From a virus (taxonomy: Duplodnaviria; Caudoviricetes), in the IMG/VR virus record IMGVR_UViG_3300020045_005903, positions 7,644 to 71,643 of that record: a DNA stretch of 64,000 nucleotides, one strand, 5' to 3'. Position numbers and translations under genes: made by a program. Positions 1 through 64,000 of the stretch are shown piece after piece; positions within the stretch are counted from its first letter, which is position 1, and each line of letters opens with the position of its first letter. The notes under the pieces were generated by a model. It did no database searches. It was not told the DNA's origin and worked only from the letters and a program-made list of their open reading frames with translations.

Positions 1-158
1 TCATTTAATGATTTGATATGCTCATATATATTCTATACCTTTATTCCATCTTAAAGTCTTTCATGTTGGACTTCATAGGTTATCTTTGGTTGGATAGCAC
101 AACTCCTTGGTTCACGCCAGGGATTTGTTGCTTATAATAATATCTATATCTTTGTCCC

Positions 159-884
159 ATGAAAAAAATTATCTATACAATCGTCGGGGTTATTCTCGTA
201 ATCCTTGGGTATTGGTTTATTAAAAAAGGTGAGACTACTCCCTTGCCACCCAAAAATCAAACAACAGAACTATCCATTGTCAATAGCACTAAAGACAGTG
301 TATTAGTATTCCTTACCCTGTCAGGCTATTCAGATAGTCTAGCGCCTTATTACATTCAAGACGTTAACGGAGTGTTTGGGATTACGGACAGTGGCCTTGT
401 TGGTAGTTTTTATGTTAAGGGATTTGATACACTATCTTACACGCCCGACTTAAGACTTTCCGGTAATCTTTGCTTTGGCACCCAACCGCTAAATTGTCCC
501 GATAGCTTGTGGAAGACAGGAACTAGCTTTTTTGAGTTTAACCTTAATTGCCCACAGGAGTCTCTTGATATAAGTTGTGTGGGAGGGGTGAGTAGCTTAA
601 TGGAAGTGAAATTGATCGGCGGTCCTAATTGGGTGGCGGCGCAATATCCTGATGTTAGAAATATTCACAATGACTCTATGTATAAGAATAGTAATCTAGT
701 TGGAGTGTTTCCTTATGGATGCACTAACTGTACTAATACTGACGGGAAACAACCTTGTCAAACACCTTCAGAAACGCCTGACTCTACACACATCTGTAAC
801 CCTACAAGGGCTAAGGATGAGAACGGCGGCAAGGTAGTATTGATATTTAAAGGCTACACTAATACTGTTATATGTAATAAATAG
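159..884 (+). CDS. Membrane-anchored/secreted Cys-rich protein, thaumatin-like (tentative)
   Basis: N-terminal hydrophobic segment; motifs LSIVNS, TSFFEFNLN and SLDISCVGG resemble thaumatin FTIVNN, TLAEFTL and YDVSLVDG; many Cys. Confidence 0.45.
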   Translation: MKKIIYTIVGVILVILGYWFIKKGETTPLPPKNQTTELSIVNSTKDSVLVFLTLSGYSDSLAPYYIQDVNGVFGITDSGLVGSFYVKGFDTLSYTPDLRLSGNLCFGTQPLNCPDSLWKTGTSFFEFNLNCPQESLDISCVGGVSSLMEVKLIGGPNWVAAQYPDVRNIHNDSMYKNSNLVGVFPYGCTNCTNTDGKQPCQTPSETPDSTHICNPTRAKDENGGKVVLIFKGYTNTVICNK

Positions 885-900
885 TTATATTTGTAAAGGA
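881..900 (+). repeat. 20-bp direct repeat copy 1 (ATAGTTATATTTGTAAAGGA), contains a Bacteroidota -7 promoter box
   Basis: Identical to 1288-1307; contains TATATTTG (TAnnTTTG). Confidence 0.85.
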
Positions 901-937
901 TTGAGCAATTAAGCCATCCGATAAAAAACATATAACA

Positions 938-1288
938 ATGAAAAGCAGATTAACTTTCGACCTAGACAGTCAAAACAAAGCAGTAATTCTCGCCAGAGTA
1001 GAATTGACAGAAGATGTTAGGGATAAAATAGCCAAACAGTTTCAAGAAAATTTCAGAACTAATGGTTCATTAGCCACGATAAGTTATTTTCCATCAGCAA
1101 CAGATAATTTAGAATTTCAAATAACACCTTATTCAGCAGACTTTAAAGACTGCCTAGAGTTAGCTAGTAATTTAAGCTACGAGCAAATGAATCAAATGAC
1201 AGAGGCCTTAAGATGGGAAAGGTTCAATAGAGATAAAGGAAATTTTACTTTAGGCTCAAAAATTAATCCACCAAAAAGTTATAAATAA
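938..1288 (+). CDS. Hypothetical protein
   Basis: 116-aa ORF with A-rich leader, flanked by 20-bp direct repeats. Confidence 0.75.
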   Translation: MKSRLTFDLDSQNKAVILARVELTEDVRDKIAKQFQENFRTNGSLATISYFPSATDNLEFQITPYSADFKDCLELASNLSYEQMNQMTEALRWERFNRDKGNFTLGSKINPPKSYK

Positions 1289-1307
1289 TAGTTATATTTG
1301 TAAAGGA
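1288..1307 (+). repeat. 20-bp direct repeat copy 2
   Basis: Identical to 881-900. Confidence 0.85.
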
Positions 1308-1322
1308 AGCCACATCACAACA

Positions 1323-1353
1323 AGCCCCTTACCCTAAAAAGTGAGGGGTTTTT
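1323..1353 (+). terminator. Rho-independent terminator
   Basis: AGCCCCTTAC/GTGAGGGGTT stem followed by T run. Confidence 0.65.
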
Positions 1354-1369
1354 GCTTGTTAATAATTTA

Positions 1370-1423
1370 TTTTCATTATTTTGCAACCTTTCTGTTTTAG
1401 TGGAGGTATAAGTAGTATATTTG
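1370..1423 (+). promoter_or_regulatory. Putative phage promoter (TTTCATTATTTTGCAACCTTT ... TATATTTG) upstream of cassette array 1
   Basis: TTGCAACCTTT at 1381-1391 recurs in several intergenic regions; TATATTTG at 1416-1423. Confidence 0.6.
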
Positions 1424-1469
1424 TAGCCCAACCAAAATGAAAAAACTAATCCTTTGCCTATTTAATTTC

Positions 1470-1599
1470 CCATAACGTACCGCAGGTTTATTTAGTGCGG
1501 GATTTAACAGATAAATTAACTTAAAAGCAGAAAATATGAAATTACTAAAATGGCTATTTGGGAGCAGGAAACCCGCATTGAATAAACCTGTTGTTAGCG
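1470..1599. other. attC-like site S1
   Basis: CCATAAC ... arms 1483-1501/1572-1590 (19 bp, 2 G-T) ... GTTAGCG; ATG of next gene lies in the loop. Confidence 0.8.
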
Positions 1600-1799
1600 G
1601 TAGTCTTTCTTTCAAGGAGCAAATGAAACAAGATATTATACCGAGAGTTTGGCAAATGGCTGAAAAAGAAAAAGAGCATTTGAATTGGTTGATAGATAAT
1701 AACGCACCTAAAGATATGGTTGAAACAAGTCAGCGTTATCTCAGCCATTATAGACAAAGACATAAAGAATATATTGAGTATTCGGATGGTCTGTCATAA
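1536..1799 (+). CDS. Cassette-borne hypothetical protein
   Basis: 87 aa; N-terminus (KPALNKPVVSGS) is encoded by the right arm of S1. Confidence 0.75.
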   Translation: MKLLKWLFGSRKPALNKPVVSGSLSFKEQMKQDIIPRVWQMAEKEKEHLNWLIDNNAPKDMVETSQRYLSHYRQRHKEYIEYSDGLS

Positions 1800-1805
1800 G
1801 ATTAC

Positions 1806-1899
1806 CGCTAACGTAAAAGCATTTATGTCAGGCGGGCATAGATGCAACTTTAAATAATAATGCAAGTGTCCGCCCGCTTGCATAAATGCAGTGTTAGCT
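1806..1899. other. attC-like site S2
   Basis: CGCTAAC-GTAAAA-GCATTTATG(T)CAGGCGGG ... CCCGCTTG-CATAAATGC-AGT-GTTAGCT. Confidence 0.85.
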
Positions 1900-1909
1900 G
1901 CCGTAATTT

Positions 1910-2233
1910 ATGATAAAAGTTTATATAGCAAGTCCATACACATTAGGTGATGTGGCAGTAAATGTCAAACTACAACTTGACACAGTAGATGAATTGATGA
2001 ACAAAGGGTTTGCACCTTTTGCACCATTATATTCTCACTTTCAGCACATAGCACACCCAAGACCTTATCAAGATTGGGTTAAGATAGATTTGGAGTGGGT
2101 AAAGGTTTGTGATTGCTTATTAAGGCTTGATGGCGAAAGCAAAGGTGCTGATGGTGAGGTCAGCTATGCAAAAGAATTAGGTCTGCCAGTATTTTATTCG
2201 ATAGACGATATGTGTCTGTATTATGGCAACTAA
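1910..2233 (+). CDS. Cassette-borne DUF1937/DUF4406-like (nucleoside deoxyribosyltransferase-like fold) protein
   Basis: KVYIASPY ... CDCLLRLDGESKGADGEVSYAKELGLPVF pattern; stop TAA lies inside the TAAC of S3. Confidence 0.7.
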   Translation: MIKVYIASPYTLGDVAVNVKLQLDTVDELMNKGFAPFAPLYSHFQHIAHPRPYQDWVKIDLEWVKVCDCLLRLDGESKGADGEVSYAKELGLPVFYSIDDMCLYYGN

Positions 2234-2320
2234 CGGTATCGGGCTTGGCGAAGGTGGGCTTGTAGGATGCTCAATTTTAGCAGGATGTTTCTGCCCACTT
2301 TTGCCAAACCCGTGTTATAA
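2228..2320. other. attC-like site S3
   Basis: AACTAAC-GGTAT-CGGGCTTGGCGAAGGTGGGC ... GCCCACTTTTGCCAAACCCG-T-GTTATAA. Confidence 0.85.
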
Positions 2321-2389
2321 GCTGGCTGCGGTTATTTACCGAAAAACTCAAATCGAAGCACTAAACAAAAGAATTAAAAAAAAGAAGGG

Positions 2390-3169
2390 ATGGAAATAAA
2401 TAAAATATATAACGAGAATTGCCTTGATACGATGGCTAAAATGCCTGATAAGTTTGTGGACTTGGTAGTTACTTCACCGCCTTACAATATGCGAACAAGA
2501 ATAAGGAACGGACAATACACCACAAGAGAGAAAAGCGAACATTTTAGCAAGAAGTATAAGCATTTTGACGATGCCTTACCGATAAATGATTTTTACGAAT
2601 TTCATAGCAGCGTATTGACCGAACTATTAAGAGTATCGAAAATTGTTTGCTATAACTTTCAGATAGTAACTGGAAGCAAAGAAGCGTTTTTTAAAATCAT
2701 TGGCGACTTTAATAAGGACATTAAGGATATTATCATTTGGGATAAAGGAAGCGGACAGCCTGCAATGCACGGAATGGTTTTAAATAGCTGCTATGAAATG
2801 GTATTGATATTAGAAGATGACAAAAGAGCAGGAAGGGCAATACAGAACGCTAAATTCAAAAGAGGCGAAATGAATAACATTTTGAGAATTGGCAGAGGCA
2901 AAAAAGTATCTGATGTTCACGGTGCAATTTTCCCTGAACAACTACCATTTGATTTGATAAACGCTTTTTCAGAAAAAGAAACATTGATTTACGACCCTTT
3001 TATGGGAAGCGGAACGACTGGATTAGTAGCAAGTAAATTAGGCAGAAAATATATTGGAAGTGAAATAACAGAAGAATATTGTAAAATAGCTGAAAATCGT
3101 ATTAAAGAGTGCGGTGGGCTTTTTTTTAATTCTTTTGAAACGGAATTGTCAAACGAAGCAGGAACGTAG
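2390..3169 (+). CDS. Cassette-borne DNA methyltransferase (N4-C/N6-A, beta class)
   Basis: Motif IV TSPPYN before motif I DPFMGSGTT; CLDTM/DLVVTS N-terminus; IGSEI. Confidence 0.9.
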   Translation: MEINKIYNENCLDTMAKMPDKFVDLVVTSPPYNMRTRIRNGQYTTREKSEHFSKKYKHFDDALPINDFYEFHSSVLTELLRVSKIVCYNFQIVTGSKEAFFKIIGDFNKDIKDIIIWDKGSGQPAMHGMVLNSCYEMVLILEDDKRAGRAIQNAKFKRGEMNNILRIGRGKKVSDVHGAIFPEQLPFDLINAFSEKETLIYDPFMGSGTTGLVASKLGRKYIGSEITEEYCKIAENRIKECGGLFFNSFETELSNEAGT

Positions 3170-3177
3170 CAGCTTGC

Positions 3178-3195
3178 TTATAACTATTATATGTA
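3178..3195. other. attI-like terminal site of array 1
   Basis: TTATAAC followed by TATTATATGTA with no hairpin; 3181-3195 is identical to 12600-12614. Confidence 0.7.
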
Positions 3196-3277
3196 CGCAG
3201 GTCAAGCCAACTAACTAAATATCAATAAAATAAACTGTTAAAAACGTTAAAAATTACAAAGCTACAAAAACAATATT

Positions 3278-3679
3278 GTGAAGCTCGACATCTATTCCCA
3301 AAGGCTAATAACCCAACTAGACTGGTTATATAAAGTATCAGAAGTGTTTATCGTGAATGGTAAATACGAAATGGATATTTGTGACGCAGATGTAAACAAG
3401 CCTTATTTATATGACGATATTTATGACCAATTAATTAAAGAAAATTTTAAGATAGAGTTTGCGCCGGAAGATAAAAATAAAATGTGGCAAATGGCTCAGA
3501 AATGCTTTATTCGTAATGAAAAACGTAACCCTAAAGCCACAGATGAAGTATTGCTGCACAGATATTATAAGAGCTACCTAGCTAAGAAATATGTGCTATC
3601 AAGATTACCTGAGAGAATGAGAATACACGACGAGGAAACGGGGGAAGAAATACGAAGAATAGAATTAATAATTAAATGA
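3278..3679 (+). CDS. Hypothetical protein
   Basis: 133-aa ORF, overlaps next start. Confidence 0.65.
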   Translation: MKLDIYSQRLITQLDWLYKVSEVFIVNGKYEMDICDADVNKPYLYDDIYDQLIKENFKIEFAPEDKNKMWQMAQKCFIRNEKRNPKATDEVLLHRYYKSYLAKKYVLSRLPERMRIHDEETGEEIRRIELIIK

Positions 3680-3873
3680 AAAAACTACACGTAAAAATAG
3701 GGCTGTCTAAAAAAGCAGAAAGGGAATTTGAAAGACTAGAGAAGCTAAAAGACATTCAATCAAAATGTCTCCACGCGGCAGAAAATGGTCAAATATCTTT
3801 ATCCGACACAATAAGGATTATGATGGCAGATAAAAAATCAGAGATTAAGAAAATCCTTAAAAAATATAAATAA
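3676..3873 (+). CDS. Hypothetical protein
   Basis: 65-aa ORF in tightly packed operon. Confidence 0.65.
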   Translation: MKKLHVKIGLSKKAEREFERLEKLKDIQSKCLHAAENGQISLSDTIRIMMADKKSEIKKILKKYK

Positions 3874-3875
3874 CT

Positions 3876-4355
3876 ATGGAAAAATACTACACCCCATTAA
3901 TAGAAGAGTTTCATTACGGGTTTCAGTTTGAATACAAACACCCTCTACAAGTTGCAGGAGAAGAAGCGGAGTGGGCTCTGTATGATTGGAGAAGTTTAAT
4001 GGCTACTATTACACTACACCCTAAAGGCATATCTATTGGAGGATTTTCAATAAAAGATGAATGTTTAAGGGTAAAATATTTGGATGTGGGAGACTGTGAA
4101 GAGTTGGGATGGAAACACATAGGCTCACAATGGTATGACTTAATAGAAGTGCCTGGTAAATTAGGGTATTGGCTTTATGTGAGGTTTAGAAAATGTGGTG
4201 ACGAATCTTTTATCAAAGCATACCGTTACGACCCAAAGGAAAAGAACAAAGATACGGAAGGGGAAAATTACCAAGAAGAAGATTTTTTGTTCAGTGGTAA
4301 CATAAAGAACAAAAGCGAGTTTAAAAAATTAATGATTCAATTAGGGATTAAGTGA
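3876..4355 (+). CDS. Hypothetical phage protein
   Basis: 159 aa; KYYTPLIEEFHYGFQFEY N-terminus resembles a pattern recalled from Bacteroidota phages. Confidence 0.7.
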   Translation: MEKYYTPLIEEFHYGFQFEYKHPLQVAGEEAEWALYDWRSLMATITLHPKGISIGGFSIKDECLRVKYLDVGDCEELGWKHIGSQWYDLIEVPGKLGYWLYVRFRKCGDESFIKAYRYDPKEKNKDTEGENYQEEDFLFSGNIKNKSEFKKLMIQLGIK

Positions 4356-5989
4356 AAAGAGAAATAAGATATTATCAACAAGACGCTTATAATGCCGTTA
4401 TGTCCGCCAAAGCAAAGGGTCATAAACGAGTATTGATTACTATGCCTGGGGGTACAGGCAAAACATTCACTTGCGCTAACATAATCAAAGACTTTGGTCG
4501 CAAATGTTGGATTACACACGAAGAGTCCCTTGCCGAACAAAGCGCTATTGCCATCCTTACAGAAATGGAAATTTTACCCGAAGCAGATATTATTGAAGCG
4601 GTAAATGCTCACGGAGGATTAGTAAATTTACTTTCTAAAAAACCATTTTACTTAGGCGAAAACGCTAGAATAGTTTGGGAAAACGTCGGGATGGTTAAGG
4701 CAGACATATTTGATATTGACAAGCCATTAGTAATATGCTCAGCGCAAACTTTGTGGCGGAGACTCGATAAAATACCTAAAGATTGGTTTAGTGTTATTGT
4801 TTGCGACGAGGGGGATTTATTCGGATCGGTTAGCTTTAAGGCTCCTTTAGATTACCTAACTCCTGAATTAATTATCGGAGCTACCGCAACTGCATTTCGC
4901 GGAGACGGGATGTTAATGGAGGATATTTTTGAAGCATTAGTTTATGACTACCCTATTGAACAAGCCATAAAAGACAAATACCTTACCGAAATTAACGCCA
5001 TTGTTGTTCGCACATCCGCAAACCTAGACGAAGTTCATTCTTTTGGAGGAGACTTTAATCAAAAAGAATTGGTTGAAAAGGTGAATACTTTAGAGCGAAA
5101 TAATTTAATCGTTAATAAGTATATTGAGTATTGCAGCGGACAACAGTTTATTTGTTTTGGCGCAGACGTACAGCACGTAATAGACCTCCACGAAGCCTTT
5201 AAAGAGAAAGGAATAGTTACAACCTATGTGGTTAGCGATAAAGATAAAATGGAAATTGGAACTGACCGCAAAACTATTGTGCGAGATTTTAGGGAGGGTA
5301 AAATAATGGGACTTGTAAATTATAATATTTTTAGTGCCGGATTTGATGTTCGAGATTGCGGATGTGTAATTTTAGGCTGCCCGACAAAATCTAAAAGAAA
5401 GTTTTTACAACAGCTATATAGAGTTACAAGATTAAAAACCGAAAAGTTTGTAAATAAGTTCGGGCAAATAGGAACGGTTCTCGATATTGTTGATGGCACT
5501 TCTAAGCATAAATTAATTAACACTCACGAACTAGACAAAGGTAAGCCAATAGAAGATAGGGTGTTTGTTTCTAATGCAAACAAGCAATTATTAATTGAAG
5601 CTAGGGTTGCTAAAGACAAGGTTTTTGTTACTAATTACAGAAAAGAAGACAAGGTAGTTGATTTATTTAAATTGCCGCTAATTAAGATTAGCGACTCAAT
5701 GAGAATGGGAGAAATGGCTACCGAAGCTCAGCTAAACGCAATAGCTAAATGGGATTATGATATTGTAAATACCGTTTATACAAAGCGAATGATTAGTGAG
5801 ATATTCGGCAAACAAGAAGCTACTGCAAAACACATTTCGTTTTTGAAATGGAAGGGATATGATACGAGTGGATTTGTAAGTGTGGCAGAAGCGGCGGCAG
5901 CAAGTAAAGAGATTAAGCTAAGAGAAGAGAAGTTAGAGAGAGATAAGAACCAAAACAACATAAAAAATAATTTACCATTTAAATTTTAA
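4352..5989 (+). CDS. Superfamily 2 (DEAD/DEAH-like, ResIII/UvsW-type) helicase
   Basis: Q-motif RYYQQDA, Walker A MPGGTGKT, DEGD, GATATAFR, FSAGFD, QQLYRVTR. Confidence 0.88.
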   Translation: MKREIRYYQQDAYNAVMSAKAKGHKRVLITMPGGTGKTFTCANIIKDFGRKCWITHEESLAEQSAIAILTEMEILPEADIIEAVNAHGGLVNLLSKKPFYLGENARIVWENVGMVKADIFDIDKPLVICSAQTLWRRLDKIPKDWFSVIVCDEGDLFGSVSFKAPLDYLTPELIIGATATAFRGDGMLMEDIFEALVYDYPIEQAIKDKYLTEINAIVVRTSANLDEVHSFGGDFNQKELVEKVNTLERNNLIVNKYIEYCSGQQFICFGADVQHVIDLHEAFKEKGIVTTYVVSDKDKMEIGTDRKTIVRDFREGKIMGLVNYNIFSAGFDVRDCGCVILGCPTKSKRKFLQQLYRVTRLKTEKFVNKFGQIGTVLDIVDGTSKHKLINTHELDKGKPIEDRVFVSNANKQLLIEARVAKDKVFVTNYRKEDKVVDLFKLPLIKISDSMRMGEMATEAQLNAIAKWDYDIVNTVYTKRMISEIFGKQEATAKHISFLKWKGYDTSGFVSVAEAAAASKEIKLREEKLERDKNQNNIKNNLPFKF

Positions 5990-5993
5990 GATT

Positions 5994-6152
5994 ATGAGAA
6001 AAATTTTAACACACTCATTGTGGGCAGCAATATACGTTCTATTTATAATAGATTATTTTACAACCGCTGACAGAAACAATACCTGTTTATTTTTTATGGT
6101 AATAATTCTGCTTAACATTTGGATTGAACTTATTAATAATAAAAAACCATGA
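5994..6152 (+). CDS. Small two-TM membrane protein (not in ORF track)
   Basis: 52 aa MRKILTHSLWAAIYVLFII...; fills the gap and its stop overlaps the next ATG. Confidence 0.6.
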   Translation: MRKILTHSLWAAIYVLFIIDYFTTADRNNTCLFFMVIILLNIWIELINNKKP

Positions 6153-6436
6153 AAATAGAAAAAGAAATCAAGTACACCCTATCCATTAATGAACCCGATG
6201 GACACGGAATAGACTACAATAAAAACTTGGAGTCTGACATCGCCGGATTATTAATATCCCTTACTGTCCTACAGACTAATTTAGAGTCTTTAAAAGCCAC
6301 TAAAAAGCTAGTGAAGGGTACGGATAAGAAATTTGTATCTCAGCAAATAAGCTATATTTCAGCTTCTTTAAAGGGGGTTAAAATACTTGTTGTGCAACTA
6401 TGTGATAATTATGAAACTTTAATTGAGAGGAAATGA
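6149..6436 (+). CDS. Hypothetical protein
   Basis: 95-aa ORF in operon. Confidence 0.7.
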   Translation: MKIEKEIKYTLSINEPDGHGIDYNKNLESDIAGLLISLTVLQTNLESLKATKKLVKGTDKKFVSQQISYISASLKGVKILVVQLCDNYETLIERK

Positions 6437-6648
6437 CACCAAAAGAAAAAGCTAAAGAATTGGTTGGATTGTTTGAATTTTCAAACGAAAGCCCTATTCA
6501 TAGAAACGATATTGACTGTGCATTAGTTTGCGTTGATATAATAGACAAAATATTCGTTAAAACTACCCCGCAAGACAATCCTTATGAGTATCTTTTTCAG
6601 CTTGAATATTGGCAAGAAGTTAAAAAAGAAATTACAAATCTGCAATAA
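6433..6648 (+). CDS. Conserved phage hypothetical protein (MTPKEKAKEL...YWQEVK type)
   Basis: Characteristic N- and C-terminal motifs. Confidence 0.7.
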   Translation: MTPKEKAKELVGLFEFSNESPIHRNDIDCALVCVDIIDKIFVKTTPQDNPYEYLFQLEYWQEVKKEITNLQ

Positions 6649-6683
6649 AACAAAATAATATTAAAATCTTACAAACTTGAAAT
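6631..6683. promoter_or_regulatory. Tandem TTACAAA-type operator pair
   Basis: ATTACAAATCTGCAAT and TTACAAACTTGAAAT, 37 bp apart; same arrangement at 17891-17940. Confidence 0.55.
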
Positions 6684-7088
6684 ATGGACAAAAAAGAAAT
6701 GGCTGAAAAATGTCACATTAACATCAGTAAATTTAAACACGCTAATTTATTGACTTGCGAGTGGTGTACTTATAAGCATAAATTAACTACAATATATTAT
6801 ACAGACAACGTAAACCCCGCCGCTTATTGCAGAGAATTGTGGTGGAGTTTTGTATTAAGGTGGCTAAGGCTAAAAAAATATATTACATTTGGAAAGCCAA
6901 CAAATATAGCTGTTATCGAACCTTGTCCGCCACCAATTAAGCAAACAGGGTTTGGAATTATTAAGGACGAACCAATTTCTAATTTTAGAATAAGGTTTGC
7001 AGGAGAAAAAATAAAAGCAATCGTTACCTCAGAAGTAAAAAAAGATTGCGATGGAAACATTTATTATGATATAAAGCCAACTGAATGA
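6684..7088 (+). CDS. Hypothetical protein
   Basis: 134-aa ORF. Confidence 0.65.
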   Translation: MDKKEMAEKCHINISKFKHANLLTCEWCTYKHKLTTIYYTDNVNPAAYCRELWWSFVLRWLRLKKYITFGKPTNIAVIEPCPPPIKQTGFGIIKDEPISNFRIRFAGEKIKAIVTSEVKKDCDGNIYYDIKPTE

Positions 7089-7453
7089 AAAGAATAAATC
7101 TTAACGAAGAGTTTATCCTAGAGGGTAGTGGAGTGTATGAGTTTATCCAAAAGGAGAAAGGAATATCCCTAAAGTTTATTAGGGAGACATACAAGAACCA
7201 CACTCCTAAACCAAAAAAGGAAATAGCAATACCCTTAGAGGCGGACGTTAAGAAATACGCTTCAGATAATGGTTACAATCCTAATTTTATGTGGGAGAAA
7301 ATGAAAGGATATATCGACGCAGGAATGACAGACTCTAGGGGAACCCAAATTAAAAACTGGAAGCTGAAACTTAATCAAGTGTGGTTTGTACCCGAACATA
7401 AAATAGTAAAAGACGAACAAAAGATAAAATTCTTTCAGAATGGAGATAGGTAA
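7085..7453 (+). CDS. Putative replication initiator/helicase-loader-like protein
   Basis: C-terminal W..G..IKNWK motif typical of phage replication proteins; two genes upstream of DnaB. Confidence 0.45.
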   Translation: MKRINLNEEFILEGSGVYEFIQKEKGISLKFIRETYKNHTPKPKKEIAIPLEADVKKYASDNGYNPNFMWEKMKGYIDAGMTDSRGTQIKNWKLKLNQVWFVPEHKIVKDEQKIKFFQNGDR

Positions 7454-7637
7454 TTGGACAAAGCTAGGCTATAAAGCGGAACCAACAGAAAAAGATTTAC
7501 CATTTATTACTTGGGGAGTATTTACAGGCTTTGAAATTTGGGATGATACAGATTGGTTTTTTGAATTAACAACAAAGGAACAATACGAAAGAATGTTTTG
7601 GGGGAAATTAAATTATCCTATTAAGCTTAAAAAATGA
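7440..7637 (+). CDS. Hypothetical protein
   Basis: 65-aa ORF overlapping both neighbours. Confidence 0.6.
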   Translation: MEIGNWTKLGYKAEPTEKDLPFITWGVFTGFEIWDDTDWFFELTTKEQYERMFWGKLNYPIKLKK

Positions 7638-8998
7638 CAGACAACTTACAGCTAATTGAAATAGAATTAAAGCTTCTTGGCACATATATGGACACATCCG
7701 ACCTATTCGAGAAGTGTAACCATCTTGTCTCAGAGGGCATATTCTTACGCCCCGTCACCAAAGCTTCCTATAAAATTATTAAAGCCCTCCATCAACAGGG
7801 AACTAAGCCAGACCAATCCTTAGTGTTTGCACAACTTAAAATTCTAGGATTTTCAAAACAAGACTGCTCCACTATTTTAGGAGTGAGTTTTGATTATTCC
7901 TACGGCCGCCAACCCGAACATTATGTAGATATTCTATTTAAAAATAGCGTGGCGAATTTCCTACTTCCGCTACTTCAAGATACCCACTCAAAACTCTCAT
8001 CTGAAACAGGAGACAGCCTAGAGCTAATGGACTCTCTCAGCGAAGCTATTAATAAAGTTAACTTAGTAGTGAACAATGTAAGTAAAGAAAAACCAACCAC
8101 CGAAATATTTGATGAAGCAATACAAAGAATACTCGACCTTAAAAATAATGTAATAGAAAATGTAGGATATTCTTTTGGACTCAAAGACCTAGACTCTAAA
8201 ACAGGAGGATTAGCAAAAGGAATTACGGTTGTTGGAGCTGTACCTGGAGCCGGAAAATCCTCACTCGTAATTAATATCTTGACAACAAACGCAATAAACA
8301 ATTCTGTGCCAACCCTATTCTTTTCTATTGAAATGCCTGCAATAGACATTATGACCAATATCATTGCTAATAAGTCTAACATTAATTCTAGGGCATTAAG
8401 ACAAGGAGATGTGAATGACGGAGAGATACTGTCTATAAAGTCGATCAAAGAAAGCTTAGGAAGTCATTTTGAGATTGATGATAACGGAGGTGTAACTTGG
8501 CAGTATATTGAAGCTAAGATTAAGTCCTTCCGGAAAAAGAATAAAGTGCCAATGTCCCAAACTATTTTATGCCCTATTGATTACTTACAATTAATGAGTA
8601 ATTCGGCGGACGAAATTAAAGGGACTAGTGATGAGCAAAGGATAAGTAAAATTTGTAAAGAATTAACTAGAATTACTAAGTCAGAGAATGTGGCCATTGT
8701 ATTACTGTCGCAGTTAAGTAGACCACCTAAAGGAGAAGTTCCTAGACCTAAGATGAGTGATTTAAAGGGTAGTGGAGCTATTGAGGCGTGTGCTATTCTA
8801 GTGCTGCTACTATTCCGCCCCGAATACTCAGGTATTCTTACAGACGACAATGGAAGGGATTTAAGGGGATTGTGCGAGATTAATCCTGCTAAGGGAAGGT
8901 ATATTAAACCCGAACCTGTGTATGTAAAATTTGTGGGAAAATATAGTAAATTTGAGGATTGTGATGATAATTTATCCTCTTCTGATTCAGCGCTTTAA
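7634..8998 (+). CDS. dnaB: DnaB-like replicative helicase
   Basis: GAVPGAGKSS, FSIEM, IDYLQLM, LSQLSR, SDLKGSGAIE motifs. Confidence 0.95.
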   Translation: MTDNLQLIEIELKLLGTYMDTSDLFEKCNHLVSEGIFLRPVTKASYKIIKALHQQGTKPDQSLVFAQLKILGFSKQDCSTILGVSFDYSYGRQPEHYVDILFKNSVANFLLPLLQDTHSKLSSETGDSLELMDSLSEAINKVNLVVNNVSKEKPTTEIFDEAIQRILDLKNNVIENVGYSFGLKDLDSKTGGLAKGITVVGAVPGAGKSSLVINILTTNAINNSVPTLFFSIEMPAIDIMTNIIANKSNINSRALRQGDVNDGEILSIKSIKESLGSHFEIDDNGGVTWQYIEAKIKSFRKKNKVPMSQTILCPIDYLQLMSNSADEIKGTSDEQRISKICKELTRITKSENVAIVLLSQLSRPPKGEVPRPKMSDLKGSGAIEACAILVLLLFRPEYSGILTDDNGRDLRGLCEINPAKGRYIKPEPVYVKFVGKYSKFEDCDDNLSSSDSAL

Positions 8999-9054
8999 TA
9001 AATTACTTGCAATTATTTGAAACCTTTTATTTATCTTTACGTTAAAGTAGGTAT

Positions 9055-9243
9055 ATGGAAAATAAAATAGATAAAAATTCTGCCTCAGTAAATATTTATG
9101 CTTGGACTTATACTAACGCTCCTTTATCGGAATTAAAAGAATGGGTTGATTCACAAATTTCTGATGGCAAAACCCACGTAAGATTAGAATTAGAATGGGG
9201 GTATTATGATGACATCGAAAGCTTACACATTACAGCCAAATAA
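9055..9243 (+). CDS. Hypothetical protein
   Basis: 62-aa ORF after promoter-like TTGAAACCTTT..TATCTTTAC. Confidence 0.6.
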   Translation: MENKIDKNSASVNIYAWTYTNAPLSELKEWVDSQISDGKTHVRLELEWGYYDDIESLHITAK

Positions 9244-9247
9244 AACT

Positions 9248-9451
9248 ATGGAAAAAACAATCAGTAACTCATCCCAAGTCACTCATATTAAATGGGCAGA
9301 CAAAATCCTTACAGTAACATTTGTAGGAGATAAGAAATACGAATACCTAGAAGTTCCCCAAAGTATTTACGATGCCGCGATTGCCGCCGAGAGCATAGGA
9401 AAGTTTTTGAATAGTGAAGTGAAGAATAAATTTAAATTTAATAAAGTATGA
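9248..9451 (+). CDS. KTSC-domain protein
   Basis: SSQVTHI..LTVTF..KYEYLEVPQSIY..AESIGKFLNSEVK; start placed at 9248 rather than 9206. Confidence 0.85.
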   Translation: MEKTISNSSQVTHIKWADKILTVTFVGDKKYEYLEVPQSIYDAAIAAESIGKFLNSEVKNKFKFNKV

Positions 9452-10455
9452 GCAAGAAACCAACCACAGAAGTAACGGTATCTAATCCTAAACTTCAAAA
9501 AGACCTAGAGTTAGTCCAATCCCTACAAACCCAAGTGGACACCGTAGGAACTCAATTACTGCAAGTAAAAGTGATGGATGATTCCACACTATCAATCTGC
9601 CAACAAAACCTCTCTAAAGTCAACTCTATAGTTAAAACTATCGAAGAGAAACGAGTGGAACTTAAAGCTCCCTACCTTGAAGCCGGTAAACAAATCGACT
9701 CCCTTTGCAAGTCTATTACCGACCTAGCAGTGAAAAGTATTACCCACGCTAAGTCTGAAATAGCTAATTGGGAAAATGCTAGGTTAGCACTCGCCGCAGC
9801 AGCACAAGCTGAGGTTGACGCAAAAGCTAAAGCTGAAGCTGATAAGATCGCCGCAAATGAAACTCGTAAAAAAGGAATATTAGACTTTATTTCAACTACA
9901 CTTAAACCTTACCTTCAATCTACTTATGACTCTTTAAAATCAGCAGAGGACTGTGATGTATTCTTAGCTAAGATTAAAAAAGACTTTCCTGGAGAAGCCA
10001 AGTTTCAAGAATATTTACAGGACGCTAATCAAATTAGAGATAATTACATAGATTTAATAAATGGTAAAAAAGCTCAATTTAGTGCGGCGGCGAATATCTC
10101 TGAATCTGAATTAGCTTTAATGAAAGAGAAAGAAAGATTAACCCTAATGCAACAAGAACTTGACAATGAAAAATTAAGAGTTAAGCAGCTAGAGGAGTAT
10201 GCTAAATTAGAGAGAGAAAGAAAAGCTGCTGAGGAATTAGCAGAGCTAGAAAAAGCTAAATTACAAGCGGCTGCAGGCCTAGAGAAAACTAAAGGAGTTA
10301 GATACATTGATAAGTTTGAGGTGATAGATTTTGATAAAGTGCCAAGAGAATTTTTATGTGTAGATGAGGCTAAAGTTAAAGCTTATCAAAAGGAGAATAA
10401 AATAGGAGAGATTACCGGAATTAGATTTTTTAAACAATCAAGCATAGTAGCCTAA
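9448..10455 (+). CDS. Coiled-coil protein, DUF1351/Gp157/Gam-like
   Basis: Long coiled coil; KRVELKAPYLEAGKQID; C-terminal DFDKVPREFLCVDEAKVK; stop TAA forms the TAAC of S4. Confidence 0.55.
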   Translation: MSKKPTTEVTVSNPKLQKDLELVQSLQTQVDTVGTQLLQVKVMDDSTLSICQQNLSKVNSIVKTIEEKRVELKAPYLEAGKQIDSLCKSITDLAVKSITHAKSEIANWENARLALAAAAQAEVDAKAKAEADKIAANETRKKGILDFISTTLKPYLQSTYDSLKSAEDCDVFLAKIKKDFPGEAKFQEYLQDANQIRDNYIDLINGKKAQFSAAANISESELALMKEKERLTLMQQELDNEKLRVKQLEEYAKLERERKAAEELAELEKAKLQAAAGLEKTKGVRYIDKFEVIDFDKVPREFLCVDEAKVKAYQKENKIGEITGIRFFKQSSIVA

Positions 10456-10569
10456 CGGTTTGCACATTGGCGTTGTTGCCACAGAATTTAATTAAAAACA
10501 ATAAACTTTAATATTATGACAAAAGTATCAAACGAAGAGCAAAGCAATAACGCCAATGTGCTGTTAGGT
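10450..10569. other. attC-like site S4
   Basis: GCCTAAC (RYYYAAC) ... arms 10462-10479/10544-10561 (17/18 WC, 1 G-T) ... GTTAGGT (GTTRRRY). Confidence 0.9.
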
Positions 10570-10824
10570 GAAGTTACATTGTGTGTAGGCTTCAATGCTC
10601 ACCGATTAAAAGAGAATGACGATTATCACAAAAAAGAATGTGATTTTGTGAAAGCCATTAACCAAGAGATGAAATATAATAAAAGCACTTTAGCTCAAAT
10701 GGTGAACCATCCCGACCACAAAGAATGGCTTGAAGAAAATGAGCAAAAGATTGTGTTAAGCGTGATACAATGGTTAGGAACGCCAGTAGGACAGGGATTT
10801 TTGGAGAAGGTGGCAAAAATGTAA
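10516..10824 (+). CDS. Cassette-borne hypothetical protein
   Basis: ATG in the loop of S4; SNNANVLLGEV is encoded by the right arm and core. Confidence 0.75.
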   Translation: MTKVSNEEQSNNANVLLGEVTLCVGFNAHRLKENDDYHKKECDFVKAINQEMKYNKSTLAQMVNHPDHKEWLEENEQKIVLSVIQWLGTPVGQGFLEKVAKM

Positions 10825-10828
10825 TTTC

Positions 10829-11257
10829 ACCTAACGTTTTCGGGCTAAGAGAAGTAAAACCCTTTAGAGCGGTGGGGGATTTCATCGCTCAAATTAAATA
10901 TAAATAACTCAAATGGAAAAAACATTGAGCAACACAACAGCAAGCCAAGCCAAAGACAACGTGAAAGACATCGTGTTTTGGGGCAATGGCGACACCTTCA
11001 AATTAATTAGCAAAGCATCATCCAAAAATGAAGGTTGGATGAAATCTTCAAAGGCAATGGAAATTGAAGGTGTAGGATGCGTAGTGCAAGTTACCACCCA
11101 ACAAGGTGAGAATATTGCAGAGGCGGTAACTTTTGTACCTAATGTAAAAATTGAGGAAACAAAAGGTGATGATGGAGTGGTAACTTCTCGTAAGTTGATT
11201 GCCATTTAGTACGGTGCGTGGGCAAAGGGTTTTATTTCTTCTTAGCCCGTGTTATAA
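10829..11257. other. Giant attC-like site S5 with a gene in its loop
   Basis: ACCTAAC ... arms 10841-10865/11224-11249 ... GTTATAA. Confidence 0.8.
10913..11209 (+). CDS. Conserved phage hypothetical protein inside the S5 loop
   Basis: 98 aa; GWMKSSKAMEI..GCVVQVTTQQG..AEAVTFVP; AT-rich leader. Confidence 0.8.
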   Translation: MEKTLSNTTASQAKDNVKDIVFWGNGDTFKLISKASSKNEGWMKSSKAMEIEGVGCVVQVTTQQGENIAEAVTFVPNVKIEETKGDDGVVTSRKLIAI

Positions 11258-11296
11258 GTCAGGTGGGCATTTTCGCCCACTTGCGTTAAACAATAT

Positions 11297-11402
11297 GTTA
11301 GTGGTAGTGCTTTAGAAGTATGCCCTGGCTGTAAAACGAAAAATAGACATTGGTACGCAAAAGATTATTGGTGTTGTGCATTTTGTTAGCATTACCGCTA
11401 AC
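11297..11402 (+). pseudogene. Mini-cassette remnant with a start-less Cys-rich reading frame
   Basis: Ends GTTAGTGGTAGTGCT/AGCATTACCGCTAAC are complementary; frame VSGSALEVCPGCKTKNRHWYAKDYWCCAFC* has no in-frame ATG. Confidence 0.5.
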
Positions 11403-11474
11403 GTTTTGCAGCTAATGGCTGGTGGCTTTTATAGGCTGTTAGTTTGTGCCACTTGCCATTAGGTGCTGTTATGT
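11396..11474. other. attC-like site S6
   Basis: CGCTAAC-GTTTT-GCAGCTAATGGCTGGTGGC ... GCCACTTGCCATTAGGTGC-T-GTTATGT. Confidence 0.85.
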
Positions 11475-11535
11475 TGGTGCGCTGGCAAGTGTGTGGGGCA
11501 GTTTTATTTTATTAATTTTTAAAAAAGCGAAGGAA

Positions 11536-11808
11536 ATGAAGTTAACATTATTACAAAGATTAATTGAGTTTGTGATTCAATTTAAATACAAACATAATTT
11601 ACAGCCGACCTACAACTATAAGGTTGGTGACAAGGTGAAATATAACTGGAAAGGAAAAGTTATGCTTAGACCAGTTATAAACGATAGAGCAGAGGATGTT
11701 TTGGTAATAAATGAAGTAAAGCATAAAAGGAATGAGTTTATCAACTATCAAAATACAAGAACAAAAAAACGAGGATGGTTAGATGCTTACTGGTTAAAAC
11801 GTGCGTAG
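11536..11808 (+). CDS. Cassette-borne hypothetical protein
   Basis: Start moved from 11446 (inside S6) to MKLTLLQ after AAGGAA; YKVGDKVKY motif. Confidence 0.7.
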   Translation: MKLTLLQRLIEFVIQFKYKHNLQPTYNYKVGDKVKYNWKGKVMLRPVINDRAEDVLVINEVKHKRNEFINYQNTRTKKRGWLDAYWLKRA

Positions 11809-11837
11809 GCTTTTAAAAATTAATAAAATAAAATTGA

Positions 11838-11926
11838 ACATAACGGTTACAGCTTGCCGATAGTAAGGCAAATACCCGAAAAAAATAAAAAATCATTTGC
11901 CTTATTTTGGCAAGGTGGTGTTAAAT
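11838..11926. other. attC-like site S7
   Basis: ACATAAC-GGTTA-CAGCTTGCCGATAGTAAGGCAAAT ... ATTTGCCTTATTTTGGCAAGGTG-GT-GTTAAAT. Confidence 0.85.
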
Positions 11927-11968
11927 GCAGTGCGGACTTAATTAATAACTAAAAAATAAATAAATAAA

Positions 11969-12193
11969 ATGGCTGACTTAAAAACATTAGTAAAAGACAA
12001 CAAGGTGAAATTCGATTTTTACCGAGCAGGAGTAATGTATTACACCGTTACATCCGAAGAAAAAACATATCGCTTTCCTGTGCCACTTGAGGATATAGGA
12101 GATGCGACATTACTTGCAGAAGATAAAGCCATTTTATTTATGCGTTACATACGAAAGGCAATTAATAGCAATGAGCTTCAAACAGTGCAGTAG
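11969..12193 (+). CDS. Cassette-borne conserved phage hypothetical protein
   Basis: 74 aa; FYRAGVMYY..FPVPLEDIGDATLLAEDKAILFMRYIRKA. Confidence 0.8.
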   Translation: MADLKTLVKDNKVKFDFYRAGVMYYTVTSEEKTYRFPVPLEDIGDATLLAEDKAILFMRYIRKAINSNELQTVQ

Positions 12194-12199
12194 CATTGC

Positions 12200-12328
12200 A
12201 TTTAACGTTCGATGCTTGTGGCAGGTGGCATTAAAAGCACAAATGTAAATTAACCGATAAAGTAAAATTGAAAAACAGAATTTAATATTAACCGCAGACC
12301 GCCACTTGCCTACAAGCATTTGTTAGTG
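12200..12328. other. attC-like site S8
   Basis: ATTTAAC-GTTC-GATGCTTGTGGCAGGTGGC ... GCCACTTGCC(T)ACAAGCATT-T-GTTAGTG. Confidence 0.85.
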
Positions 12329-12350
12329 GTCTGTTTAAAAACAAAAAGCG

Positions 12351-12578
12351 ATGGCAGACTTAGAAAAAATTAGACAAGCACAAATGATTGCAGGTGAAAA
12401 CGCTGTGATTGCAGGATTAAAAGCAAAAGGATTGCTACCTAAAGATGAACAGAGCGAGGACTCGTTGCTATTTTTCAACTTATTTAGAGAAGTAAGAAAT
12501 GAAATAGCAACGGAGGAGGGCTATGTGCTGCAAGATGCAATACGAATAACATTTGATAGATGGATGAAGCGTGGGTAG
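12351..12578 (+). CDS. Cassette-borne hypothetical protein
   Basis: 75-aa ORF between S8 and the attI-like site. Confidence 0.75.
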   Translation: MADLEKIRQAQMIAGENAVIAGLKAKGLLPKDEQSEDSLLFFNLFREVRNEIATEEGYVLQDAIRITFDRWMKRG

Positions 12579-12596
12579 GCTTTGTTTTTAAATTGC

Positions 12597-12614
12597 CACT
12601 AACTATTATATGTA
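12597..12614. other. attI-like terminal site of array 2
   Basis: CACTAAC-TATTATATGTA; 39 bp upstream of the recombinase ATG; 15-mer shared with 3181-3195. Confidence 0.75.
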
Positions 12615-12653
12615 GGATTAACTTGTAATGTATTAAAAATTAAATATATAATT

Positions 12654-13487
12654 ATGGAAATTCCAAGATGGCACGAAAGATATTGTATGGACTCAGCTTT
12701 AAAATATCCAAGTAAAGCAACCCAAGAAAACTACCAAAGTACAGTTTTAGGTTTTTTGCATTACTTTAAAAATGATGTTGACCCCTCTCACATAAAAACG
12801 GATGACATTAAAAAGTGGCTCTTAACTTTTGAAACGATTAATACTCGTAATCATAAATTATGTGGTATAAAATCCTTTTATCAAATTACCGTTGGGATGC
12901 CTTTAAAATTGGATAAAATACCATTCAGCAAAAAGGACAACAAGCTACCGGAAATTTTAGAGAGAGAAGAGATACAGTCATTATTAAAAGTTTGCACAAA
13001 CACAAAACACAAATTAATAATTACAATCCTTTATGCTTGCGGACTAAGGATAAGTGAAATTTTAAATCTTAAATTAATTCACATTAACAAAGATACCATT
13101 GATATTAAATGTGCTAAAGGCAGAAAAGATAGAATAGTTCAATTGCCAACGAGGGTTAAGCAAAGAATTGACGAATATACTTTGGAGTATAAGCCTATTG
13201 AGTATTTGTTTAATGGTCAGTTCCCCGAAAAAGAATTAAGATATAATGAAAGGTCTGTAAACGAATTTTTAAAAAAATATGCTACGTTAGCAGGAATAAA
13301 AACCCACGTTCATGCGCATAAAATTCGTCATTGTTATGCCACCCATACTTTAGAAGATGGAACAACCTTGCCATTTTTACAAGAAATGCTTGGACACAAT
13401 AGTCCTAAAACTACATCAATATATATTCACACATCGAGGCGATCAATTGCAAGACAAACGTCTCCCGTTGATGGAATGGATTTTTAA
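12654..13487 (+). CDS. Tyrosine recombinase (XerC/D / integron-integrase-like)
   Basis: Catalytic set GLRISE, KGRKDR, HKIRH, LGH, TSIY; 277 aa. Confidence 0.95.
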   Translation: MEIPRWHERYCMDSALKYPSKATQENYQSTVLGFLHYFKNDVDPSHIKTDDIKKWLLTFETINTRNHKLCGIKSFYQITVGMPLKLDKIPFSKKDNKLPEILEREEIQSLLKVCTNTKHKLIITILYACGLRISEILNLKLIHINKDTIDIKCAKGRKDRIVQLPTRVKQRIDEYTLEYKPIEYLFNGQFPEKELRYNERSVNEFLKKYATLAGIKTHVHAHKIRHCYATHTLEDGTTLPFLQEMLGHNSPKTTSIYIHTSRRSIARQTSPVDGMDF

Positions 13488-13489
13488 CA

Positions 13490-13768
13490 GTGGCAAGAAG
13501 ACTTAAAATACCCGATGAGCTATTAATCCTAAACCCCACCTTAAACAAGAAGGAACTAAGGACTATCCTAAATGTTATCCTGAATAGCCGCCGGAATAGA
13601 ATGCGTCAAGCCTACATATTTGACATAAGATTACCTAGCTTAGGGAGAATGAGGTCTAATGGTAATAAGGTACATAAACACAACAAAAAGACATTGAGTA
13701 GGGACAGGAAAAGAAAGAGAATTGAAACTAAAACTAATGACTTAAAGAGAGTTAACCTATTATGGTAG
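13490..13768 (+). CDS. Basic hypothetical protein
   Basis: 92 aa, Lys/Arg-rich. Confidence 0.6.
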   Translation: MARRLKIPDELLILNPTLNKKELRTILNVILNSRRNRMRQAYIFDIRLPSLGRMRSNGNKVHKHNKKTLSRDRKRKRIETKTNDLKRVNLLW

Positions 13769-13772
13769 AATT

Positions 13773-13817
13773 ATTTTCATTATTTTGCAACCTTTATTAA
13801 AATAAGTAGTATATTAG
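13773..13817 (+). promoter_or_regulatory. Putative phage promoter
   Basis: ATTTTCATTATTTTGCAACCTTT...AAGTAGTATAT, nearly identical to the 1370-1420 element. Confidence 0.6.
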
Positions 13818-13864
13818 CGTACAATTAAATAAATATATAAACAGTCAAAAAACAGTCAAAAATT

Positions 13865-14566
13865 ATGAGCCTAAACGGACAATCATTCGAGAAAAAACAA
13901 AGACCAATCGCCCCACAAGGGTTGCAAGTAGCTATATGCTACAGCGTAATAGATTTGGGAACGCACATGAACAGTTATCAGGGGCAGGAGCCAAAGCCTG
14001 TATCTCTAGTTCATTTCAGTTGGGAATTTCCTAACTTACCACACCAAGTATTTAAAGAAGGAGACACACCTAAACCCTTAGCAATATTCCAAGAATATTC
14101 AACAAGTTTGGGGGAAAAAGCAAAATTACCAAAAATGTTGCAGTCATGGCGCCTTGTGCCGCCGGTAGACCTAGCAAAAGAGCTTCCAATGTTCGTTGGC
14201 CAACCTTGCTACGTTAATGTAACTCACGCAAAGGATAAGAATAATTCTGAGATTACTTATGCTAATGTTGCAATGAATGGTTTAGGAATAATAAATTTGC
14301 CAAAGGGAACTCAGGTGAATGGATTAACTAATCCTAAAATGTTCTTTAACCTTGACAATTACTCTCACGCTGAATTTGCTAAGCTACCTGCTTGGATTCA
14401 GAAGAAAATTCAAAGTTCTTTAGAGTGGAGTGGTATTGTGGCTAAATATGGTGCGCCGCCAACAGTTGCCGCCACTACTCAGCCTGCTAATACATTTCAG
14501 CAGCCTATTCAAAATCAAGCGCCGATTATTACAGAAGATACGTTTAATACTAATCCCCCCTTCTAG
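13865..14566 (+). CDS. Putative single-stranded DNA-binding protein
   Basis: AICYSVIDLGTH, LPAWIQKKI motifs; Q/P-rich linker and acidic-aromatic C-terminus (..PPF). Confidence 0.55.
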   Translation: MSLNGQSFEKKQRPIAPQGLQVAICYSVIDLGTHMNSYQGQEPKPVSLVHFSWEFPNLPHQVFKEGDTPKPLAIFQEYSTSLGEKAKLPKMLQSWRLVPPVDLAKELPMFVGQPCYVNVTHAKDKNNSEITYANVAMNGLGIINLPKGTQVNGLTNPKMFFNLDNYSHAEFAKLPAWIQKKIQSSLEWSGIVAKYGAPPTVAATTQPANTFQQPIQNQAPIITEDTFNTNPPF

Positions 14567-14568
14567 TT

Positions 14569-14745
14569 ATGACTGTTACGTTAGATAAGAATGGTACTAT
14601 AACTATTCGTCCGCAAAATTCTTTAGAAGAATATGCGTTAAATAAATGGTCAGAAGATAATCTTGGTTCTGTAGAAAAGTTTGAGAATTTACATAACTCA
14701 ATACGAGTAATAAGAACTTTAGACAACGACGACTTGCCTTTCTAA
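14569..14745 (+). CDS. Small hypothetical protein (not in ORF track)
   Basis: 58 aa MTVTLDKNG...DDLPF; fills the gap exactly. Confidence 0.65.
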   Translation: MTVTLDKNGTITIRPQNSLEEYALNKWSEDNLGSVEKFENLHNSIRVIRTLDNDDLPF

Positions 14746-15174
14746 ATGAGCCTAGAAGCTAAAAGAATATCTATACTTAAGACTGAGATAGCTAGCGGCA
14801 TTTATACCCTAGTTATTTCAGACCTTAAAATGCACAAAAAAAGCAACGGAGAATTAATACTATTTGAAGATAATCCAGGAGTGATAGTGAGCTTTAAACA
14901 CGAAGATAAAATACACCAAGAATTATATTGGATAGGCTCTACAAATTACACTAAGCTCCAAAGGATTATCTTACAAGTGGGACTTGACCCGAATAAACAA
15001 ATAATGAAAAAGGAAATTGTCGGCAAACGCATTTATGGACTGATTACAGAGATTAAAACAATGAGAGGTAATGAAGAGATTAAAAGCGAAAAGAAGTTGG
15101 CAGACACCTCACAAATAACTGAGGAGCCTAAATTTAAACAAGAATTAATAATTTATAAACAGGAGGGGTTTTAA
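14746..15174 (+). CDS. Hypothetical protein (possible DUF669/SSB-like)
   Basis: 142-aa ORF in recombination cluster. Confidence 0.5.
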   Translation: MSLEAKRISILKTEIASGIYTLVISDLKMHKKSNGELILFEDNPGVIVSFKHEDKIHQELYWIGSTNYTKLQRIILQVGLDPNKQIMKKEIVGKRIYGLITEIKTMRGNEEIKSEKKLADTSQITEEPKFKQELIIYKQEGF

Positions 15175-15620
15175 TGAATGTCCAAATCAAACATTATGGT
15201 ACGATTTTAAATGGGCGCAAAACCTATTTTAATCAGCCTCTATATGACTCTCAAATTCAATCCTTAGAAGGAAAGCAGTTTGTAGAGATTATTCAAGAGG
15301 TACATAGAAAGCCTTCTGTAAATTCTAACAATTATTACAGAGGAGGAATACTACCAACTTGTTATCAAGCAGAAATGTTTTCTCACTTTGATAACAAAGA
15401 CCAAGTTCACTCTCTATACTTTGCCCCAAAGTTTTTAACTCATATTGAGATTGTAAACATTGCAGGCGAACAAAGAGAGGTGACAATTACAAGAAGCCTA
15501 GCAGATTTAAACCAAGATGAAATGTCTGAGTTTATTACAAAAGTAAAAGCTGACTGCCATCAAATGGGATTAGAAATTGGCGAACCTGCAGATTATTTTA
15601 ATAAATTTTATAACAAATAA
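15174..15620 (+). CDS. NinB/Orf-like recombination protein
   Basis: SVNSNNYYRG and TRSLADLNQDEMSEFITKV..MGLEI.EP pattern. Confidence 0.6.
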   Translation: MNVQIKHYGTILNGRKTYFNQPLYDSQIQSLEGKQFVEIIQEVHRKPSVNSNNYYRGGILPTCYQAEMFSHFDNKDQVHSLYFAPKFLTHIEIVNIAGEQREVTITRSLADLNQDEMSEFITKVKADCHQMGLEIGEPADYFNKFYNK

Positions 15621-15622
15621 AT

Positions 15623-15889
15623 ATGAATCCAACAGAACAATACAGCGAATACCTAAGCCATAACAATATGGACTTGGAAGTATTAGGAGAGTCTTTTGAT
15701 GACCCTATTAAAAAATCAGATAACCAAAAGTTTTACTCGAAGGTTACAATTATTAACTGCGAATTTGGGCAACCACTTCCCAACAAAGACGGCTCGCAAA
15801 ATATCCATTATTCCTTAAAACGGAACGATAGAGAAGAATTGATCGAAGCAGTGAGAGACGTTAAAAACAACATAGAAAAATACTTATAA
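15623..15889 (+). CDS. Hypothetical protein
   Basis: 88-aa ORF. Confidence 0.65.
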   Translation: MNPTEQYSEYLSHNNMDLEVLGESFDDPIKKSDNQKFYSKVTIINCEFGQPLPNKDGSQNIHYSLKRNDREELIEAVRDVKNNIEKYL

Positions 15890-16284
15890 TGAGCTTGATC
15901 CACGATAATAAACTGCGGGCGTTAATCGACAAAAGAATGGGAGAAGTCTTTGGTAGAAACGAACGCAACAACCCTACTAACGGAAAACAGAAGTATCTAA
16001 TTCAAGACGCTGCTAAAAGAGGAATGTCTATTACAACTCCTAGACTAAGCAGATACCTTAAAGGCGAATTAGCAGGACTTACAGAAGACCAAATACTCTG
16101 GGTAGCGACTAGATTAGGAGTGTTTATTAACGTGGGATATGGCAAGCCTGTGCTTACTGATGGAATGCTTAGATATGAAGTTAGTGAGTATAAGGAAGAA
16201 GAGTGTTTAAGTGTATTGGGTAGAATTTTTCCTAGCGTAGAAGTTGTGCCGGAAATTCCTAAAAAGAAAAAGAAGAAAAAATGA
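15889..16284 (+). CDS. Putative HTH (Xre-like) DNA-binding protein
   Basis: GMSITTPRLSRYLKG helix-turn-helix-like segment. Confidence 0.45.
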   Translation: MSLIHDNKLRALIDKRMGEVFGRNERNNPTNGKQKYLIQDAAKRGMSITTPRLSRYLKGELAGLTEDQILWVATRLGVFINVGYGKPVLTDGMLRYEVSEYKEEECLSVLGRIFPSVEVVPEIPKKKKKKK

Positions 16285-16481
16285 GAATTAAATCTTCCTA
16301 CCAAAAACTTAAAGACAAAGTAGCCGAGCAAGAATTAGCCTACAAAAATTTGCGAGCAGACTTTAGGAAATATCATAATGGAGATTTTCAAACACAAACC
16401 CTATACGGAATGCAGTTTAAAATGGAAGATGAATTTGAACGACAAATCTGGGCAGGAGACAGTAGTTATGGCAAAGATTAA
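16281..16481 (+). CDS. Hypothetical protein
   Basis: 66-aa ORF. Confidence 0.6.
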   Translation: MRIKSSYQKLKDKVAEQELAYKNLRADFRKYHNGDFQTQTLYGMQFKMEDEFERQIWAGDSSYGKD

Positions 16482-16599
16482 AACTAAAGACATTTATAAT
16501 TGCTGTAACTGCGGTAAGCGTGGTTATGAAATTAAAGGCGATGTGTGCGTATATTGTGGAGTTGAAAAAGGATTTGTTAAACATAGAAGAATTAAATAA
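16468..16599 (+). CDS. Small zinc-ribbon protein
   Basis: CCNCG...CVYCG; start placed at MAKIKTK. Confidence 0.55.
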   Translation: MAKIKTKDIYNCCNCGKRGYEIKGDVCVYCGVEKGFVKHRRIK

Positions 16600-17255
16600 T
16601 GGCAAAGCAAAATAACGTCACTGAGCAATGGTTTAAAGACAAGGGTTATTTTTTGAACACTGACGGAAGTTGGTCGCCGCCTCAAATGAAATCTAAGTAC
16701 ATTAAAGTTCAAGCAGCCAAGAATGTATTAGAAGAGATTGAACTTGTTATAAAAGAGAAAGTAAACAGCAGCCCCGACTTTAAAATAATTCCTTCTACTG
16801 AATGGTTTATAACGAATTATAATGTGCCGAGCAAGAAAAATTCTAGGCAAAATTTTAAAAACGGAATAAGCATACCAAGCGAAAAGCACGCCGAATATGT
16901 TAAAATGACCGCTATGCAATATGACGCTTATGGTAAAGAATTTAGAAATGCGGTTGAATACTTTGACTTAAAGTATCCTTTACGTATTGAGTTTACATTT
17001 ATAAGAAGCTCTAAAAAATCATTTGATTACGGGAACGCCCTACAAACCTGTGAGGATATAATGAAGGACGAGTATAAAAAAATTCCAACGGATAAAATTG
17101 GTAAAAACGGTAAAAGAGTTAAAAAATTTGTATTAGTAAAACAAAATTGGTTTCCCGATGATTCTGCAGACTACTTATTACCATCTTTTAAACCTTATGA
17201 ATATGATAAAGAAAATCCAGGAGTACGCATAAAGCTTTTAATTACAAAACGATAA
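16599..17255 (+). CDS. RusA-like Holliday junction resolvase
   Basis: VPSKKNS, FDYGNALQTCED, PDDS, DKENPGVRI motifs. Confidence 0.65.
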   Translation: MAKQNNVTEQWFKDKGYFLNTDGSWSPPQMKSKYIKVQAAKNVLEEIELVIKEKVNSSPDFKIIPSTEWFITNYNVPSKKNSRQNFKNGISIPSEKHAEYVKMTAMQYDAYGKEFRNAVEYFDLKYPLRIEFTFIRSSKKSFDYGNALQTCEDIMKDEYKKIPTDKIGKNGKRVKKFVLVKQNWFPDDSADYLLPSFKPYEYDKENPGVRIKLLITKR

Positions 17256-17683
17256 TGGGAGAATTTAAACCTTATCCTAAACAAGGACCAAAACCAAAAA
17301 AGCAACCTAAGCCACTCAAGAGGTCGCCGATAAAAAAGAAATTTAAGGCTACAGGAGAGCGAGAAACATTTGAGGTAGTGCTAGACGAGCTTAGTGATTT
17401 CGAGCCTACAACGTGCTTTGTTTGCGGAATTAACGTGGCAGTTGTAACACATTGTAACATGGCTCACGTACTTTCAAAAAAGCAATACTCTTTGTTTAGG
17501 AATAATCCTAACAATATAAAAATACTTTGTCACCGAATAGTAGCAGACAAAGACGGAAATCAGGGATGTCATTATTTGTACGATATGACCCCACATAGTA
17601 ATTTAAAAGGAGAGGGGTGGGAGAAGCTATTTGAATTGCGCGATAAACTAAAAGAAGAATATAAAAGAATAGAGAAATTATGA
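17255..17683 (+). CDS. HNH/NinG-like nuclease
   Basis: CFVCG..AHVLSK..NPNNIKILCH. Confidence 0.65.
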   Translation: MGEFKPYPKQGPKPKKQPKPLKRSPIKKKFKATGERETFEVVLDELSDFEPTTCFVCGINVAVVTHCNMAHVLSKKQYSLFRNNPNNIKILCHRIVADKDGNQGCHYLYDMTPHSNLKGEGWEKLFELRDKLKEEYKRIEKL

Positions 17684-17904
17684 CAAATAGACTACCGCGC
17701 AAAACAAAGAAAGCAATAAAAGGTCGTATTTTAATTTACGACATACAATCCATGCCCAAATTCGCAAATCTAGAGAGATTGCTTTATGAGTTTAAAAACC
17801 ACCAATTGGTTCTTTGGGACTCACTACTTGGCGGACAAAAACCACAAATAATTGGGAATAAAAAGAAACTAAAATTTATAGACAGTCCTCTTACAAATCT
17901 GTAA
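17680..17904 (+). CDS. Hypothetical protein
   Basis: 74-aa ORF. Confidence 0.6.
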   Translation: MTNRLPRKTKKAIKGRILIYDIQSMPKFANLERLLYEFKNHQLVLWDSLLGGQKPQIIGNKKKLKFIDSPLTNL

Positions 17905-17940
17905 TGAAATGAAATTATTTAAAAATATTACAAACTTGAA
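17891..17940. promoter_or_regulatory. Tandem TTACAAA-type operator pair
   Basis: TTACAAATCTGTAAT and TTACAAACTTGAA, 37 bp apart, abutting the ATG. Confidence 0.55.
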
Positions 17941-18231
17941 ATGAATTATCCGCACTTTAAAAAATTTACACTTATGGAAGAAACAAACTCTACCGCCTCA
18001 GATAAAACAGAGTCATTTATTTACACCAAAGGCTCTATTGTTAGCAGAATAGCCGACGAAGAAATAAAAGACTTTTTTATTTGGATGATACGCGAAGCCA
18101 ATATTGATGTGGTGGACGCAGAAACCGCAATCGAAGTAAGAAGCTTAGAGGATAAACAAGGATTTGTTCCCGTTATGACTATTGATGAATTAATAACCCA
18201 TTATAGAGAATGCACAAGTCAGAAGAGTTAA
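17941..18231 (+). CDS. Hypothetical protein
   Basis: 96-aa ORF. Confidence 0.65.
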   Translation: MNYPHFKKFTLMEETNSTASDKTESFIYTKGSIVSRIADEEIKDFFIWMIREANIDVVDAETAIEVRSLEDKQGFVPVMTIDELITHYRECTSQKS

Positions 18232-18395
18232 TAGAAGAATTAGTGAAAGCTAAAATTATTAAAAATAAATTTTGCGATAAAAAAGCACAACTAATTATCA
18301 GAGAATACTTCTGCCAAGTATTTAAAGAAGCTGTTGAAAAAACTATTATAGCCAAAAACAAACAGAATTACATTCCGCCAAATTTTAATGATTAA
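18210..18395 (+). CDS. Hypothetical protein
   Basis: 61-aa ORF. Confidence 0.5.
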   Translation: MHKSEELIEELVKAKIIKNKFCDKKAQLIIREYFCQVFKEAVEKTIIAKNKQNYIPPNFND

Positions 18396-18410
18396 CAAAT
18401 AAATAAATAT

Positions 18411-18959
18411 ATGATACCAGAAAAAGTAAAACAAGAACAAAAAGAAAAGCTGCAAAAAGAACTATACGAAGTTATAGCATCGTTGCCCAATGACCCCGAA
18501 TATAAATTCGTGGCAAATATGCCAATCCCATTAGGGAAAAGCGTAATAGTGAAAAGAGTTAAACAAAACATCGTGTTGCCAGGCGGACTAATTCTTCCTG
18601 AAGCTGCAGAAAACTCTCAGTCCCCAAAAACGGGAGTTATTATGGCTATCGGTCCAGACTGTACTCGTGGGGTAAGAGTAGGATTAAGGTGTTATATGAA
18701 TCATTACTGCGACCTTGACGTAAAAATAGGAGTGGAAACATTCGCTATGCTAGAGGAGGCTGGAATTTATTACATACTGCCTTCTAATACGGATGTAATC
18801 TCCTCTGGACTTGACGTTAAGCCTGCAAAGCAAGTTAGAAGAGCTAAGTCTATTGATAGAGAAGACGACTATCAAAAGCGTAGATACAAGAAAGACCAAA
18901 ACGACAAGGATAAAATGCGCGATAAGACTAAGGGTAAGATATTTGCAATTAAGAAATAA
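18411..18959 (+). CDS. groES: GroES-like co-chaperonin with extensions
   Basis: PLGKSVIVKR..PGGLILPE..KTGVIMAIGPD..VRVG. Confidence 0.75.
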   Translation: MIPEKVKQEQKEKLQKELYEVIASLPNDPEYKFVANMPIPLGKSVIVKRVKQNIVLPGGLILPEAAENSQSPKTGVIMAIGPDCTRGVRVGLRCYMNHYCDLDVKIGVETFAMLEEAGIYYILPSNTDVISSGLDVKPAKQVRRAKSIDREDDYQKRRYKKDQNDKDKMRDKTKGKIFAIKK

Positions 18960-19021
18960 ATTGTTTAATTTTACAACCGCAGACACGTCTACTGAATAAA
19001 GTGAAGACAAAACATTAAAAG

Positions 19022-19051
19022 AAAGGTAGTTAGAAATAGCTGCCTTTTTTT
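19022..19051. terminator. Terminator at convergence of + and - arms
   Basis: AAAGGTAGTT/AGCTGCCTTT stem followed by T run. Confidence 0.6.
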
Positions 19052-19334
19052 ACAACTTAGCTAAAGCTTTAACCTTTGCCAACAATTCCTGAGCCTCAGC
19101 CAATGTTAAACACACAAAATTAGGCTCAGCGACATTAGCCCCAGAACTGAAATTATTGCAGTAATAAGACTCTAAAATTCGGATCCATCTCATCAATAAC
19201 ATTAATGTCATATACTCACACTTACTTACAGTGTCGCCATTTTTCTCTTTAAGAACGAAGTTTTGCCCCCAACAACCGGCAATATCTTTGCTTTTTAAAA
19301 CGGTCAGAAATAAGTCTGAGCTGAAAGTTGCCAT
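19050..19334 (-). CDS. Hypothetical (virion-module) protein, Cys-containing
   Basis: 94-aa ORF, last gene of the - arm. Confidence 0.7.
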   Translation of the reverse strand: MATFSSDLFLTVLKSKDIAGCWGQNFVLKEKNGDTVSKCEYMTLMLLMRWIRILESYYCNNFSSGANVAEPNFVCLTLAEAQELLAKVKALAKL

Positions 19335-19335
19335 A

Positions 19336-19443
19336 TTAATTTAAATTAAATTCTATTACTCCTACATTAGGGCCGTGCTGAACCTCCACAACGTTAGTTC
19401 CTTCATCACACGATATTCTATATATGAATATGATATGAGTCAT
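19336..19443 (-). CDS. Small hypothetical protein (not in ORF track)
   Basis: 35 aa MTHIIFIYRISCDEG...; fills the gap, start overlaps upstream stop. Confidence 0.45.
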   Translation of the reverse strand: MTHIIFIYRISCDEGTNVVEVQHGPNVGVIEFNLN

Positions 19444-19985
19444 TAGCTGAATGGTGTTGCGCCCGCTCCTGTAATAAATGAGTCTCCCGTTACATACCAT
19501 AAATTAAGCGTAGCGTCCATATAAACAAACTTAATTGCAGTTCCTATTAATCCTGTAGTAGTTCCATTAATAGTAATGCGAGTATCTGTAAGCGCCGCAT
19601 TTGCAGTGTAAAGAACTTCGTCTACAGAAGCCTTATGTGAATAAACCCATCCTAAAAGAAAGTCTCCTGTTCCTGTTGTAATAACATAACTTCCTGTTGT
19701 AGAAGTTGTTTGAACTATAAATTCATAAGTAGTTCCAACTACAGGAGAAACAGGTAAGCTAACAGCTATTCCCGCAGTATTACTCATATAAACAGTGGTA
19801 GATGAAGCTGTTGTAGATGTAGCAGGAGCATAAGTTCCTGCCGTAGCTAAATATACTGTTGCCGCTGCAGCACCCGCAGCACCTGCCGCGCCTGTATCAC
19901 CAGTGTCTCCCTTTACTCCTGTATTACCTTTAGGCCCAGCGGTTGAAGTTATCGCCGTTGAACAGCCGCAATTTACACAACTCAT
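19443..19985 (-). CDS. Collagen-like fibre/decoration protein
   Basis: Gly-X-Y run GPKGNTGVKGDTGDTGAAGAAGAA; C-terminal beta domain similar to 45875-46582. Confidence 0.7.
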   Translation of the reverse strand: MSCVNCGCSTAITSTAGPKGNTGVKGDTGDTGAAGAAGAAAATVYLATAGTYAPATSTTASSTTVYMSNTAGIAVSLPVSPVVGTTYEFIVQTTSTTGSYVITTGTGDFLLGWVYSHKASVDEVLYTANAALTDTRITINGTTTGLIGTAIKFVYMDATLNLWYVTGDSFITGAGATPFS

Positions 19986-20019
19986 AATATTATATTTTTT
20001 AAGTTAATCATTTTTTTGT

Positions 20020-20643
20020 CTAGCCGCAATCGCAATCACATAAAGCTTCAGCCTTAGCTAAAAATAATGCAGCTCTAGTGGTATTGCCTATTTGTGTATT
20101 CATTGCCGCCAAGTTTAAATATGTGTCGGCTTTTAAGTAATCCCAAATACAAGACTCGCAATCGCAAGTTGGGTCTATCGTTAAAGCCATCGCGTTAACG
20201 CAGCAACAAGCACTTACACAAGGAACTAACACCGCCGCAGAGGTAGTATATCCTGTGTATGCAATACCATTTGAATCTGTTCCGCTAATAGTGTAAGTTA
20301 CATCAACTACTCCGTCTGCAAATTCAGGCACGGTAACGCTGTAATCTCTCCAAATTGAGAACGGAGATGCTACAAATGGAAATACTGTACTTGCTAGACT
20401 TGATAATATTGAAGTGGCAGTTGCGCCGCTTAATCCTAATGTAGCCGCCGTAATAACGTTTGTGGCAATAGTAAAAGTAAAAGTTAGATATGCACCGCCT
20501 GTAAGAGTAACTACTATTACACAGCCTGTAATGTTTGCTGTTGGGACTGTAGGGTTTCCGTAATCTGCAGTTGCATCCGTAACAGTAATGTCAGTGCAAG
20601 TTGCAGAAGTAGTTAGTGTTATTGCTAGGGTGGGTGAAGCCAT
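20020..20643 (-). CDS. Putative structural protein with Cys-rich C-terminus
   Basis: Thr-rich beta region; CVSACCC, CDCESC and CDCDCG motifs. Confidence 0.6.
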   Translation of the reverse strand: MASPTLAITLTTSATCTDITVTDATADYGNPTVPTANITGCVIVVTLTGGAYLTFTFTIATNVITAATLGLSGATATSILSSLASTVFPFVASPFSIWRDYSVTVPEFADGVVDVTYTISGTDSNGIAYTGYTTSAAVLVPCVSACCCVNAMALTIDPTCDCESCIWDYLKADTYLNLAAMNTQIGNTTRAALFLAKAEALCDCDCG

Positions 20644-20670
20644 TGTTTTTAATTTGAGTAAATATATTAA

Positions 20671-23600
20671 TTATTTTTTATCACTTGACAAATATTTATC
20701 ATAGGTTGTGTATGCTTTTCCGTAAGGGGTAGATTTAATAAGCAATTTTTTAGCTTGTTTAGCGTCGCCGTGAAGCGCTGAATCTAAAGCCTTAATAAAA
20801 TTAACTATAGTTCCTTGTATTGCCACAGGATGTTCAATTAGATATATAAGCTGTTCTGGGTCATATATAAACATTAAGTTACCCATAGCGCCCTCTAGCG
20901 ATAAGGTTTCGTGGTATTTCTTTCTCTTCTTATCCTTGTCGTCATCTCCCGAATTTATTGCTAAGTAAATTGCGGCCACTGCAATAGCGCCATTTAAGTT
21001 GGCGGCAAACTCCCTATTCTTTAATCTACCAGTTTTTCTATCAAACTCAATCCCTTTAGAAACATCACTCATTAATTCACTAATACCTTCCTTAGTTAAA
21101 GTCTTAAATGTCATTTTTTTACCAACAACTTTTAAACCGCTTCTAACGCTACCAATCTTTTTCTCTCCATATTTGTTAAGCTCTTCGTAACCAAACCTAC
21201 TTTCTACCCAATCCGGCATCCAGGTTTTATATTGGGCCACTGCCTTACCAAGCTCTGTTCTCATAAATCTCCTTCTATCCTTCTCATCATATTTACCTTG
21301 TACTCCCGAAACTTTATCTTTATAAGACTGCATTTTTTTGTCAAAAGCCTTCTTATCTACGCTTGGTTTTAATTGATATTTACCATCCTTTAATTCAAAA
21401 CTGTTATATTCTTCCTTTGTCATGTGACCCAAGAACATACTTCCCGAAATTTGATATTCTCCAATCTGATTAAAGAAGTAGGCTAGTTTATTAAACGCAC
21501 CGCCCAATTTCATTTGAGGGTTTGAATCAAAGTCGGGGTGAACTACATTAAACATCTCTAAAATATCTAATGCTTTTTTACTTATAGCCAACTCGCCCAC
21601 TTTTTTAGTTCCGCGACCTCCAATAAACATTCTGCCGTTACCTTTTAAGAATAGAGTTAATCCTTCTTTGCGTAAATTGCTATAATTACCAATTCCAATA
21701 TTCACAATGTTGGCAGGAATATTAAATGCCATAGTAGTTAAGCTTCCTAAGTTTCTAAAAAATTTAGCAACAGCATCCGCTTTAACTCCTAATTTACCAA
21801 CACCTTGATTTTGATAAATCTTATCTTGTAATTCACTTTCAATAAAGTCAACTATCTCAGACTCTTTACTAAGTCTCTGTTTGTATAATTGTTGTACGGA
21901 ATCAAATAGAGGTATTAAAGGAGTCATGTGCTTAACGTGAGTGTAGTTATCAATTAGACTATTTGCCGCAGCATAAAAGTCTTTAGAATATCCTCTGTCT
22001 TTTGGTCTAGGCTTATCTGATTTTAAGGTTAAAGCTCCTCTATAATTTATAGAACTTTTTTTAGTATCAATTCCTGCTGCCTTCCTTGCTTTAAAAGCAA
22101 TGCCATAAGCTTTAATTATTTTGCCAGGCAAACTTCCCTTACCTTTATCTAACTCTTGCTGAACATCTCCATAAGCCTTTTTAATCTTTGTTTTTGTTGC
22201 GGGGTCTACTTCAGAAGTTTCGATTTCAGTTTCTAAGTCAGTGGCGCCTGTTAAATAAGCGTTAAGAGCAGATATAAAGCCACCTTGTTTCCACTGCTCT
22301 CTAAATTTAGGGTCAATCTTAATTATGTCGTTTTGAATTAAATTATCATTCTCGTCATAAGCCGCATTTCTTTTGTCATTTAATTCTCTAAAATAATCTA
22401 AGTATTCTGTTTGAGTTTTTGATAAATTTTTGTCCTCAGCCTCCTCTTTAGTTAAAACTTGACCTTTACCATTATCAACAAATTCAAAATATTTAGCAGA
22501 ATTAGAGCTGAATAATCCCGCGCCAAATCCTTTAACTATTCCTAGCTTCTTATTTTTCTCAGCAATAACAGCCTTAGCTAATTTTTCATGCTTAACTTTT
22601 AATTCGGTAGCCTCTTGTCTCTTAGCTAAAAATGCTTCATCTAAAGCTAAAGATAAGGCTTGTAATGAGGGGTATTTCCCTGGTGCATCAGACAGAGCTT
22701 TAAATATCTTAAAAATAGGTGAAATATCTTCGTCGTTACCCTTCTCAAAATCGGGATTAGTTTTTTGTAATTCTTTAATTTGCTCGTTTTCTAAAGCAAT
22801 AGCAATCCTAGTTTGCGCAGCCTTAAACAACGGACTGTCGTTGTCCATCTGATATGAAGCGCTCCAATAAGCTTCTATTAATTCCTCTTTAGTAAAATCT
22901 TCTAAAGTATCTTCTTTAAGCAAATCCTCTGTAGTTTGTACGGTGTTTTTGTATTCTAAATACTGCTTCTTGTCTTCTCTAATACGATTAAGAATGTTTT
23001 CTTTTAATCCTTGAGCTTGTTTAAGTTCTGAGGGTGTGCTATTCTTATCTTTAATTACTTCATTAGCCCATTCAATGTCTTCGTTTTCCTTTTCAATATC
23101 TCTACTCCATTGATCTTGTCTAAATTCATTAAATTTCTGTACTTCATCGTCGGAGGTTCTTTCAAATGCTTTTGTAGGTCTTTGATATTTAGCGTTTTGT
23201 TCGCCTCCGATAGTGTCTGACAATATTTGTTCTGCTCTATCAAATTCTTCTGTTTCCTCTAATAAGGTTTCTTTCTTTTCTTTGTCGGATAACTTAGACC
23301 TTTTTTCGACATTATTAGCCTCCACTTCCCCAGCAAGTTTGCGGTAAGTTAATTCCACCAAATCATTCCATTTGGCATCAGTAAAATCTGACTTTTTCTT
23401 CCCTTCCTTTTCTAAAATCTTTCTAGCAATCTCTGGGTTTCCTCCTTGCTGTTGTCCTTCGATGGATTGAATTGCGTGTTGGAGTTCGTGAAAAATGACT
23501 CTACGTAATCCACTGAGGCCGTTGGTGAGTGAATGTACTTCGTTGGCTGATACCTTTCCGAAGTATTCTTGGTAGGAGTTGGCGTTGATTCTAATTCTGT

Positions 23601-26600
23601 CATACGACTTGTTGTGCGAAGCCAGTTTATTATCTTTTTCATTATAGATTTCAATTTGAACATTTTTTAGTTGTGGATATAATTCATATAATTCTTTATA
23701 CTCTAAAACATCAGTTAAGGTTACGATACGAGACTTGCCTTCTGGAATATTCATTAAGTCTTCTACCAACCCTTCTGAATTTATTAATTTAGCAGATTCA
23801 TCTCCTAATTCATATCTCCATTTGCCATCAACACCTCTTTCAAAGCCTGTAGCTAATTTAATTTCCAAAGGAGAGTGTCCTTTAATTTCCATTAACTCTG
23901 CAAGTTTTTTATTATCTCTAACTTCTTTTTTTAACTTAGCTTTTTCACCAACAATCTGTTCTTTAGTTTTGCCGTCAATTCCAGTTAAATTCTTAAGCCC
24001 TCTACCGCCAATAATCTGTCTAGCCAAACTCTTAGCAATATTCTTTTCTAAGCCTAATTTCCTTTTAAACCAATCAAAGATGTAGTCTAAGAATGTTTTA
24101 AACCTACTCTTCTCAATTTCAGTATCAAATATTCCTTTACCCTCTAATCCAATAGCTTCAGCTAATAATTCATTCTCTTGTCCTTCTACAGATAGCTTAG
24201 AATAGTGTTCGTCATTCTGAATAACTTCCCACATTTTAGCGCCTTCTTTACTAGCCTTAATTTGCTTTAGCGCCGCTTGTATCACTTTATTATCGTGTCC
24301 AATAGCGTCTAGTAGTACGTGAGCCGCTTCGTGGATAGGAGTGTCTTCTGTAGCGAAATAAGGATTAATCTCTAATACATTTCCTTTAAGTCGTCCGGCG
24401 GCTTGTAATTTAGAATTGTATTTTACCTTAACCTTTGGCAATACTTTCTGAATATGTTGCGCAACCTTTAAAATTCTTTCGTGGTGTTCTGCTTCTAAAT
24501 TACCTTTTGCGGCTTTTTGTTTTTGGATCAATCCCTTATCCTCAGCTTCTTTTCTAGCCTTATCTTGAGCTTCTCTTTCTGCTAAAAACTCATCGGTAAT
24601 GGGTTCTTCATTCGGATCGGCGTATTCCTCCTCCATCTCAGCAATCTCCTTATTGGTCAAGCCTTGATTTTCCATTCGCTCGTAAATCTCAGTAGCTCTT
24701 GTTTTAGCAGCTTCCCTAAATGAACTTGTTCCTGTATATGTTTCAACTATTTCAGCAGCTTCGTTTCCTATTTCAACTGTATCAACATCTTCACCGTAAT
24801 CTAATCCGTGTTCTGCTAGCCTAGTTTTGTAAAATTCAAATGATGTGCCGCCGTCTTTCTGAGTTAATCCTAAAGGAATTTCTTTAGCCTTTACGCCCGT
24901 AATTCTAATAAGTTCTTCTTGATTAAATTTAACTCCGTTGGCAATATCCATCACCACCTGATGCTCTACGCTTGTAGGCTCAGCGTTAAGTATTTTCTTA
25001 TCTAATGCTTTTTGGTCTTTCTCTGCCTGTATAGCATTGGTAGACCTTACTATTGGAGCCTTGTATACTTTCTTTCCTTTAGAGTTAATTAAAGCCACAC
25101 TTCCGCTACTTAGCATTCTAACTTCATAACCCGCTTCTTTAACTGAATTATGAATGTCTGCCAATACAGATTTTCCTTCAGGAGATTTCCTAGCCACTTT
25201 ACCTAAATTATTATAAGCAGCCATTTTACTCTTTAGTCCGTTTTCTTTAATCTGTCTTTCTTCTTTACTAATGGGTTTTTCGGTAGTTTCCGCTTTAGTT
25301 GTTTCAGTCTTTTGATTAGTTCCAACATCGGTCTTGACTTCATTTGTAGGAGTGTTAATTGGTTTAACTGGAGGCGTTTTAGTATCAGTTGGAGGTAAAG
25401 ACTCTCCGTTATTATCAATAGGTTCGATTCTTGCAGCCTCTCTATTTAAATCTTCTCTTCGCTTTAATTCTCCAATAGCTTCTTTTTTAGATAGCTTTTT
25501 ATTTGCAAGCCAAATATCAAAAGCCTCTTCGTTTTTTATTAAATTCTCTATTTGAGGAGGAGTTAATCCGTCGAATGCGTCTAATCCTTTTGTTGTAGCT
25601 TTTCCCCACGTAAGAAACTTTCCTGTTTCGGCAGAGTAGACTTTGATAGCAGTATGTTCGCCGCCAATTCCAGGAGTGGTTTTGACAACTTTCATTACTA
25701 CAGGAAGGTTGTCAATTTCTTTGTCAATCTGATTGTCTGATAATTTCTTTTTGTTTGGCAAATGCTCTTGCATAAACCACCCTCTAAAGCCACCCTCTTC
25801 TCGCACCATTGAACTAGCAGACCTAATTTTATGTCCACTACCCAATTCAACATCAATAACAGTGTTGTCTACTAGGTCTCCACTTTTGGCTTCTGTCTTT
25901 ACCTTTTTTAATTTTAAAACTCCGCTAACCTTACCATCGGGGGTACTATCAACGTGTTCAGTCATCTGACTGTATTTGGTTCTAAAATTATAACCAAGCT
26001 TGCCGTCTTTACCTTTTTCTTCGTTAAACTCAACAGGGTTAACCTCAGTCATTTTACGAGTATCTAAAGGAAGTGATTTCTCGGCCCTTTCTCGTAATTC
26101 TCTTTTTGTAGGTGGCGGCAAATATCCACCAGGGTCTTTATAGCTTTCAGATTTATCCTTTAATCTTTGAGCTAATTCAGTTTCCTTTTCCTTCTCTTCA
26201 TTCTTTTTAATATCCTCTGCAGTTTTCTTAGCCACTACAATCTCTTCGTTACCGCTTAAAATTAACGCGTCAATATCCTTTTGTAAGTCTTTAATCTGTT
26301 TCTGCTTTGCATTACGTTTAGCTAGTTCAATAGGAGACATATCTTTCTCTACGACATCTTCAGGCACTTCTGTTTGTAAGCCTTGTTTTTGATAGGATAG
26401 GTCAAATATTTTACGTTTTACTTTGTCGTCGGCTTTTACGTCAGCCATATCGACTTCGTATTTTTGATAAGCCCTTACTCTATGTTTAGCTTTCTCGCCC
26501 TCTTCTAAAGTAAGATTACCGTTAGCAATAGCCATATCTACATTGCTTTCAAATGCAGCTACAGTCTCTTCTCCTTGTTGTGATACGTGAAAAGCGTGTT

Positions 26601-27858
26601 CACTCTTAATATTTTCTTTAGCTATTTTATCTTCTTGTTGAATTATTTCAGCGTATTTATTAGCTCTCTTATTAGCCTTTACTTCTAGTCCTGCCGGAAT
26701 TGCTCCCATAACTCCACCGCTTGCTGCGCCAACTATTGCTGCGTCCACAACGCCTTCCATTAAATCTAATTCAGGCTTATATCCACTATATTTATCTACT
26801 GCGTTTTGAGCAAACTGTGTCGCCGCTTCTCCAATACTTTCTTCCGCTAAAGATGTTCCCACAAAAGTCTTTATTGCAGGAATGTAAACATTCTTAAATC
26901 CATCTATAGCTAGTCTTTTAGCTTCCTCTTTTCCGTCTCTTAATAGAATATTTTTAGTAAGTCCTCCCAATTTAGTAATACCAAACTGTTCAAACAATCC
27001 CTCAAATAATCCATTAGACATTGCAATATTTATTTTCTCTTCTTGACTTAAATGATTTGCTTTCTCGTCTTTATCTAATTCATCTTTTTTACCTGCAGCA
27101 AAAACTAATCCGCCACCAATGGTAGACCCAACTTCACCTATTCCTGCAGCGTTGCCCATCATTAAAGATATGGTAGTTGGCGCCGACTCTAATACCGCTC
27201 CGCCAATAGACCCAACCGCATTAGCATAGTCTCCGTTAGCAATGTATTCAGAAATAGACTTATCGTATTTTTCTGCAGTCCTATCTTGATGTACCTTAAC
27301 GCTTTCGTCGTAAAACTTAGCTATTTTATTTTCGGGTAATTTTTCAAATAATAAATTGTCTTCGTCTGTAGAATACGGAGTGGCTATATTATATTTGTCA
27401 ATTAATTCTTTTGGTATAAATGTTTCTAAAGACTTATTCATTGCCATTGAAGCAACGTCATAAGCCATAGCGGGAGTTTTAGCTAACATTGAGCCTAGCT
27501 GTGCTGAACCCGAAGCTAGTTTATTTATAGCATATTCTCCATAACTCATCTCGGGCTTATCTGACCAAACATGAATATCCTTTTCGTTTTGTTTTTGAAA
27601 TCTTTGTATAGCCTCACTTAACTGCTCTGGTTTAGCACCTTTTTGAGTGAGGTCTTTTACTAAGTTTTTTTGATAACCCGAAATATTAGGTATATTATCA
27701 ATAATTTGCGAAGCGTTTTCAAATGCTACTTTTTGTTTTTCTTGCTGAGTATTGTCAATATCAGTTAATATTTTTGCGTCAGTCGGTAAAGATTTTAAAG
27801 GAGTTGTGTCCTCAATAATCTTAGCGTCAGTAGGTAATTGTTTTAATAATTCTGGCAT
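20671..27858 (-). CDS. Giant virion ejection/polyvalent protein with LPD23-like and zincin-like domains
   Basis: 2395 aa; GFERGVDGKWRYE, LYELYPQL, HELQHAIQSIEG, YRKLAGEVEA (LPD23/MPTase-like); second HEAAH. Confidence 0.75.
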   Translation of the reverse strand: MPELLKQLPTDAKIIEDTTPLKSLPTDAKILTDIDNTQQEKQKVAFENASQIIDNIPNISGYQKNLVKDLTQKGAKPEQLSEAIQRFQKQNEKDIHVWSDKPEMSYGEYAINKLASGSAQLGSMLAKTPAMAYDVASMAMNKSLETFIPKELIDKYNIATPYSTDEDNLLFEKLPENKIAKFYDESVKVHQDRTAEKYDKSISEYIANGDYANAVGSIGGAVLESAPTTISLMMGNAAGIGEVGSTIGGGLVFAAGKKDELDKDEKANHLSQEEKINIAMSNGLFEGLFEQFGITKLGGLTKNILLRDGKEEAKRLAIDGFKNVYIPAIKTFVGTSLAEESIGEAATQFAQNAVDKYSGYKPELDLMEGVVDAAIVGAASGGVMGAIPAGLEVKANKRANKYAEIIQQEDKIAKENIKSEHAFHVSQQGEETVAAFESNVDMAIANGNLTLEEGEKAKHRVRAYQKYEVDMADVKADDKVKRKIFDLSYQKQGLQTEVPEDVVEKDMSPIELAKRNAKQKQIKDLQKDIDALILSGNEEIVVAKKTAEDIKKNEEKEKETELAQRLKDKSESYKDPGGYLPPPTKRELRERAEKSLPLDTRKMTEVNPVEFNEEKGKDGKLGYNFRTKYSQMTEHVDSTPDGKVSGVLKLKKVKTEAKSGDLVDNTVIDVELGSGHKIRSASSMVREEGGFRGWFMQEHLPNKKKLSDNQIDKEIDNLPVVMKVVKTTPGIGGEHTAIKVYSAETGKFLTWGKATTKGLDAFDGLTPPQIENLIKNEEAFDIWLANKKLSKKEAIGELKRREDLNREAARIEPIDNNGESLPPTDTKTPPVKPINTPTNEVKTDVGTNQKTETTKAETTEKPISKEERQIKENGLKSKMAAYNNLGKVARKSPEGKSVLADIHNSVKEAGYEVRMLSSGSVALINSKGKKVYKAPIVRSTNAIQAEKDQKALDKKILNAEPTSVEHQVVMDIANGVKFNQEELIRITGVKAKEIPLGLTQKDGGTSFEFYKTRLAEHGLDYGEDVDTVEIGNEAAEIVETYTGTSSFREAAKTRATEIYERMENQGLTNKEIAEMEEEYADPNEEPITDEFLAEREAQDKARKEAEDKGLIQKQKAAKGNLEAEHHERILKVAQHIQKVLPKVKVKYNSKLQAAGRLKGNVLEINPYFATEDTPIHEAAHVLLDAIGHDNKVIQAALKQIKASKEGAKMWEVIQNDEHYSKLSVEGQENELLAEAIGLEGKGIFDTEIEKSRFKTFLDYIFDWFKRKLGLEKNIAKSLARQIIGGRGLKNLTGIDGKTKEQIVGEKAKLKKEVRDNKKLAELMEIKGHSPLEIKLATGFERGVDGKWRYELGDESAKLINSEGLVEDLMNIPEGKSRIVTLTDVLEYKELYELYPQLKNVQIEIYNEKDNKLASHNKSYDRIRINANSYQEYFGKVSANEVHSLTNGLSGLRRVIFHELQHAIQSIEGQQQGGNPEIARKILEKEGKKKSDFTDAKWNDLVELTYRKLAGEVEANNVEKRSKLSDKEKKETLLEETEEFDRAEQILSDTIGGEQNAKYQRPTKAFERTSDDEVQKFNEFRQDQWSRDIEKENEDIEWANEVIKDKNSTPSELKQAQGLKENILNRIREDKKQYLEYKNTVQTTEDLLKEDTLEDFTKEELIEAYWSASYQMDNDSPLFKAAQTRIAIALENEQIKELQKTNPDFEKGNDEDISPIFKIFKALSDAPGKYPSLQALSLALDEAFLAKRQEATELKVKHEKLAKAVIAEKNKKLGIVKGFGAGLFSSNSAKYFEFVDNGKGQVLTKEEAEDKNLSKTQTEYLDYFRELNDKRNAAYDENDNLIQNDIIKIDPKFREQWKQGGFISALNAYLTGATDLETEIETSEVDPATKTKIKKAYGDVQQELDKGKGSLPGKIIKAYGIAFKARKAAGIDTKKSSINYRGALTLKSDKPRPKDRGYSKDFYAAANSLIDNYTHVKHMTPLIPLFDSVQQLYKQRLSKESEIVDFIESELQDKIYQNQGVGKLGVKADAVAKFFRNLGSLTTMAFNIPANIVNIGIGNYSNLRKEGLTLFLKGNGRMFIGGRGTKKVGELAISKKALDILEMFNVVHPDFDSNPQMKLGGAFNKLAYFFNQIGEYQISGSMFLGHMTKEEYNSFELKDGKYQLKPSVDKKAFDKKMQSYKDKVSGVQGKYDEKDRRRFMRTELGKAVAQYKTWMPDWVESRFGYEELNKYGEKKIGSVRSGLKVVGKKMTFKTLTKEGISELMSDVSKGIEFDRKTGRLKNREFAANLNGAIAVAAIYLAINSGDDDKDKKRKKYHETLSLEGAMGNLMFIYDPEQLIYLIEHPVAIQGTIVNFIKALDSALHGDAKQAKKLLIKSTPYGKAYTTYDKYLSSDKK

Positions 27859-27863
27859 AATAA

Positions 27864-29357
27864 TTATTGCTTAACGTAACCCTGTGCTGTAACTAAATAA
27901 TCTCCTTGCGTTGTTTTTACTATTGAGCCAACTTTTCTTCCTTCGTATGTTGTTACTTGAGCTTGCTGAGAATTACCGCTACCGTCCTCTAATGGATTGG
28001 TTAGCTTTGATGGTTGAACGTGAGAGTCGTAAAATTGCTTTGCCGCGTCATCATTCTTATTAATTGGTACAGATGTATAAATTCTCACTATGCTTGGCTC
28101 AGTCTCTCCTTTAGCATTCAATCCGCTTCTAACGGTGGCTTTACCTAAAAACTCTCCTGTTATTCCACTATCTTTATTCGACTCATAATTCACCCCGTCA
28201 ACAGTAGTTTTTTCGTTACCACTGTCGCTATAAATTCCAAACTTCTTAGCGTCTGCTATAGGAACGTCAACAAATCCCGTTAATCTTCTTTGCCCTGACC
28301 CGTCAGTCAAATATCTATTATCGTAATTCATTTTATACCCTGTTAAGTCAACTTGACTGCCCGTGTTTCCTGCAATACTTAGTTTTGGAGTGTCGCCCCA
28401 AATTTTAGGCGCCACGTCTGCAGGTATATTTCCCGAAGGCTTGTTCTTTTCAAATATTGTATAGTACGGAGACCCCGCAGGCTCTATGTTCGCCTTAGCG
28501 TCTAATTTACCTTGTCTTTGATTAAATTCTCTTTCTCTCATTCCTCTCTCCCATAAAGCATTTAAATCCCCTGGGTCATAAGTGGTTTTAACTCCTGCCA
28601 TAATTCCGTCAGTAAGCCATTTGTCTACTTGCTCAGGAGTGTTTAATCCTAATTTCTTAGCCTCAACATCTATCTGTCTGCCATTCTCTTTCCATATAGA
28701 AGCCTTAATTGCGCTTACGTGATTAGGGTCAGCGGTGCGAGTATATTCCCCTAAGTTTTTCCCCTTAGTAACCATAGAAGGATTAATCATTTGTCCCGAC
28801 TTTAATAAGGTTTCGGGTAGGTTTATAAATTCCCTTGGTCTAGTGTAAACCACAGGCTGCTCTCCCTCTTGTTGTAAGCCTTCCAATCCTCTAGCATTTC
28901 CTGTTTTAAAATAATTCTGAAACTTTTGTCCTTCAGCTTTTAACGCCTCAGTGTCCCATTGATTAGGCGCCTTTATAGACTCCTGTAAGTCAGCTAAGTA
29001 TTCTTTATGAGCCTTGTCCACCGCTAGTCCTCTAAGTAAGGCAGGATTAGATTTAAGCTCATTTTTCATAACCTTAATCTGTCCCATTTTGATCGGATTA
29101 GAAGCATAGTCAGGATTGTTTCTCATAAACTGTCCAATCTTATTAATTTGACTCGCCGCAAATTCCTTAACTCTCGGATTATCATACTCGTTCATGGCAT
29201 TCTGAAACTCCATATCCTCAGCGAATAATTTCGCCTTAGATTCATTCATTGCTTGAGTACGCTTACGCATCTCGTCGTAACGAAATAAATCATTTACTTG
29301 TTGGTCGTAGTCGATTTTTACAGCTTGACCAAGTATAGAACCATATTCTTCAGCCAT
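27864..29357 (-). CDS. Putative internal virion (ejection) protein
   Basis: 497 aa; sits between two other cargo-like genes after the muzzle gene. Confidence 0.55.
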   Translation of the reverse strand: MAEEYGSILGQAVKIDYDQQVNDLFRYDEMRKRTQAMNESKAKLFAEDMEFQNAMNEYDNPRVKEFAASQINKIGQFMRNNPDYASNPIKMGQIKVMKNELKSNPALLRGLAVDKAHKEYLADLQESIKAPNQWDTEALKAEGQKFQNYFKTGNARGLEGLQQEGEQPVVYTRPREFINLPETLLKSGQMINPSMVTKGKNLGEYTRTADPNHVSAIKASIWKENGRQIDVEAKKLGLNTPEQVDKWLTDGIMAGVKTTYDPGDLNALWERGMREREFNQRQGKLDAKANIEPAGSPYYTIFEKNKPSGNIPADVAPKIWGDTPKLSIAGNTGSQVDLTGYKMNYDNRYLTDGSGQRRLTGFVDVPIADAKKFGIYSDSGNEKTTVDGVNYESNKDSGITGEFLGKATVRSGLNAKGETEPSIVRIYTSVPINKNDDAAKQFYDSHVQPSKLTNPLEDGSGNSQQAQVTTYEGRKVGSIVKTTQGDYLVTAQGYVKQ

Positions 29358-31837
29358 TATCCGAAAGAGTTTAAAAATCCATTTTCATTAGCTCTGTTGA
29401 TAGCTAATTGTCGCATAGCCTCAGAGTATCTTTGTCCGCCTAATTTATTTTCTAAACCACTTGATAATAAAGCTGCGCCACTCTTCTGATTAGTATTCCA
29501 CGCGCTCATAGTATCTTCAAATAATTGTCTATTCATGTCTGCTTTTTGAGCTGTTAAGGCATTTGCTTGAGCTTGCTTAGCTAGTTTAGCTTGTCTGTCA
29601 GCAATAGATGTTTTAAGTCCTCTGCCGAAAGATTCATTAATAGCACTTCTAGTCATAGCATAAGCATTTGCCGCGCTTCCACCAGATAGGTTTTTAGCTT
29701 GTTCAATCTCTCTATTTCTTAGTCCTACATTCTCGTTATTTAAAGCCGCCAATTCAGCAGCAGATAAACCATAAGTGGCTTCTGCATTAGCTCTGTTTAA
29801 ATTGTCTTGAAATCCTTGGTCAATAGTTCCAATAGGTCTTTTACCACTCTCCGCTAAGAATCTTGTGGCTTTATTAATTTGGTTTTTAGAGAATTGTTTT
29901 CCTTTACTAGAATTAATTAAGCTAGATAAACCACTAGCTAATTCTAATCCTTGTTGTGTAGTTAGTCCTTTACGTTCATTTGGAACTGTTTTGATTTCGT
30001 TATTTACATAGCTAGGATCAACAGTTTCTTTTATCTTTAAATCAAGCACGTCTGGGTCAATTTCCCTTGTCGGCATCCTTAAATCCATAGTCTCCATTTT
30101 CTCTGGCTTAGTCTTAGGAACTTTACCACCCTTAGCCATTCCATTTGCCTCCTCTGCTTCCGGCGCCAATGCCTCCAATACCTCTTCCCCTAATTCATTT
30201 ATAATTTTATTCTTTTGTTGTGGTGTAAACATAAATTCTCCATCACTTAACTTAACAGGCTCTCCACCCGCTTGATTTAAGTCAGCTTTTTTTTTAGCAC
30301 TAGGCACTTTCAATACCTTCTTAGCAATTACTTCAGCTACATCAGCATTCTTAGCAGGAACAATAAAGCTTCCTCCTTTTACCATAGCTGTAATACTATC
30401 GCTAGTTGGACCACCTTTACCTTTGATTATTCCGCCCTTATTAAATGAGGCTGTAGGCATACTAAATCCTCCGCCACCACCAGTTCCGCCAATAAATCCA
30501 CCTCTTTCTTTATCGGTGTATCTGTTGTCGTGAGCATAAGCCTTTGATACGCCAGCAGCTTCGTCAGTAGTCATCATATCGGGGTTAAGTCCGTATTCTC
30601 TTAAAGTTCTTTTATCGCTTCTAGTTAAGCTAGAATTAGGCGTAGATGAATATAATTCGCCACCCTCAGACATACATTTAAGTTTCCCTACTATTCCGCC
30701 TTTATTATAATTAGCTCCGTTTAAATAAGACTGCCTATCTTCATTTGATTTGTTTAAAGAATTGCTTCTGTTGTAGTCTGATAACTCTTGTTGTCTATTA
30801 ATTTTATCCTGTTCCTCTATAGCCTTCTTTTGCTCCTCCTCATACTGCATTTGTTTGTAGGACTGTCCTTTGTCTCCAACGCTTGAACCAACCGCGTTTT
30901 GAGCAGACGAAATTATTCCTCCAGATCCAGGGGCGACCATGTTTGCTATCGTAGGGGCTAGATTAGATGTAATTCCTCCAACCGTATTTCCTATTCCCGC
31001 AAAAGCAGCTCCGCTAGAGTTTTTAGTATAATGCTTATCCATAACGTCGCCTAGTCCTAATGATGATAAGGGAATGTCGAGCATTGCCGTCCCGTAATTT
31101 CCAAAGAAGTCTCCTCCTTTGCTGTACCCCTTAATCTTACCTACTATTCCGCCTTTGTTAAATCCAATATCTCCTGTGCCTAAAGATTTTTGTGCGCCAG
31201 ACTTAATTGCTCTGCCCGTTTCGATGGTTTCGTCTGTACTCAAAGGAGAATTAGATTGTGTTGGAACATTTAGTTTTTTAGCCCCCATATTCGCCCCCTC
31301 GTTTAATCCTTGAGTATTTAAAAAATTAGGAACAAACTTTCCTGTAGCGTCATAAGATTTTGATAAATCCACCTCTTGTTCTCCAACAAAATTCTTTACT
31401 GTTGGTTTTGAATATCCCGCATTTACGTCAGGATAATAATACGATTGATAATCTGTACTTTGACCAGGAATTAACTTTCTGTCTACCACCAATCCTCTTT
31501 GTAATGAAATGGGTGGCTTAACCTTTGGTTCTGGCGTAGTGTAAACTACATTAGGATTATAATATCCCTCTAACTCAATAAGCCCTTGTCTTGTTGCGTG
31601 TCCTCCTTCAACTAATTTTCCAGGAGAAACCCCTCTCTGTAATTCGCTAATTAAAAATTCACGATTACTTTTTTCATCTCTCCTTAATGGAGTTTTTGCT
31701 TGGATTGTATTTCCTGGAAGTTCATAGAATTCTGATCCGTCTGCGCCAGGCGCTTTAAATTTATATCCTTCTGATTTGTATTTATCTACCTCGCTTGCTT
31801 TTATTTTCTTTGGAGCTTTAGGTTCTGTTTTTGCCAT
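29357..31837 (-). CDS. Putative internal virion (ejection) protein with KGG repeats
   Basis: Repeated NKGGI units; GGPTSDSI motif; Gly-rich membrane-like segments; start moved to MAKTEPK. Confidence 0.6.
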   Translation of the reverse strand: MAKTEPKAPKKIKASEVDKYKSEGYKFKAPGADGSEFYELPGNTIQAKTPLRRDEKSNREFLISELQRGVSPGKLVEGGHATRQGLIELEGYYNPNVVYTTPEPKVKPPISLQRGLVVDRKLIPGQSTDYQSYYYPDVNAGYSKPTVKNFVGEQEVDLSKSYDATGKFVPNFLNTQGLNEGANMGAKKLNVPTQSNSPLSTDETIETGRAIKSGAQKSLGTGDIGFNKGGIVGKIKGYSKGGDFFGNYGTAMLDIPLSSLGLGDVMDKHYTKNSSGAAFAGIGNTVGGITSNLAPTIANMVAPGSGGIISSAQNAVGSSVGDKGQSYKQMQYEEEQKKAIEEQDKINRQQELSDYNRSNSLNKSNEDRQSYLNGANYNKGGIVGKLKCMSEGGELYSSTPNSSLTRSDKRTLREYGLNPDMMTTDEAAGVSKAYAHDNRYTDKERGGFIGGTGGGGGFSMPTASFNKGGIIKGKGGPTSDSITAMVKGGSFIVPAKNADVAEVIAKKVLKVPSAKKKADLNQAGGEPVKLSDGEFMFTPQQKNKIINELGEEVLEALAPEAEEANGMAKGGKVPKTKPEKMETMDLRMPTREIDPDVLDLKIKETVDPSYVNNEIKTVPNERKGLTTQQGLELASGLSSLINSSKGKQFSKNQINKATRFLAESGKRPIGTIDQGFQDNLNRANAEATYGLSAAELAALNNENVGLRNREIEQAKNLSGGSAANAYAMTRSAINESFGRGLKTSIADRQAKLAKQAQANALTAQKADMNRQLFEDTMSAWNTNQKSGAALLSSGLENKLGGQRYSEAMRQLAINRANENGFLNSFG

Positions 31838-31860
31838 AATGATAAATGTATGTGTATCGA

Positions 31861-31903
31861 CAAATATAATAAAAAAAGCCACTATATGTAACATAGTGGC
31901 TTT
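31861..31903 (-). terminator. Terminator followed by a TATATTTG promoter box
   Basis: Perfect 11-bp stem AAAGCCACTAT/ATAGTGGCTTT with T run on - strand; TATATTTG at 31868-31861. Confidence 0.7.
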
Positions 31904-31925
31904 AATATAATTAATAAGTTTTTAA

Positions 31926-32462
31926 CTATTTGTCATACTTAGAAAAAAATTCCATAAAGTATTTTTTATTAGCTATGCTTTCACAGTAAACCAATCCTTT
32001 AACTTCAACCGCAAACATTTCTTTATGAAATAGATTTGACAAAGAATTCCCGACAATATTATATTTCGCAGAGTTGTCTATTTTGTTATGCTCTTGTAAT
32101 ACAAATTCATCTACAGAGAGGTCTTTATACCATATCTTAACTCCGCCGTCAGTCAGCTTTACGCCTTCTGACACATAACAATATAGGGCTATTGCATAAA
32201 CGTTATTCCCTACACTGTCAGCGACGGCGCTTAAGTAAATCGTGTCTTTTGTGCTTAGCGGTCTAAACATTAATGGATAGCTTGGCACCTTGGTTATAAC
32301 CGTACTGCTTGGTGACGCAGCTCCCCATCTAGCAATCTTCATTGTCTGCCCCTGAGTTATGTAGGCTAGTGAAAAGAATATTATCGCAAAGACAAACATC
32401 AGTATCTTGTTTCGTTTTTCCTCTTTCTTGTTAAACATAGGTTTTGAATTAATTGGTTTCAT
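31926..32462 (-). CDS. Secreted/membrane hypothetical protein with its own promoter and terminator (moron-like)
   Basis: Signal-peptide-like N-terminus; upstream TTGCAACCTTT at 32497-32487; downstream terminator. Confidence 0.7.
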   Translation of the reverse strand: MKPINSKPMFNKKEEKRNKILMFVFAIIFFSLAYITQGQTMKIARWGAASPSSTVITKVPSYPLMFRPLSTKDTIYLSAVADSVGNNVYAIALYCYVSEGVKLTDGGVKIWYKDLSVDEFVLQEHNKIDNSAKYNIVGNSLSNLFHKEMFAVEVKGLVYCESIANKKYFMEFFSKYDK

Positions 32463-32507
32463 ACTAGTTATACAAAGTTTAAGTTAAAAGGTTGCAAAAT
32501 AATGAAA

Positions 32508-35500
32508 CTATCTTTTTAGAGTGAATATACTCTTTACGAATTGAAGTATCTTAACGCTAGTAGTAACGGTAGTTGGGTTAGTAGTCCAATTCTTTTTAAC
32601 TAGCTTAATCTTTAAATATGAGTTAGTTATGCGCCCCGTTGAACTCAGTGGTAAATTACTGCAAATCTTATCGTAAATATATCTGTACCAATTACTAGTA
32701 GAGGCTATATTCGCGTCTGTTGCCGTTTGGCTCTCCGCCGTAATAGTAACTGTAGTTGGAAGTACGTTGTTTCCGTGTTGCTCTATATTCATTACACTGA
32801 ATGATTCTTGTGTTTTAGGATTAACTATAAACTCAATCTCATTATTAACCACCGCTCCAAATTCCTTATTGTAAACGTAATCCGGCGCTGTAGCTTGTCC
32901 TAATGTTGCAGGCATATTCCTTACCCAAATTTCATTAGTAGTATTAATAAGTGCCCACGCGCTTCCTCCGCCCGCAGGAGGGTCGGTAAATGCCGATACC
33001 GTTCCCGCTGTTGTACAAATATATTCCTTAAATAAATATGCCACTATGTCGCTAACTACAAATGCTGTGGCTCCCATTCCTGCTCCATAATATTTAGTTT
33101 TATTCTTAGCATTATTTGAAGTAACTACAATCTGATTATGATTATGAGATATTGCAGGAGTCCATTCGCTAAAATGAGAGAATAGTTTATCTGGATGGTA
33201 ATATGCTATAGTAAAGTCTTTAGATAAAGCTTGTTCTACCGCCGCGTAATTTAAAAACTTAAATGTTAAGTAAGTCATTTTAAACTTCGGATCGTACACC
33301 CCTGTAATTCCTACTCCTGTTAAAGGTCTGTCAGATACTTCTGAGAATGTAGTGGAATTTAAAGGTGTTGTATTTGTTATGGTAGAGCCTAAGTTATCCA
33401 CAATTATTTCATTGAAATAACCATTCATTCCTTCTACTTTACTTATCTCTGAAATTCCTGTTGATAGGTCTAATGCCACCACTGCTTTTCTGCGCATATC
33501 AAACCATACGTACCCAAACTCTGTTGAAGTCATTCCGTGTTGGTGTTGATTGCCAAAGTATGTGCTAATAGGGTCAAATCTATCTACTACTCCGCCTGTT
33601 CCAATAGTTGTTGGTGCGCCCGTTTGAGCTGCCAATAACTGTCTTTCTAATATTGGAGTGGTGCTTATTTGTGCGTTTTGAGCTACAATAGTTTGCCCGC
33701 GCTTAGTAACAAGGTTATTAATCTCTCCGTATTGTCCGTCAGCGTCTTTATAATCGTTAGTTAGAAATACTCTATAAGAGTCAATAGCTTCTCCTACAAA
33801 TTTCTCTCCTGCAAATCTTACCCTTTGAGGAAATAAATTTCCATAAGTAAAATTAACGGGTAATGCAGGATAAGCAAATTGTATTCCTTCAGAAGCATAA
33901 GCTTGATTGCAATTAAAACTTTCAAGTCTAGTTGGATAAAACACTGCTGTACCACCATTGTCCACTCCGTTATTTGCTCCTGTTCTACCTCTTCTTAAAT
34001 CATAATTTACATTAGTTTGACAGGGAAATTTTAATTCCCATCCGTATTCATTTGCTGTACCGTCGGGAATTACATTAACATAATCTATCAAAGAAGTAAA
34101 GCAATCTCCGCCCCAAATTTCAACGTTATTAAATGTGTAAACTCCTGCGGTTAATACATCTGCCTTTACTTGTGTTGTAATTGGCTGAAAATGTCCTGTT
34201 GAAATATATAAAGTATTTGCTTTTGCTGTATCAGAAGTTCCTCCGTATTGATTAGCATTAGCTACAGTAACATCAATTAAAAGTTTATCTCTACTTGCCG
34301 TTCCGCTATACACTACGCTAGCAGAATCTAAAACCGAAGTAGTTGTTTCTATAATTGTGCTTCTACCTCCAACGGAAGTTAGGTTACTAAAATTTGTTGA
34401 CCCTCCGCAAGTGTTTTCTGAAATATTTCCTGTCGCCGCTTGAAATTGCGGATTGTTTCCAAATGTATAATTACCGCTTCCAAAGTTAGCGGTAGAAACC
34501 CCTTCGCTTGCTGTTACCATAGCAGAAATAGGGTTTTGCCTAGAAACGGCATCGCTAGTCTGAGTAAAATATCTTGTCTCTGCGTTTGTTGCAGATTTTG
34601 TTTTCATATATTGCCCAACTCCGTATGCTGTTGGAGAATACAAAACATTTCCTTCTAAAAACGTTTCTCCTGCAGCATATTCGGGCATTGGAAATCCACA
34701 TAAAGCGTCAGGACAAATAAAATTATAATATCTATCTAAAGACGTAATCCAATTAGAATCTCCTTGAGTTGGTCCTGCCCAAGGTTTTGCTACTGTACCA
34801 GAGTAACTTAGTTGCATTAAAAGACCCTCTGTAATAATTCTCTTATCCCTATCAGCCCTCATAATACTAAAGCCGCTCATTTGGTCTATCTCCGCTTGAG
34901 TGAAGGTTATTCCATTTATGTTTAATCCTCTAGTTTCTAAGAAGTAAAAGTCGTATGCTGCAGTTGTTGTGCGAGTCATTAAAGGAGTTGTCGCCAAAGT
35001 AGAAAACGTAAAGTCTCCTAGCCATCTTGCATACATTGGATTGCCCTTTAAATCAAATGGCACTAAAGCAAATCTATATTTTTCATTCGCCCAATATCCT
35101 CTTTGATGATGTGACCTAGCAGGACTTTTGTAACTTAGAAATCCGTCAATGTTAGCTATAACTTCTCTTATAGGAACAGCGGCAGTAGTGTTGTATCTAT
35201 TTCTTACAAAAGCCCCTCTCACTTGAGACGCTCCAGGAATTGTAACTCCCGTCGCTCCCGATACTCCAAAGAAAACTTCATTAATGGTATAAACTACTGC
35301 GTTGTAAGTAACGTTTCCGCCCGCAATACTCGTAACTACATACCATAGTCCTGCGTAAATAATTGTAGGATTAACGTAAATGCTTATGTCGTTATACTGA
35401 ATAGTGTTCGGGCAAGTGATTATTCCTCCTGGAACATCTAGCGCTTCGTGTACAGGAAATCTACTGCTTATCTCAGATAGTGTAAATGAAGTGTCTGCCC

Positions 35501-36797
35501 ACTGAAATTCTTCTCTCTCCTCAATATTTCCAATAAGCATATAACCTTTATTAGTGGTCATTGTCTTACATTTAAAAATACTTGCCGGAAATAATGTAAT
35601 GTCAGATAAAGTTAATGTGCCTAAATTTACATTTCCTGTATGTGTAATTACCATATCCGCCCCTGTAATTGCAGTGTCTTCTATAATACTTATTAATCTA
35701 GGGGTGTCATTTAATTGGTCAAATTCCGCACAAGCAACTTGTATTCTAGGAAAATTAATGTCAATATTTGAAATGTCAATCTTAACTGACTTTCCGCTAT
35801 TTACTGTAGTAGTTGCGGTTCCGTCACCAACCGCATCAAAATAAACGTTCGCAGGGCTAGCTATTGGGTCATTTGTGTCTCCTACGTGAATAGGATAACA
35901 TCCGTAACTCCAACTAGTATTTACTCCTGTTGTAGGGTCAGATAGTCTATAGAAGTACATCTTGGCGCCGCAATAAACATTACCCGTTCCGTATTCTTTA
36001 TACTTAATGGTTCCCATACTTCTTGATGGAGTAAAGGCTAAAAGCTGATAAGGATAATAGGCTATCACTTTGGCGTTAACGGGCAATACAACGTCTGTAT
36101 ATGCTGCGGCTCCCGTGCTTGTAAAAATATTTCCAGTCGCCAATCCTGGGCCATAAAAAACCGTAGACGCTACAGGATATTCTACAATTCCCTCTAAAAC
36201 CATATATTGTTCGCCTGAGGCCCCTATGCTTCCTGTTGCAATGTATGTAGTAAAAATAGGGTCGGCAATATTAAATACTCTAGGCTCGTTTAAATGGTCT
36301 GTCCAATAAACTCTTCTAATTCCTTCAGTCTCCTCAGAAGCAAATCCTTCAATTTGTCTTTGAATAGTGAATAATAAACTAACGTGGTGGTATAATGGTA
36401 CATAACCCGAATATGTATTTACAGGCGAACTTGCTGTCGGCTGAATACCCTCTCCATAAGTAGAATATTGAATTTTACCTATCTCTCCATACGCTCCCGT
36501 TGCGCTAGTGTTGTTTGTAGAAAATACTATTAACGTGTCGGGAAATGAAATAAATCCGATTGGTCTTGGAGGGTCTTGATAAACTATCCCTGACATGGGG
36601 TCATAAGTAGAATAAGGTATGTTTATATAAAACACCCTTGTTGTTCCCATACAATCCTTAATAGTGTAGTTGTTTCCGTCAGTAGAAACTAGCTGACAAT
36701 TAATACAATTTCTGTATGTGCCATCGGGCTGAAAAAGAACGTTAAAGTCCTTATTCATTCCCTTCTCAAATGTATTTATGTGTTGTCCTTGTGGCAT
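32508..36797 (-). CDS. Tail stabilization/muzzle protein (crAss-like, P22 gp10-like position)
   Basis: 1429 aa; NTFEKGMNKD N-terminus typical of this crAss-like family; follows ring and IHF-like genes. Confidence 0.7.
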   Translation of the reverse strand: MPQGQHINTFEKGMNKDFNVLFQPDGTYRNCINCQLVSTDGNNYTIKDCMGTTRVFYINIPYSTYDPMSGIVYQDPPRPIGFISFPDTLIVFSTNNTSATGAYGEIGKIQYSTYGEGIQPTASSPVNTYSGYVPLYHHVSLLFTIQRQIEGFASEETEGIRRVYWTDHLNEPRVFNIADPIFTTYIATGSIGASGEQYMVLEGIVEYPVASTVFYGPGLATGNIFTSTGAAAYTDVVLPVNAKVIAYYPYQLLAFTPSRSMGTIKYKEYGTGNVYCGAKMYFYRLSDPTTGVNTSWSYGCYPIHVGDTNDPIASPANVYFDAVGDGTATTTVNSGKSVKIDISNIDINFPRIQVACAEFDQLNDTPRLISIIEDTAITGADMVITHTGNVNLGTLTLSDITLFPASIFKCKTMTTNKGYMLIGNIEEREEFQWADTSFTLSEISSRFPVHEALDVPGGIITCPNTIQYNDISIYVNPTIIYAGLWYVVTSIAGGNVTYNAVVYTINEVFFGVSGATGVTIPGASQVRGAFVRNRYNTTAAVPIREVIANIDGFLSYKSPARSHHQRGYWANEKYRFALVPFDLKGNPMYARWLGDFTFSTLATTPLMTRTTTAAYDFYFLETRGLNINGITFTQAEIDQMSGFSIMRADRDKRIITEGLLMQLSYSGTVAKPWAGPTQGDSNWITSLDRYYNFICPDALCGFPMPEYAAGETFLEGNVLYSPTAYGVGQYMKTKSATNAETRYFTQTSDAVSRQNPISAMVTASEGVSTANFGSGNYTFGNNPQFQAATGNISENTCGGSTNFSNLTSVGGRSTIIETTTSVLDSASVVYSGTASRDKLLIDVTVANANQYGGTSDTAKANTLYISTGHFQPITTQVKADVLTAGVYTFNNVEIWGGDCFTSLIDYVNVIPDGTANEYGWELKFPCQTNVNYDLRRGRTGANNGVDNGGTAVFYPTRLESFNCNQAYASEGIQFAYPALPVNFTYGNLFPQRVRFAGEKFVGEAIDSYRVFLTNDYKDADGQYGEINNLVTKRGQTIVAQNAQISTTPILERQLLAAQTGAPTTIGTGGVVDRFDPISTYFGNQHQHGMTSTEFGYVWFDMRRKAVVALDLSTGISEISKVEGMNGYFNEIIVDNLGSTITNTTPLNSTTFSEVSDRPLTGVGITGVYDPKFKMTYLTFKFLNYAAVEQALSKDFTIAYYHPDKLFSHFSEWTPAISHNHNQIVVTSNNAKNKTKYYGAGMGATAFVVSDIVAYLFKEYICTTAGTVSAFTDPPAGGGSAWALINTTNEIWVRNMPATLGQATAPDYVYNKEFGAVVNNEIEFIVNPKTQESFSVMNIEQHGNNVLPTTVTITAESQTATDANIASTSNWYRYIYDKICSNLPLSSTGRITNSYLKIKLVKKNWTTNPTTVTTSVKILQFVKSIFTLKR

Positions 36798-37549
36798 TAA
36801 ATTCCGTTAAAACCTAATGTTGTTGTCATACCATACGCCATTCCCACGCCACTCACAGGATTTGCGTACATCCCCACCATTTTAGCTCTTTGTGAGTTTG
36901 TTAGTTCTGCGTCTTGCGCCCTTGCGTGTCTACATTCTCTATTCCACTCTTCTCTAGCCATATTCATTTTACCATACTCCATACTGTTAATTCCGTTCTT
37001 TCTGTAAAGATAATTCCAAATTATGTACCACTTTATTGCCTGTACATGATTTTCTCCTATCTCCATAAAGCCATCACAATCTACTGCATAAGCTAAGTAT
37101 TGAACTGTAATAGAATAGCCGTCTAAGTTTTGCTCAAATATTAATTTGTTATTCTGAATAGAAAAGTTTATGCTCCCTATTAATCCACCGCCTTCACTTG
37201 CGCTTCCAATATCCACAACTAAAAAACTGTTATCTACAGTCCCTACAGTTGACGGCAAATTTAAAACTCCACTGCCATTCACAATTGCCCTTAAATCGTC
37301 GCAATCACATCCTAAGTCCCCAAGTATAGCTATGTCTACATAAACAGCATCGTTAGGCAAACAGGCCGTACAATTAGTAATAGTAATGACTTCTCTCTTT
37401 AATGTATATTGATAAAAAGAACCTATTTCCTTCTCAGCTAAAGTAGCAAGTCGTGTAAAGAAAGGTATATTCTTATCATGGTCTACACTAAGTAAGTCCA
37501 TAGCGTCTACTATAGGATTCTTAATTGATATTAGTTTGTTTACACTCAT
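36797..37549 (-). CDS. Tail tubular/ring protein
   Basis: Size, LPND motif and position between IHF-like and muzzle genes. Confidence 0.6.
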   Translation of the reverse strand: MSVNKLISIKNPIVDAMDLLSVDHDKNIPFFTRLATLAEKEIGSFYQYTLKREVITITNCTACLPNDAVYVDIAILGDLGCDCDDLRAIVNGSGVLNLPSTVGTVDNSFLVVDIGSASEGGGLIGSINFSIQNNKLIFEQNLDGYSITVQYLAYAVDCDGFMEIGENHVQAIKWYIIWNYLYRKNGINSMEYGKMNMAREEWNRECRHARAQDAELTNSQRAKMVGMYANPVSGVGMAYGMTTTLGFNGI

Positions 37550-37995
37550 TTTTCAATTCTGTAATATTGTCCTGTATTCTTAAGTCTTTCCACCACTCTT
37601 TTTTTAAACTTAGGGTGTGCTTCAAATACTATTTGTCCTTTACACTGTTTATCAATAACTCTTAGTTTATAAATATATCCTAATCTACTCCACTTCTCTG
37701 CCGGCTTTAATCCGTATTTCCCTACTTGCCACCCCTTCTCCAACAATTTTAATAATCTAGGACTATATTTTTTACCAACTAATTCAATACTAAAATTACT
37801 ATCTATCTCCGCTATTCCTCTGTAAAGCACTTGTTTTATTATCGCGTACTCTACATATTCTTTCCAAACTTTATCTATAGTTGATAGACTAATAGTTTTT
37901 TTATGCCTTTTCCTCACTAACTTTTTTGCTCGTCGGCGAAGTGTTGGCATATCAAATTTACGTTGGGCTTTTGACCGCGTCGTCTTTGCTATCAT
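37546..37995 (-). CDS. IHF/HU-like basic protein
   Basis: Basic 149 aa; position matches crAss-like IHF homologues. Confidence 0.45.
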   Translation of the reverse strand: MIAKTTRSKAQRKFDMPTLRRRAKKLVRKRHKKTISLSTIDKVWKEYVEYAIIKQVLYRGIAEIDSNFSIELVGKKYSPRLLKLLEKGWQVGKYGLKPAEKWSRLGYIYKLRVIDKQCKGQIVFEAHPKFKKRVVERLKNTGQYYRIEK

Positions 37996-38794
37996 TTCTT
38001 ACATCAACTAACATTTTCATTTCTATTCCAAATTCTTTTGTCAATATTTCAAGTTCAATTTGACGTATCATATCAGCACTTGCAGGATAGGCGTCAGTAT
38101 CTCTATAAGCTCTTGCTTGTGAGTTTAAATATACTATTCCACTTCCTGTAAAGGTTGTGGTTGCGCCGCCCGTAAAAGTGGTATTTTTAAGCACTACGGT
38201 ACCGTTATAAATTATACTTGCGTACTTAACTAGGTACACTGTTCCACTTACAATACTTCCGCTTGCAATAGGAGTAGACTCAATCAATTTACCATCCTCT
38301 GGATTTTCCCAAAAGCCCAACACTCTTAATTTCTCTTTATAAACACTTGTGTAATACGACCCGTTAATTCTAGCGTAATATCCAAACAAAGAATTTGTAT
38401 GCTCAGAAGGCGTATATGCCCAAGCAAACATTCTTTTAAAGTAATATTGTGTTGTGCCGCAAGCCGAAACCATAGAAAATATTCCTAAGTCTAAGCTTCC
38501 GTCTTTTGATACAAATGAAATTGTTGGTGGTAAAAATGCTTTGCCAATATCACAATTACAATAAGTAATTGATGGGTCATCGGCTCTGTTTACCTTATGA
38601 AATGTTATGAGTCCACCATCCCCTAGCCAAGTTGGGTCGAGAATATTGGTTTTGAGATATTGTTCAATTTTTAACTGAGCTGCGACTTGGTTGATTTTAT
38701 AGTACAAAAAATCGGGATCTATTCTGCTCTCATCGCTTAAGGAAAACCTAGTAGCTATGTTTCTAATACTATCTATGATGTTTTTTGCGGTCAT
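37958..38794 (-). CDS. Tail ring protein (crAss-like)
   Basis: MTAKNIIDSI..SDESRID..YKINQ N-terminal pattern; AYPAS C-terminal motif. Confidence 0.55.
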   Translation of the reverse strand: MTAKNIIDSIRNIATRFSLSDESRIDPDFLYYKINQVAAQLKIEQYLKTNILDPTWLGDGGLITFHKVNRADDPSITYCNCDIGKAFLPPTISFVSKDGSLDLGIFSMVSACGTTQYYFKRMFAWAYTPSEHTNSLFGYYARINGSYYTSVYKEKLRVLGFWENPEDGKLIESTPIASGSIVSGTVYLVKYASIIYNGTVVLKNTTFTGGATTTFTGSGIVYLNSQARAYRDTDAYPASADMIRQIELEILTKEFGIEMKMLVDVRNDSKDDAVKSPT

Positions 38795-38812
38795 TATTTG
38801 GGTAAATATAAT

Positions 38813-38843
38813 AAAAAACTCCTATATTTCTATAAGAGTTTTT
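38813..38843 (-). terminator. Rho-independent terminator
   Basis: AAAAAACTCCTATA/TATAAGAGTTTTT inverted repeat. Confidence 0.55.
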
Positions 38844-38887
38844 CACTAAAGTATGAATACAAAGGAAAAGAACGTTTACAAAGATAC

Positions 38888-39289
38888 TTATTTAATCAAC
38901 ACTACAATTATTAACGCTAGAGAAACTCCCATAAACGTCAATGCTGTTTGCTGCCAACGCTTAGTTTTCTTTACCTGTTTGCCATAATCAATGGACAGCT
39001 TGGCGAAGTCTTTATTGCGGATGTCTATTACTATATCCTTGTTGATAATTATATCGTTAAAGTTGCCAAGCTGAATATCCATATTGTCTATAATTTCAGA
39101 ATATAATCTAACTTGATTCCAACAAAGGGTAGTGTCTTCTCTTAACCCGTTTCTTTCAACAAGCGATTGTGCATAAAAATCAAATTGTCTGTTGGTTAAA
39201 CAAACTTCATTTGAGTCCTGCTGCGCGTAAAGTGGAATCGTTCCACCTATTACGAGAAGTATAAGTAAACACTTTAATTTTTCCAACAT
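38888..39289 (-). CDS. Membrane protein, possible spanin component
   Basis: N-terminal signal, coiled coil, C-terminal TM; overlaps 39207-39563. Confidence 0.45.
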   Translation of the reverse strand: MLEKLKCLLILLVIGGTIPLYAQQDSNEVCLTNRQFDFYAQSLVERNGLREDTTLCWNQVRLYSEIIDNMDIQLGNFNDIIINKDIVIDIRNKDFAKLSIDYGKQVKKTKRWQQTALTFMGVSLALIIVVLIK

Positions 39290-39563
39290 CTGATTTTACT
39301 TTTTTATTGTTATTAGACCTCTTTACATTTAAAGAATCAATTACTGTTAATAACTTTATGTTTTCAATTTTCAACAATCGGTTGTTAGTAAATAAACTGT
39401 CTATTCTTTTATCCTGTTTACTAGTATCTGTCTTGGTGGTTATTATAATAGCCTTCTTAGAGTTTCTGCCCAATATAAACGTAACCACAATTATTAATAC
39501 TATTAATATTGCAACGACTACTTTCTTTGGGTCTATACTAGGCATTTGTATTGCTATTGACAT
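39207..39563 (-). CDS. Possible inner-membrane spanin
   Basis: N-terminal TM then coiled coil. Confidence 0.45.
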   Translation of the reverse strand: MSIAIQMPSIDPKKVVVAILIVLIIVVTFILGRNSKKAIIITTKTDTSKQDKRIDSLFTNNRLLKIENIKLLTVIDSLNVKRSNNNKKVKSDVGKIKVFTYTSRNRWNDSTLRAAGLK

Positions 39564-39584
39564 ATTGTAAATATAATAATTATT

Positions 39585-40922
39585 TTAGGTAACTGCGCCT
39601 TTTATTATAGTAAATCTTAATGGTGTTGCTGATGTGATTGAAGCCGCTGTACTATTAGCAATACTTATGGTTGCTGACCCTGCGCCGCACACGCAAGAAA
39701 AAACCCATGCACCTCCGTTTGTTGCTGAAATATGTTGAACCAAAAGAAAATCGGCCGCAGCTATAAATGAATTTGTAAGTGTAAATGTTACTATTGCATT
39801 TGCAGCTTGAGCTGCTGAAAACATAGTTATATTTCCGCAAAGTTTATTTAAAACAACTGTGGTTGTTCTGCTTGTTGCCTGCGTAACTGCTCCTCCTGCC
39901 CCCGCAGAATATCCGTTGCCGCCGCCGCTTGATGTGATAGCTCCTGTTACAATCAAAGATGTTCCTGTTGCGGCTCCAATGTTAGGCGTAACGAAAGTTT
40001 GTGAAGTTATGTTAGCCTTTAAATTTAAAGCTGTTTGCTGCGCTGTGCTTACAGGTTTCCCTGCGTCTGTTGTATTGTCAGCGTTAGCTAATCCAACTTG
40101 AGTTTTAGTTAATCCCGTTAAAGATGACCCGTTTCCGTTAGCATCTAACTTACTTGCCGACAATCCGCTATATTGAGAGTTAGTTGCGTTATCTCCTGTG
40201 TTAGTTCCGCTATTTGTTCCTGTTATATCTGAAGTAAATGCTAATGTGCCATCGGCATCTTTTAAAGTATAAGTTCTATTTGCGGTAATTGTATTTGTAA
40301 AGAATGCGGTAAAAGTATTTGCCACATTTCTTAACCCAAACATACTAGCTAAGAAAGTTTTTAATCCCGAAACCGTTTGCGTACTTGCCAATACCATATC
40401 GCCGCCGCCCGCTATAGCACTCCACGTTCCATCATCCTTTAGGTAGTTCCCTGCATTAGTTCCTTTTGGAACAAATCCGTGTTTGGCTGTAGTAAAATTA
40501 TTTGTCGTAATGTCTGTGGTTGTAATGGTTGCGTCCGATATTGTTTGATCGCCCGTGTTCGTATTACTAGTGTTTCCTAAAACAGTTAGTTGCGCATCTG
40601 TTACAAACCTCTTATTAGTCGAGTCGGTTTGATTTGCCGTTGTTGCTAATCCAATATTTGTTCTAGCTGTTGAAGCATTATTTAAATCAGATAAGTTATT
40701 AAGAATAGCTAATTTAGTTGCGTCTGCTCCACTCACCACCAAATCTCCCGTGCCTAATAAAGTAGACCCATTAACTGTTTTAATGTTAGTGGACGAAACT
40801 AATGTAGCTTGTTTTGCGTTTAACGCCGTTTGTGTAGCCGAGCTAACGGGCTTATTTGCGTCAGAAGTATTGTCTACGTTCTCTAGTCCTAAAGATATTT
40901 TGCTCGCAGGATTGTTTATCAT
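39585..40922 (-). CDS. Tail fibre protein with phage tail repeats
   Basis: GLENVDNTSDANKPVSSATQTALNAK and GLANADNTTDAGKPVSTAQQTALNLK repeats. Confidence 0.8.
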   Translation of the reverse strand: MINNPASKISLGLENVDNTSDANKPVSSATQTALNAKQATLVSSTNIKTVNGSTLLGTGDLVVSGADATKLAILNNLSDLNNASTARTNIGLATTANQTDSTNKRFVTDAQLTVLGNTSNTNTGDQTISDATITTTDITTNNFTTAKHGFVPKGTNAGNYLKDDGTWSAIAGGGDMVLASTQTVSGLKTFLASMFGLRNVANTFTAFFTNTITANRTYTLKDADGTLAFTSDITGTNSGTNTGDNATNSQYSGLSASKLDANGNGSSLTGLTKTQVGLANADNTTDAGKPVSTAQQTALNLKANITSQTFVTPNIGAATGTSLIVTGAITSSGGGNGYSAGAGGAVTQATSRTTTVVLNKLCGNITMFSAAQAANAIVTFTLTNSFIAAADFLLVQHISATNGGAWVFSCVCGAGSATISIANSTAASITSATPLRFTIIKGAVT

Positions 40923-41176
40923 GTCTCATAAATTGATAGTAGCGCTGTAGAAGACGCTGTTATTGCAGTAACCGCATCTCTAGTAAATATCCATCTGTCC
41001 ATTTCCCACACCCCTCCAGGATATAATGTATATCCCATATTCGCTATAGCTGCTCCGCCAACATTTAGAAATACATTTACCGTTCCTATATTAGTAATAA
41101 CTAACTGCTGCCTTGTCTCATTTGCCGCCGACGCCGTTCCGCTTGTTGTTGTTGCCGTATAATTACTTACCGCCAT
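40919..41176 (-). CDS. Small structural/hypothetical protein
   Basis: 85-aa beta-rich ORF in fibre cluster. Confidence 0.6.
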   Translation of the reverse strand: MAVSNYTATTTSGTASAANETRQQLVITNIGTVNVFLNVGGAAIANMGYTLYPGGVWEMDRWIFTRDAVTAITASSTALLSIYET

Positions 41177-42000
41177 TATCTTTTAATTAATAATTCATTC
41201 TTAACTAACCAAATATCATAGTCCACAACAACGTCGTAACTTGCTGCCGATGTAATACATTTGTAAAATATCGTACACATTGAAGGAAAAGATATTGGCG
41301 CACCAAATGTCTTTTGTTGATAATTACCCCCACTATCACTCAAAAACAAATAATCAATAACAACTCTAAATACCTCTCCCACATTTTTTCTTACTAAAGC
41401 CAATGCTATAGAGTTGTTTACTCCCGTATTCTGAGCAGTAACTTGTGGTAAATTAAAAAATGCGGTATAGCCTCTAGGGACAATAAATACACTAGATTGA
41501 GTTTGATTTATGCCTATAACAATAGTTCCTAGAGTAGGGGTACTTGCCGCAGTGCTTATTATTGTGATTGTTCCTACCGCTCCCGCTTCTGTTCCGCCTG
41601 TTCCTGGTTTTAATCCATAAGCCCTATGGATGCACCAATATTTATTTTTAGTTAAAACGTTTGTAGTCCCATCTAAAGTTATTGTTTCGCTAACTAAATC
41701 ATACAAATCATTTATTCCAACAACAAACATTGTTCCTAGCCCTGTTCCTGCGGGATTGTCCTGAACGCTTGTAGATACTATATTACAAACCTCTGCAGAA
41801 GCGGGTGTTGAATAAGCTGTTGAGTTTTGCCAAATACAATCTCCCGTTGCTGTTGCTGGATTTCTACCGAATTTATTTATAAAAGATACACCGTCTATCA
41901 ATCCCATTTGAACGGCAATTCCGAAGTCGGATGTTACCGTAGGATTTTTAAGGAAGTCTAATATTTCCCTTTGGGTTTGCTCTTGAGCTATCTTTTTCAT
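41176..42000 (-). CDS. Putative tail-associated protein
   Basis: 274 aa; INKFGRNP..DCIW motif; in fibre cluster. Confidence 0.55.
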   Translation of the reverse strand: MKKIAQEQTQREILDFLKNPTVTSDFGIAVQMGLIDGVSFINKFGRNPATATGDCIWQNSTAYSTPASAEVCNIVSTSVQDNPAGTGLGTMFVVGINDLYDLVSETITLDGTTNVLTKNKYWCIHRAYGLKPGTGGTEAGAVGTITIISTAASTPTLGTIVIGINQTQSSVFIVPRGYTAFFNLPQVTAQNTGVNNSIALALVRKNVGEVFRVVIDYLFLSDSGGNYQQKTFGAPISFPSMCTIFYKCITSAASYDVVVDYDIWLVKNELLIKR

Positions 42001-42002
42001 TT

Positions 42003-42608
42003 CTATACATCCACTTCAGCCCAGACAAATTCTCCAAAAAATCCACTTGCTCCTGATGCTGTTGATGTTTGAAATGATACAGCACTCCCTGGCTGTATGA
42101 TTATGCTTCCGTCAAACCATCTTCCTAATGGTTGCACTTGAGGAACGGTTGTAATTGCTCCCGTCACGCCTACCCCTAAGATTGGTCCTGCGATTGGCGC
42201 TGCGGGCAGTGTTGCTGCTAATAATGCCTGTATTGTTGGGGCTGTACTTCCCATTAATGTATTACGAACCGCCGTAGATAATGTTCCTGTAACCGCTGCT
42301 GCCGTAAGGTTAGTGTTTAGTCCTAACCATATAACTGATGCCGCTGCAAATGCCACTGAATTTACGCATCCTGCATAGATTAAAACTCCATTCTTGCCAC
42401 TTCCGAATGGATTGTATAATGTAAGTGCCGGGGTTGTTGCCGATAATCCCGCTTGAGTTGTTATTCCTGTTTGATTTGAAACAGAAAACATACTCTTGTT
42501 TACCGTTAAACTTTGGTATTCTGCTCCGTGTAGGTCTACGAGTAAGTGTCCGTCAGAATTTACCTCAATGTCTTTTTGTGTTCCGTCTATAAAGCCCTGT
42601 ATATCCAT
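42003..42608 (-). CDS. Putative structural protein
   Basis: 201 aa, Ala/Thr/Gly-rich. Confidence 0.55.
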   Translation of the reverse strand: MDIQGFIDGTQKDIEVNSDGHLLVDLHGAEYQSLTVNKSMFSVSNQTGITTQAGLSATTPALTLYNPFGSGKNGVLIYAGCVNSVAFAAASVIWLGLNTNLTAAAVTGTLSTAVRNTLMGSTAPTIQALLAATLPAAPIAGPILGVGVTGAITTVPQVQPLGRWFDGSIIIQPGSAVSFQTSTASGASGFFGEFVWAEVDV

Positions 42609-42610
42609 AA

Positions 42611-42952
42611 TTAAATTTTATAATAAAGTTTCATTTCGTTTAATAATTCCTTGTTTTCAATTTCTATGCCTTGTTCCACCAATTCAAATATAAGTTTTCC
42701 TAACAACATATTCAACCTCAGTATGTCTTTTGTATTAATAGATATTAACCTAGCCAACGCCGCTATATCTGCGCTTAACGATTCTATTGTGGCGTCCTCT
42801 GTAGAGTCCCTGTCAATTATCGCATCTAATACCCTTAGTATATCAGAAATCCTAGCGTCTTGTGCAAATGCAGAAGTGTAAATTTCTTTTAACTCTGTAA
42901 CTCCAATTACGGTTTCCGTTGTTGCGTCGTGAGATGTTCCGTCGTGAGCCAT
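42611..42952 (-). CDS. Hypothetical coiled-coil protein
   Basis: 113-aa ORF. Confidence 0.6.
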   Translation of the reverse strand: MAHDGTSHDATTETVIGVTELKEIYTSAFAQDARISDILRVLDAIIDRDSTEDATIESLSADIAALARLISINTKDILRLNMLLGKLIFELVEQGIEIENKELLNEMKLYYKI

Positions 42953-43485
42953 TATGGTTTAACGATATGAATAGTTGTTAGTCCTGTATTTCTACAATCT
43001 GCGTGCGTCCACCCTTGAGTAATAGTCTTATCCTCTAAAGTAGTTAATCCCGCGTCCATAAATACTTTTTGATTCTTAGTTATTAAGTCGTGTATAGTAT
43101 CAGAGTTCACTACTAGCGTTTTGCCACCCTTAAAGTGTAACACCACATTAAAGTCAATAGCGTTTGTACTGCCGCCGATATGCTGACTTAATTTTGCAGT
43201 CTTAATTCCCTTAGCTATTTGAGAGTTAATATAATCAACAGTTCTTAATCCACGATTATTAAAGTTGCCGCCGGTATGCCAATTATTAATTAGAATTTCT
43301 ACAAACTCAACGTTACTATCCAATTCTTTAAAATGAGTAGTGAACCAAGAGTCAATAAATGAATAAAGCTTAATAATGTTATCAGATACAAATTGATTGC
43401 TCGCCGCCCCGTAAACAGAGTAAACTTCCTTTGATACAAATTTTCTAACGTCTGTGCTCATATTGAAAAGTGTTTTACTAACCAT
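42952..43485 (-). CDS. Endolysin, peptidase M15-like
   Basis: NNRGLR, SQH..NAIDF, WTHADCR Zn-ligand pattern. Confidence 0.75.
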   Translation of the reverse strand: MVSKTLFNMSTDVRKFVSKEVYSVYGAASNQFVSDNIIKLYSFIDSWFTTHFKELDSNVEFVEILINNWHTGGNFNNRGLRTVDYINSQIAKGIKTAKLSQHIGGSTNAIDFNVVLHFKGGKTLVVNSDTIHDLITKNQKVFMDAGLTTLEDKTITQGWTHADCRNTGLTTIHIVKP

Positions 43486-43700
43486 GCCACAAATCCACCT
43501 ACTGTAGCGCTTACCCCTGCTGTTAAAATAGTTCTTTTACCTAAAGACGTATTTCTATCTGCTTCCAAAATAAATAATTGGTCTTCGTGTCCATCTAATT
43601 TCTTAGCGTGGTTTTCTTGATGTACCAAATACCTAGCCAACTCAACTTTTAATTCGGTTACGCTGTCGTAAATTTTATTTATTTTATCTTCAGTTGTCAT
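43458..43700 (-). CDS. Holin-like protein (coiled coil plus C-terminal TM)
   Basis: Adjacent to endolysin; single C-terminal TM. Confidence 0.5.
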   Translation of the reverse strand: MTTEDKINKIYDSVTELKVELARYLVHQENHAKKLDGHEDQLFILEADRNTSLGKRTILTAGVSATVGGFVAWLVKHFSI

Positions 43701-44050
43701 TACGCCGCAGGTTGTTCGATTGGTTTATCTTCTACTTTTATTGAAGGAGTTCCTTTTATTTTAGATAGTCCATTTGAAATATCCCCAAAAGAATAAATTC
43801 CAACCAAAATACCTCCATAAATTAACCAAAATCCTACTAAATATAATCCTGCGCTCATAGTGAAGTTTTCTTTTGCAATCATATCGTGGCTCATTTTAGC
43901 TCCCTCAAATGTCGCAAAACAAAATCCTAATTTCTTTAAGGAATATCCGCTTTCATCCATTGTTAAGGCTTGAAATAATCTTGCTATAACGGCAGGAAAG
44001 AATAATAATTTTAATATTCCTTTGTATAAGTTTGATAAAAAGTTAATCAT
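43700..44050 (-). CDS. Membrane protein, possible holin
   Basis: Hydrophobic segments; in lysis cluster. Confidence 0.45.
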   Translation of the reverse strand: MINFLSNLYKGILKLLFFPAVIARLFQALTMDESGYSLKKLGFCFATFEGAKMSHDMIAKENFTMSAGLYLVGFWLIYGGILVGIYSFGDISNGLSKIKGTPSIKVEDKPIEQPAA

Positions 44051-44060
44051 AATTTTAGTT

Positions 44061-44366
44061 TTAATTTGTTCCTAAATTTTCGTAAGTTCCAATACTCATT
44101 ACTACTATCGCAAATCCTACACAAGTTCCCCAAAGTGTAGCTAACATATCCTCCCAATTAAATGTACCTTTTTTCATCCACTTATCCCAAATAAATTCTT
44201 TAGCTAATCCTGCAAGGTTTCCAATTACAAAACCGAATGTTGGGAATACTAAAAAATTTGAGTCAATAAACTTGTACAATAGTAATCCGCTTATTACGGT
44301 AATTAATATTCCTGCCCAAATATGGAGTGTTTTATCTCCGAATTTATCTGATAGTTTTTTTAGCAT
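44061..44366 (-). CDS. Multi-TM membrane protein
   Basis: DKTLHIWAG..AKEFIWD..EDMLATLWG; three hydrophobic segments. Confidence 0.65.
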   Translation of the reverse strand: MLKKLSDKFGDKTLHIWAGILITVISGLLLYKFIDSNFLVFPTFGFVIGNLAGLAKEFIWDKWMKKGTFNWEDMLATLWGTCVGFAIVVMSIGTYENLGTN

Positions 44367-44417
44367 ATTGTTTTATTTAAGTGAAGGATAAAAGGATTAT
44401 GAGTAGGGTTAAACGCA

Positions 44418-45455
44418 TTAGGTTCTACGTTTAAACCATAAAGTTAAACCCATAAATAATAGCGTTGGATTAGTTGCAAAGTTTGCGCATACTAATTTAA
44501 TATTTTCTGTATCACTAGCAGAGAAATCTTGGCTTAATCCTGTCGCACTAAAAGTGTTTGTACCTGAACCACTTGAAAACGTTATCACACTACTAAGAGT
44601 ATAATTTGTAGTTCCATTAATTGATAAAGTCGATGTTTCACCCGTAGATGCCGCACCATTTATATACGTATTCCATTCCCAACTAACTAATGTGCAATTT
44701 GAAGGAATTCTTACTTTTCCAAAATCAACCGTTAATTGTGGAATTTGGGTATTACCTATGTAATAAGTTGCATTATCAGCTAATGTAGAAGCGCTATTGC
44801 AATTAAATGTCATGGGAAACACCGCATCACTAAGCACCGCCACCGTTCCCGTATTGCCTCCTGTTAAGCCTGCCCCTCCTAAAGATAATGAACTAGATAT
44901 GCTTGCATTTCCTGTTATACTTAATGTTTCAGTAGGTGCTACTACTGAACCTACTCTTAAGGGTCTTAAAATATGCCCCGTTGTATTATTTAAATTACTT
45001 AAAACGGTGCTTGAATTAAATCTAAAATTAAATTCCCCCGCCGTATTAAAATCAAAAGTTTCGTTTGTGTTGTGATGTTTAATACTATAATTTGTTGAAC
45101 TTGGCGTTACATTATCCAACCATATTGCTGGGTTACCTGCCAAAGCCTCCCCAATATCAATAGTGCTTGTGCCTTTAACCATTCTAAAAGAACTTAACGA
45201 ACTTGTTGGTAAAGCACCAATCCCAACACTGTTACTAAACAAAGCATTACCAACTAGTGAGCTAGTCCCCGTAACCGAAAGAGTACCCTTTGCTATCACA
45301 TCGCTTCCTGTTATTGCCCCTGCGCTTAATGTCTGAACGCCTAAATTTAAGCTATAGGTTGCAGGATTTTCAAGTTGCTTAATCTTAATCTTTGTTGTCT
45401 GTCCTAATCCAACTAGACTAGAGCAAATTAATAATATTGATAATAGTTTTTTCAT
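44418..45455 (-). CDS. Fibre-like protein with N-terminal signal peptide
   Basis: MKKLLSILLICSSLVGLG-Q; LSVTG/LSITGN beta-helix-like repeats. Confidence 0.55.
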   Translation of the reverse strand: MKKLLSILLICSSLVGLGQTTKIKIKQLENPATYSLNLGVQTLSAGAITGSDVIAKGTLSVTGTSSLVGNALFSNSVGIGALPTSSLSSFRMVKGTSTIDIGEALAGNPAIWLDNVTPSSTNYSIKHHNTNETFDFNTAGEFNFRFNSSTVLSNLNNTTGHILRPLRVGSVVAPTETLSITGNASISSSLSLGGAGLTGGNTGTVAVLSDAVFPMTFNCNSASTLADNATYYIGNTQIPQLTVDFGKVRIPSNCTLVSWEWNTYINGAASTGETSTLSINGTTNYTLSSVITFSSGSGTNTFSATGLSQDFSASDTENIKLVCANFATNPTLLFMGLTLWFKRRT

Positions 45456-45467
45456 GTTTCTTAGTTT

Positions 45468-45746
45468 TTAATATTTATACACTGCAGTTATATAGTCTGC
45501 CGCCGGAGTAAAACTCACAAACGTCACTACATTTGTAGCCACCGTATAATCAGTGGTTTTTGTTAATCTCTGTCCATTTAAATAAACCCCAAACACGAAT
45601 GTAGGAGTTTGAGTTAATGTCATTGTAGCCCCCGTAACAGTTTGAGCGTCTTCGTCAAATTGAGCAGAAGAAGTAACTAAATTAGTAATAGCCACCTTTA
45701 GTCTGTCAATAGCGTGAATTAACCACGTAATTTTTTCTGCTTCCAT
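45468..45746 (-). CDS. Small structural/hypothetical protein
   Basis: VYLNGQRLTKTTDYTV Ig-like motif. Confidence 0.6.
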   Translation of the reverse strand: MEAEKITWLIHAIDRLKVAITNLVTSSAQFDEDAQTVTGATMTLTQTPTFVFGVYLNGQRLTKTTDYTVATNVVTFVSFTPAADYITAVYKY

Positions 45747-45748
45747 AA

Positions 45749-45817
45749 TTATCCTCCTGCAGCTTTAGTACAAGCGTCAATAGCGTGTATGATTTGCATT
45801 AATTGTTCTGCTGACAT
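45749..45817 (-). CDS. 22-aa mini-ORF paralogous to the N-terminus of the next gene
   Basis: MSAEQLMQIIHAIDACTKAAGG vs MEAEKITWLIHAIDRLK. Confidence 0.4.
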   Translation of the reverse strand: MSAEQLMQIIHAIDACTKAAGG

Positions 45818-45831
45818 AATTTAAATATTTT

Positions 45832-45861
45832 AAAAAGAGGGTAGTTTTTAAGCCACCCTCT
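45832..45861 (-). terminator. Rho-independent terminator
   Basis: AGAGGGT/ACCCTCT stem with T run on - strand. Confidence 0.6.
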
Positions 45862-45874
45862 AAATTGTTAGTTG

Positions 45875-46582
45875 TTAGTTGCTGAATAAAGTGGCTTGTG
45901 TTCCGCTTGCTCCAACAGTGAACCCTGTTACGAGCCATTGTGTTGCTGAAATACACTCTACCGTAATAACGCCGCCAGGCAAACCACCAGTGGTAGTTCC
46001 GTTCATTGTCATTGTTTTGTTAGCTGTTGACGTTCCAAAGAAGGTGTCATTTGTAGCATTAACAACGCTAAGTGTAGAATAAACTCCACCCAAAAAAACA
46101 TCGGTACCCGTTGTGTTTATAATCTGTGCGGTAGCTATTGTGGTTGTAACAAACCTGTATTTCAATCCAACGTTTGTTGCTGAACACGCAGGAAGTGTAA
46201 CTGTAATTGCAGCGGCAGCAAAAGTATAAGTGCTTCCGCTAGTTAGCGCAGTAATGGCAGGAGTCGTTGCAGAAGTTAATGTGGCCCCCGAAACTATCAA
46301 TATAGGTGTTTTAATTCCTGTTCCCGCTCCATCCGTTCTTTCGGTAATAACATTTGAAGTTACTCCGTTAGCGTTAGAGAAAATCTCCGTTCCTGTGTGG
46401 GTGTTAGCTCCTGTAAAGGCGTTATTATTATCTAATATGTCAGTGGTTATTCCCGCTTGAATTGCAGCGTCCATCTGAGCTTTGTTAGTGGCTTCGTCGC
46501 CATAAACAGCAGTTGCCACCTTAACTCTCTTTAACACACTTCCCATTGGAGTAAGCGTATTATTTTTATTTCTAAAATTCAT
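45875..46582 (-). CDS. Head fibre/decoration-like protein
   Basis: Thr/Gly-rich; TVTLPA..GLKYRF..FLGG..NGTTTGG..WLVTG domain. Confidence 0.55.
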   Translation of the reverse strand: MNFRNKNNTLTPMGSVLKRVKVATAVYGDEATNKAQMDAAIQAGITTDILDNNNAFTGANTHTGTEIFSNANGVTSNVITERTDGAGTGIKTPILIVSGATLTSATTPAITALTSGSTYTFAAAAITVTLPACSATNVGLKYRFVTTTIATAQIINTTGTDVFLGGVYSTLSVVNATNDTFFGTSTANKTMTMNGTTTGGLPGGVITVECISATQWLVTGFTVGASGTQATLFSN

Positions 46583-46600
46583 TTTTATAGTTTTTTTTAT

Positions 46601-46638
46601 AAAAAAAGGGCGACGACTTTTGCCAACCGCCCTTTTTT
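46601..46638. terminator. Rho-independent terminator
   Basis: AAAAAAAGGGCG/CGCCCTTTTTT inverted repeat. Confidence 0.8.
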
Positions 46639-46653
46639 AAAGTTATTAATTAA

Positions 46654-48282
46654 TTAAGAAATCAAGTTATCATTTGCCACTGCAAAGAACTCGCTGATTA
46701 CTACTCCTGCGTTAGCGCTATTAATATTAACGTGTTGGAAGAATGGAATCATCTCGTCTGTTGCGTCAAATATTAACGCCGTAGTTCCTGCAGAATAAAC
46801 GGGATAAGACGTTCCGTTTACCTTACAAGTTACTGTTCCGTCAAGAGCTACTTTAACAATAAATAAAGCTGAAACTGCATTTACTAAAACGTCAGAAGAA
46901 ACTGTATTAACTGTAGCAGCATTGTTTAAAATACCTGCAGTTGCAATAGCTCCTAATGCTCCAGAAACTCTAGTTCCGATTGAAGCTAAATCAGTATAAT
47001 CATTGTAGTCAGCAGTATAGGCCGCTTTCTTACGGAAGCCTAACTGAAAGTGACTATTTAAGATGTCTGCCATAACCACTCTACCAACAACCATAAATGC
47101 TGTTTTACCAACAATAAATGATTGGTCGCATAAAGTTTGCTGACAAGCTGAATAATGCGCTCCTTCTGTAGCTGAATCGTCTTGGTCAATATTTAAACCT
47201 GTAGTGTCTAATAATGGAGCAAAAATTGTTTGCGTTCCAATGTTAGTGTGATTTAATGCACCGTAAGGACTTACAAAAAAGTCTAGTACATTAGCCGTTC
47301 CCGCAAGAGTTCCTACATAAGGAGTGATTCCTGTGTTAGCTTGCATAATGTATGGCTTATCAAACCACTCTTGAACGCAATTTGGATCTTCAGCAAATGT
47401 AGACACCATTAGTTTGTGCATAACTCTTTCAAATGCTTTAGATAAAGCTAAGTTAGTAGTTGCACTTCCTAATCCATTGTCATAGAATACTCTTTGAATA
47501 CTCTCTACATAAGCAAACTGTCCTGTTGCTTGGATAGCGTCCACAGATTTCATAGACTCAATAATGAAGCAATCATAATTCTGACCACTTGTTGCACCTA
47601 CTGGAGGATTAGCAAATGTTACAGGAGCATCGTCAATGATACCCGAAATTAAGTTACCGTAAACAAAGTCTACTACTGGTTTTTCTGCCAATAAATTAGC
47701 GCCTAAACCGAATGAATAAACTGCTGCAGTCGTAATAGATACTACTGAAGTGGCAAATCCTGTTCCGTCTCCGTTTGTTACTGCAAATACTGTGCTAGCA
47801 CCACGTACATTACTCATATTCTGAGCAAATACAGGGTAGTAACCAGCGTCATCTGTAACAGTGAATCCTGTTCCTGTTCCTAACGTTGCTGCAACTGAAT
47901 GATTGTTAGCGTCAGCATTGATTAATGCAATGATTTTAACGTTAATGTACTCGCGTTGTAAAGCCGCCGTTGCACCTTCTAATACTAGAGATGCTGTAGT
48001 GGTATAACTGTATGTCTTTTCAGACTCAGTATAACCTGCTTGTACGCGTAATGGATCATACACCGCTACAGTGTACTTAGTGCTTCCTGCTGGAGCTACT
48101 GTTGTAGAGATTGTAGCTACTTGAGATACCTCTGCTCTCGATTTTACCTGTCTGATTGAGGTTATGTCTTTTCTTGACACCACATTCAATCCAGCGATGG
48201 ATACGTCTCCACCACTGTACTGAACATCTGTCGCTGCCGACGCCTTTATCAGTACGGATTTTCTTTTTGGGTTACTTGCCAT
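46654..48282 (-). CDS. Putative auxiliary capsid/structural protein
   Basis: 542 aa, Ala/Thr/Val-rich, own promoter and terminator, near capsid genes. Confidence 0.55.
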   Translation of the reverse strand: MASNPKRKSVLIKASAATDVQYSGGDVSIAGLNVVSRKDITSIRQVKSRAEVSQVATISTTVAPAGSTKYTVAVYDPLRVQAGYTESEKTYSYTTTASLVLEGATAALQREYINVKIIALINADANNHSVAATLGTGTGFTVTDDAGYYPVFAQNMSNVRGASTVFAVTNGDGTGFATSVVSITTAAVYSFGLGANLLAEKPVVDFVYGNLISGIIDDAPVTFANPPVGATSGQNYDCFIIESMKSVDAIQATGQFAYVESIQRVFYDNGLGSATTNLALSKAFERVMHKLMVSTFAEDPNCVQEWFDKPYIMQANTGITPYVGTLAGTANVLDFFVSPYGALNHTNIGTQTIFAPLLDTTGLNIDQDDSATEGAHYSACQQTLCDQSFIVGKTAFMVVGRVVMADILNSHFQLGFRKKAAYTADYNDYTDLASIGTRVSGALGAIATAGILNNAATVNTVSSDVLVNAVSALFIVKVALDGTVTCKVNGTSYPVYSAGTTALIFDATDEMIPFFQHVNINSANAGVVISEFFAVANDNLIS

Positions 48283-48370
48283 GATTTTTTATTTTTTTAA
48301 GATTATTATGTTGTAAATATACCCTAAATCTTTATTTAGAATCATTATTGATAACAAAACTTATTAACAG

Positions 48371-49183
48371 TTAGCTTTTCTCAGCGCCTACGGCTTGTGC
48401 TTGTGGAATATTTCCCGAATTAGTCAATAGAATTTTTGAAGCTCGCAAACAAATTTCTTCGTGAGTCTTAGCCGGTAAGTCTATTGGATTTGTGAGCGAT
48501 TGTAAGATTACCTGTCCACTAGTGAGTGTTGCTCCTGTACCTGTAATAGTTGCTCCTATTGCATAAGTAACTGCGTTATAAACACTAATCTCTGTTGCTA
48601 AATAAGCTAGAGTGTTAGTTAATGTGCCTGCTGCAGCAATTAAATTAGCTTCTGTGCCTATAGAAAATGCTGTTGCTAGTCTAATAAAATCTAATGTTGC
48701 AGAAGTGAACGTGCCGCCAACTCCTCTATAAATAGTTAAACTACTTGTAGACTCATTAAAATATGGCTTCTCGTTTGTTGGATGTTTAAAACTATCTGAC
48801 AACAATGGCCCTAGCTCATTAAAATTAGTAGGTCTTGCGTATTCAGTAAATCCGTCAATCAAACAATTTAATGACAAGAATGTGTAATATGTTGCCGGTT
48901 GTGCTATCGAACTTGGCGTTGTAGAATAATATCTATTTGTTATTACTGTTCCGTTAGTGGGAGTAATAGTTGATGTTGAAATAAGTGTTTGTAAATTCTC
49001 TCTTATTAACTGAGTGAACTGTAGGTTTTGTGGGTCTCTATGTAATGGGTCGCCAACTTGTTCGTCAATAAAATAATAAATAGCATCGTTTACCGCCATT
49101 GTAATTTCGGCAAAAGAAAATCTTGCGTTACGAGTAACGTCATTATAGAAGTTTATTTGGTTTAATGTCTGGACTGAATTCAT
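48371..49183 (-). CDS. Head-tail ring protein (crAss-like)
   Basis: EITMAVNDAIYYFIDE and DLPAKTHEEI motifs; two genes after MCP. Confidence 0.55.
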   Translation of the reverse strand: MNSVQTLNQINFYNDVTRNARFSFAEITMAVNDAIYYFIDEQVGDPLHRDPQNLQFTQLIRENLQTLISTSTITPTNGTVITNRYYSTTPSSIAQPATYYTFLSLNCLIDGFTEYARPTNFNELGPLLSDSFKHPTNEKPYFNESTSSLTIYRGVGGTFTSATLDFIRLATAFSIGTEANLIAAAGTLTNTLAYLATEISVYNAVTYAIGATITGTGATLTSGQVILQSLTNPIDLPAKTHEEICLRASKILLTNSGNIPQAQAVGAEKS

Positions 49184-49198
49184 GCGATAAATATAAAT

Positions 49199-49226
49199 AA
49201 AAAAGGCGGGTTTTAATCCGCCTCTT
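49199..49226 (-). terminator. Rho-independent terminator
   Basis: AAAAGGCGG/CCGCCTCTT. Confidence 0.6.
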
Positions 49227-49230
49227 ACTA

Positions 49231-50400
49231 TTAGTTTTTAGTTAATGCCTTTTTTTCAGCAATTTTCTGCTTTAGTTTGTCTTTGGAGCGTATATTATGC
49301 GCGCCTTTAATATCTAATTGCTTAGCCTCTTTTAGAAGTTCTGCAAACTCGCTATCAATAGAAGTTAAGTCTTTATCTGACTGTAATTCTAAGGCTTTCT
49401 CATTAGCATCATACAAGGCTTTTTCTTTCGCCGCCAATTCTTTTTCAAGTTTAGCAATTCTAGCATTAGCCTCATCTGCTTCCAATGGAGCTTTTACAAC
49501 ACCCATAGATTTATCCCCTACCTCTTCTCCTCTTCTCGACAACGCGTCAATAGAAGTCATAGTTGTTGGGTGGTCTTTAAGATATTTTAATACCTCCGAC
49601 TCGCTAAATCCTAAACAAATACCATTGTAAGTTATGCCTGTGTCAAATGCTTCATTCACAACTCCCATAGATTTAGCCTTGTTTAATACGGTTAATTCCA
49701 CTCTTGTGTCTGAATTATGGACTGCCATAAATTCTTCTGATTTTGCTTCGGCGTATTTAATTACTTCTACGTGAAGTGCTGTTGGTGACAATAACTTAGT
49801 GTCAAATCCAAAGTTTCTAGCATAGTCTTCTAATTCCGTTCCAACTAAATCTTCAGCTATTTCTGTAGCTTTTTTCTTAGTTCTGCGGTTTAATAAGAAT
49901 GTCTCAGCCGCTTTTTCTTTGTCTATAGCTTTATAAGCACACTTTGTATTACCACTAAAATTTGGTGAATCAATATAATATGGCCCGCGCTTAAAACACG
50001 CCCACATCATTGCTTGGTCGCGAATAGATAAATCTAATATTTCTCCATCCTCAATAATTATTTTCTTCCAAAGAATTTGCTTAGTCTTTTGGTCAATCCC
50101 TACAGGAATACCAACTAATACATCTAATTTCTTGTCTCTAATAACTTTAAAACTATTATTACTAGAATGTCTTAATCCCGTTTTGTCTTTCGCCCACGCA
50201 ACTCGCATTGGCTCCAACTCTACTAATCCGAAATCTGGACAGTATTTTGGATTATCTAAATTTAAAATTCTGTGTTCGATACCATTACCGTCTTTCAGAA
50301 CTTTATAATCTTCGCCCTCAATGGCTTCTACGTTCCCTTCAGAGCCTCTCGCTCCGGAATTTTCTCTCGTAGAGGAATTTTTAAATAAGTTTAAACTCAT
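49231..50400 (-). CDS. Conserved protein downstream of major capsid gene
   Basis: 389 aa with C-terminal coiled coil; crAss-like synteny. Confidence 0.6.
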   Translation of the reverse strand: MSLNLFKNSSTRENSGARGSEGNVEAIEGEDYKVLKDGNGIEHRILNLDNPKYCPDFGLVELEPMRVAWAKDKTGLRHSSNNSFKVIRDKKLDVLVGIPVGIDQKTKQILWKKIIIEDGEILDLSIRDQAMMWACFKRGPYYIDSPNFSGNTKCAYKAIDKEKAAETFLLNRRTKKKATEIAEDLVGTELEDYARNFGFDTKLLSPTALHVEVIKYAEAKSEEFMAVHNSDTRVELTVLNKAKSMGVVNEAFDTGITYNGICLGFSESEVLKYLKDHPTTMTSIDALSRRGEEVGDKSMGVVKAPLEADEANARIAKLEKELAAKEKALYDANEKALELQSDKDLTSIDSEFAELLKEAKQLDIKGAHNIRSKDKLKQKIAEKKALTKN

Positions 50401-50467
50401 TTTTTTTGTTTGTTTTGTTATTAAAAAGGGAGCAAGTGTTTCTCGCCCCCTCGCTATTGATTAAAAA

Positions 50468-51958
50468 TTAAACTGGATAAATAACTCCGCAAGTTTGTGT
50501 GTTAAACACTACTAACATATCCTGCTTCAAAATCGCAAATTTCATTGCGTCTTCTTCAGTCAATGTCATTTCGCTAGCACCAGTCAAACCGTTAAGTTTA
50601 GCTTGTACCATTGCGCGATTAACTCCATTTGCAGCTTTGTGGAAAATCTCCATGTTCTTACTGTTACCGTTATTGATTGTCATAACAAATACAGTAGAAG
50701 ACATTTTAATTCCGCTATTGTCAGCCATACGCTCAGTAAAGATTTGATCGTCGTCAAACAATGGGTGCTTACAGATAATTCCTTTGTTACCATTAATGTT
50801 AATAGCAGCAAAATTATATCCTACGTTTACCGCAGCTCCACCAGGTTTACCGTCTTGAGTAATGTTATCCATAAATTGGATATTTTGATTACCTGCCAAG
50901 TTAACCGCTTCTGTTTGGAAGTTAGCATAACCGTCTGTTCCTGTAATATAAATAAATTCAAATCCTGAGATTTTATCACCTTTTTTCTCTAAGGTCTTAT
51001 TCATATCGCTGTAATCAGAAAGAGTAGGTTGTCCGTTAACTCCACTTGCAGTTAATACGTTTCCGCCTGCTACTTGCTCTTCCCATCCGTCTCCGGCTGT
51101 GATAGGCAATCCTGTTTCAGGGTCAGTTAAACGAGATACTGCGCGAAGTGTTCCGTCAGCATTTTTCATACTAGATACACCAAATAATTTTTGACGCTCG
51201 TTCTCAACGCTAAATTTGGCTTGTTGTTGGTGTAATTCTTCGTACATCCAACCGTTAGCTTCTTTACCCGATACTGAAGTGTACTTGTACCAAAGCTTAG
51301 TGCTTGACGCGTCTCCTGTAATACCAACCGTACTTCTTTGAGTAGTCATGTGGTTGATAAACATATCAGGGAATTTAGAATCACCATATCCTTTTAAAGA
51401 TTTCTCTCCAAAAGATGAGTAAACTCCAAAACAAGTTTTAGTTCCGCTTTGTCCTGCAACGTGAGTAGCCCAAACAAATAAGTCTCCACTTGGAGATTGG
51501 AAGTCATAAATAAATCCGCTTGCAGAATTTCCGCGTGGCTGACTTACTACTTGTGCGATAAAGCGTCCACCGTTAAACATACATACCATACCTTTGTTAA
51601 GGTGACGGTCTGCCATACGTAAAATAAATGACCCGTCTGCTAATGTAGCTCCAATTTGAGCTGTAATAACTGAAGGCTTTTCGATACGACCCATAATACG
51701 AAACTGATAACCATTGTTACCGATACCTGTACCTTTAGTGTCTACGTTAGGAATTTTTGTTGCTTCGTCGTTGTTAATTCCATAAGGAGTAACTACGCCT
51801 GAAGTTAATAATGTTGTTAGATTTCTACGATTTGCATAGTCTAGCATTTCGCGGATTTCTGGAAACTGAGCTTGATTTGCAATCAAGTCGTTATGAACTG
51901 TAGCTGTTTCCGTGTAGCCGCCAGTTGTAATTGTTATTCTACCTCTATTTGAAGCCAT
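50468..51958 (-). CDS. Major capsid protein (crAss-like)
   Basis: 496 aa; position after portal and acidic scaffold-like gene; followed by hairpin. Confidence 0.75.
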   Translation of the reverse strand: MASNRGRITITTGGYTETATVHNDLIANQAQFPEIREMLDYANRRNLTTLLTSGVVTPYGINNDEATKIPNVDTKGTGIGNNGYQFRIMGRIEKPSVITAQIGATLADGSFILRMADRHLNKGMVCMFNGGRFIAQVVSQPRGNSASGFIYDFQSPSGDLFVWATHVAGQSGTKTCFGVYSSFGEKSLKGYGDSKFPDMFINHMTTQRSTVGITGDASSTKLWYKYTSVSGKEANGWMYEELHQQQAKFSVENERQKLFGVSSMKNADGTLRAVSRLTDPETGLPITAGDGWEEQVAGGNVLTASGVNGQPTLSDYSDMNKTLEKKGDKISGFEFIYITGTDGYANFQTEAVNLAGNQNIQFMDNITQDGKPGGAAVNVGYNFAAININGNKGIICKHPLFDDDQIFTERMADNSGIKMSSTVFVMTINNGNSKNMEIFHKAANGVNRAMVQAKLNGLTGASEMTLTEEDAMKFAILKQDMLVVFNTQTCGVIYPV

Positions 51959-51990
51959 GATTTTTTTTGTTTTTTGAGATTAAAAAATTA

Positions 51991-53133
51991 TTATTTTTTA
52001 AAATCTTCACTTAATGCTCCCCAAGGGTTGTCTGTTGGTTGTTTACTTGTATCTACCTTTTGCCCCGCTCCAGTAACGAGTGGAGGTATGTTTAAGAGCT
52101 TGTTGGTAGCCTCTTTCTTAGCCGTCTCAGAAGCCTTGTTCTGAATATGCTTAGTGAGTTTTTCCTGCATCTCTTTTTGAAATATAAACTGTGCCTTACT
52201 TGTTGGACTGCTCAAATCATTATCATACAATCCATTGTTGTATTTCATAATGAAAGCTTCTGTTGCCTCTTTTGAAACCTTGAACCCCATATACTCTGAA
52301 ATCTTGTTCATAGCATCTATTACTTGGGTGCGCTCTTGAGTTTTTTGATGTAACATCGCGTTTTGTTTGTCCGACTCGTATTTTTGTAGGTACTGCTTTC
52401 TTTCTTCTACTATTTGTGCTTTTTCTCTGTTAATATAAATTCTTAGCTTATCAGATTCTAACTTTAGCTTATCAGGACTTTCTGATAGTTTCTCCATCAT
52501 ATCGTCAATGATTGCGGGAGTTAAGTCTGTTTGTAGCTCTAGGTCTGCGCGAACTAATGCCGCGTCATCCATAGCTAAATAAGCGTCTAATTCCCTTGTT
52601 GGTTGTAATACTGTCTCTGCAGACATTCCCATTTCCATTAGCTTTAATGCTGTGGCTACTTCGGGTTTTACGTTAGATAAAACTGTGTCTAGTGTTACAT
52701 TCTGCAATTTCTCTAGCTCTGTTCTTGGAACAAATGCTTTTTGAAATGCTTCGGGTGACTCGTCCGCCAAATCAATTTTGAATAAATCGTGGGCCAAAGC
52801 TTTAAATGTTCCGTCCTCGTAAGTTTGAGGAACGTCAGATACATCGTCAGCTTTAAATTCTAAAGCTCCGCTTTCTGCGTCTTCGGGTTTAACTTCCTCA
52901 GTTTTAACTTCAGGCTTAACTTCGTCTGTCTTAGCTTCGGGCTTTACTTCCTCTGCTTTAGCTTCGGGTTTAACCTCTTCGATTTTAATTTCTTCGGGTT
53001 TGTTTTCTTCAATAACGGGAGCTGCTTCTGTTGGTGTGACTACGACTTGCGAAAAGTCTGATAGCGCTGACCAATCTGCTTTTACGCTTCCCGCGTTAGT
53101 CGTCTCGACCACAGTTGTTTCAGTATTTTCCAT
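51991..53133 (-). CDS. Acidic scaffold-like protein with EVKPE repeats
   Basis: EEVKPEAK-type tandem repeats; between portal and MCP. Confidence 0.55.
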   Translation of the reverse strand: MENTETTVVETTNAGSVKADWSALSDFSQVVVTPTEAAPVIEENKPEEIKIEEVKPEAKAEEVKPEAKTDEVKPEVKTEEVKPEDAESGALEFKADDVSDVPQTYEDGTFKALAHDLFKIDLADESPEAFQKAFVPRTELEKLQNVTLDTVLSNVKPEVATALKLMEMGMSAETVLQPTRELDAYLAMDDAALVRADLELQTDLTPAIIDDMMEKLSESPDKLKLESDKLRIYINREKAQIVEERKQYLQKYESDKQNAMLHQKTQERTQVIDAMNKISEYMGFKVSKEATEAFIMKYNNGLYDNDLSSPTSKAQFIFQKEMQEKLTKHIQNKASETAKKEATNKLLNIPPLVTGAGQKVDTSKQPTDNPWGALSEDFKK

Positions 53134-53223
53134 TTTTAATTAGATTAATTTGGGTAAATATACCTAATTAAGAATGATTCTAAATAAGAATAAGTAATAA
53201 AAGAATGCCTAAGTTATTAACAA

Positions 53224-55455
53224 CTAAATAGGTGGCTGAGAATTTATAATTTCCGCTTGTGTCTTTATGTGTTCGCCTAGCATTTTATCTCCTGCAGAAG
53301 CGTTATTTACACGGATGTCAGTATCACCTTGAAGTATAATGTTTTCCTTCTCGTTAATTTGGCGATCCTCGCGGTCAGCATTAGCAATTTCTATTTGAGT
53401 TTTAAGTCGCATCTCTTCTATTTGAGATTGAGCTTGGTTATTAGCAGCGTCAGACTCTTGTAATTGTTTCTTTAATTCTAGCCACGAACTTTCTAAAAAT
53501 GCTCTCTTCTCCGATACTGTTTCTGCCAACAATACATTTAACGCGTCCATTGGTCTAATCTCTTTAGCATTTAAAGACACATTCATCATTTGCTCAATCT
53601 TTTGACTCACTTCCATATAACGACCTCCGTCCTCTATGTGTATTCCGTAATCTCTATATCCTATCTCTTGGGTTATTTGTAAGAATTTAAACTTCTCGCT
53701 GCCAAGTATAGCCTCTCCTTTGTCTAGCTTGTAAAACGCCCAGCTTATAGCAGAGCTTTGTAATACTCCTAGCATTACTCTTTGTACAAACCCTGAGAAG
53801 CCATAAAATAAAGCTTCTGTAATAGTACGTGAATTGGCTACGTCAGATTGTTGCGCGGATGCCGTTGAGCTTGCCGCCGTTACTCCCATTCTGCTTTCGT
53901 TTATTCCGGTAATACTATCTAGCTCGCGGCGAATAGAGTCTCTAAATGCAAGTAATTGTTGAAACGAATCTGATAAGCCTAAGTCAATAGTTTTAAACAT
54001 TGATGAAGGGTCTATGTTTCTGCCGCCCGCGTTACCCGCTGCAGATGAATCATAATCAATAACTCCATCGTTAATCAATTTATATAACTGTCCTTCTGCT
54101 GTTTCTTTTGCTCCTAACGCCCCTCTATCTACCGTAAGCGCTTTACCTTTCATTCTAGCAAAGTCTTGCAGTATCTTATACATTGATATATCGTAAATAT
54201 TCTCGAAGTTCTCAATGATTTGTTGTAATGAAATAGACACTCCGTTTACCCTTCCGTGTACGTAAGAATAATAGCTACTACTTAAAATATAAGCAGGATT
54301 GTCCACGCCTCTTTTTTGAAAATATGTGCGGCGGCAATTAACGTCAATTATTCCGCCAATCCTAGTCGCCTCGTATTCCTCTTGTCTGTATTTAGTTTCA
54401 ATAACATACAAGCCTTTTTCTACTCCCCTATCATAATTCTCTTTATTCGCCTCGTATTTCTCAGCGTCAATCTCAAAAGATAAAGTAGTTTCGCTAGAGT
54501 CTAATGCTAATTGACTTGCTGTTTTAGGTACAATCTTATAGTATTCCGGCGTAACTGAAAGCCATTCAATATGAATAACCGAACAAAGTAAATCTCCGTT
54601 ACTCTCTTGCATATAACCACGCCCCTTGCCGCTACCAACATAGTCTCCCATATTCATTCTAGCGTTATCTAAAATATCTCTTTGGTCTTTGGTAAGATTG
54701 TATTTCATTAAGATTTGCTGAGCTGACATAATCTGCTCACACCCCTTTATAGGACTCTTCTCGCCGTAATCATCTCCCTCAATATCTTGTATAATTCTGC
54801 GTCTAGGGTCAATATTAAATGCTTCAATATCTCCCGTTTCGTTTCTCTCTAGCTTAAAAAAACAATGGTTAGTTATCTCGCAATTTAAAAACGCGTCACC
54901 ATATAATTTCTTTTTTAAGTCTAAGTCTTTTACTTGGTTGTTAAGAATAATCTGAGCTACGTCCTCACACTTATCTTTAAACTGCATTTGCTGAAATGCT
55001 GGGTCATTCTCTCCGTTAGGAATTTCAATCCCATTCATTATATCAACTCCTGCTTTATCTTTAATCTCTCCTATTTCTTTCTTAGCTATCATTGCGCCTC
55101 TCATAAAGTCATAAGCCTGCATTTTATCATTCATTGCTTTTGAATTGATAGTAGTTACAGTCGCCTGTAAAGGGCGCTTTAATGATTCTCCGTTAAGTAA
55201 GTCGATTTTAGTTCTGCCAAGTCTATATGCTATATACCTTGACTTATTGATTTGTCCGTAATTTTGCTCTAGCCAAGTGGTGGATCCTGCCTTTTTCACC
55301 CCGTTATAACCGTCAAAAGAAGCGGTCATTCTATCTATAACAGCGCTATTGTTCTTTAAACAACCTTCTGCCCAAAATAAATGGTCTTTGAAATACTTGT
55401 CTTTTTTCTTGTCTGCAGCACTTATGTCTTCGCGGGGATATGATGAATTTGCCAT
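53224..55455 (-). CDS. Portal protein
   Basis: 743 aa immediately after terminase; TKIDLLNGE and ITGINESRMG..ASSTA motifs of crAss-like portals. Confidence 0.8.
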   Translation of the reverse strand: MANSSYPREDISAADKKKDKYFKDHLFWAEGCLKNNSAVIDRMTASFDGYNGVKKAGSTTWLEQNYGQINKSRYIAYRLGRTKIDLLNGESLKRPLQATVTTINSKAMNDKMQAYDFMRGAMIAKKEIGEIKDKAGVDIMNGIEIPNGENDPAFQQMQFKDKCEDVAQIILNNQVKDLDLKKKLYGDAFLNCEITNHCFFKLERNETGDIEAFNIDPRRRIIQDIEGDDYGEKSPIKGCEQIMSAQQILMKYNLTKDQRDILDNARMNMGDYVGSGKGRGYMQESNGDLLCSVIHIEWLSVTPEYYKIVPKTASQLALDSSETTLSFEIDAEKYEANKENYDRGVEKGLYVIETKYRQEEYEATRIGGIIDVNCRRTYFQKRGVDNPAYILSSSYYSYVHGRVNGVSISLQQIIENFENIYDISMYKILQDFARMKGKALTVDRGALGAKETAEGQLYKLINDGVIDYDSSAAGNAGGRNIDPSSMFKTIDLGLSDSFQQLLAFRDSIRRELDSITGINESRMGVTAASSTASAQQSDVANSRTITEALFYGFSGFVQRVMLGVLQSSAISWAFYKLDKGEAILGSEKFKFLQITQEIGYRDYGIHIEDGGRYMEVSQKIEQMMNVSLNAKEIRPMDALNVLLAETVSEKRAFLESSWLELKKQLQESDAANNQAQSQIEEMRLKTQIEIANADREDRQINEKENIILQGDTDIRVNNASAGDKMLGEHIKTQAEIINSQPPI

Positions 55456-55514
55456 TTATAATCAGATAGTTTAGCCAAAAATAAGCAAATCTTTTAAATA
55501 TTTACAAACAAGTT

Positions 55515-57524
55515 TTACAAACCGAATATGTCCTTGAACAATTGTCCGTCTGCTTCTGGGTTAATTACTCCTCCGCCACTACTTCCTCCCTTTACTAATT
55601 TCAGTCCGCCGTTGCCATCGTCCACAAACTTAGGTAGTGCATATCTTTTATCTCCCATATTATCATCTTCGTTCCTTGGTCTTATTTCACAACAAATATC
55701 CTGCATTAACGCAATACCATAAGCGTCCGCCAAGTCATTATCACTTCCTATTTCAACTTCATCATAATTACCCACTTGCTCTAATAACTCAGGAAACCAT
55801 ATCTCTTGGCAGAAGTCCGTAATATGTGCCTGCATAACACCTATCATTCTAGTTTTAGCAAACGGAGTAAGCCTCACCCATTTTTCGTGGGACTGTTCGC
55901 TTCCTTCGCTTTCAAATTTCTTAGGTCTGTCCGCCAAATAAGAATAACAACTATGCTGCTCAAAGTGCTTCATAATAGTATCACTCGCAACGTCACCCAA
56001 TACATTACCATACATTTTATAGTGTACCGATAACATAATACACATTTCAAAGAAAATCTCTTTACGCTTAGGCCTGCAGCATATAGTCGCCACAGGAGTT
56101 TTAGTTTGGCGGTCAAGCACCAACATTGCTCCTAAAGACTTTGAAACCTTTGATGTATCAATATTATAACTATCTATTCCCGCACAAAATCTATTAGTGA
56201 AATTAGGCTTAGGCTCTCCCCCGTCCAACATCCATACACAAATATTTTGGTCTTCATAAGGCTTTAGTGGAATGCGATTAACCGCTAGTGGCATTTTAAT
56301 CATTCCTGTCTTATCGTCCTTTACCCACTCTAGCCTATACTTAGTGTATCTAGGGTGTGACTGAATCATAATAGCCGTATTTTGGTCAATTAATTTCTGA
56401 GTGTCAAAGTTGTTCACACTTGTCTTAGCAAAAATCTCTGTCTCGTCAATAGGATTATTCTGCTTATGTTCATTAAAGGCTTTAATGTCCCCTTCCTTTA
56501 AAAACTTAGCTCTCTCTTCCATAATGCGATCCTTAGAAAGCAAAACGTCTTCCACCCCTATTAACTCATAAGGTTTATATTGTTTATACAACTCAGACTC
56601 TAATGGTAACTTTCTATTGTCTTCTGTAGCTCCTCCGTAAAAATAAAATCTTTGCGCAGGAATTAAAAACCTAATAAAGTTCAATGAGTCTGCTTCCTTC
56701 CACACCTTTTTAAAGTCTTTACTACCCTTGTTTACATTGCCGCCGGTTCCGAAGGCAAGCATCATTCCTGATTGCTTATTACCCGACATTAAACAATCTT
56801 TTGTTGCCGAATAAAACTCTAAAAACTTTTCAAACTCCCCTACCTCTTCCACAATAACATCGTTTAAATAAAGTCCTTTAAACATATTAGGATTGGTGTG
56901 CATGGTACGCATATAAAGGGTATTCATTGTGCCTCTGTCTTCATAAGCATTCTGTCTATTCTTTATAGCATAACCTGCAATAATTTCATTATCATTATCT
57001 GTAAGTTTCTTAACCGCCAACTCTGGGGGCAATCTACTGTCCGCAAATCTCCACTTAGCAATAAAGTCATCTACATATTTCTTGTTTCCCGCAGCAACAC
57101 CGCCCTTATATCCTTCTGAAAACCTCCATCCATAGTCAGGAACTACTGTTGTAGCCTCTTCTGACACGCCCTTTCTACGTCCTTTGCCGCAAAGTATATT
57201 TTTACCTTGTGACTTGGCGTATTCTATTAGTAAACAAAACTCTAAGTGCATATCTACAAAGTCGGGAGTAATTACCCCTTTGATTGTACTCATGTGTTTA
57301 TAATTCATGTAATAATAGAATCTTCCTGGCAAATACACTCCGCCAATTTGAACTCCGTTAATTATTTTATATAACTCTTCATTCCAAAACTCTTCCCACG
57401 CAGGAGTGCCAATTACTTTAGGGTTAGATTTAGAGTCTGCATAAGCGGGAATACCCTTGTGTACAATAGGAATTGCAGCGTTTAAAAACCCTTTTGGCTT
57501 TATGTACGGAGGATGTAAAATCAT
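55515..57524 (-). CDS. terL: Terminase large subunit
   Basis: KGRRKGVS Walker A, VIVEEVGEF Walker B, GTGG, GIDSY nuclease motif, DLADAYG. Confidence 0.92.
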   Translation of the reverse strand: MILHPPYIKPKGFLNAAIPIVHKGIPAYADSKSNPKVIGTPAWEEFWNEELYKIINGVQIGGVYLPGRFYYYMNYKHMSTIKGVITPDFVDMHLEFCLLIEYAKSQGKNILCGKGRRKGVSEEATTVVPDYGWRFSEGYKGGVAAGNKKYVDDFIAKWRFADSRLPPELAVKKLTDNDNEIIAGYAIKNRQNAYEDRGTMNTLYMRTMHTNPNMFKGLYLNDVIVEEVGEFEKFLEFYSATKDCLMSGNKQSGMMLAFGTGGNVNKGSKDFKKVWKEADSLNFIRFLIPAQRFYFYGGATEDNRKLPLESELYKQYKPYELIGVEDVLLSKDRIMEERAKFLKEGDIKAFNEHKQNNPIDETEIFAKTSVNNFDTQKLIDQNTAIMIQSHPRYTKYRLEWVKDDKTGMIKMPLAVNRIPLKPYEDQNICVWMLDGGEPKPNFTNRFCAGIDSYNIDTSKVSKSLGAMLVLDRQTKTPVATICCRPKRKEIFFEMCIMLSVHYKMYGNVLGDVASDTIMKHFEQHSCYSYLADRPKKFESEGSEQSHEKWVRLTPFAKTRMIGVMQAHITDFCQEIWFPELLEQVGNYDEVEIGSDNDLADAYGIALMQDICCEIRPRNEDDNMGDKRYALPKFVDDGNGGLKLVKGGSSGGGVINPEADGQLFKDIFGL

Positions 57525-58057
57525 TTCTTATTTGTAATAGATTTAAAGTGTTTCATATTACTCATTACCTTTTCCAAATAGCTTAATGTCATATCTCCTT
57601 TAATTGCGCCGTCCTCAATAACTTTTTCGTCAACCTCTATCTCTAAAGAGTGTATTCTTTTTTGTAGAATATTAATAGCCTTATCTAATTCTCCAATCTC
57701 TTTTTCACTATCCGCCACCACTAATTTTTGCACTAAGTCATCTATCTTTTTCTGATAACTTCTAGCCACCTCTATTTTAGGATTGTATTGTAATGAAATA
57801 TAGTCCTCTATAGCTGCTAAAATTCTGTCAGGAGGCGACTCTATTAATCCTGGTACATTATCTTCAAATGCGTGCCACATAGCCTTGCGCTTTCTTTCGT
57901 GTTCGGGATATTGCTTATAAATGGAATTATAATCGAAAGCCAAAACCAAGTACAACACTTCTTTCTCGCTTAATGCAATAAAAGAAGGGCATAGCTTTAC
58001 TATCTCGCTGTGTAAAACAACGTTTTTACGGGAATCAATATAAAATAAATAGCTCAT
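57521..58057 (-). CDS. Hypothetical protein (terminase small subunit candidate)
   Basis: 178 aa, helical, overlaps terL start. Confidence 0.4.
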   Translation of the reverse strand: MSYLFYIDSRKNVVLHSEIVKLCPSFIALSEKEVLYLVLAFDYNSIYKQYPEHERKRKAMWHAFEDNVPGLIESPPDRILAAIEDYISLQYNPKIEVARSYQKKIDDLVQKLVVADSEKEIGELDKAINILQKRIHSLEIEVDEKVIEDGAIKGDMTLSYLEKVMSNMKHFKSITNKK

Positions 58058-58060
58058 AAT

Positions 58061-58279
58061 TTAACTAACGGTTTCGGGGTTGCCATCATCTTCTTTCCAT
58101 TCTTTAACCTCGCACTTAATTGTTTTGTTTTCATAATGTTCTCTTAAATATTTCCAATTACTGCCCACTGGATGGCTATGGTCGCTACACCAAATTAATT
58201 GTCCCTTCCTTATAGTTACCCTAAATGGAGTAAAGTATTCAGAAGTTATTTCGTATGTTACATCAGGGTTGCTTAGCAT
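58061..58279 (-). CDS. Hypothetical protein
   Basis: 72-aa ORF. Confidence 0.6.
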   Translation of the reverse strand: MLSNPDVTYEITSEYFTPFRVTIRKGQLIWCSDHSHPVGSNWKYLREHYENKTIKCEVKEWKEDDGNPETVS

Positions 58280-58281
58280 AA

Positions 58282-59061
58282 TTAAAACGCTGCCGTTATA
58301 TCTCTCGGCTCTAATAAATTAATAATTTGTGGCTTAAAATAATTCAACAACAATTCTATATCCGTCTTTAAATAAGGACAAGGAATCTCTGTATTGCTAT
58401 AGCTAACCACCTTTCCATCCACCTTCATTGGCTTAATCATATCTATAAACTGAGCCTCACATCTCATATTAGTCAATTTCTCATAATGCCAACTGTAAAA
58501 TGATAATTGTAAACAGATCTTTATATACTTACTATTCGGTAAATGTGATAGCGGAGGATTTAACCAAGGTTGTCCTTTCGGCGTATAACTCATCCCTCCT
58601 TCAAAACATTTAAAGTCTTTCATGTGAAATTTACCATTTTTAAGATTACTAAGCAAACATAATTTATCTATGCTACCTGCAGTCCTAAAGTCTTCGTTGA
58701 ATACCACCACTTGCTCAAAACACTTCTTATAAGATTTATACTTATCTAATACAGTCTTAACCAATATCTCTAAGTCTTCGTCCTCCTTTAATATTTGTCC
58801 TGTTTGGGCATACAGCTCTAGTGCCTTATCCACCCTTGTTCCTTCATCTGTTTGAGATTTCCACCTAGCGGTAATTTCTTCTTTAGTTAATCCTTCTTTC
58901 TTGGCCACAAATCCGGCAATCATATCGAAGTCAGATTTCTCCACTAAGAATCCAAAGAATTTACTAAATGATAAATATTCGTCTCCGTTGTCGTGCCAAT
59001 AACGATGTTCTATATCGTCAAGCTTAACTTTTTGGGCAAATAGATTATGAATATTAGCCAT
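58282..59061 (-). CDS. PD-(D/E)XK exonuclease
   Basis: EGTRVD, AGSIDKL, KDFK, LQLSFY motifs. Confidence 0.75.
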   Translation of the reverse strand: MANIHNLFAQKVKLDDIEHRYWHDNGDEYLSFSKFFGFLVEKSDFDMIAGFVAKKEGLTKEEITARWKSQTDEGTRVDKALELYAQTGQILKEDEDLEILVKTVLDKYKSYKKCFEQVVVFNEDFRTAGSIDKLCLLSNLKNGKFHMKDFKCFEGGMSYTPKGQPWLNPPLSHLPNSKYIKICLQLSFYSWHYEKLTNMRCEAQFIDMIKPMKVDGKVVSYSNTEIPCPYLKTDIELLLNYFKPQIINLLEPRDITAAF

Positions 59062-59948
59062 TAAAACGCAGGTTTAATTACAGTCTCTTCTGTAGATAAC
59101 GGTATTGCTATGCTTTGTGGCGTTACTAAGGTGTCTCCTAATATTTCTTTTGCCGCCGCTAGTTTTTCTTTCTTATTCTTCTTTACAGGAACGGGAATAA
59201 AAGACTCTTCGTCACTTACCGCAACTCCTTCGTTTGTAGTTGGAATAATCATGTCTTCTACAATAACAGCTTCCTCAATAATAGTTTCCTCTGCTTGCGC
59301 CGCAGCTATTTCTAAATTAGCAGCGCTCACGTCTACATTAGAAACATCCATATCTTCGTTGTGCATAACCACTGCTCCGAATTGATTTTCTAATAACTTA
59401 GTCGCAAATTCCTTTAATTGCTCAGGACTCCACCCCTTAATACTATCCTCTGTCAAACCTTTGCTTTTTCCAGCTTGGATCCATCTGACTGCTACTTCAA
59501 TATCATCCACCTTTTTAGTGCCGGCTAAATATTCCTTAGTCTCCTCTACAATACTTTCGATTAGTTTTTGTACTGTATTAAAGTGTTCGTATAAGTCATT
59601 TTTATCTACTTTACAAGTATTTAGTTTAATAGTTTTGTTATTAAACACTTGTTTCTCGCCGCCGATAGTAAAACTCTCTGAGTCAAAATCTATACTAACC
59701 ACCTCTGTCTCCTGGATAGTGTAGTCCTTAGTCATCTTATCTTCGTCGCCACGCAATAGTCCCGTAATATCCACCAAGTAGAATCTAAGGTCTTTAAACA
59801 TAGCCTCTAAGTCTAAATGAATAGGTGTTGGTGGGAATTTCTTTATTAGCACTGTTGATGGGCGCCCGTTCTTTTCCTCTTGTTCGTAATAGTGTACTTC
59901 CATCCCTTTGAAACCATTTGCCTTCAACTTAATTAATTTAATGTTCAT
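59061..59948 (-). CDS. Hypothetical protein with acidic tail
   Basis: 295-aa ORF. Confidence 0.7.
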   Translation of the reverse strand: MNIKLIKLKANGFKGMEVHYYEQEEKNGRPSTVLIKKFPPTPIHLDLEAMFKDLRFYLVDITGLLRGDEDKMTKDYTIQETEVVSIDFDSESFTIGGEKQVFNNKTIKLNTCKVDKNDLYEHFNTVQKLIESIVEETKEYLAGTKKVDDIEVAVRWIQAGKSKGLTEDSIKGWSPEQLKEFATKLLENQFGAVVMHNEDMDVSNVDVSAANLEIAAAQAEETIIEEAVIVEDMIIPTTNEGVAVSDEESFIPVPVKKNKKEKLAAAKEILGDTLVTPQSIAIPLSTEETVIKPAF

Positions 59949-59951
59949 ATA

Positions 59952-60185
59952 TTATTTGTTTTTAGTTATTAAATCTGCCCCTATTATTTCGTGCGGTGTC
60001 CAATTTCCGTTTTTATCTTTCTCCCAATTTACAGGATAAATAGCTTTTACGTTTGGTATTGTAAAAAACAGACTACCTCCGCTTGGCGTGGAATTATACG
60101 CCTCCTCAAAAAATTGCCTTGTTTGATATTCGTCCATTATTTTATATTGCGCTTGTAAATTCCTTATATGATCTTCCAACAACAA
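59952..60185 (-). CDS. Hypothetical protein
   Basis: 77-aa ORF. Confidence 0.6.
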   Translation of the reverse strand: MLLEDHIRNLQAQYKIMDEYQTRQFFEEAYNSTPSGGSLFFTIPNVKAIYPVNWEKDKNGNWTPHEIIGADLITKNK

Positions 60186-60381
60186 ATGATTGTCCGCTTT
60201 TTAAATAAACCATACACTCTACTTCTGATATTTCTTCAGTGAAGTCATCTATTAATTCTCTAACAGATTCCACTTGGTCTAAGTCAATAAGTAAATTTGC
60301 TTCTTCACCCCTTTGTTTAATATCCATTTCGTCAAGCTTCTTACTTATAAGAAAACACTTACATTTATATGGTCTTTTCAT
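60142..60381 (-). CDS. Hypothetical protein
   Basis: 79 aa; IDLDQVESVRE..VYLKSGQSF. Confidence 0.6.
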   Translation of the reverse strand: MKRPYKCKCFLISKKLDEMDIKQRGEEANLLIDLDQVESVRELIDDFTEEISEVECMVYLKSGQSFVVGRSYKEFTSAI

Positions 60382-60767
60382 TTTATTGTAGGTAAAATTG
60401 AAATATCAATATAGTATTGTGGGTCTTCATGTTCAATAAATTCTGTAACCATTCCGCCATATTTAGTTTTAATTGTCCTGTTAATATTCACTACCCAACA
60501 TTCTCTGCCGTGTAATTTATTCCGTAGTAATTGGCGTTGTTCGTCTGCCTCAATCAAAATGCTTCCTCCAAGTGTTTCGGCTATCTCATTAAGCATTTCT
60601 ACTTTATCGCCAATTACCTCTTGCCAAGGGATAGCAATTAAATCTAAATCCCTATTTATTGAGCCATGTAGCACAATATTATATCCGTATTTCAATCCTA
60701 TTTCTTTTATTACTTCATAATAAAATCCATAAAGACTCGGCTTTGCGTGTGTTGGCTTATTGTTCAT
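60378..60767 (-). CDS. Nucleotidyltransferase-fold protein (tentative)
   Basis: LHGSINRDLDLIAIPW matches hGS..DhD. Confidence 0.55.
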   Translation of the reverse strand: MNNKPTHAKPSLYGFYYEVIKEIGLKYGYNIVLHGSINRDLDLIAIPWQEVIGDKVEMLNEIAETLGGSILIEADEQRQLLRNKLHGRECWVVNINRTIKTKYGGMVTEFIEHEDPQYYIDISILPTIK

Positions 60768-60773
60768 TTACTT

Positions 60774-60974
60774 CTATGCCTTTTTTAAATTATGCCCTAT
60801 GTGCCAATATCCGCAAAACTCACATTTATACACCTCTAATATCGATGTCTTTTTACTCATTTTCTTACTCCTCACCTCATTAAAATTATCGAAAATAAAG
60901 TCGGCGGCTAATTTACTCTTGTGCTTATCCTTGCCAAAACAACCATTCTTTTCTTTTATAGAAATTATAATCAT
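60774..60974 (-). CDS. Small Zn-binding hypothetical protein
   Basis: CFGK..YKCEFCGYWHIGH. Confidence 0.65.
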   Translation of the reverse strand: MIIISIKEKNGCFGKDKHKSKLAADFIFDNFNEVRSKKMSKKTSILEVYKCEFCGYWHIGHNLKKA

Positions 60975-61195
60975 TTAACCCTATCCATAAATCTAACAAG
61001 CGCCGACTTCCCCAACAATATACCCCCAACCTCATACATCGCCACACTCCCATCCTCATTAAAATTAGGCAAACTACCAACATCCATCCCAACATACCTC
61101 TCCACGTCCATCCTCAAACTCTCCTTATCCCCTACCTCAGCAAATATCTCCTCCACTAATCCATCTATTCCCCTCCTGTTAATCCTAGGTCTCAT
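60971..61195 (-). CDS. Hypothetical protein
   Basis: 74-aa ORF. Confidence 0.55.
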   Translation of the reverse strand: MRPRINRRGIDGLVEEIFAEVGDKESLRMDVERYVGMDVGSLPNFNEDGSVAMYEVGGILLGKSALVRFMDRVK

Positions 61196-61353
61196 TTCTC
61201 TAATAATTTAAGCAAATTTAATATTTTTTCTTGTAATTCCTTGTCCTCTATCTCCACTATTATCTGACCCTTTATCTCCCTACTCTCAGCATCATACACC
61301 CCCACAACAGCACTCCTACTCCATTCCCTAACTTTACCCAATTCTATTTTCAT
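61192..61353 (-). CDS. Small hypothetical protein (not in ORF track)
   Basis: 53 aa MKIELGKVREWSRS...; fills the gap. Confidence 0.55.
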   Translation of the reverse strand: MKIELGKVREWSRSAVVGVYDAESREIKGQIIVEIEDKELQEKILNLLKLLEK

Positions 61354-61354
61354 T

Positions 61355-62218
61355 TTATATATTATTTATCATCCAATAATCTAACCACAACTGGCGGTTA
61401 ACCCTTAAAGAGGTTTCTGCGTCCTGTTCTGTAAGAAATTGAAGGTGCGCTATGTTAGACACATATTGAACTTTTCTGACATACAAAGGATTATCAACAC
61501 CTTGACTTAAAGCGATGCTTATTGCATAAGCCGCCGAGCCACCCGTCTTACCCTGATTATATCGGTCAACAATATGACTAAGCTGAGCAAAAGCCAATGC
61601 TGACTTTGTCTGTGCCTCGGTTTTGAAAATGTTCTTTGTTTCGTTGGCGGCTAATACGCAATTACACTCTCTAATATCCGCCATATTATGTATATACCAA
61701 CCCTCTTTACTAAAACTATCCTCCCAACTAAACCCCTTATCCCCCTCCAACTCCTCCTTTGTGAAGTTTTCTAACAACAAAGTAGATAGTACAGTTTCCA
61801 CTATCGTAAACTTTTCCGTATTCATTAACACCTTATAAGCTGACCTCGCCGTTTCTAACGACATCTTTATCTGTTTTTCCATATTATTACTTTGTTTGGC
61901 TTCTAATTTACAATTATTACTCCGCCATCGTCTGTTAGGATTATTAGAAGCATCCACCGAGTCGTGAGTGAACTTACCCTCCTTTACGTTTATCCCATTA
62001 TTCTCTAACTCAGCGTCCATACGCCTAGCCCAAGTCTCCCTGTACTCCAATCGTAATCCAACTTCGGGGTCAATAACACCCTTTTTTATAAGCGTGTAGC
62101 TAGGAATATCCGCACACGCCGACAATTCCCCACAACCTTCACATTTACCATAACTCCCCATCGTGATTGTGGTAAGATTATTATAATCCTTCTCTAAACA
62201 CCCACTACATATAAACAT
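61355..62218 (-). CDS. Hypothetical protein with N-terminal Zn finger
   Basis: CSGC..CEGCG..C N-terminus; first gene of the - arm, after a promoter motif. Confidence 0.65.
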   Translation of the reverse strand: MFICSGCLEKDYNNLTTITMGSYGKCEGCGELSACADIPSYTLIKKGVIDPEVGLRLEYRETWARRMDAELENNGINVKEGKFTHDSVDASNNPNRRWRSNNCKLEAKQSNNMEKQIKMSLETARSAYKVLMNTEKFTIVETVLSTLLLENFTKEELEGDKGFSWEDSFSKEGWYIHNMADIRECNCVLAANETKNIFKTEAQTKSALAFAQLSHIVDRYNQGKTGGSAAYAISIALSQGVDNPLYVRKVQYVSNIAHLQFLTEQDAETSLRVNRQLWLDYWMINNI

Positions 62219-62240
62219 ATCCCAATATTTACCCCCTTAT

Positions 62241-62270
62241 ACACACAAAGATAACAAAAGGTTGCAAATA
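62241..62270 (-). promoter_or_regulatory. Promoter of leftward arm
   Basis: - strand TTGCAACCTTTTGTTATCTTTG: phage motif plus TAnnTTTG. Confidence 0.65.
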
Positions 62271-62314
62271 AATAAAAATTATTCTAAAATTTTTTTATAA
62301 AATATTTTCACCCC

Positions 62315-63603
62315 ATTTCAATCTTGTAATAAAATAACAAAACTCCAAAATATTACAAATCTGTAATAACCACCCAAAAAAATTTTATAATTTTTATATA
62401 CCCGAAGGGGGTTATATGGGGTGTTTTAGCGTTTCGATTTTGAAGTGCCTTGTGGGGGGGCTTGTTTTTATGGTTTGGATTGTTTTGAAGTTTATTAGGA
62501 TGGTTTTTTTGTTTATTGGTTTTTTATTAGCTTGTTGTTTGTTTTATGGTTCCTGTATATAGGTATGGTATAAATTAGGTTAGATTATGCCGCCGCCCCA
62601 TAATTTACAAATTTGAAAGATAAACCGGTTATATGCTTCGCATGCTTAGTTAATCAATATCCTGGTTAACATTGGCCGCGATCTTATCAGCTCACTATCT
62701 ATATTACAAACTTGTAATAAAACAGAGGTCTATTGATTTTATTACAAACTTGTAAGACGCGCGGACAATACCGGCTTATTTAGAATTAGTCTATATTACA
62801 AACTTGTAATACTTTGGCACGATATTATATTATTTAGAACCATTCTAATCTTATTACAAATTTGAAATAAAGCATATTTATTGAAACCTTTCAACTTTGT
62901 AATACGTATAAACAGATATAACTAACATTAAAACCGGCCGCAAATAACAATAAAACAGCCCATTTACGGTGAACTAACGTACAAACTGAGTGAGTGGCGC
63001 AAATAATCAAGCCCAAACCACTTAATGAGCGAGTAAACAAATTAAAAACAACCAAATAAACCAACTAAAACCCCCATATCATGAAAGCAATAACAGAAGT
63101 ATTTAACCAGGAATTTGTCCCAATGGACATAGACAGAACCGTAATTCTCATTATAAGCCTATTGGACAATAGCCTGCAGTAAGAATATGTATAACCAACC
63201 CTTGTGAGTATAAAGTGTATTAAAGGGGGATTATATAGGTAATATAGGGGTAATAGGGAAGTAAATAAGTAATAGTATAAACCAATTAAAATAATAGAGA
63301 TATGTATACAGTTATAATGAGTCACCCTAATAAGGTTAGTTTTAGTTTTAAGATAGATGGTATTGATAGTTGGTATATAGAAGGATTAAGGAGATATGAA
63401 AGAATGGGATTAATAGGAAGGTATTATATTAGTTGTGGTATGTTCTGTAATGTAATAGGGTAATATTAGTAAGATTAGCCGCCGCGCTAAAAAGCTAAAA
63501 TGTGATAAAATACGTTTATTACAGAATTGAAATAGTGATGAGGTGCAAATATTACAAGTTTGTAAGAAAATAGAAAAGTTTAAATATATTACAAATTTGT
63601 AAG
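62315..63603. repeat. Cluster of about 11 palindromic ATTACAAnnTTGTAAT-like boxes in the non-coding strand-switch region
   Basis: Copies at 62315, 62352, 62604, 62703, 62741, 62795, 62853, 62889, 63518, 63551, 63588. Confidence 0.8.
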
Positions 63604-63671
63604 AAATAACGCAACCTTTAATTAATAGCCCACGTATAACTAAATATAACCAACACTAAAAAATAGAAACC

Positions 63672-63869
63672 ATGACACAAATAGAAGCAATACAAATGAA
63701 CATTCACGCCGCAAAGGTAGAATTAAATAAAGCGCGTAGAGTTATCTGCAAAGACGAACTACAAAAACTACACGTTCAGGGTGCAATTGATTTTTACCTT
63801 AATGAGCTGAAAGACTTAAAATTTAGCCTTAACTGTGCTGTTAAACAAAAAGACGCCGAAGTAATTTAA
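63672..63869 (+). CDS. Hypothetical (early) protein
   Basis: 65-aa ORF after GCAACCTTT motif. Confidence 0.65.
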   Translation: MTQIEAIQMNIHAAKVELNKARRVICKDELQKLHVQGAIDFYLNELKDLKFSLNCAVKQKDAEVI

Positions 63870-63959
63870 CAAACTAATTGCAACCTTTAATACTTAATGA
63901 TAGTATAAGAGAATATAAGTAACATAAATAATTAACCAACCAACTAAAACCTAATCAAT

Positions 63960-64000
63960 ATGAAAAATCTAATTAACGCCATCCAAAAAGAGTACGCTAA
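63960..64000 (+). CDS. Partial CDS running off the window
   Basis: MKNLINAIQKEYA.. after TTGCAACCTTT at 63878-63888. Confidence 0.5.
   Translation, partial: MKNLINAIQKEYA

Follow-up and report, generated by a model that had tools for sequence, protein, structure and literature searches.

A recombinase-remote cassette array as a probable working platform of an integron-like system in a tailed phage

Introduction

Can a cassette array that lies far from the only recombinase gene of a phage genome be a working part of a cassette system? The question is raised by array 1, three single-gene cassettes at positions 1473-3184 of a 64,000-nt stretch of tailed phage DNA (hereafter the window), with the recombinase gene located 9.4 kb off in a genome of 71.6 kb (~72 kb). 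Integrons are regarded as bacterial devices defined by the integrase IntI and its extra domain. In virulent phages, integrase-less clusters of attC sites (CALINs), often with DNA methyltransferase cassettes, have been described by Qi et al. (2023, Front Microbiol, PMC9892861), who interpreted them as parts of bacterial integrons borne by phages, proposing neither a phage enzyme nor a docking site. As an attC-like array without an adjacent integrase, array 1 resembles these clusters and fits the working definition of a CALIN by position (at least two attC sites, no integrase within ~4 kb), with three attC-like sites whose attC status depends on the model used by IntegronFinder. In contrast to the phage CALINs, array 1 terminates in a docking site of its own, and a dedicated recombinase, from a family associated with that site, is encoded elsewhere in this genome. 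We propose that array 1 is probably a working, recombinase-remote platform of a phage-encoded integron-like cassette system.

Results

Architecture of array 1

The cassettes of array 1 follow one plan, with an imperfect hairpin within TAAC...GTTA leading into a cargo gene, and the two cassette ends complementary to each other. Site S1 (1473..1596, + strand) consists of TAAC, G plus 4 unpaired nt, an imperfect 20-bp stem, a 64-nt loop, T, and GTTA, with its TAAC forming the upstream edge of the array. Cassette 1 (1477..1812, +) comprises the S1 hairpin, GTTAGCGGTAGT (1593), a small ORF, and ATTACCGCTAAC (1801), with the ORF spanning 1623-1799, or 1536-1799 given a start inside the hairpin loop, and giving no match in Pfam and PHROG searches. 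The ends of cassette 1 form a duplex of -14.6 kcal/mol and rank each other first as partners. Site S2 (1809..1896, +), a TAAC...GTTA hairpin with bulged bases, opens cassette 2 (1813..2234, +), in which GTTAGCTGCCGTAAT (1893) is followed by an ORF at 1910-2233 and by ATTATGGCAACTAAC (2220), the ORF product resembling nucleoside 2-deoxyribosyltransferases (Pfam DUF7768, 8e-10, and DUF4406; phrog_355, 2e-21). The TAAC...GTTA hairpin of site S3 (2231..2317, +) similarly opens cassette 3 (2235..3184, +), which continues with GTTATAAGCTGGCTGC (2314), an ORF at 2390-3169 for an N6/N4 DNA methyltransferase (Pfam N6_N4_Mtase, 1.6e-33), and GCAGCTTGCTTATAAC (3169). All six end sequences lie where the original prediction, made from the letters of the window, had placed them.

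Directly upstream of array 1 is the promoter-like element that had also been predicted (1380..1421, +), formed by TTTGCAACCTTT and then GTATAAG. Seven copies of TTTGCAACCTTT occur in the window (at most one mismatch) against 1.26 expected, a count reached in 0 of 100 shuffles, with six of the seven followed by a (G)TATAA-like box and situated ahead of gene blocks. As array 1 is flanked by this phage promoter-like element and by replication genes, with the cassettes read in the same direction, we propose that the upstream promoter drives their transcription.

Site folding and pairing of cassette ends

The three hairpins described by the original prediction are upheld by folding of the + strand as single-stranded DNA, with z-scores of -2.5, -4.7, and -4.0 for S1, S2, and S3 (200 shuffles each). 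A scan of the whole 71.6 kb genome for TAAC-stem...stem-GTTA returned ten sites of -16.7 kcal/mol or lower, each of them sense-oriented and located in one of the three cassette loci, with the remaining matches consisting of one long-span site at -16.3 kcal/mol and others at -13.3 kcal/mol or weaker. The complementarity claimed for the cassette ends also held, with a mean duplex energy of -14.6 kcal/mol between own partners compared with -6.0 ± 2.0 kcal/mol between non-partners, with the observed mean reached in 0 of 20000 permutations, and with all three cassettes of array 1 ranking their own end partner first.

The site hairpins are 48-154 nt long, and the sequence common to different sites is limited to TAAC-G and T-GTTA, with G following TAAC in 151 of 158 family sites and T preceding GTTA in 148 of 158. 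There are usually 4 unpaired nt at the 5' side, against 0-1 nt at the 3' side, and some hairpin loops contain start codons. In 102 of the 116 unique family sites (p 2e-16), folding is better on the sense than on the antisense strand, and the sites presumably fold as single-stranded DNA on the sense strand. No Rfam family matched any site. Imperfect palindromes that combine AAC/GTT cores with an unpaired spacer and a variable loop, as found here in the ten genome and 116 family sites, are a hallmark of integron-type systems. Integrons also recombine a folded single strand with replicative resolution, a property at which the better folding of the sense strand hints indirectly for the sites described here.

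Docking sites and the recombinase

Array 1 terminates at TAAC|TATTATATGTA, and an identical junction lies 50 nt upstream of the recombinase gene, with the 14-nt junction AACTATTATATGTA present in exact copies at 3182 and 12601 only. The array on the recombinase side, array 2 (10453..12603, +), holds five strong sites and about six cassettes, with a 98-aa ORF within the loop of one strong site. Both arrays have the same architecture and end in the 14-nt junction, in agreement with the original prediction, which had also credited array 1 with an attachment site of its own. This secondary attI-like docking site (3181..3245, +) reads TAAC|TATTATATGTACGCAGG... plus ~55 nt and has no recombinase gene beside it, and the primary attI-like site (12600..12653, +) reads TAAC|TATTATATGTAGG..., with the junction 50 nt upstream of the recombinase ATG. 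A third cassette locus with the same junction is located beyond the window, on the opposite strand. The docking core of array 1 agrees with the primary site at all 14 positions compared, and with the site of the third locus at all 18. The 12-mer ATTACCGCTAAC does occur in both arrays, at 1801 and 11391 only, as had been noted, however it marks a common cassette-end family and the cargos are unrelated, so that we rejected it as proof of exchange between the two arrays.

The sole tyrosine recombinase of the genome (12654..13487, +) is an Xer/XerA-like protein of 277 aa with the full catalytic set, Y257 being the catalytic tyrosine. Its best profile is the XerA-like NF040815 (179 bits, under the cut-off of 220), with IntI profiles also falling under their curated cut-offs (TIGR02249, 141 versus 265 bits; PRK15417, 63 versus 435 bits). 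The alignment with IntI4 (2A3V) splits at query residues 163-172 and chain residues 177-201, where the IntI-specific insertion is absent, and profile comparison together with a survey of tyrosine recombinases found no IntI gene in the phage genome. The system is therefore integron-like in its working, and not an integron. The insertion is the means by which classical integron integrases read folded attC sites, and its absence is a point against the explanation proposed here. Of the earlier suggestion that one recombinase services two loci, the single enzyme stands, with the number of loci corrected to three.

Comparison of 60 related loci, with recombinases 37-86% identical, places the strict motif TAAC|T[ATC][CT]TATA within 140 nt upstream of the recombinase gene in 40 loci, compared with 0.02% of control windows, and most of the remaining 20 loci carry variant junction forms. 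Similarity of the docking region to the stretches upstream of other phages' recombinase genes extends over ~55 nt. Among viral contigs, exact matches to the 15-mer TAACTATTATATGTA are mostly due to chance, with four representing true junctions. In 37 relatives, no extra docking-site copy was found within ~10 kb of the recombinase gene, suggesting that multi-site arrangements may be rare. By association, the 277-aa recombinase is the putative catalyst of cassette recombination, and its action in trans on the orphan docking sites is suggested on the same grounds.

A docking site beside a recombinase gene, with left flanks that vary against identical right flanks, is a further integron-type hallmark found here. 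The reading direction differs, with all cargo ORFs pointing toward the docking site and recombinase and the promoter-like element at the far end of the array, rather than promoterless cassettes reading away from attI under a Pc promoter.

Cassette turnover and transfer among relatives

At the position of array 1, the relative L210 has ~95% identity on the right of the TAAC| junction and another cassette on its left, with the protein of the flanking gene 93% identical, and the closest long relative, L125 (recombinase 86% identical), has no array. Array 1 is thus not invariant across relatives, invariance being part of what the original prediction had named as counting against it. We read these comparisons as demonstrating turnover of cassettes at the array-1 site, and the different cassette at the same spot in L210 as indicating that the system is not confined to a single genomic position.

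At the primary site, contigs with the recombinase and right flank identical show four different left flanks, each of which stops at TAAC, a pattern seen in two separate groups, and contigs with identical recombinases have differing cassettes, or the same cassettes reordered, at the junction. Four blocks (three 100% and one 97.7% identical), each running from TAAC to TAAC, are common to the relatives L141 and L142 in changed order. Blocks of at least 95% identity end at TAAC in 14 of 19 cases on the right and 10 of 20 on the left, with six further left ends lying 11-15 nt ahead of TAAC. As judged from these breakpoints, the crossover maps to the TAAC at the 5' side of each hairpin, so that each hairpin would move together with its downstream gene.

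Variable left flanks could also be host DNA beside a prophage (attL/attR). This was rejected, as the variable part of L141 and L142 lies between the backbone and the recombinase, with the backbone beyond it 99.3% identical and the variable part made of the same blocks reordered. Both arrays of the window are likewise embedded among phage genes, which also speaks against prophage-host junctions. Assembly chimeras were rejected because the junctions have 4-12 nt in common, less than the length of an assembly word, and because the hairpin sequences are different.

The methyltransferase part of array 1 (2313-3184) is 99.3% identical in nucleotides to positions 8555-9426 of L131. There, the matching cassette belongs to the array on the recombinase side, and the L131 recombinase shares only 56% identity with that described here. 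The match shows that the methyltransferase cassette has recently moved between lineages of phages. The left limit of the match is GTTA rather than TAAC, and the upstream hairpins differ. Hairpins and cassette bodies are also found apart in metagenomes, which together with the GTTA limit means that a second type of exchange must exist. On its own, the S1 module shows 88% identity to L046/L142 and occurs in three metagenomes with different flanks, S3 is likewise seen alone and differently flanked in metagenomes, and the body of cassette 1 (1596-1815) is found in a lake metagenome contig with 3 differences. In some cassettes, leader and trailer are kept and the intervening ORF is different. Four metagenomes contain array-1 modules with the backbone almost absent; these comparisons used contigs, excluded joints with sides of 20-30 nt, and never counted uncovered stretches as absence. 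No close relative of the whole phage was found by DNA in the phage collection, or in viral contigs by single-protein search.

Discussion

The arrangement of sites, docking junctions, and breakpoints is consistent with the following scheme. A cassette would run from TAAC to TAAC, and would comprise G plus 3-4 unpaired nt, an imperfect hairpin, T-GTTA, an end x, the cargo gene, and the complementary end x' followed by TAAC. Once excised as a circle, an intermediate which we infer to exist, x' TAAC would pair with GTTA x, lengthening the hairpin into one folded site comparable to attC. Insertion would take place by site-specific exchange at TAAC into the docking site TAAC|TAYTATATGTA plus ~45 nt, with the newest cassette consequently adjoining the docking site. 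Of the three docking sites, one lies directly upstream of the single Xer-like recombinase gene, and the two orphans (array 1 and the third locus) would be served in trans by the one enzyme.

Array 1 might instead be a fossil, its docking site and cassettes copied or captured and now unserviced, with only the recombinase-side array active. The finding that 37 relatives have no further docking-site copy near their recombinase and the absence of array 1 from L125 fit such an origin, however the docking core is intact against both other sites, L210 carries a different cassette exactly at the junction, and the cassette nearest the junction has a 99.3% identical copy elsewhere, as expected of a recent insertion; we consider a fossil unlikely. 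The hairpins could also be mainly RNA signals for processing, termination, or translation control, with the modules shuffled illegitimately or through short homology, a route proposed for the promoter-stem-loop modules of T4-type phages, beside an ordinary phage integrase. Better folding of the sense strand, start codons in some loops, and the separate assortment of hairpins and bodies, including ORFs swapped between a conserved leader and trailer, would all suit RNA signals. Yet blocks of 100% identity break inside the 4-nt core, this core, joined to a conserved non-hairpin sequence, precedes the recombinase gene across a family diverged to 37% identity, and the cassette-specific ends pair across the cargo, which is sensible only for circular or folded DNA. 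Furthermore, hairpins unrelated beyond TAAC-G and T-GTTA offer no substrate for homologous exchange, and we regard this explanation as quite improbable.

A bacterial origin has also to be weighed, in which array 1 is a CALIN derived from a bacterial integron and served during infection by the IntI of the host rather than the phage enzyme. In favour of this, the core sequences AAC and GTT are those of integrons, phage CALINs typically carry methyltransferase genes, and IntI1 has recombined phage attC sites (PMC9892861). Against this, the junction is tied to a phage recombinase gene in 40 of the 60 loci, the genes read toward the docking site, opposite to integron cassettes, and the sites have a family-specific asymmetric spacer and long cassette-specific ends. 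The phage itself has no IntI gene, and one of the published cases, Polaribacter phage P12002L, shows only one weak site of this architecture. The TAAC/GTTA detector gave one weak site each in P12002L and the Freya phages, which were therefore not assigned to the family. Service by a host IntI appears very improbable.

Under the preferred reading of a phage-encoded cassette system, the closest likeness is to classical integrons, both class 1 and the sedentary chromosomal integrons of Vibrio. The phage system and classical integrons alike have one tyrosine recombinase gene beside a docking site, and single-gene cassettes with imperfect AAC/GTT hairpin sites, an unpaired spacer, and bulged bases. 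The cassette ends pair, crossover is at the AAC core, the newest cassette lies beside the docking site, and cassettes are common to several lineages and reordered. On the strand with the 5' AAC, the order of cassettes, AAC, docking site, and sense recombinase equals that of the classical bottom strand. In contrast to classical integrons, the enzyme here is Xer/XerA-like, with 277 aa and no IntI-specific insertion, the cargo is oriented toward the docking site and recombinase, and each gene is preceded by its hairpin, which sometimes contains the start codon or a whole ORF. Additionally, the cassette-specific end pairing extends over 9-26 nt, and the system is phage-borne, with three docking sites in this one genome.

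Xer-dependent modules, such as the pdif modules of Acinetobacter plasmids and IMEX elements such as CTX phage, are similar in that an Xer-type enzyme moves modules bounded by short specific sites, with CTX phage also illustrating that Xer enzymes are able to use a folded single strand. Whilst those elements use 28-bp double-stranded dif-like sites (11-6-11) and the host XerC/D, the system described here has hairpins of 48-154 nt, a 4-nt core, and a phage-encoded enzyme, and inspection of the junctions revealed no 11-6-11 inverted repeat of the dif type. The promoter-stem-loop (PeSL) modules of T4-type phages are small stem-loop-flanked genes shuffled among related phages, with the PeSLs being conserved repeats thought to recombine by homology. 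We know of no dedicated recombinase or docking site for PeSLs. Unlike PeSLs, the hairpins here are unrelated in sequence and the breakpoints lie in a 4-nt core. We found no description in the literature of a phage-encoded cassette system of this kind.

Taken more broadly, we think it rather likely that this phage group runs its own integron analogue, in which a minimal Xer-like recombinase recognises sense-strand sites in folded form despite lacking the IntI domain, further operons can acquire copies of the docking site, and one enzyme feeds several platforms (three here) with anti-restriction and accessory genes from a pool shared by phages. The case described here points to a phage-owned, integron-like system with a simpler Xer-type enzyme, able to work at several docking sites within a single genome. 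If this is correct, capture of cassettes through hairpin sites would have arisen more than once or would predate IntI, and the system would explain in concrete terms how small accessory genes, here those for a DNA methyltransferase and a nucleoside deoxyribosyltransferase-like protein, turn over so quickly in phage variable regions. It would also offer a compact pair of recombinase and site for studying the recognition of folded DNA without the IntI domain. Array 1 in particular suggests that a docking site is separable from its enzyme gene, with the cassettes still turning over.

Organization of array 1 and related loci

Array 1 lies in a single virus record (71,643 bases, CheckV completeness 94%), of which the window spans bases 7644-71643. 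It is bordered on one side by a promoter-like element (1380-1421) and on the other by the leading conserved gene of a replication block (3278 onward), with helicases encoded further downstream at 4352 and 7634. Its three units share a common plan, with TAAC followed by G and 3-4 unpaired bases, an imperfect hairpin and T-GTTA, and then by a short end sequence, the cargo ORF, the complement of the end sequence, and TAAC. The hairpin sites S1 (1473-1596), S2 (1809-1896), and S3 (2231-2317) fold on the + strand with z-scores of -2.5, -4.7, and -4.0 respectively, and more weakly on the - strand. Cassette 1 carries a small ORF of unknown family (1623-1799, or 1536-1799 with a start in the loop), cassette 2 a nucleoside 2-deoxyribosyltransferase-like protein (DUF7768/DUF4406, phrog_355), and cassette 3 an N6/N4 DNA methyltransferase adjoining the array-1 docking site, an attI-like TAAC| junction with a conserved stretch after it. 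The last TAAC (3181-3184) is followed by no hairpin, the sequence running on as TATTATATGTACGCAGG. A string check located every sequence quoted in the original prediction, which had proposed that the distant recombinase services array 1 in trans, at its reported position.

A genome-wide scan for the pattern TAAC-stem...stem-GTTA returned ten sites at or below -16.7 kcal/mol, every one of them sense-oriented and within a cassette locus, with one long-span match at -16.3 and all others at -13.3 or weaker. Cassette ends pair with their own partner at -14.6 kcal/mol, compared with -6.0 +/- 2.0 kcal/mol for the ends of other cassettes (0 of 20000 permutations). The promoter-like motif occurs seven times in the window against 1.26 expected (1380, 9016, 13784, 32487 on the - strand, 56140, 62257 on the - strand, and 63877), the array-1 element being one of the seven, and again at genome position 7522 (-) in full-record numbering. 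Members of this family comprise TTTGCAACCTTT, a gap of 13-17 nt and a (G)TATAA-like box, and mark the starts of gene blocks.

Array 2 (10453-12603) contains five strong sites with the grammar of array 1 and terminates in TAAC|TATTATATGTAGG; the gene for a tyrosine recombinase of 277 aa (12654-13487) begins 50 nt further on. Exact copies of the 14-mer AACTATTATATGTA are present at only two positions in the window, where arrays 1 and 2 end. Beyond the window, upstream and on the opposite strand (genome about 5610-4905), is a third locus comprising one hairpin (genome 5605-5537) and a single cassette that has 26-nt paired ends and a 174-aa ORF (phrog_11053, unknown function); its junction, TAAC|TATTATATGTACGCA, equals that of array 1 at 18/18 positions. 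The regions after the junction align over ~55 nt among all three loci and with the recombinase upstream regions of other phages. The third-locus docking site, TAAC|TATTATATGTACGCAACCCC, is also similar to the primary site found in a different phage, L178.

In array 2, the site at 10832-11296 holds a whole 98-aa ORF in its loop, followed by an "empty" GTTA...TAAAC mini-hairpin. Its arms recur around an unrelated 52-aa ORF in the related contig L115, and an 87% identical copy of the 98-aa ORF is present in L044/L145, such that cargo can occupy either side of the stem. The adjacent 106-nt cassette body (11297-11402) belongs to the end family of array-1 cassette 1, and by eye contains just a very short Cys-rich frame (CPGC...CCAFC), which could be a zinc-ribbon mini-protein, or nothing. 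A motif like GTGCGTAGG (GNGCGKDGG) recurs in a single orientation close to the 3' ends of cassettes and within some leaders, as well as in the cassettes of relatives, with four of its seven window matches inside the arrays (3109, 10867, 11214, and 11801, + strand); it often provides the stop codon.

The recombinase and its docking site

The genome encodes only one phage-integrase-family protein, whose catalytic residues are all conserved in comparison with 34 relatives. Its best curated profile is XerA-like, under the cut-off, with XerC, XerD, and IntI profiles scoring near-equally and both IntI profiles falling far under their cut-offs. Among solved structures, the protein is closest to XerA (4A8E, 9e-27) and to IntI4, the integron integrase of Vibrio (2A3V, 3e-25), with the IntI4 alignment interrupted at the IntI extra segment. 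As the recombinase lacks this segment, it is by the defining test not an integron integrase. Relatives number in the hundreds, many on contigs of 40-78 kb; L115 additionally encodes, downstream of its recombinase block (17105-17350), a protein with an Acb2/Tad1 hairpin domain, a counter-defence sponge family.

The strict docking motif TAAC|T[ATC][CT]TATA was present within 140 nt upstream of the recombinase gene in 40 of the 60 loci compared (recombinase identities of 37-86%), against 0.02% of control windows, and most of the other loci have variant forms. Many independent contigs end 50-200 nt upstream of this gene, as expected if populations differ there.

Cassette exchange

An identical recombinase (P0020) with an identical right flank is joined to four different left flanks, each ending in TAAC, and a second group (L140, L044, L046, L047, and others) shows this pattern too. 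The relatives L141 and L142 have a common backbone (99.3%), docking site, and recombinase, and their arrays share four blocks in differing order, with identities of 100% for three and 97.7% for one, each spanning TAAC to TAAC with the hairpin first. In a non-redundant count of blocks inside arrays that share at least 95% identity, the TAAC core coincides with the right end in 14 of 19 cases and with the left end in 10 of 20, and six further left ends are 11-15 nt ahead of it because cassette ends resemble each other; TAAC is thus the exchange point. The mobile unit is therefore the hairpin plus the gene downstream, which fits the start codons present in some loops and the complete ORFs present in others.

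The match between the methyltransferase cassette and that of L131 has its left limit at GTTA, with the L131 hairpin being of the third-locus type (93% identical) rather than S3, and hairpins and cassette bodies also occur apart in metagenomes. Beside the main TAAC-to-TAAC exchange there is thus a second, rarer one at GTTA, which might involve folding of the other strand. Furthermore, one cassette has the leader and trailer found in L141 with a different ORF between them, so that cargo is also replaced inside conserved ends.

Turnover at array 1 and alternative explanations

Several comparisons bear on array 1 itself. L210, a 1.2-kb metagenome contig encoding a 93% identical homologue of the 3278 gene, is about 95% identical to the window right of TAAC|, and has to the left another hairpin and another cassette, whose own ends (GTTATGTGCTGG and CCTTGCACATAAC) are paired. 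The closest long relative, L125 (recombinase 86%), retains the promoter and downstream gene, with no array between them and a tRNA-like gene instead; a 103-nt stretch at this position (7021-7123) matches the Rfam tRNA model at 45.5 bits, and ARAGORN calls nothing. The methyltransferase cassette is 99.3% identical over 872 nt to one placed second from the docking site in L131, whose recombinase is merely 56% identical to that of this phage. The S1 hairpin by itself has an 88% identical counterpart in the L046 and L142 arrays, and contigs from four metagenomes of different habitats cover S1, the cassette-1 body, S3, and the methyltransferase cassette at 95-99%, with almost no phage backbone. An invariant array 1, named beforehand as the result that would count against the original prediction, was therefore not found among the relatives compared.

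Junctions between an integrated prophage and its host, and assembly chimeras, were excluded by the L141/L142 comparison and the short common core. If the hairpins acted purely as RNA and modules were shuffled by homology, neither the 4-nt breakpoints nor the lack of sequence similarity among hairpins would be accounted for; an additional RNA role is possible. Servicing by a host IntI is unlikely, as the docking site is so tightly tied to the phage enzyme. Servicing of array 1 may have ceased in the present phage, the comparison being among relatives more distant than strain level, but its intact docking-site core and the cassette turnover in L210 speak against this.

Comparison with integrons

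In classical integrons, folding and cleavage in AAC take place on the bottom strand. The sense-strand order of the phage system, namely cassettes, AAC core, docking site, and recombinase gene in sense, is the order along that bottom strand. In 102/116 unique sites (p 2e-16), folding is stronger for the sense than for the antisense strand owing to G-T pairs, in agreement with a bottom-strand-like geometry. Unlike in integrons, the cargo is encoded on the folding strand and oriented toward the docking site.

Clusters of attC sites without an integrase have been reported in virulent phages and interpreted as parts of bacterial integrons, with IntI1 able to recombine some of them (Qi et al. 2023, PMC9892861). 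In the full-text literature searched, which takes in few subscription journals, no cassette system was found that is encoded by a phage, uses an enzyme other than IntI and has docking sites of its own. In the cultured Polaribacter phages Freya (ten isolates, 43,978 to 48,920 bp; Freya_10 and Freya_1 are L208 and L209), the additional DNA is located immediately upstream of an integrase 29% identical to this recombinase, after ...TTGCTAAC|ACCCCTATAAC, and this locus may represent a related platform for cassettes whose site cores differ. The system described here works like an integron, but departs from one in two defining features, the IntI domain and the cassette orientation.

Follow-up and report, generated by a model that had tools for sequence, protein, structure and literature searches.

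Hairpin-headed gene cassettes in two arrays of a Flavobacterium-type phage point to an integron-like recombination system of inverted layout

The 71,643-bp (~72 kb) genome of a Flavobacterium-type phage, within which lies the 64-kb stretch analysed here (64,000 nucleotides, hereafter the window), keeps small accessory genes in two cassette arrays (1473-3195 and 10453-12614; coordinates are those of the window and features are on the + strand unless stated otherwise). These arrays probably serve as gene-cassette platforms for an integron-like system of site-specific recombination in phages of Flavobacteriia. Comparison between phage sequences supports a mobile unit made of a hairpin plus the gene downstream of it, with the acceptor site next to the recombinase at the 3′ end. 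The preliminary description of this DNA had proposed the same unit, with genes pointing towards a 3′ attI-like site in a layout inverted relative to integrons, and both proposals are supported by the window cassettes and by related phages (see below); the hairpins, ORFs beginning in loops, constant end site, spacing and stop codons that it described are all present in the sequence. In the mechanism we propose, a 277-aa Xer-like recombinase would exchange strands within the 5′ AAC core of the folded site, with the constant acceptor TAAC/TATTATATGTA (slashes mark junctions) immediately upstream of its own gene as the reaction partner. By comparison of loci, a unit runs from AAC to AAC and comprises the hairpin, the GTT flank, the gene or genes and a complementary flank, and in the excised circle the two flanks would pair and rebuild a complete site. 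New units would enter at the 3′, recombinase-proximal end, and the hairpin adjoining a core phage gene at the 5′ end would be the oldest.

The sites share the core pair 5′-RYYYAAC and GTTRRRY-3′, a bulge of 4-5 nt on the 5′ side, a stem of 15-25 bp whose sequence is almost wholly different from site to site, and a loop of 10 to ~370 nt; none of the array hairpins carries a T-tail. When the whole 71,643-bp genome was scanned for TAAC...GTTA pairs with complementary inner arms, nine hits representing eight sites were obtained (all at or below -28 kcal/mol), all confined to window positions 1473-2317 and 10453-12325, against 0-1 hits in each of 12 shuffled genomes. The spacing had been called non-canonical, and among 51 sites drawn from the window and from related loci the commonest register indeed had 5 nt following AAC and 1 nt preceding GTT, with usual ranges of 3-6 and 0-3 nt, respectively. 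Across each gene, the 10 nt after GTT and the 10 nt before the next AAC were reverse-complementary at a mean of 7.3 of 10 positions (flanks of the same hairpin scored a low 3.4 of 10), a match reached by none of 20,000 partner permutations, and we interpret this complementarity as the signature of cassettes closing into circles.

Array 1 is preceded by an intrinsic terminator-like stem-loop (1322-1351; an 11-bp stem with five G-C pairs, then the T tail TTGCTTGTT) that closes the upstream unit, and by a putative promoter element (ATTTTGCAACCTTT ... GTAGTATATTTG, 1365-1432) reading into the array, the box of which recurs exactly at 1378, 13782 and 32487 (the last on the - strand). The attC-like hairpin A1-1 (1473-1596, -33.7 kcal/mol), laid out as TAAC, 5-6 nt, a 22-bp imperfect stem, a 64-nt loop, 1-2 nt and GTTA, folds better on the + than on the - strand by 9.8 kcal/mol and heads the cassette 1473-1812, whose 87-aa ORF of no assigned function (1536-1799) takes its ATG from the loop and its residues 1-20 from loop and right arm. 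Hairpin A1-2 (1809-1896, -36.0 kcal/mol) heads the cassette 1809-2234 with a 107-aa DUF7768/DUF4406 ORF (1910-2233), and A1-3 (2231-2317, -35.9 kcal/mol), whose right flank GTTATAAGCTGGCTGCGGTTA is common to phage mumin, heads the cassette of an N6/N4 DNA methyltransferase (2390-3169; PF01555, E = 1.6e-33) that is likely an anti-restriction cargo. The array ends in an attI-like half-site, TAAC plus the constant TATTATATGTA (3181-3195), with no recombinase gene adjacent and with a left flank (GCTTGCTTATAAC) complementary to GTTATAAGC at 2314.

Array 2 opens with hairpin A2-1 (10453-10566, -33.0 kcal/mol), which abuts a conserved 335-aa gene (9448-10455). The stop codons of this gene and of 1910-2233 are, as previously noted, the TAA of a TAAC, at 10453-10456 and 2231-2234. 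The first cassette ORF (10516-10824, 102 aa, no assigned function) has its ATG within the A2-1 loop and an alternative TTG start at 10579. Hairpin A2-2 (10832-11254, -38.4 kcal/mol) has arms ~360 nt apart (10841-10866 and 11225-11250) that wholly enclose a 98-aa ORF (10913-11209); the arms recur with a shorter loop in a syntenic relative (L028), and in a metagenomic contig (L074) the last unit is a homologue of this gene-in-loop cassette. A decayed junction, AAC-AATAT-GTT without a stem, and a ~100-bp mini-cassette follow (11289-11402), the flanks of which, GTTAGTGGTAGTG and CATTACCGCTAAC, pair at 8 of 10 positions and the coding capacity of which is at most a short Cys-rich peptide. Hairpin A2-4 (11399-11471, -31.4 kcal/mol) precedes a 90-aa ORF read from ATG 11536 (11536-11808), the listed GTG start at 11446 probably being a mere upstream extension of the open frame. 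Hairpins A2-5 (11841-11923, -30.9 kcal/mol) and A2-6 (12203-12325, -33.5 kcal/mol) precede ORFs of 74 aa (11969-12193) and 75 aa (12351-12578), neither with an assigned function, the latter in the cassette closest to the terminal, attI-like half-site (TAAC plus TATTATATGTA, 12600-12614).

A constant attI-like site at the 3′ end of each array had been claimed, and TAACTATTATATGTA was found exactly twice in the 64 kb, at 3181-3195 and 12600-12614, with a chance expectation of 0.28 even when one mismatch is allowed. The second copy lies 40 nt upstream of the ATG of the 277-aa recombinase (12654-13487), the sole tyrosine recombinase of the genome, in which the catalytic R-K-H-R-H-Y residues are present. 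Its best NCBIfam match is XerA-like (179 bits), its best solved structure is XerA 4a8e, and it aligns to IntI4 in two stretches that omit the IntI insertion; by sequence it is thus a Xer-like enzyme without the integron-integrase insertion, which could have an additional role in lysogeny. Relatives with recombinases of only 42-86% identity keep the acceptor site ~40-130 nt in front of the recombinase gene, and it is exactly at this site that variation begins. The arrays of mumin and of Polaribacter phage P12002L, like array 1, have no adjacent recombinase, therefore action in trans must be assumed.

The boundaries of the mobile unit were resolved by comparing loci. The unit 10453-10835 (aligned over 10444-10844) is 92% identical to positions 7930-8328 of an otherwise unrelated contig that carries a family-A DNA polymerase gene (L024), and the homology runs from the TAAC of the upstream hairpin to 1-9 nt past the next TAAC. 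With the same TAAC-to-TAAC boundaries, the unit 1473-1812 is 91% and 81% identical to units in two further loci (L026, an unrelated phage contig, and L020, respectively), and the three downstream hairpins are mutually unrelated. Seven Polaribacter phages (Freya_1, 2, 5, 6, 8, 9 and 10) are ~100% identical save for blocks of 0.8-4.9 kb just upstream of the integrase, where all junctions read xxxAAC/ACCCCTATAAC or xxxAAC/next hairpin; Freya_9 and Freya_10 differ by one cassette consisting of AAC/hairpin with an ATG in the loop, an ORF and TTGCTAAC/. Either stepwise insertion or stepwise deletion against the acceptor site would account for this series. Four metagenomic contigs (L036, L074, L076 and L077) are 99.9-100% identical over the 900 nt downstream of TAAC/TATTATATGTA, while upstream of it identity falls to the random level of 22-24% and the leftward shared run is 4-5 nt. 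Two syntenic relatives, with recombinases 86% (L028) and 71% (L029) identical, hold different cassettes at the same location, bounded by the same core gene or recombinase and by a conserved TAAC-T[AT][TC]TATAT[GA]TA.

Hairpin and gene do not always stay together. At least five different hairpins stand upstream of ORF 1536 homologues, five contexts sharing the gene only from the GTT core (1583-1592) onward, and hairpin 1809-1896 recurs, with compensatory stem changes, before an unrelated gene in L024; therefore, on a longer timescale, some exchange must also take place on the GTT side or close to it. These observations would also fit a reading in which neither gene owns the hairpin, AAC and GTT cores both being crossover points (for example if either strand can fold, the antisense fold being slightly better in 5 of 44 sites), so that hairpins, genes and flanks would be three independently reassorting modules and "hairpin plus downstream gene" merely the commoner outcome. 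We consider this reading unlikely, since the breakpoints of all resolvable recent events, namely six Freya junction types, the units of 91-92% identity and the four contigs sharing the acceptor site, are on the AAC side, and since arrays end in an AAC half-site while a bare GTT half-site never stands at their start. Moreover, of the seven contexts in which the ORF 1536 gene was compared, two have the upstream hairpin in common and none the downstream hairpin.

In the preferred reading the folded substrate would be single-stranded DNA, as suggested by stem covariation and by a wobble asymmetry that an RNA-level role would give equally. Of 44 sites selected symmetrically, 39 form the better fold on the gene-sense strand (p = 1.4e-7) because the stem mismatches of that strand are G.T wobbles, and this is also what would be expected of RNA with G.U pairs. 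The hairpins might accordingly be RNA-level or regulatory elements (processing sites, attenuators or weak terminators), the genes being shuffled by homologous or illegitimate recombination at repeats, the recombinase being a lysogeny integrase and the constant site its attP; in line with this, the Freya and Ingeline integrases were taken for lysogeny genes by those who described them (PMC8776804), and many arrays lack a recombinase. Such an explanation is very unlikely: near-total stem divergence leaves no homology, yet breakpoints fall within a 4-5-nt core, an RNA-level role offers no reason for flanks to be complementary across genes, and the constant site holds its position before divergent recombinases exactly where variation starts. 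Canonical integron cassettes, each gene having its own attC behind it and the acceptor at the 5′ end, are scarcely tenable even though the cores read RYYYAAC...GTTRRRY in gene direction, stops overlap TAAC as in many classical cassettes and IntI1 can recombine one such site of P12002L (Qi et al. 2023, PMC9892861), because arrays start with a full hairpin and end in the constant half-site (next to the recombinase in array 2), the junction data contradict such a layout (shared units take in the upstream hairpin and leave out the downstream one), and genes that start or lie in a loop would be cut in two.

A site placed ahead of its gene allows the gene to begin in the loop (ORF 1536 and probably 10516) or to be contained in it (10913). 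The ATGs of 1536-1799 and 10516-10824 lie inside the loops of A1-1 and A2-1, and their frames read through the right arm and GTT core (...RKPALNKPVVSGS... and ...SNNANVLLGEV..., respectively). In all eight contexts of the ORF 1536 family the frame is open for 16-48 codons upstream of GTT, with an in-frame start upstream of the right arm that is ATG in seven and only GTG in L019; from the core to Met30 the changes are for the most part synonymous, and they destroy an AAGGAG-like box. In mumin gp006 the loop ATG is the only in-frame start, the GTT codon is residue 15 and the Pfam methyltransferase domain begins at residue 37. A loop start codon is thus well supported for ORF 1536 and the mumin methyltransferase, and likely for ORF 10516, where the TTG 13 nt past the core is the alternative. 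The preliminary description had the hairpin supplying the start codon of the downstream gene, which stands for these cases and not for the window cassettes in general: loop starts occur in only 2 of ~9, the remaining ORFs starting 14-75 nt after GTT, with the exception of 10913-11209, wholly in its loop.

The cargo genes are all co-directional with the phage early genes and the recombinase, therefore expression would probably come from upstream phage promoters and not from one in the acceptor site. The terminator and repeated promoter-like box upstream of array 1, together with hairpins free of T-tails, give indirect support to such read-through transcription. Among the cargo are DNA methyltransferases and, in relatives, Acb2/Tad1-like sponges, which suggests a shared pool of anti-defence genes.

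The resemblance to integrons, including sedentary chromosomal ones, extends to folded imperfect palindromes whose cores read RYYYAAC/GTTRRRY and whose stems keep their structure and not their sequence, flanks that pair only in the circular cassette, small promoter-less cargo genes, a constant acceptor beside a tyrosine recombinase gene transcribed away from it, and variation concentrated next to the acceptor. Viewed on the complementary strand, recombinase, acceptor and hairpins occupy their classical positions and only the cargo is reversed. In contrast to integrons, the phage encodes a Xer-like recombinase from which the IntI-specific insertion with its I2 helix is missing, the cargo is uniformly antisense to the classical orientation (the site preceding the gene, which permits in-loop starts and genes), the internal loop that separates core from stem is asymmetric (5 nt versus 1 nt), a Pc-type promoter geometry is impossible, and the system resides in a virulent-type phage genome.

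A precedent for the proposed chemistry is provided by CTX-phi and other IMEX elements, where XerCD, a Xer-family enzyme that has no integron insertion, exchanges one strand pair on a hairpin folded from a single DNA strand and replication resolves the product (PMC3442271); there, however, host XerCD and chromosomal dif integrate a whole phage genome, and no phage-encoded enzyme shuffles single-gene cassettes in arrays. The pdif (Xer) modules of Acinetobacter plasmids are likewise discrete gene modules bounded by short Xer-type sites and found in many contexts (PMC7399989), but a pdif site is a 28-bp duplex, made up of two arms and a 6-bp spacer, in place of a long variable hairpin, and acceptor sites and ordered arrays are both lacking. 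The published record of the present system consists only of a note on a "CALIN", an integrase-less cluster of attC sites, in P12002L, where two sites in "divergent directions" were reported and no recombinase, acceptor or cassette polarity was named (Qi et al. 2023, PMC9892861). That CALIN shares with our arrays the kind of site, the phage group and methyltransferase cargo, and array 1 similarly has no adjacent recombinase; the window differs in holding a cognate recombinase and acceptor site. Where two were reported in P12002L, our count is at least six, all in one orientation, with a terminal half-site in addition, which fits the suggestion that standard attC models may miss such sites.

The window covers bases 7644–71643 of a single virus record of 71,643 bp that is 94% complete. 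Nucleotide comparison with the phage collection matched Flavobacterium phages alone, and in that collection the closest named relatives of the recombinase are encoded by phages of Polaribacter and Cellulophaga; we therefore treat the source as a phage of Flavobacteriia. The whole genome (71,643 bp) was scanned for TAAC...GTTA pairs whose inner arms are complementary and fold at −28 kcal/mol or below, which yielded nine hits representing eight distinct sites, all at −30 kcal/mol or below, as compared with 0–1 hits in 12 shuffled genomes. The sites are hairpins of 70–420 nt and fall into array 1 (1473–1596, 1809–1896 and 2231–2317) and array 2 (10453–10566, 10832–11254, 11399–11471, 11841–11923 and 12203–12325). 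Their TAAC/GTTA cores are shared while their stems are unrelated in sequence, so that structure and not sequence is conserved, as is the case for the imperfect palindromes of integron attC sites (RYYYAAC and GTTRRRY), and compensatory stem changes separate hairpin 1809–1896 from its copy in another contig (L024). A search of the sites against Rfam retrieved no family; the sole hits, to models of miRNAs and lncRNAs, were at chance level. Across 51 sites from the window and its relatives, AAC is most often followed by a spacer of 5 nt and GTT preceded by one of 1 nt, a register in which 4 nt bulge out on the 5′ side; the canonical attC inner architecture has a roughly symmetric R/L-box spacer with defined extrahelical bases, and it is the symmetric spacer that is absent here. 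The preliminary description had called the spacers non-canonical, which the larger set of sites bears out, and it had rightly read the stop codons of ORFs 1910–2233 and 9448–10455 as the TAA of a TAAC.

Both hairpin runs terminate at the 3′ end in the same sequence, TAACTATTATATGTA, at 3181 and 12600, with no other exact copy in 64 kb, in agreement with the earlier proposal of a constant attI-like site at the end of each array. This acceptor has the form TAAC-N15-TAAC and is a direct, not an inverted, repeat. The recombinase gene lies 40 nt from array 2, and there is none within 9 kb of array 1; by definition, a CALIN has two or more attC sites, called by IntegronFinder or HattCI, and no integrase close by. 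Ordinary Xer/dif dimer resolution, which uses a 28–30-bp duplex dif of two 11-bp arms around a 6–8-bp centre, fits neither the hairpins nor the direct-repeat acceptor. Beyond site 10832–11254, the stretch at 11251–11299 runs from GTTATAAG to a degenerate GTTAAAC core in only ~40 nt and holds a small hairpin (CAGGTGGGC-ATTTTC-GCCCACTTG) followed by AAC-AATAT-GTT, i.e., both cores and no stem; this junction resembles a site that has collapsed or decayed, and its intact equivalent is found in the related locus L028 (CTTGCTTATAAC).

The recombinase (277 aa, window 12654–13487) is the only tyrosine recombinase of the genome and its catalytic residues are present. It reached the cutoff of no curated family, the best match being the XerA-like NF040815 (archaeal XerA-type; 179 bits, cutoff 220), with 141 bits against TIGR02249 (cutoff 265), and among solved structures it scored 97 bits against XerA and 92 bits against IntI4. 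The HMMER alignment to IntI4 (2a3v) places query residues 17–172 and 163–272 on chain residues 16–177 and 201–317, skipping the insertion, and the protein is accordingly shorter (277 vs 320 aa). Members of the IntI clade carry an additional domain, the I2 helix near patch III, which the phage recombinase lacks; this insertion is confined to integron integrases and has been credited for the use of folded sites (PMC4792948, PMC7790495). The recombinase family is large, with at least 678 members at E ≤ 1e-20; those listed are almost all 273–291 aa long, and many are encoded on phage-sized contigs. A peptide-word search with the recombinase, a method too strict for such divergence, gave nothing among viral contigs and only two archaeal Xer-like genes among genome contigs.

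In an integron, a constant attI stands beside the integrase and cassettes are gained or lost there, and comparison of relatives shows the same behaviour in these phages. Recombinase relatives of 29% identity are found in the Polaribacter phages Freya_1 to Freya_10, with genomes of 44.0–48.9 kb. An alignment of seven size variants showed these phages to be essentially identical save for blocks directly upstream of the integrase, and in all of them an xxxAAC is joined to one constant ACCCCTATAAC...ATG(int). Freya_8 is missing an internal block (join TTTACAAC|TTACATG), while Freya_9 and Freya_10 differ by one 307-bp unit, in which the left arm comes right after AAC, the ATG lies in the loop, the right arm falls ~40 codons into the ORF and the end is TTGCTAAC|. 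The Cellulophaga phage Ingeline has a Freya-like arrangement (TTGCTAAC|ACCCACATAAC). A scan of viral contigs with the 15-mer of the acceptor placed a recombinase gene start 57–128 nt downstream in seven contigs; about 70 of the 80 screened matches were due to chance, the pattern being AT-rich, and had no hairpins or recombinase nearby. Four of these seven contigs (L036, L074, L076 and L077) are 99.9–100% identical over the 900 nt downstream of TAAC|TATTATATGTA and drop to random-level identity upstream of this TAAC, the switch taking place within 4–5 nt. Locus L028 shares synteny with the window (helicase, DnaB and a 340-aa gene) and has an 86% identical recombinase. Its array is bordered, as in the window, by the core gene and by an almost identical acceptor site, and the cassettes in between are different; in L029 (recombinase 71% identical) different cassettes likewise stand upstream of a similar site. 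Taken together, the Freya series, the four contigs and the L028 and L029 comparisons indicate that variation is concentrated at the 3′, recombinase-proximal end and breaks at the AAC core.

The boundaries of the mobile unit could be read from window cassettes that recur elsewhere. Homologues of ORFs 1536 and 10516 were abundant in a metagenome protein search, whilst tblastn with both ORFs found no match in the phage collection. Window 10444–10844 is 92% identical at the DNA level to 7930–8328 of L024, a contig encoding a family-A DNA polymerase and otherwise unrelated to the window; the identity extends from the TAAC of the upstream hairpin to a few bases past the next TAAC, with no relation between the hairpins downstream. 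Window 1473–1813 recurs with the same kind of boundaries in L026 (91% identical) and in L020 (81%), where it is a lone insert running opposite to its neighbours, and its downstream hairpins are all different in the three contexts (window, L026 and L020). These shared boundaries define a unit that runs from AAC to the next AAC, with the hairpin first and the gene second, just as the preliminary description had proposed, and its claim that the genes point towards the attI-like site holds too, the cargo being directed at the acceptor and the recombinase. Integron cassettes have the opposite polarity, the ORF preceding its attC and being transcribed away from attI by the Pc promoter. At greater divergence the association loosens: five contexts share the ORF 1536 gene from GTT onward only, with different upstream hairpins, and hairpin 1809–1896 recurs in L024 ahead of an unrelated gene, while in none of seven contexts was the downstream hairpin shared along with the ORF 1536 gene. 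Recent transfers involve AAC-to-AAC units, but over longer times hairpins and genes reassort.

Further observations concern the cargo. An Acb2/Tad1-like gene (PF24729, an anti-CBASS/Thoeris sponge family) lies between two hairpins at 9224–9925 of L024, and since the flanks of the bracketing hairpins, GTTGTGCG and CGCACAAC, are complementary, we regard it as cassette cargo. Another Acb2/Tad1-like gene is located outside the array of the syntenic relative L028 (17105–17350). In a 364-kb, jumbo-phage-like contig (L031, GCA_040384425.1), a tightly packed operon includes a homologue of ORF 10516 (67% identity across the full alignment), which suggests that this cargo gene also occurs outside cassettes.

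The 10 nt past each GTT and the 10 nt before the next AAC, i.e., on the other side of the gene, are complementary at 7.33 of 10 positions, as compared with only 3.44 of 10 for the flanks of the same hairpin, and none of 20,000 permutations of the partners reached the score observed for cognate flanks. Integron cassettes show a like pattern, their R″ and R′ flanks pairing only in the circular cassette, and the complementarity across the gene indicates that the units close into circles; taken alone it cannot say which hairpin, upstream or downstream, travels with the gene. Among symmetrically selected sites, 39 of 44 are more stable on the gene-sense strand (by 5.4 kcal/mol on average, p = 1.4e-7), because stem mismatches are G·T wobbles on that strand. 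Integrons recombine one folded DNA strand and resolve the product by replication; the strand bias and the stem covariation are indirect evidence that the phage system may do likewise. Viewed on the complementary strand, the layout is that of a classical integron, with the recombinase transcribed away from the acceptor, the sites distal in their cassettes and the folding strand being the "bottom" one, and the sole reversal is the orientation of the cargo, as the preliminary description had put forward.

In ORFs 1536 and 10516 the ATG is positioned in the hairpin loop and the frame crosses the right arm and GTT, from which it had been proposed that the site supplies the start codon. For ORF 1536 this is well supported. 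Its family was found in eight contexts with five hairpin types, and in all eight the frame is open for 16–48 codons upstream of GTT, with an in-frame start 14–21 codons upstream (ATG in seven and GTG in one); between GTT and the conserved Met30, the distinct codon variants are four synonymous to two non-synonymous. Met30 itself, which is preceded by AAGGAG, was considered as the start and is unlikely, because synonymous changes destroy the box (to AAAGAA or AAAGAG) in four of the eight contexts, and the frame is open upstream in all of them. For ORF 10516 the loop ATG is likely but less certain, as most homologues start only 3–8 residues ahead of a conserved VGFN motif, where the window has no ATG and only a TTG at 10579. 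The case is clear-cut for the methyltransferase gp006 of Flavobacterium phage mumin6-1, in which the GTT codon is residue 15 and the Pfam domain begins at residue 37, with a stop three codons before the loop ATG and no other in-frame start. The other cassettes of the window start 14–75 nt past GTT; for ORF 11446, a GTG start was rejected in favour of an in-frame ATG at 11536. ORF 10913–11209 lies wholly within the loop of site 10832–11254, and its homologue makes up the final cassette of L074, where GTT is followed almost directly by the next AAC.

All elements of the preliminary description were recovered in the sequence, and its main inference is supported. Integrons are the textbook case of gene capture by folded single-stranded sites. 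The phage system is integron-like in its working and departs from integrons in two defining features, i.e., the IntI insertion and the polarity of the cassettes. On balance we lean towards regarding it as a second integron-type gene-capture lineage, parallel to IntI and found mainly in Bacteroidota phages, in which an Xer-like enzyme without I2 would recombine sense-strand hairpins, the site would double as the 5′ leader of the cargo and sometimes as N-terminal coding sequence, and unrelated phages would share a pool of anti-defence cassettes (methyltransferases and Acb2/Tad1-like sponges). If so, a widespread phage system doing the job of an integron with a plain Xer-like enzyme would put the I2-helix view to the test, would account mechanistically for the way in which accessory genes of flavobacterial phages form modular, cassette-like mosaics, and would delineate a mobile pool of anti-defence genes in phages. 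Owing to the reversed layout, standard integron finders are predicted to mis-orient or miss the arrays, and gene callers to misplace the start codon where a gene begins within a site. The Freya isolates provide a ready experimental system, as the seven phages share one cultured Polaribacter host and are nearly identical, with cassette blocks as the sole difference; in their published description, the integrase is taken as a marker of lysogeny and cassettes go unmentioned (PMC8776804).

On integron-like systems of phages that depend on Xer, our literature search yielded nothing beyond one report on Polaribacter phage P12002L, describing a "CALIN" with two methyltransferases and two predicted attC sites in "divergent directions", one of which was recombined by IntI1 (Qi et al. 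2023, PMC9892861). In contrast to the two published sites, we observed at least six co-oriented hairpin sites on the minus strand of this phage (record 29200–32930), with flank complementarity across genes and a terminal half-site (GTGCCTAAC|AACGGATAAAAC), bracketing three methyltransferase genes and several small ORFs; the annotated products of the record include no integrase or recombinase. In mumin6-1, an array at 255–4045 has five or more sites separating DNA methyltransferase genes, and its last cassette has flanks as in the window methyltransferase cassette (GTTATAAGCTGGCTGCGGTTA ... GGAACGTAGCAGCTTGCTTATAAC), with a different methyltransferase and then a different constant sequence (TACAATATTACATG).

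As to expression, a strong terminator-like stem-loop (1322–1351) stands ahead of array 1 and is followed by a promoter-like box, the exact 14-mer ATTTTGCAACCTTT, which occurs at 1378, 13782 and 32487 (minus strand), at three apparent operon starts, and is probably part of a phage-specific promoter. The hairpins have no T tails, and these features together are consistent with the cargo being expressed by read-through from upstream phage promoters. The Bacteroidetes promoter pattern (TTTG N17–23 TANNTTTG) was not enriched in the window, and sigma-70-type promoter-like matches were at chance level. A 20-nt direct repeat, AATAGTTATATTTGTAAAGGA, follows the stops of ORFs 159–884 and 938–1288 (at 884–904 and 1288–1308) and includes a TAnnTTTG motif resembling the Bacteroidetes −7 promoter box; similar motifs (GTATATTTG) occur ahead of gene starts in mumin, Freya and the locus L022. 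At 62699–62904, at least five direct and inverted copies of TATTACAAACTTGTAATA are packed within 200 nt, a cluster suggestive of an origin or of an array of iterons or operators.

Follow-up and report, generated by a model that had tools for sequence, protein, structure and literature searches.

Integrons are viewed as having been invented by bacteria and as relying on a single, specialised integrase. In class 1 integrons or the chromosomal integron of Vibrio cholerae, as in the locus described here, single-gene cassettes carry imperfect hairpins with an AAC...GTT core and complementary ends, a hairpin-less terminal site beside the recombinase gene is the site of gain and loss, deletions are cassette-precise, and the enzyme is a tyrosine recombinase of the Xer/IntI branch. 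Xer/dif, the Xer hairpin substrates of the CTX-phage type and the pdif modules of Acinetobacter plasmids likewise share with our locus a small Xer-type recombinase, a site whose short central region is flanked by two arms, its possible presentation by a folded single strand, and gene modules bounded by Xer-type sites; the phage sites differ from them in being tandem hairpins of variable sequence, with no chromosome-dimer site. For the PeSL (promoter-early stem-loop) cassettes, shuffling is explained by homologous recombination between motifs, and we know of no PeSL with a dedicated recombinase, an AAC/GTT core, a terminal site or a rule of end complementarity. Passages of two papers describe PeSLs of T4-type phages as stem-loop borders of small accessory genes in the variable regions of lytic phages, with whole-gene gain and loss between close relatives (PMC2839356, PMC4122927), features also found here. 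Finally, attC clusters lacking an integrase (CALINs) have already been described in virulent phages, one of which infects Polaribacter; in the relevant passages they lie, like ours, between small phage genes and carry DNA methyltransferase cargo, but are treated as integron parts usable by the bacterial IntI1 (Qi et al. 2023, PMC9892861). A term search of that paper returned no Xer or phage recombinase named for these sites, and its section 3.4 and the same search gave no description of a terminal site or of natural cassette polymorphism (PMC9892861). We found no paper on a phage recombinase and terminal site serving phage attC clusters. The initial annotation knew of no described example in this phage group; according to those passages, attC clusters without an integrase had been published for phages.

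We analysed a stretch of 64,000 nucleotides (the window) of a phage genome of 72 kb, and found two arrays of small exchangeable gene cassettes bordered by hairpins (array 1, 1474-3195; array 2, 10454-12614), with eight hairpin sites of a common design (Table 1). Array 2 starts directly 3′ of a conserved 335-aa gene and closes beside the phage's own Xer-type recombinase gene, a layout that is that of a bacterial integron with another enzyme. We consider it probable that the region 10454-13487 and array 1 form an integron-like, site-specific cassette platform run by this phage-encoded tyrosine recombinase. The initial annotation had read the locus as a phage cassette platform made of hairpin sites, an attI-like terminal site and a tyrosine recombinase, and this core reading is supported by relatives that gain or lose cassettes precisely at the core. 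All features quoted for its five hairpins (S4-S8) between small genes are present in the sequence; to the single array that it described must be added the second one, which ends in a further copy of the terminal site but lacks a recombinase gene. Its assignment to the crAss-like phages finds a terminase 23% identical to those of Crassvirales phages, and the support for this assignment is thus weak.

Table 1. Hairpin sites, terminal sites, cassettes and recombinase gene in the window (slash, junction position; z, ssDNA folding against shuffled sequences)
Feature	Position	Strand	Remarks
Hairpin site S1	1474..1595	+	first of array 1; ATG at 1536 in loop; z = -2.8
Hairpin site S2	1810..1895	+	z = -4.35
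Hairpin site S3	2232..2316	+	z = -3.0
Terminal site, array 1	3181..3195	+	TAAC/TATTATATGTA, exact second copy of the 15-mer; no recombinase gene after
Array 1 cassette 1	1477..1812	+	S1 + ORF 1536/1622-1799; ends GTTAGCGG / CCGCTAAC pair 8/8
Array 1 cassette 2	1813..2234	+	S2 + ORF 1910-2233 (DUF7768/DUF4406); ends pair 7/8
Array 1 cassette 3	2235..3184	+	S3 + DNA methyltransferase gene 2390-3169; ends pair 14/16
Hairpin site S4	10454..10565	+	first of array 2; ATG at 10516 in loop; z = -5.5
Hairpin site S5	10833..11253	+	stem 25 bp; 98-aa ORF 10913-11209 inside loop
Hairpin site S6	11400..11470	+	z = -4.3
Hairpin site S7	11842..11922	+	z = -3.1
Hairpin site S8	12204..12324	+	from sequence and ssDNA fold
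Array 2 cassette 1	10457..10835	+	S4 + ORF 10516-10824; ends pair 17/18
Array 2 cassette 2	10836..11291	+	S5 with loop gene + short ORF-less segment 11251-11291
Array 2 cassette 3	11292..11402	+	ORF-less; hairpin absent (junction AAC-AATAT-GTT at 11289-11299); ends pair 12/14
Array 2 cassette 4	11403..11844	+	S6 + ORF 11536-11808; ends pair 8/8 plus 25/26
Array 2 cassette 5	11845..12206	+	S7 + ORF 11969-12193; ends pair 13/14
Array 2 cassette 6	12207..12603	+	S8 + ORF 12351-12578; ends pair 8/8 plus 12/12
Terminal site, array 2	12600..12614	+	TAAC/TATTATATGTA, hairpin-less; 39 nt before recombinase ATG
Xer-like tyrosine recombinase, 277 aa	12654..13487	+	R, K, HxxR, H, Y catalytic residues present; without IntI insert

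The design TTRxxxxTAAC/G-K-T-T-N/stem, loop, stem/T/GTTAxxxxYAG was established, with its statistics, on 47 sites from 11 phage arrays. These sites and the eight of the window are of attC type (an imperfect hairpin with an AAC...GTT core, in which R and L boxes flank an unpaired spacer), and polarity relative to the recombinase gene was uniform in 47/47. A G follows AAC in 45 of the 47 and a T precedes GTT in 46; in the window, as annotated initially, both hold for 8/8. The R box of 11 bp with its constant T.G end and the asymmetric spacer (5 nt/1-2 nt) distinguish these sites from those of integrons. Compared with shuffled sequences, six of seven hairpins folded as single-stranded DNA with z values of -2.8 to -5.5, and one hairpin with a long loop gave z = -1.3; the predicted ssDNA fold of 11834-12332 consists of three abutting helices (z = -4.8). 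On the gene-sense strand, each cassette runs from the hairpin, often with a start codon in its loop, through the core T-GTTA and the small gene to the end xxxxTAAC, which is complementary to the sequence after the GTTA of the same cassette. The hairpin thus lies 5′ of its gene, often enclosing the start codon or an entire ORF, which is not the arrangement of integrons.

The complementarities quoted initially were confirmed (10563-10580 with 10818-10835, 17/18; 11920-11933 with 12193-12206, 13/14; 12322 with 12603, 8/8), and we found further pairings at 12334-12345 with 12581-12592 (12/12), at 11499-11524 with 11811-11836 (25/26) and in array 1 (8/8, 7/8 and 14/16). The flank 3′ of each hairpin pairs with the flank 5′ of the next hairpin and not with its own partner flank. 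At seven variable positions, adjacent pairs had on average 4.67 matches; the two flanks of one hairpin had 2.28, and all other pairs 2.08 (47 sites, 11 arrays; Mann-Whitney p = 5e-17 and 7e-10 for adjacent pairs against the controls). The initial contrast between matching cassette ends and non-matching outer flanks of a single hairpin is therefore far above chance (p = 5e-17), and the covariation of cassette ends is demonstrated together with the site design. As in integrons, the cassette ends are complementary, and a circle would therefore restore a complete site.

The recombinase has the catalytic domain of its superfamily (PF00589, E = 1e-32), and R132, K155/158, H222, R225, H248 and Y257 are invariant across 16 homologues. 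The archaeal XerA (4a8e) aligned to it end to end in one piece. VchIntIA (2a3v) aligned in two pieces with IntI residues 178-200 skipped, which shows that the IntI-specific domain (I2 helix) is absent; with the IntI model TIGR02249 the score of 141 bits stayed below the cutoff of 265, and the match was split into two stretches. The equivalog cutoffs of XerA (178.8 vs 220), XerD (142.5 vs 329.6) and XerC (141.3 vs 335) were also missed. The enzyme is thus Xer-like by fold and length, yet it is no XerA, XerC or XerD equivalog; it differs from the curated Xer proteins in being phage-encoded, and its gene lies in a phage accessory-gene array, not at a replication terminus. With a Xer-like recombinase that has no IntI insert, the system is integron-like but is not an integron: the cassette logic of the annotated integron-like system with a tyrosine recombinase stands, and the enzyme is not an integron integrase.

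These properties bear on the idea that the array is an inert fragment of a canonical bacterial integron captured by the phage. Pieces of chromosomal integrons do occur in Vibrio phages, according to passages of Qi et al. (PMC9892861), and the AAC/GTT core and the hairpin geometry are attC-like. However, there is no IntI, as the split, sub-cutoff match indicates, and the R box of 11 bp contrasts with the 7-bp R''/R'. The cassette ORFs and the recombinase gene are all on the plus strand, with the array upstream of the recombinase gene, so that the cassette genes, co-oriented with the phage genes, run toward the recombinase and not away from it as in integrons. Moreover, the phage carries two arrays, each closed by its own terminal site, many unrelated phages with recombinases of their own have the system conserved, and cassettes turned over among isolates of a single 2018 campaign. 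We regard such a captured fragment as very improbable.

This turnover was seen in the cultured Polaribacter phages Freya_1 to Freya_10, which differ solely by whole cassettes. Their array contents are nested, with an internal one-unit deletion in one isolate and a unique extra unit in another. All seven Freya junctions (7/7) fall exactly after AAC beside the recombinase gene, joining ...AAC/ to one common site some 45 nt upstream of the integrase start codon, and the partners share AAC alone. The Freya recombinase is 29% identical to that of the window, and its terminal site differs in sequence. One and the same recombinase (P0020) is found with two different last cassettes, both joined at TAAC/. 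In L002, with a recombinase 86% identical and conserved flanking genes, the whole segment from the upstream gene to 12592 has been replaced, except for one shared block that starts at TAAC, 10832. No public run covers more than 9% of the stretch. Single cassettes of the window (98-99% identity) occur with other neighbours elsewhere in metagenomes, and similarity ends at 10831, 11403, 11844, 11845 and 12603. Cassette 2 of array 2 recurs in two other metagenomes at 98-99% identity (loose ends at 10831 and 11284), cassette 4 is delimited at 11403 and 11844/11845 in other runs, and cassette 6 is followed in run X5 by a different sequence instead of the terminal site, with the break exactly at 12603. 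A few breaks in homology fall instead on the right edge of the hairpin (11295 and 11467, both in run X1; contig L006 starts at GTT), and the segment of cassette 3 is preceded by a different sequence in run X1. The comparison of array order and content suggested initially revealed that cultured as well as uncultured relatives differ cassette-precisely at AAC/. The proposed crossover at G^TT applies to the other strand; read on the gene-sense strand, breaks recur at AAC/, on the left edge of the hairpin, and therefore a cassette is the hairpin plus the gene downstream of it, with the terminal site recombinase-proximal.

The hairpins could instead be regulatory elements (promoter/terminator or RNA-processing stems) whose cassettes are shuffled by homologous recombination between the motifs, as for PeSLs, the recombinase being unrelated. 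This would fit the start codons within hairpin loops, the conserved, expression-like ends (e.g. AAAAAGCG-ATG on the 5′ side, and GCGTGNGTAGGC following the stop codon) and cassettes with the same ends around another ORF, which resemble exchange via conserved flanks; the PeSL precedent is documented in passages of two papers (PMC2839356, PMC4122927). The seven Freya junctions and those of P0020, however, fall exactly at a terminal site unrelated to the hairpins, with only AAC in common, so that exchange by homology within the motif, as in PeSL cassettes, does not fit. In addition, the seven variable R-box positions covary between cassette ends, which a terminator does not need, and array, terminal motif and recombinase co-occur down to 29-33% protein identity. 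Regulatory stems shuffled by homology are hence an unlikely explanation.

Both arrays of the window close with the same hairpin-less site. The annotated gap of 39 bp is correct from the end of the terminal motif (12614) to the recombinase ATG (12654), but the last AAC already ends at 12603. The motif precedes recombinase homologues (33-86% identity) in eight other loci, and in nine lineages its distance to the recombinase gene that follows is 39-150 nt. Loci L018, L023, L033, L036, L038, L074 and L079 combine it with a homologue of 33-49% identity, and in each of them a hairpin array follows the rule given above. That array, terminal site and recombinase go together is thus demonstrated across distant phages. 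As for attI, the site lies beside the integrase gene, and the Freya and P0020 variants differ exactly there, suggesting that it works as the cassette insertion site.

An integrase beside an attachment site is also the commonest phage arrangement, and the recombinase might be an ordinary lysogeny integrase with TAAC/TATTATATGTA as attP, the hairpin clusters being CALINs used, if ever, by host integron integrases. The Freya integrase was taken by Bartlau et al. as a sign of a temperate lifestyle (PMC8776804). Polaribacter phage P12002L has sites of the present design and no integrase, and passages of Qi et al. report that IntI1 can recombine an attC site predicted in this phage (PMC9892861), an observation that also favours the cassette platform. 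We nevertheless hold this explanation to be improbable. The phage of the window shows no sign of lysogeny, and a search of about 185,000 species genomes with two peptide patterns, of limited sensitivity, detected the recombinase clade (at least 54% identity) on one 12-kb MAG contig and no prophage, which disfavours a role in lysogeny. The terminal site is also the place of cassette gain and loss, array 1, which lies far from any integrase gene, ends in an identical site, and the recombinase of 277 aa has no arm-binding domain.

For the cassette platform, we propose that the array, when single-stranded, would form a series of abutting helices. Its repeating unit would comprise an 11-bp R helix, an asymmetric spacer of 5 nt/1 nt and an L helix of at least 13 aligned bases, and would resemble a two-arm Xer/integron recombination site. 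Co-occurrence points to the recombinase as the enzyme acting on these sites. It would cut at or next to AAC/ and swap strands between two hairpin sites, leading to excision or deletion of a cassette; exchange between a cassette site and the terminal site would bring cassettes in or out at the recombinase-proximal end, and array 1 may be served in trans. Folded single-stranded DNA is the presumed substrate, and probably only one strand pair would be exchanged, the junction being resolved by replication as in integrons and CTX-phage integration. The I2 helix is thought to be necessary for integron integrases on folded single-stranded sites (PMC7790495); as the phage recombinase lacks it, the single-stranded mechanism is put forward only by analogy.

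The same logic (an array, folding sites and an insertion site by the enzyme) is thus found in genomes of phages whose Xer-type enzyme is shorter. Should this be confirmed, hairpin-site cassette capture would have arisen more than once or would predate the I2 insert, and it would account for the rapid turnover of small accessory genes in some phages. Published phage attC clusters would gain a cognate enzyme, and the integrase of cultured flavobacterial phages, now read as a sign of lysogeny, a new reading. More tentatively, and with slightly less than even confidence, we suggest that a large clade of Xer-type recombinases in Bacteroidota phages evolved integron-like recombination of folded hairpin sites without the I2 helix, and that these phages, without signs of lysogeny, trade accessory genes (methyltransferases, likely counter-defence genes) cassette by cassette; the gene of array 1 cassette 3 matches a PHROG DNA methyltransferase with E = 1e-46. 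A laboratory test could make use of the Freya isolates and their Polaribacter host.

A single crossover at AAC/ leaves unexplained several cassettes in which the ends are kept and the enclosed ORF is unrelated. Such conserved pairing ends, together with ORFs in hairpin loops, may bear on how cassettes arise, a question unsolved in integrons. In L002, the S5 stems enclose another ORF.

The hairpin array, terminal site and adjoining recombinase described in the initial annotation were confirmed, including its five hairpins (S4 to S8); three further sites of the same design (S1 to S3) were found at 1474-2316, in a first array. Sites were located by a gapped, anchored hairpin scan because the stems are bulged and an ungapped scan misses them. 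Over 11 arrays, the base after AAC is G in 45 of 47 sites and the base before GTT is T in 46 of 47. Distances from AAC to GTT cluster at 115-129 nt; some sites are shorter (46-96 nt) and four are long (226-506 nt), and the long ones examined (S5 and two in the related contig L005) carry ORFs inside the loop. Folded as single-stranded DNA, 6 of 7 window hairpins scored better than shuffles (z = -2.8 to -5.5). A search of 1-16000 against Rfam gave no family at E <= 0.1. Array 1 comprises three cassettes, two of which carry genes that can be assigned (one for a DUF4406/DUF7768 protein, the other for a DNA methyltransferase), and array 2 comprises six, one of which lacks both ORF and hairpin; this hairpin-less segment sits behind a different sequence in the metagenome run X1.

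Features of the two arrays and of related loci (window positions unless a record is named; a slash marks the junction)
Feature	Position	Sequence or remark
Site, left part, + strand		TTRxxxxTAAC, then spacer G-K-T-T-N
Site, middle, + strand		stem of 13-30 aligned bases, loop, returning stem
Site, right part, + strand		T (sometimes two bases), then GTTAxxxxYAG
Terminal site, array 1	3181-3195	15-mer TAAC/TATTATATGTA, no hairpin
Terminal site, array 2	12600-12614	identical 15-mer TAAC/TATTATATGTA, no hairpin; 39 nt before recombinase ATG
Cassette without ORF and hairpin, array 2	11292-11402	junction AAC-AATAT-GTT at 11289-11299
Kept ends, unrelated ORF	11468-11535 + 11801-11844	
Kept ends, unrelated ORF	10836-10876 + 11225-11250	
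Kept ends, unrelated ORF	L005 4353-4737	
Kept ends, unrelated ORF	L002 4336-4597	
Motif CCAATAAAATCAATA	L005 ~6975-6990	
Motif CCAATAAAATCAATA	L079 ~675-690	
Motif CCAATAAAATCAATA	Freya_10 array	just before integrase ATG
Motif CCAATAAAATCAATA, partial copy	3215-3235	3' of array 1 terminal site
Promoter-like element	1370-1430	ttttcattattttgcaaccttt ... agtagtata; just upstream of array 1
Promoter-like element	13770-13820	downstream of recombinase operon
Region shared by Danklef phages	MT732458-62, record ~38000-41600	
RtcB ligase gene	L004 1917-3293	within array region
Acb2/Tad1-like anti-defence gene	L005 14105-14350	downstream of recombinase block
Very large ORF, - strand	20671-27858	2395 aa
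Very large ORF, - strand	32508-36797	1429 aa

The three examples of complementarity between cassette ends given in the initial annotation are correct, and all remaining cassettes of both window arrays obey the same rule. Its generality was evaluated across the 47 sites by comparing the 7 positions that vary within each 11-nt flank. The flank after one hairpin and the flank before the next share on average 4.67 matches (mode 6/7, or 7/7 counting the constant outer T.G as a pair), with some low scores spanning long gaps in which the finder possibly missed a hairpin, versus 2.28 for the two flanks of the same hairpin and 2.08 for all other flank pairs (Mann-Whitney p = 5e-17 and 7e-10 against the controls). 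A 499-nt fold of 11834-12332, covering two hairpins and the intervening gene, gave three abutting helices (z = -4.8). Since the flanks of a single hairpin do not pair, hairpin elements inserting into a palindromic target were rejected. Inversion by double-strand recombination between inverted halves was likewise rejected, because all genes lie in one orientation.

The 277-aa recombinase is a tyrosine recombinase whose catalytic domain is complete (PF00589, E = 1e-32). Among curated models it scores highest with XerA (179 bits), followed by XerD, XerC and the integron integrase IntI at about 141 bits each, all of these scores being under the model cutoffs. The protein aligns with the Pyrococcus XerA structure in one piece, and with the VchIntIA structure in two pieces only, skipping IntI residues 178-200, where the insert peculiar to IntI lies; a bacterial integron captured by the phage fits fewer observations. 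Homologues are numerous (707 at E < 1e-10); most have 273-291 aa, and contigs of 20-78 kb carry many of them. A pattern scan of one genome per species (185,579 species) detected the clade on just one contig, of 12 kb and from a MAG, so that prophages are not in evidence; there too a TAAC/TACTATATAG site lies 5' of the recombinase gene. The motif CCAATAAAATCAATA recurs 10-25 nt ahead of the recombinase start codon in lineages with just 29% identity between their recombinases, and may act as a promoter or as an accessory binding site; no recombinase gene follows the partial copy in the window.

Cultured phages provided a direct comparison. The Polaribacter phage Freya (ten isolates of 44.0-48.9 kb from Bartlau et al. 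2021, PMC8776804) encodes a recombinase 29% identical to that of the window. Seven isolates (Freya_1, _2, _5, _6, _8, _9 and _10) were mapped on Freya_10, and their differences were confined to the stretch 5' of the recombinase gene. In Freya_1, _2, _5 and _9 the sub-arrays grow longer in that order; each breaks off at ...AAC/ and runs on into the identical site ACCCCTATAAC..., some 45 nt ahead of the integrase start codon. Freya_8 is short of exactly one internal unit, from AAC/ to the next AAC/, while Freya_6 carries one unit more, of about 440 bp. The junction partners have nothing in common except AAC, which indicates that the events were site-specific and not homologous; homologous shuffling of the PeSL type fits fewer observations. 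The 11-nt rule also holds for the ends of the Freya cassettes, at 9 to 10 of 11 positions. The finder was tuned to TAAC and GTTA and detected poorly the CAAC and GTTG variants of Freya and of another Polaribacter phage, P12002L, which were read by eye. Bartlau et al. (PMC8776804) referred to the Freya integrase solely as a possible indication that the phage is temperate; a lysogeny integrase next to an unrelated CALIN, an attC cluster without integrase, again fits fewer observations. The Danklef phages, whose host is a different Polaribacter strain, contain 38% of the Freya_10 array, as three pieces with 97% identity; cassettes are common to different phage species.

Similar differences were seen in uncultured relatives. 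The contigs L002 and L005 (recombinase 86% identical) retain the 335-aa gene upstream of the array and the whole sequence from 12592 onward. Where the window has 2.1 kb between these two parts, they have 3.7 kb of different cassettes built on sites of the same design; a single block is common to both and begins at TAAC, position 10832. The terminal 15-mer was found in seven further loci of the viral-contig search, one of them on a 246-kb contig, at 50-150 nt before recombinase homologues 33-49% identical, and all seven have a rule-obeying hairpin array upstream. These seven, in which a homologue adjoins the motif, were the only loci used from a scan that returned at least 111, mostly chance AT-rich matches in unrelated viruses. 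For the homologue P0020, an identical recombinase lies behind two different last cassettes, each joined to the terminal site at TAAC/. None of the public runs contains more than 9% of the sampled words of the window. Contigs from four unrelated metagenomes nevertheless carry single window cassettes at 95-99% identity with other neighbours; they belong to other organisms, and their uncovered parts carry no meaning. Similarity to the window starts at 10831/10832 and stops at 11403, 11844, 11845 and 12603, positions that correspond to AAC or to one shared G beyond it, and also at 11284, just before the divergent TAAC end of a cassette. One contig joins 11284 to 12203, so that cassettes 918 nt apart in the window are neighbours there. 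Several Logan contigs and GenBank records start near sites (L006, L009, L138-L141, Freya_1 to Freya_4), a hint of assembly-graph branching, and were counted only as sequence differences.

On the gene-sense strand, the breakpoints are concentrated at the left hairpin edge, which defines the cassette as a hairpin and the gene after it; with this unit, ORFs that begin within a loop (those of S1, of S4 and of the last L002 cassette) stay intact. The observations are read most economically as an integron-like exchange at AAC/, in which the adjacent recombinase would join either two hairpin sites or one hairpin site and the terminal site. By analogy, folded single strands may serve as substrate, followed by replicative resolution; the folded-strand step is uncertain because the recombinase lacks I2, the extra helix of IntI (PMC7790495). 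On the opposite strand, the region shows the classical integron order of recombinase gene, terminal site with G/TT and then cassettes, except that its cassette genes point toward the recombinase. A minority of breakpoints lies at the right edge, T/GTT (11295, 11467, and the start of contig L006 at GTT), so that hairpin and gene modules can reassort. Several cassettes retain the non-coding ends that pair with each other (some 60 nt ahead of the ATG and about 45 nt past the stop codon) around an unrelated ORF, a pattern seen in L002/L005 and in contigs of the runs X1 and X5 (joints 11535->11801, 10888->11230, 12354->12580). Such ends may bear on cassette formation. A single crossover point does not fit the right-edge breakpoints or these paired ends.

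Taken as a cassette platform encoded by a phage, the region is supported as integron-like, with corrections to the initial reading, among them that the enzyme is not an IntI and that the cassette is the hairpin with its downstream gene. Qi et al. 2023 (PMC9892861) reported attC clusters without integrase in virulent phages, P12002L being one example, and showed recombination of 5 of 6 tested sites by IntI1. P12002L has sites of the window design and no integrase. In full-text literature searches, no account emerged of a phage Xer-type recombinase with a terminal site serving such arrays.

The virus record (71.6 kb, of which the window is bases 7644-71643; completeness 94% by CheckV) is that of a tailed phage with genes for portal, large terminase and major head protein. 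The 'crAss-like' label of the initial annotation holds loosely, as the large terminase is about 23% identical to Crassvirales terminases. Positions 9400-14600 had no blastn match among 50,697 phage records, and the recombinase and its two flanking proteins, each scanned singly against viral contigs by a method requiring near-identical peptides, yielded no confirmed relatives. A repeated promoter-like element lies on both sides of the region, and array 1 may be transcribed from it. Related loci also carry an RtcB ligase gene and an Acb2/Tad1-like anti-defence gene. Two very large ORFs are present in the window, and the shorter matches virion structural protein families.
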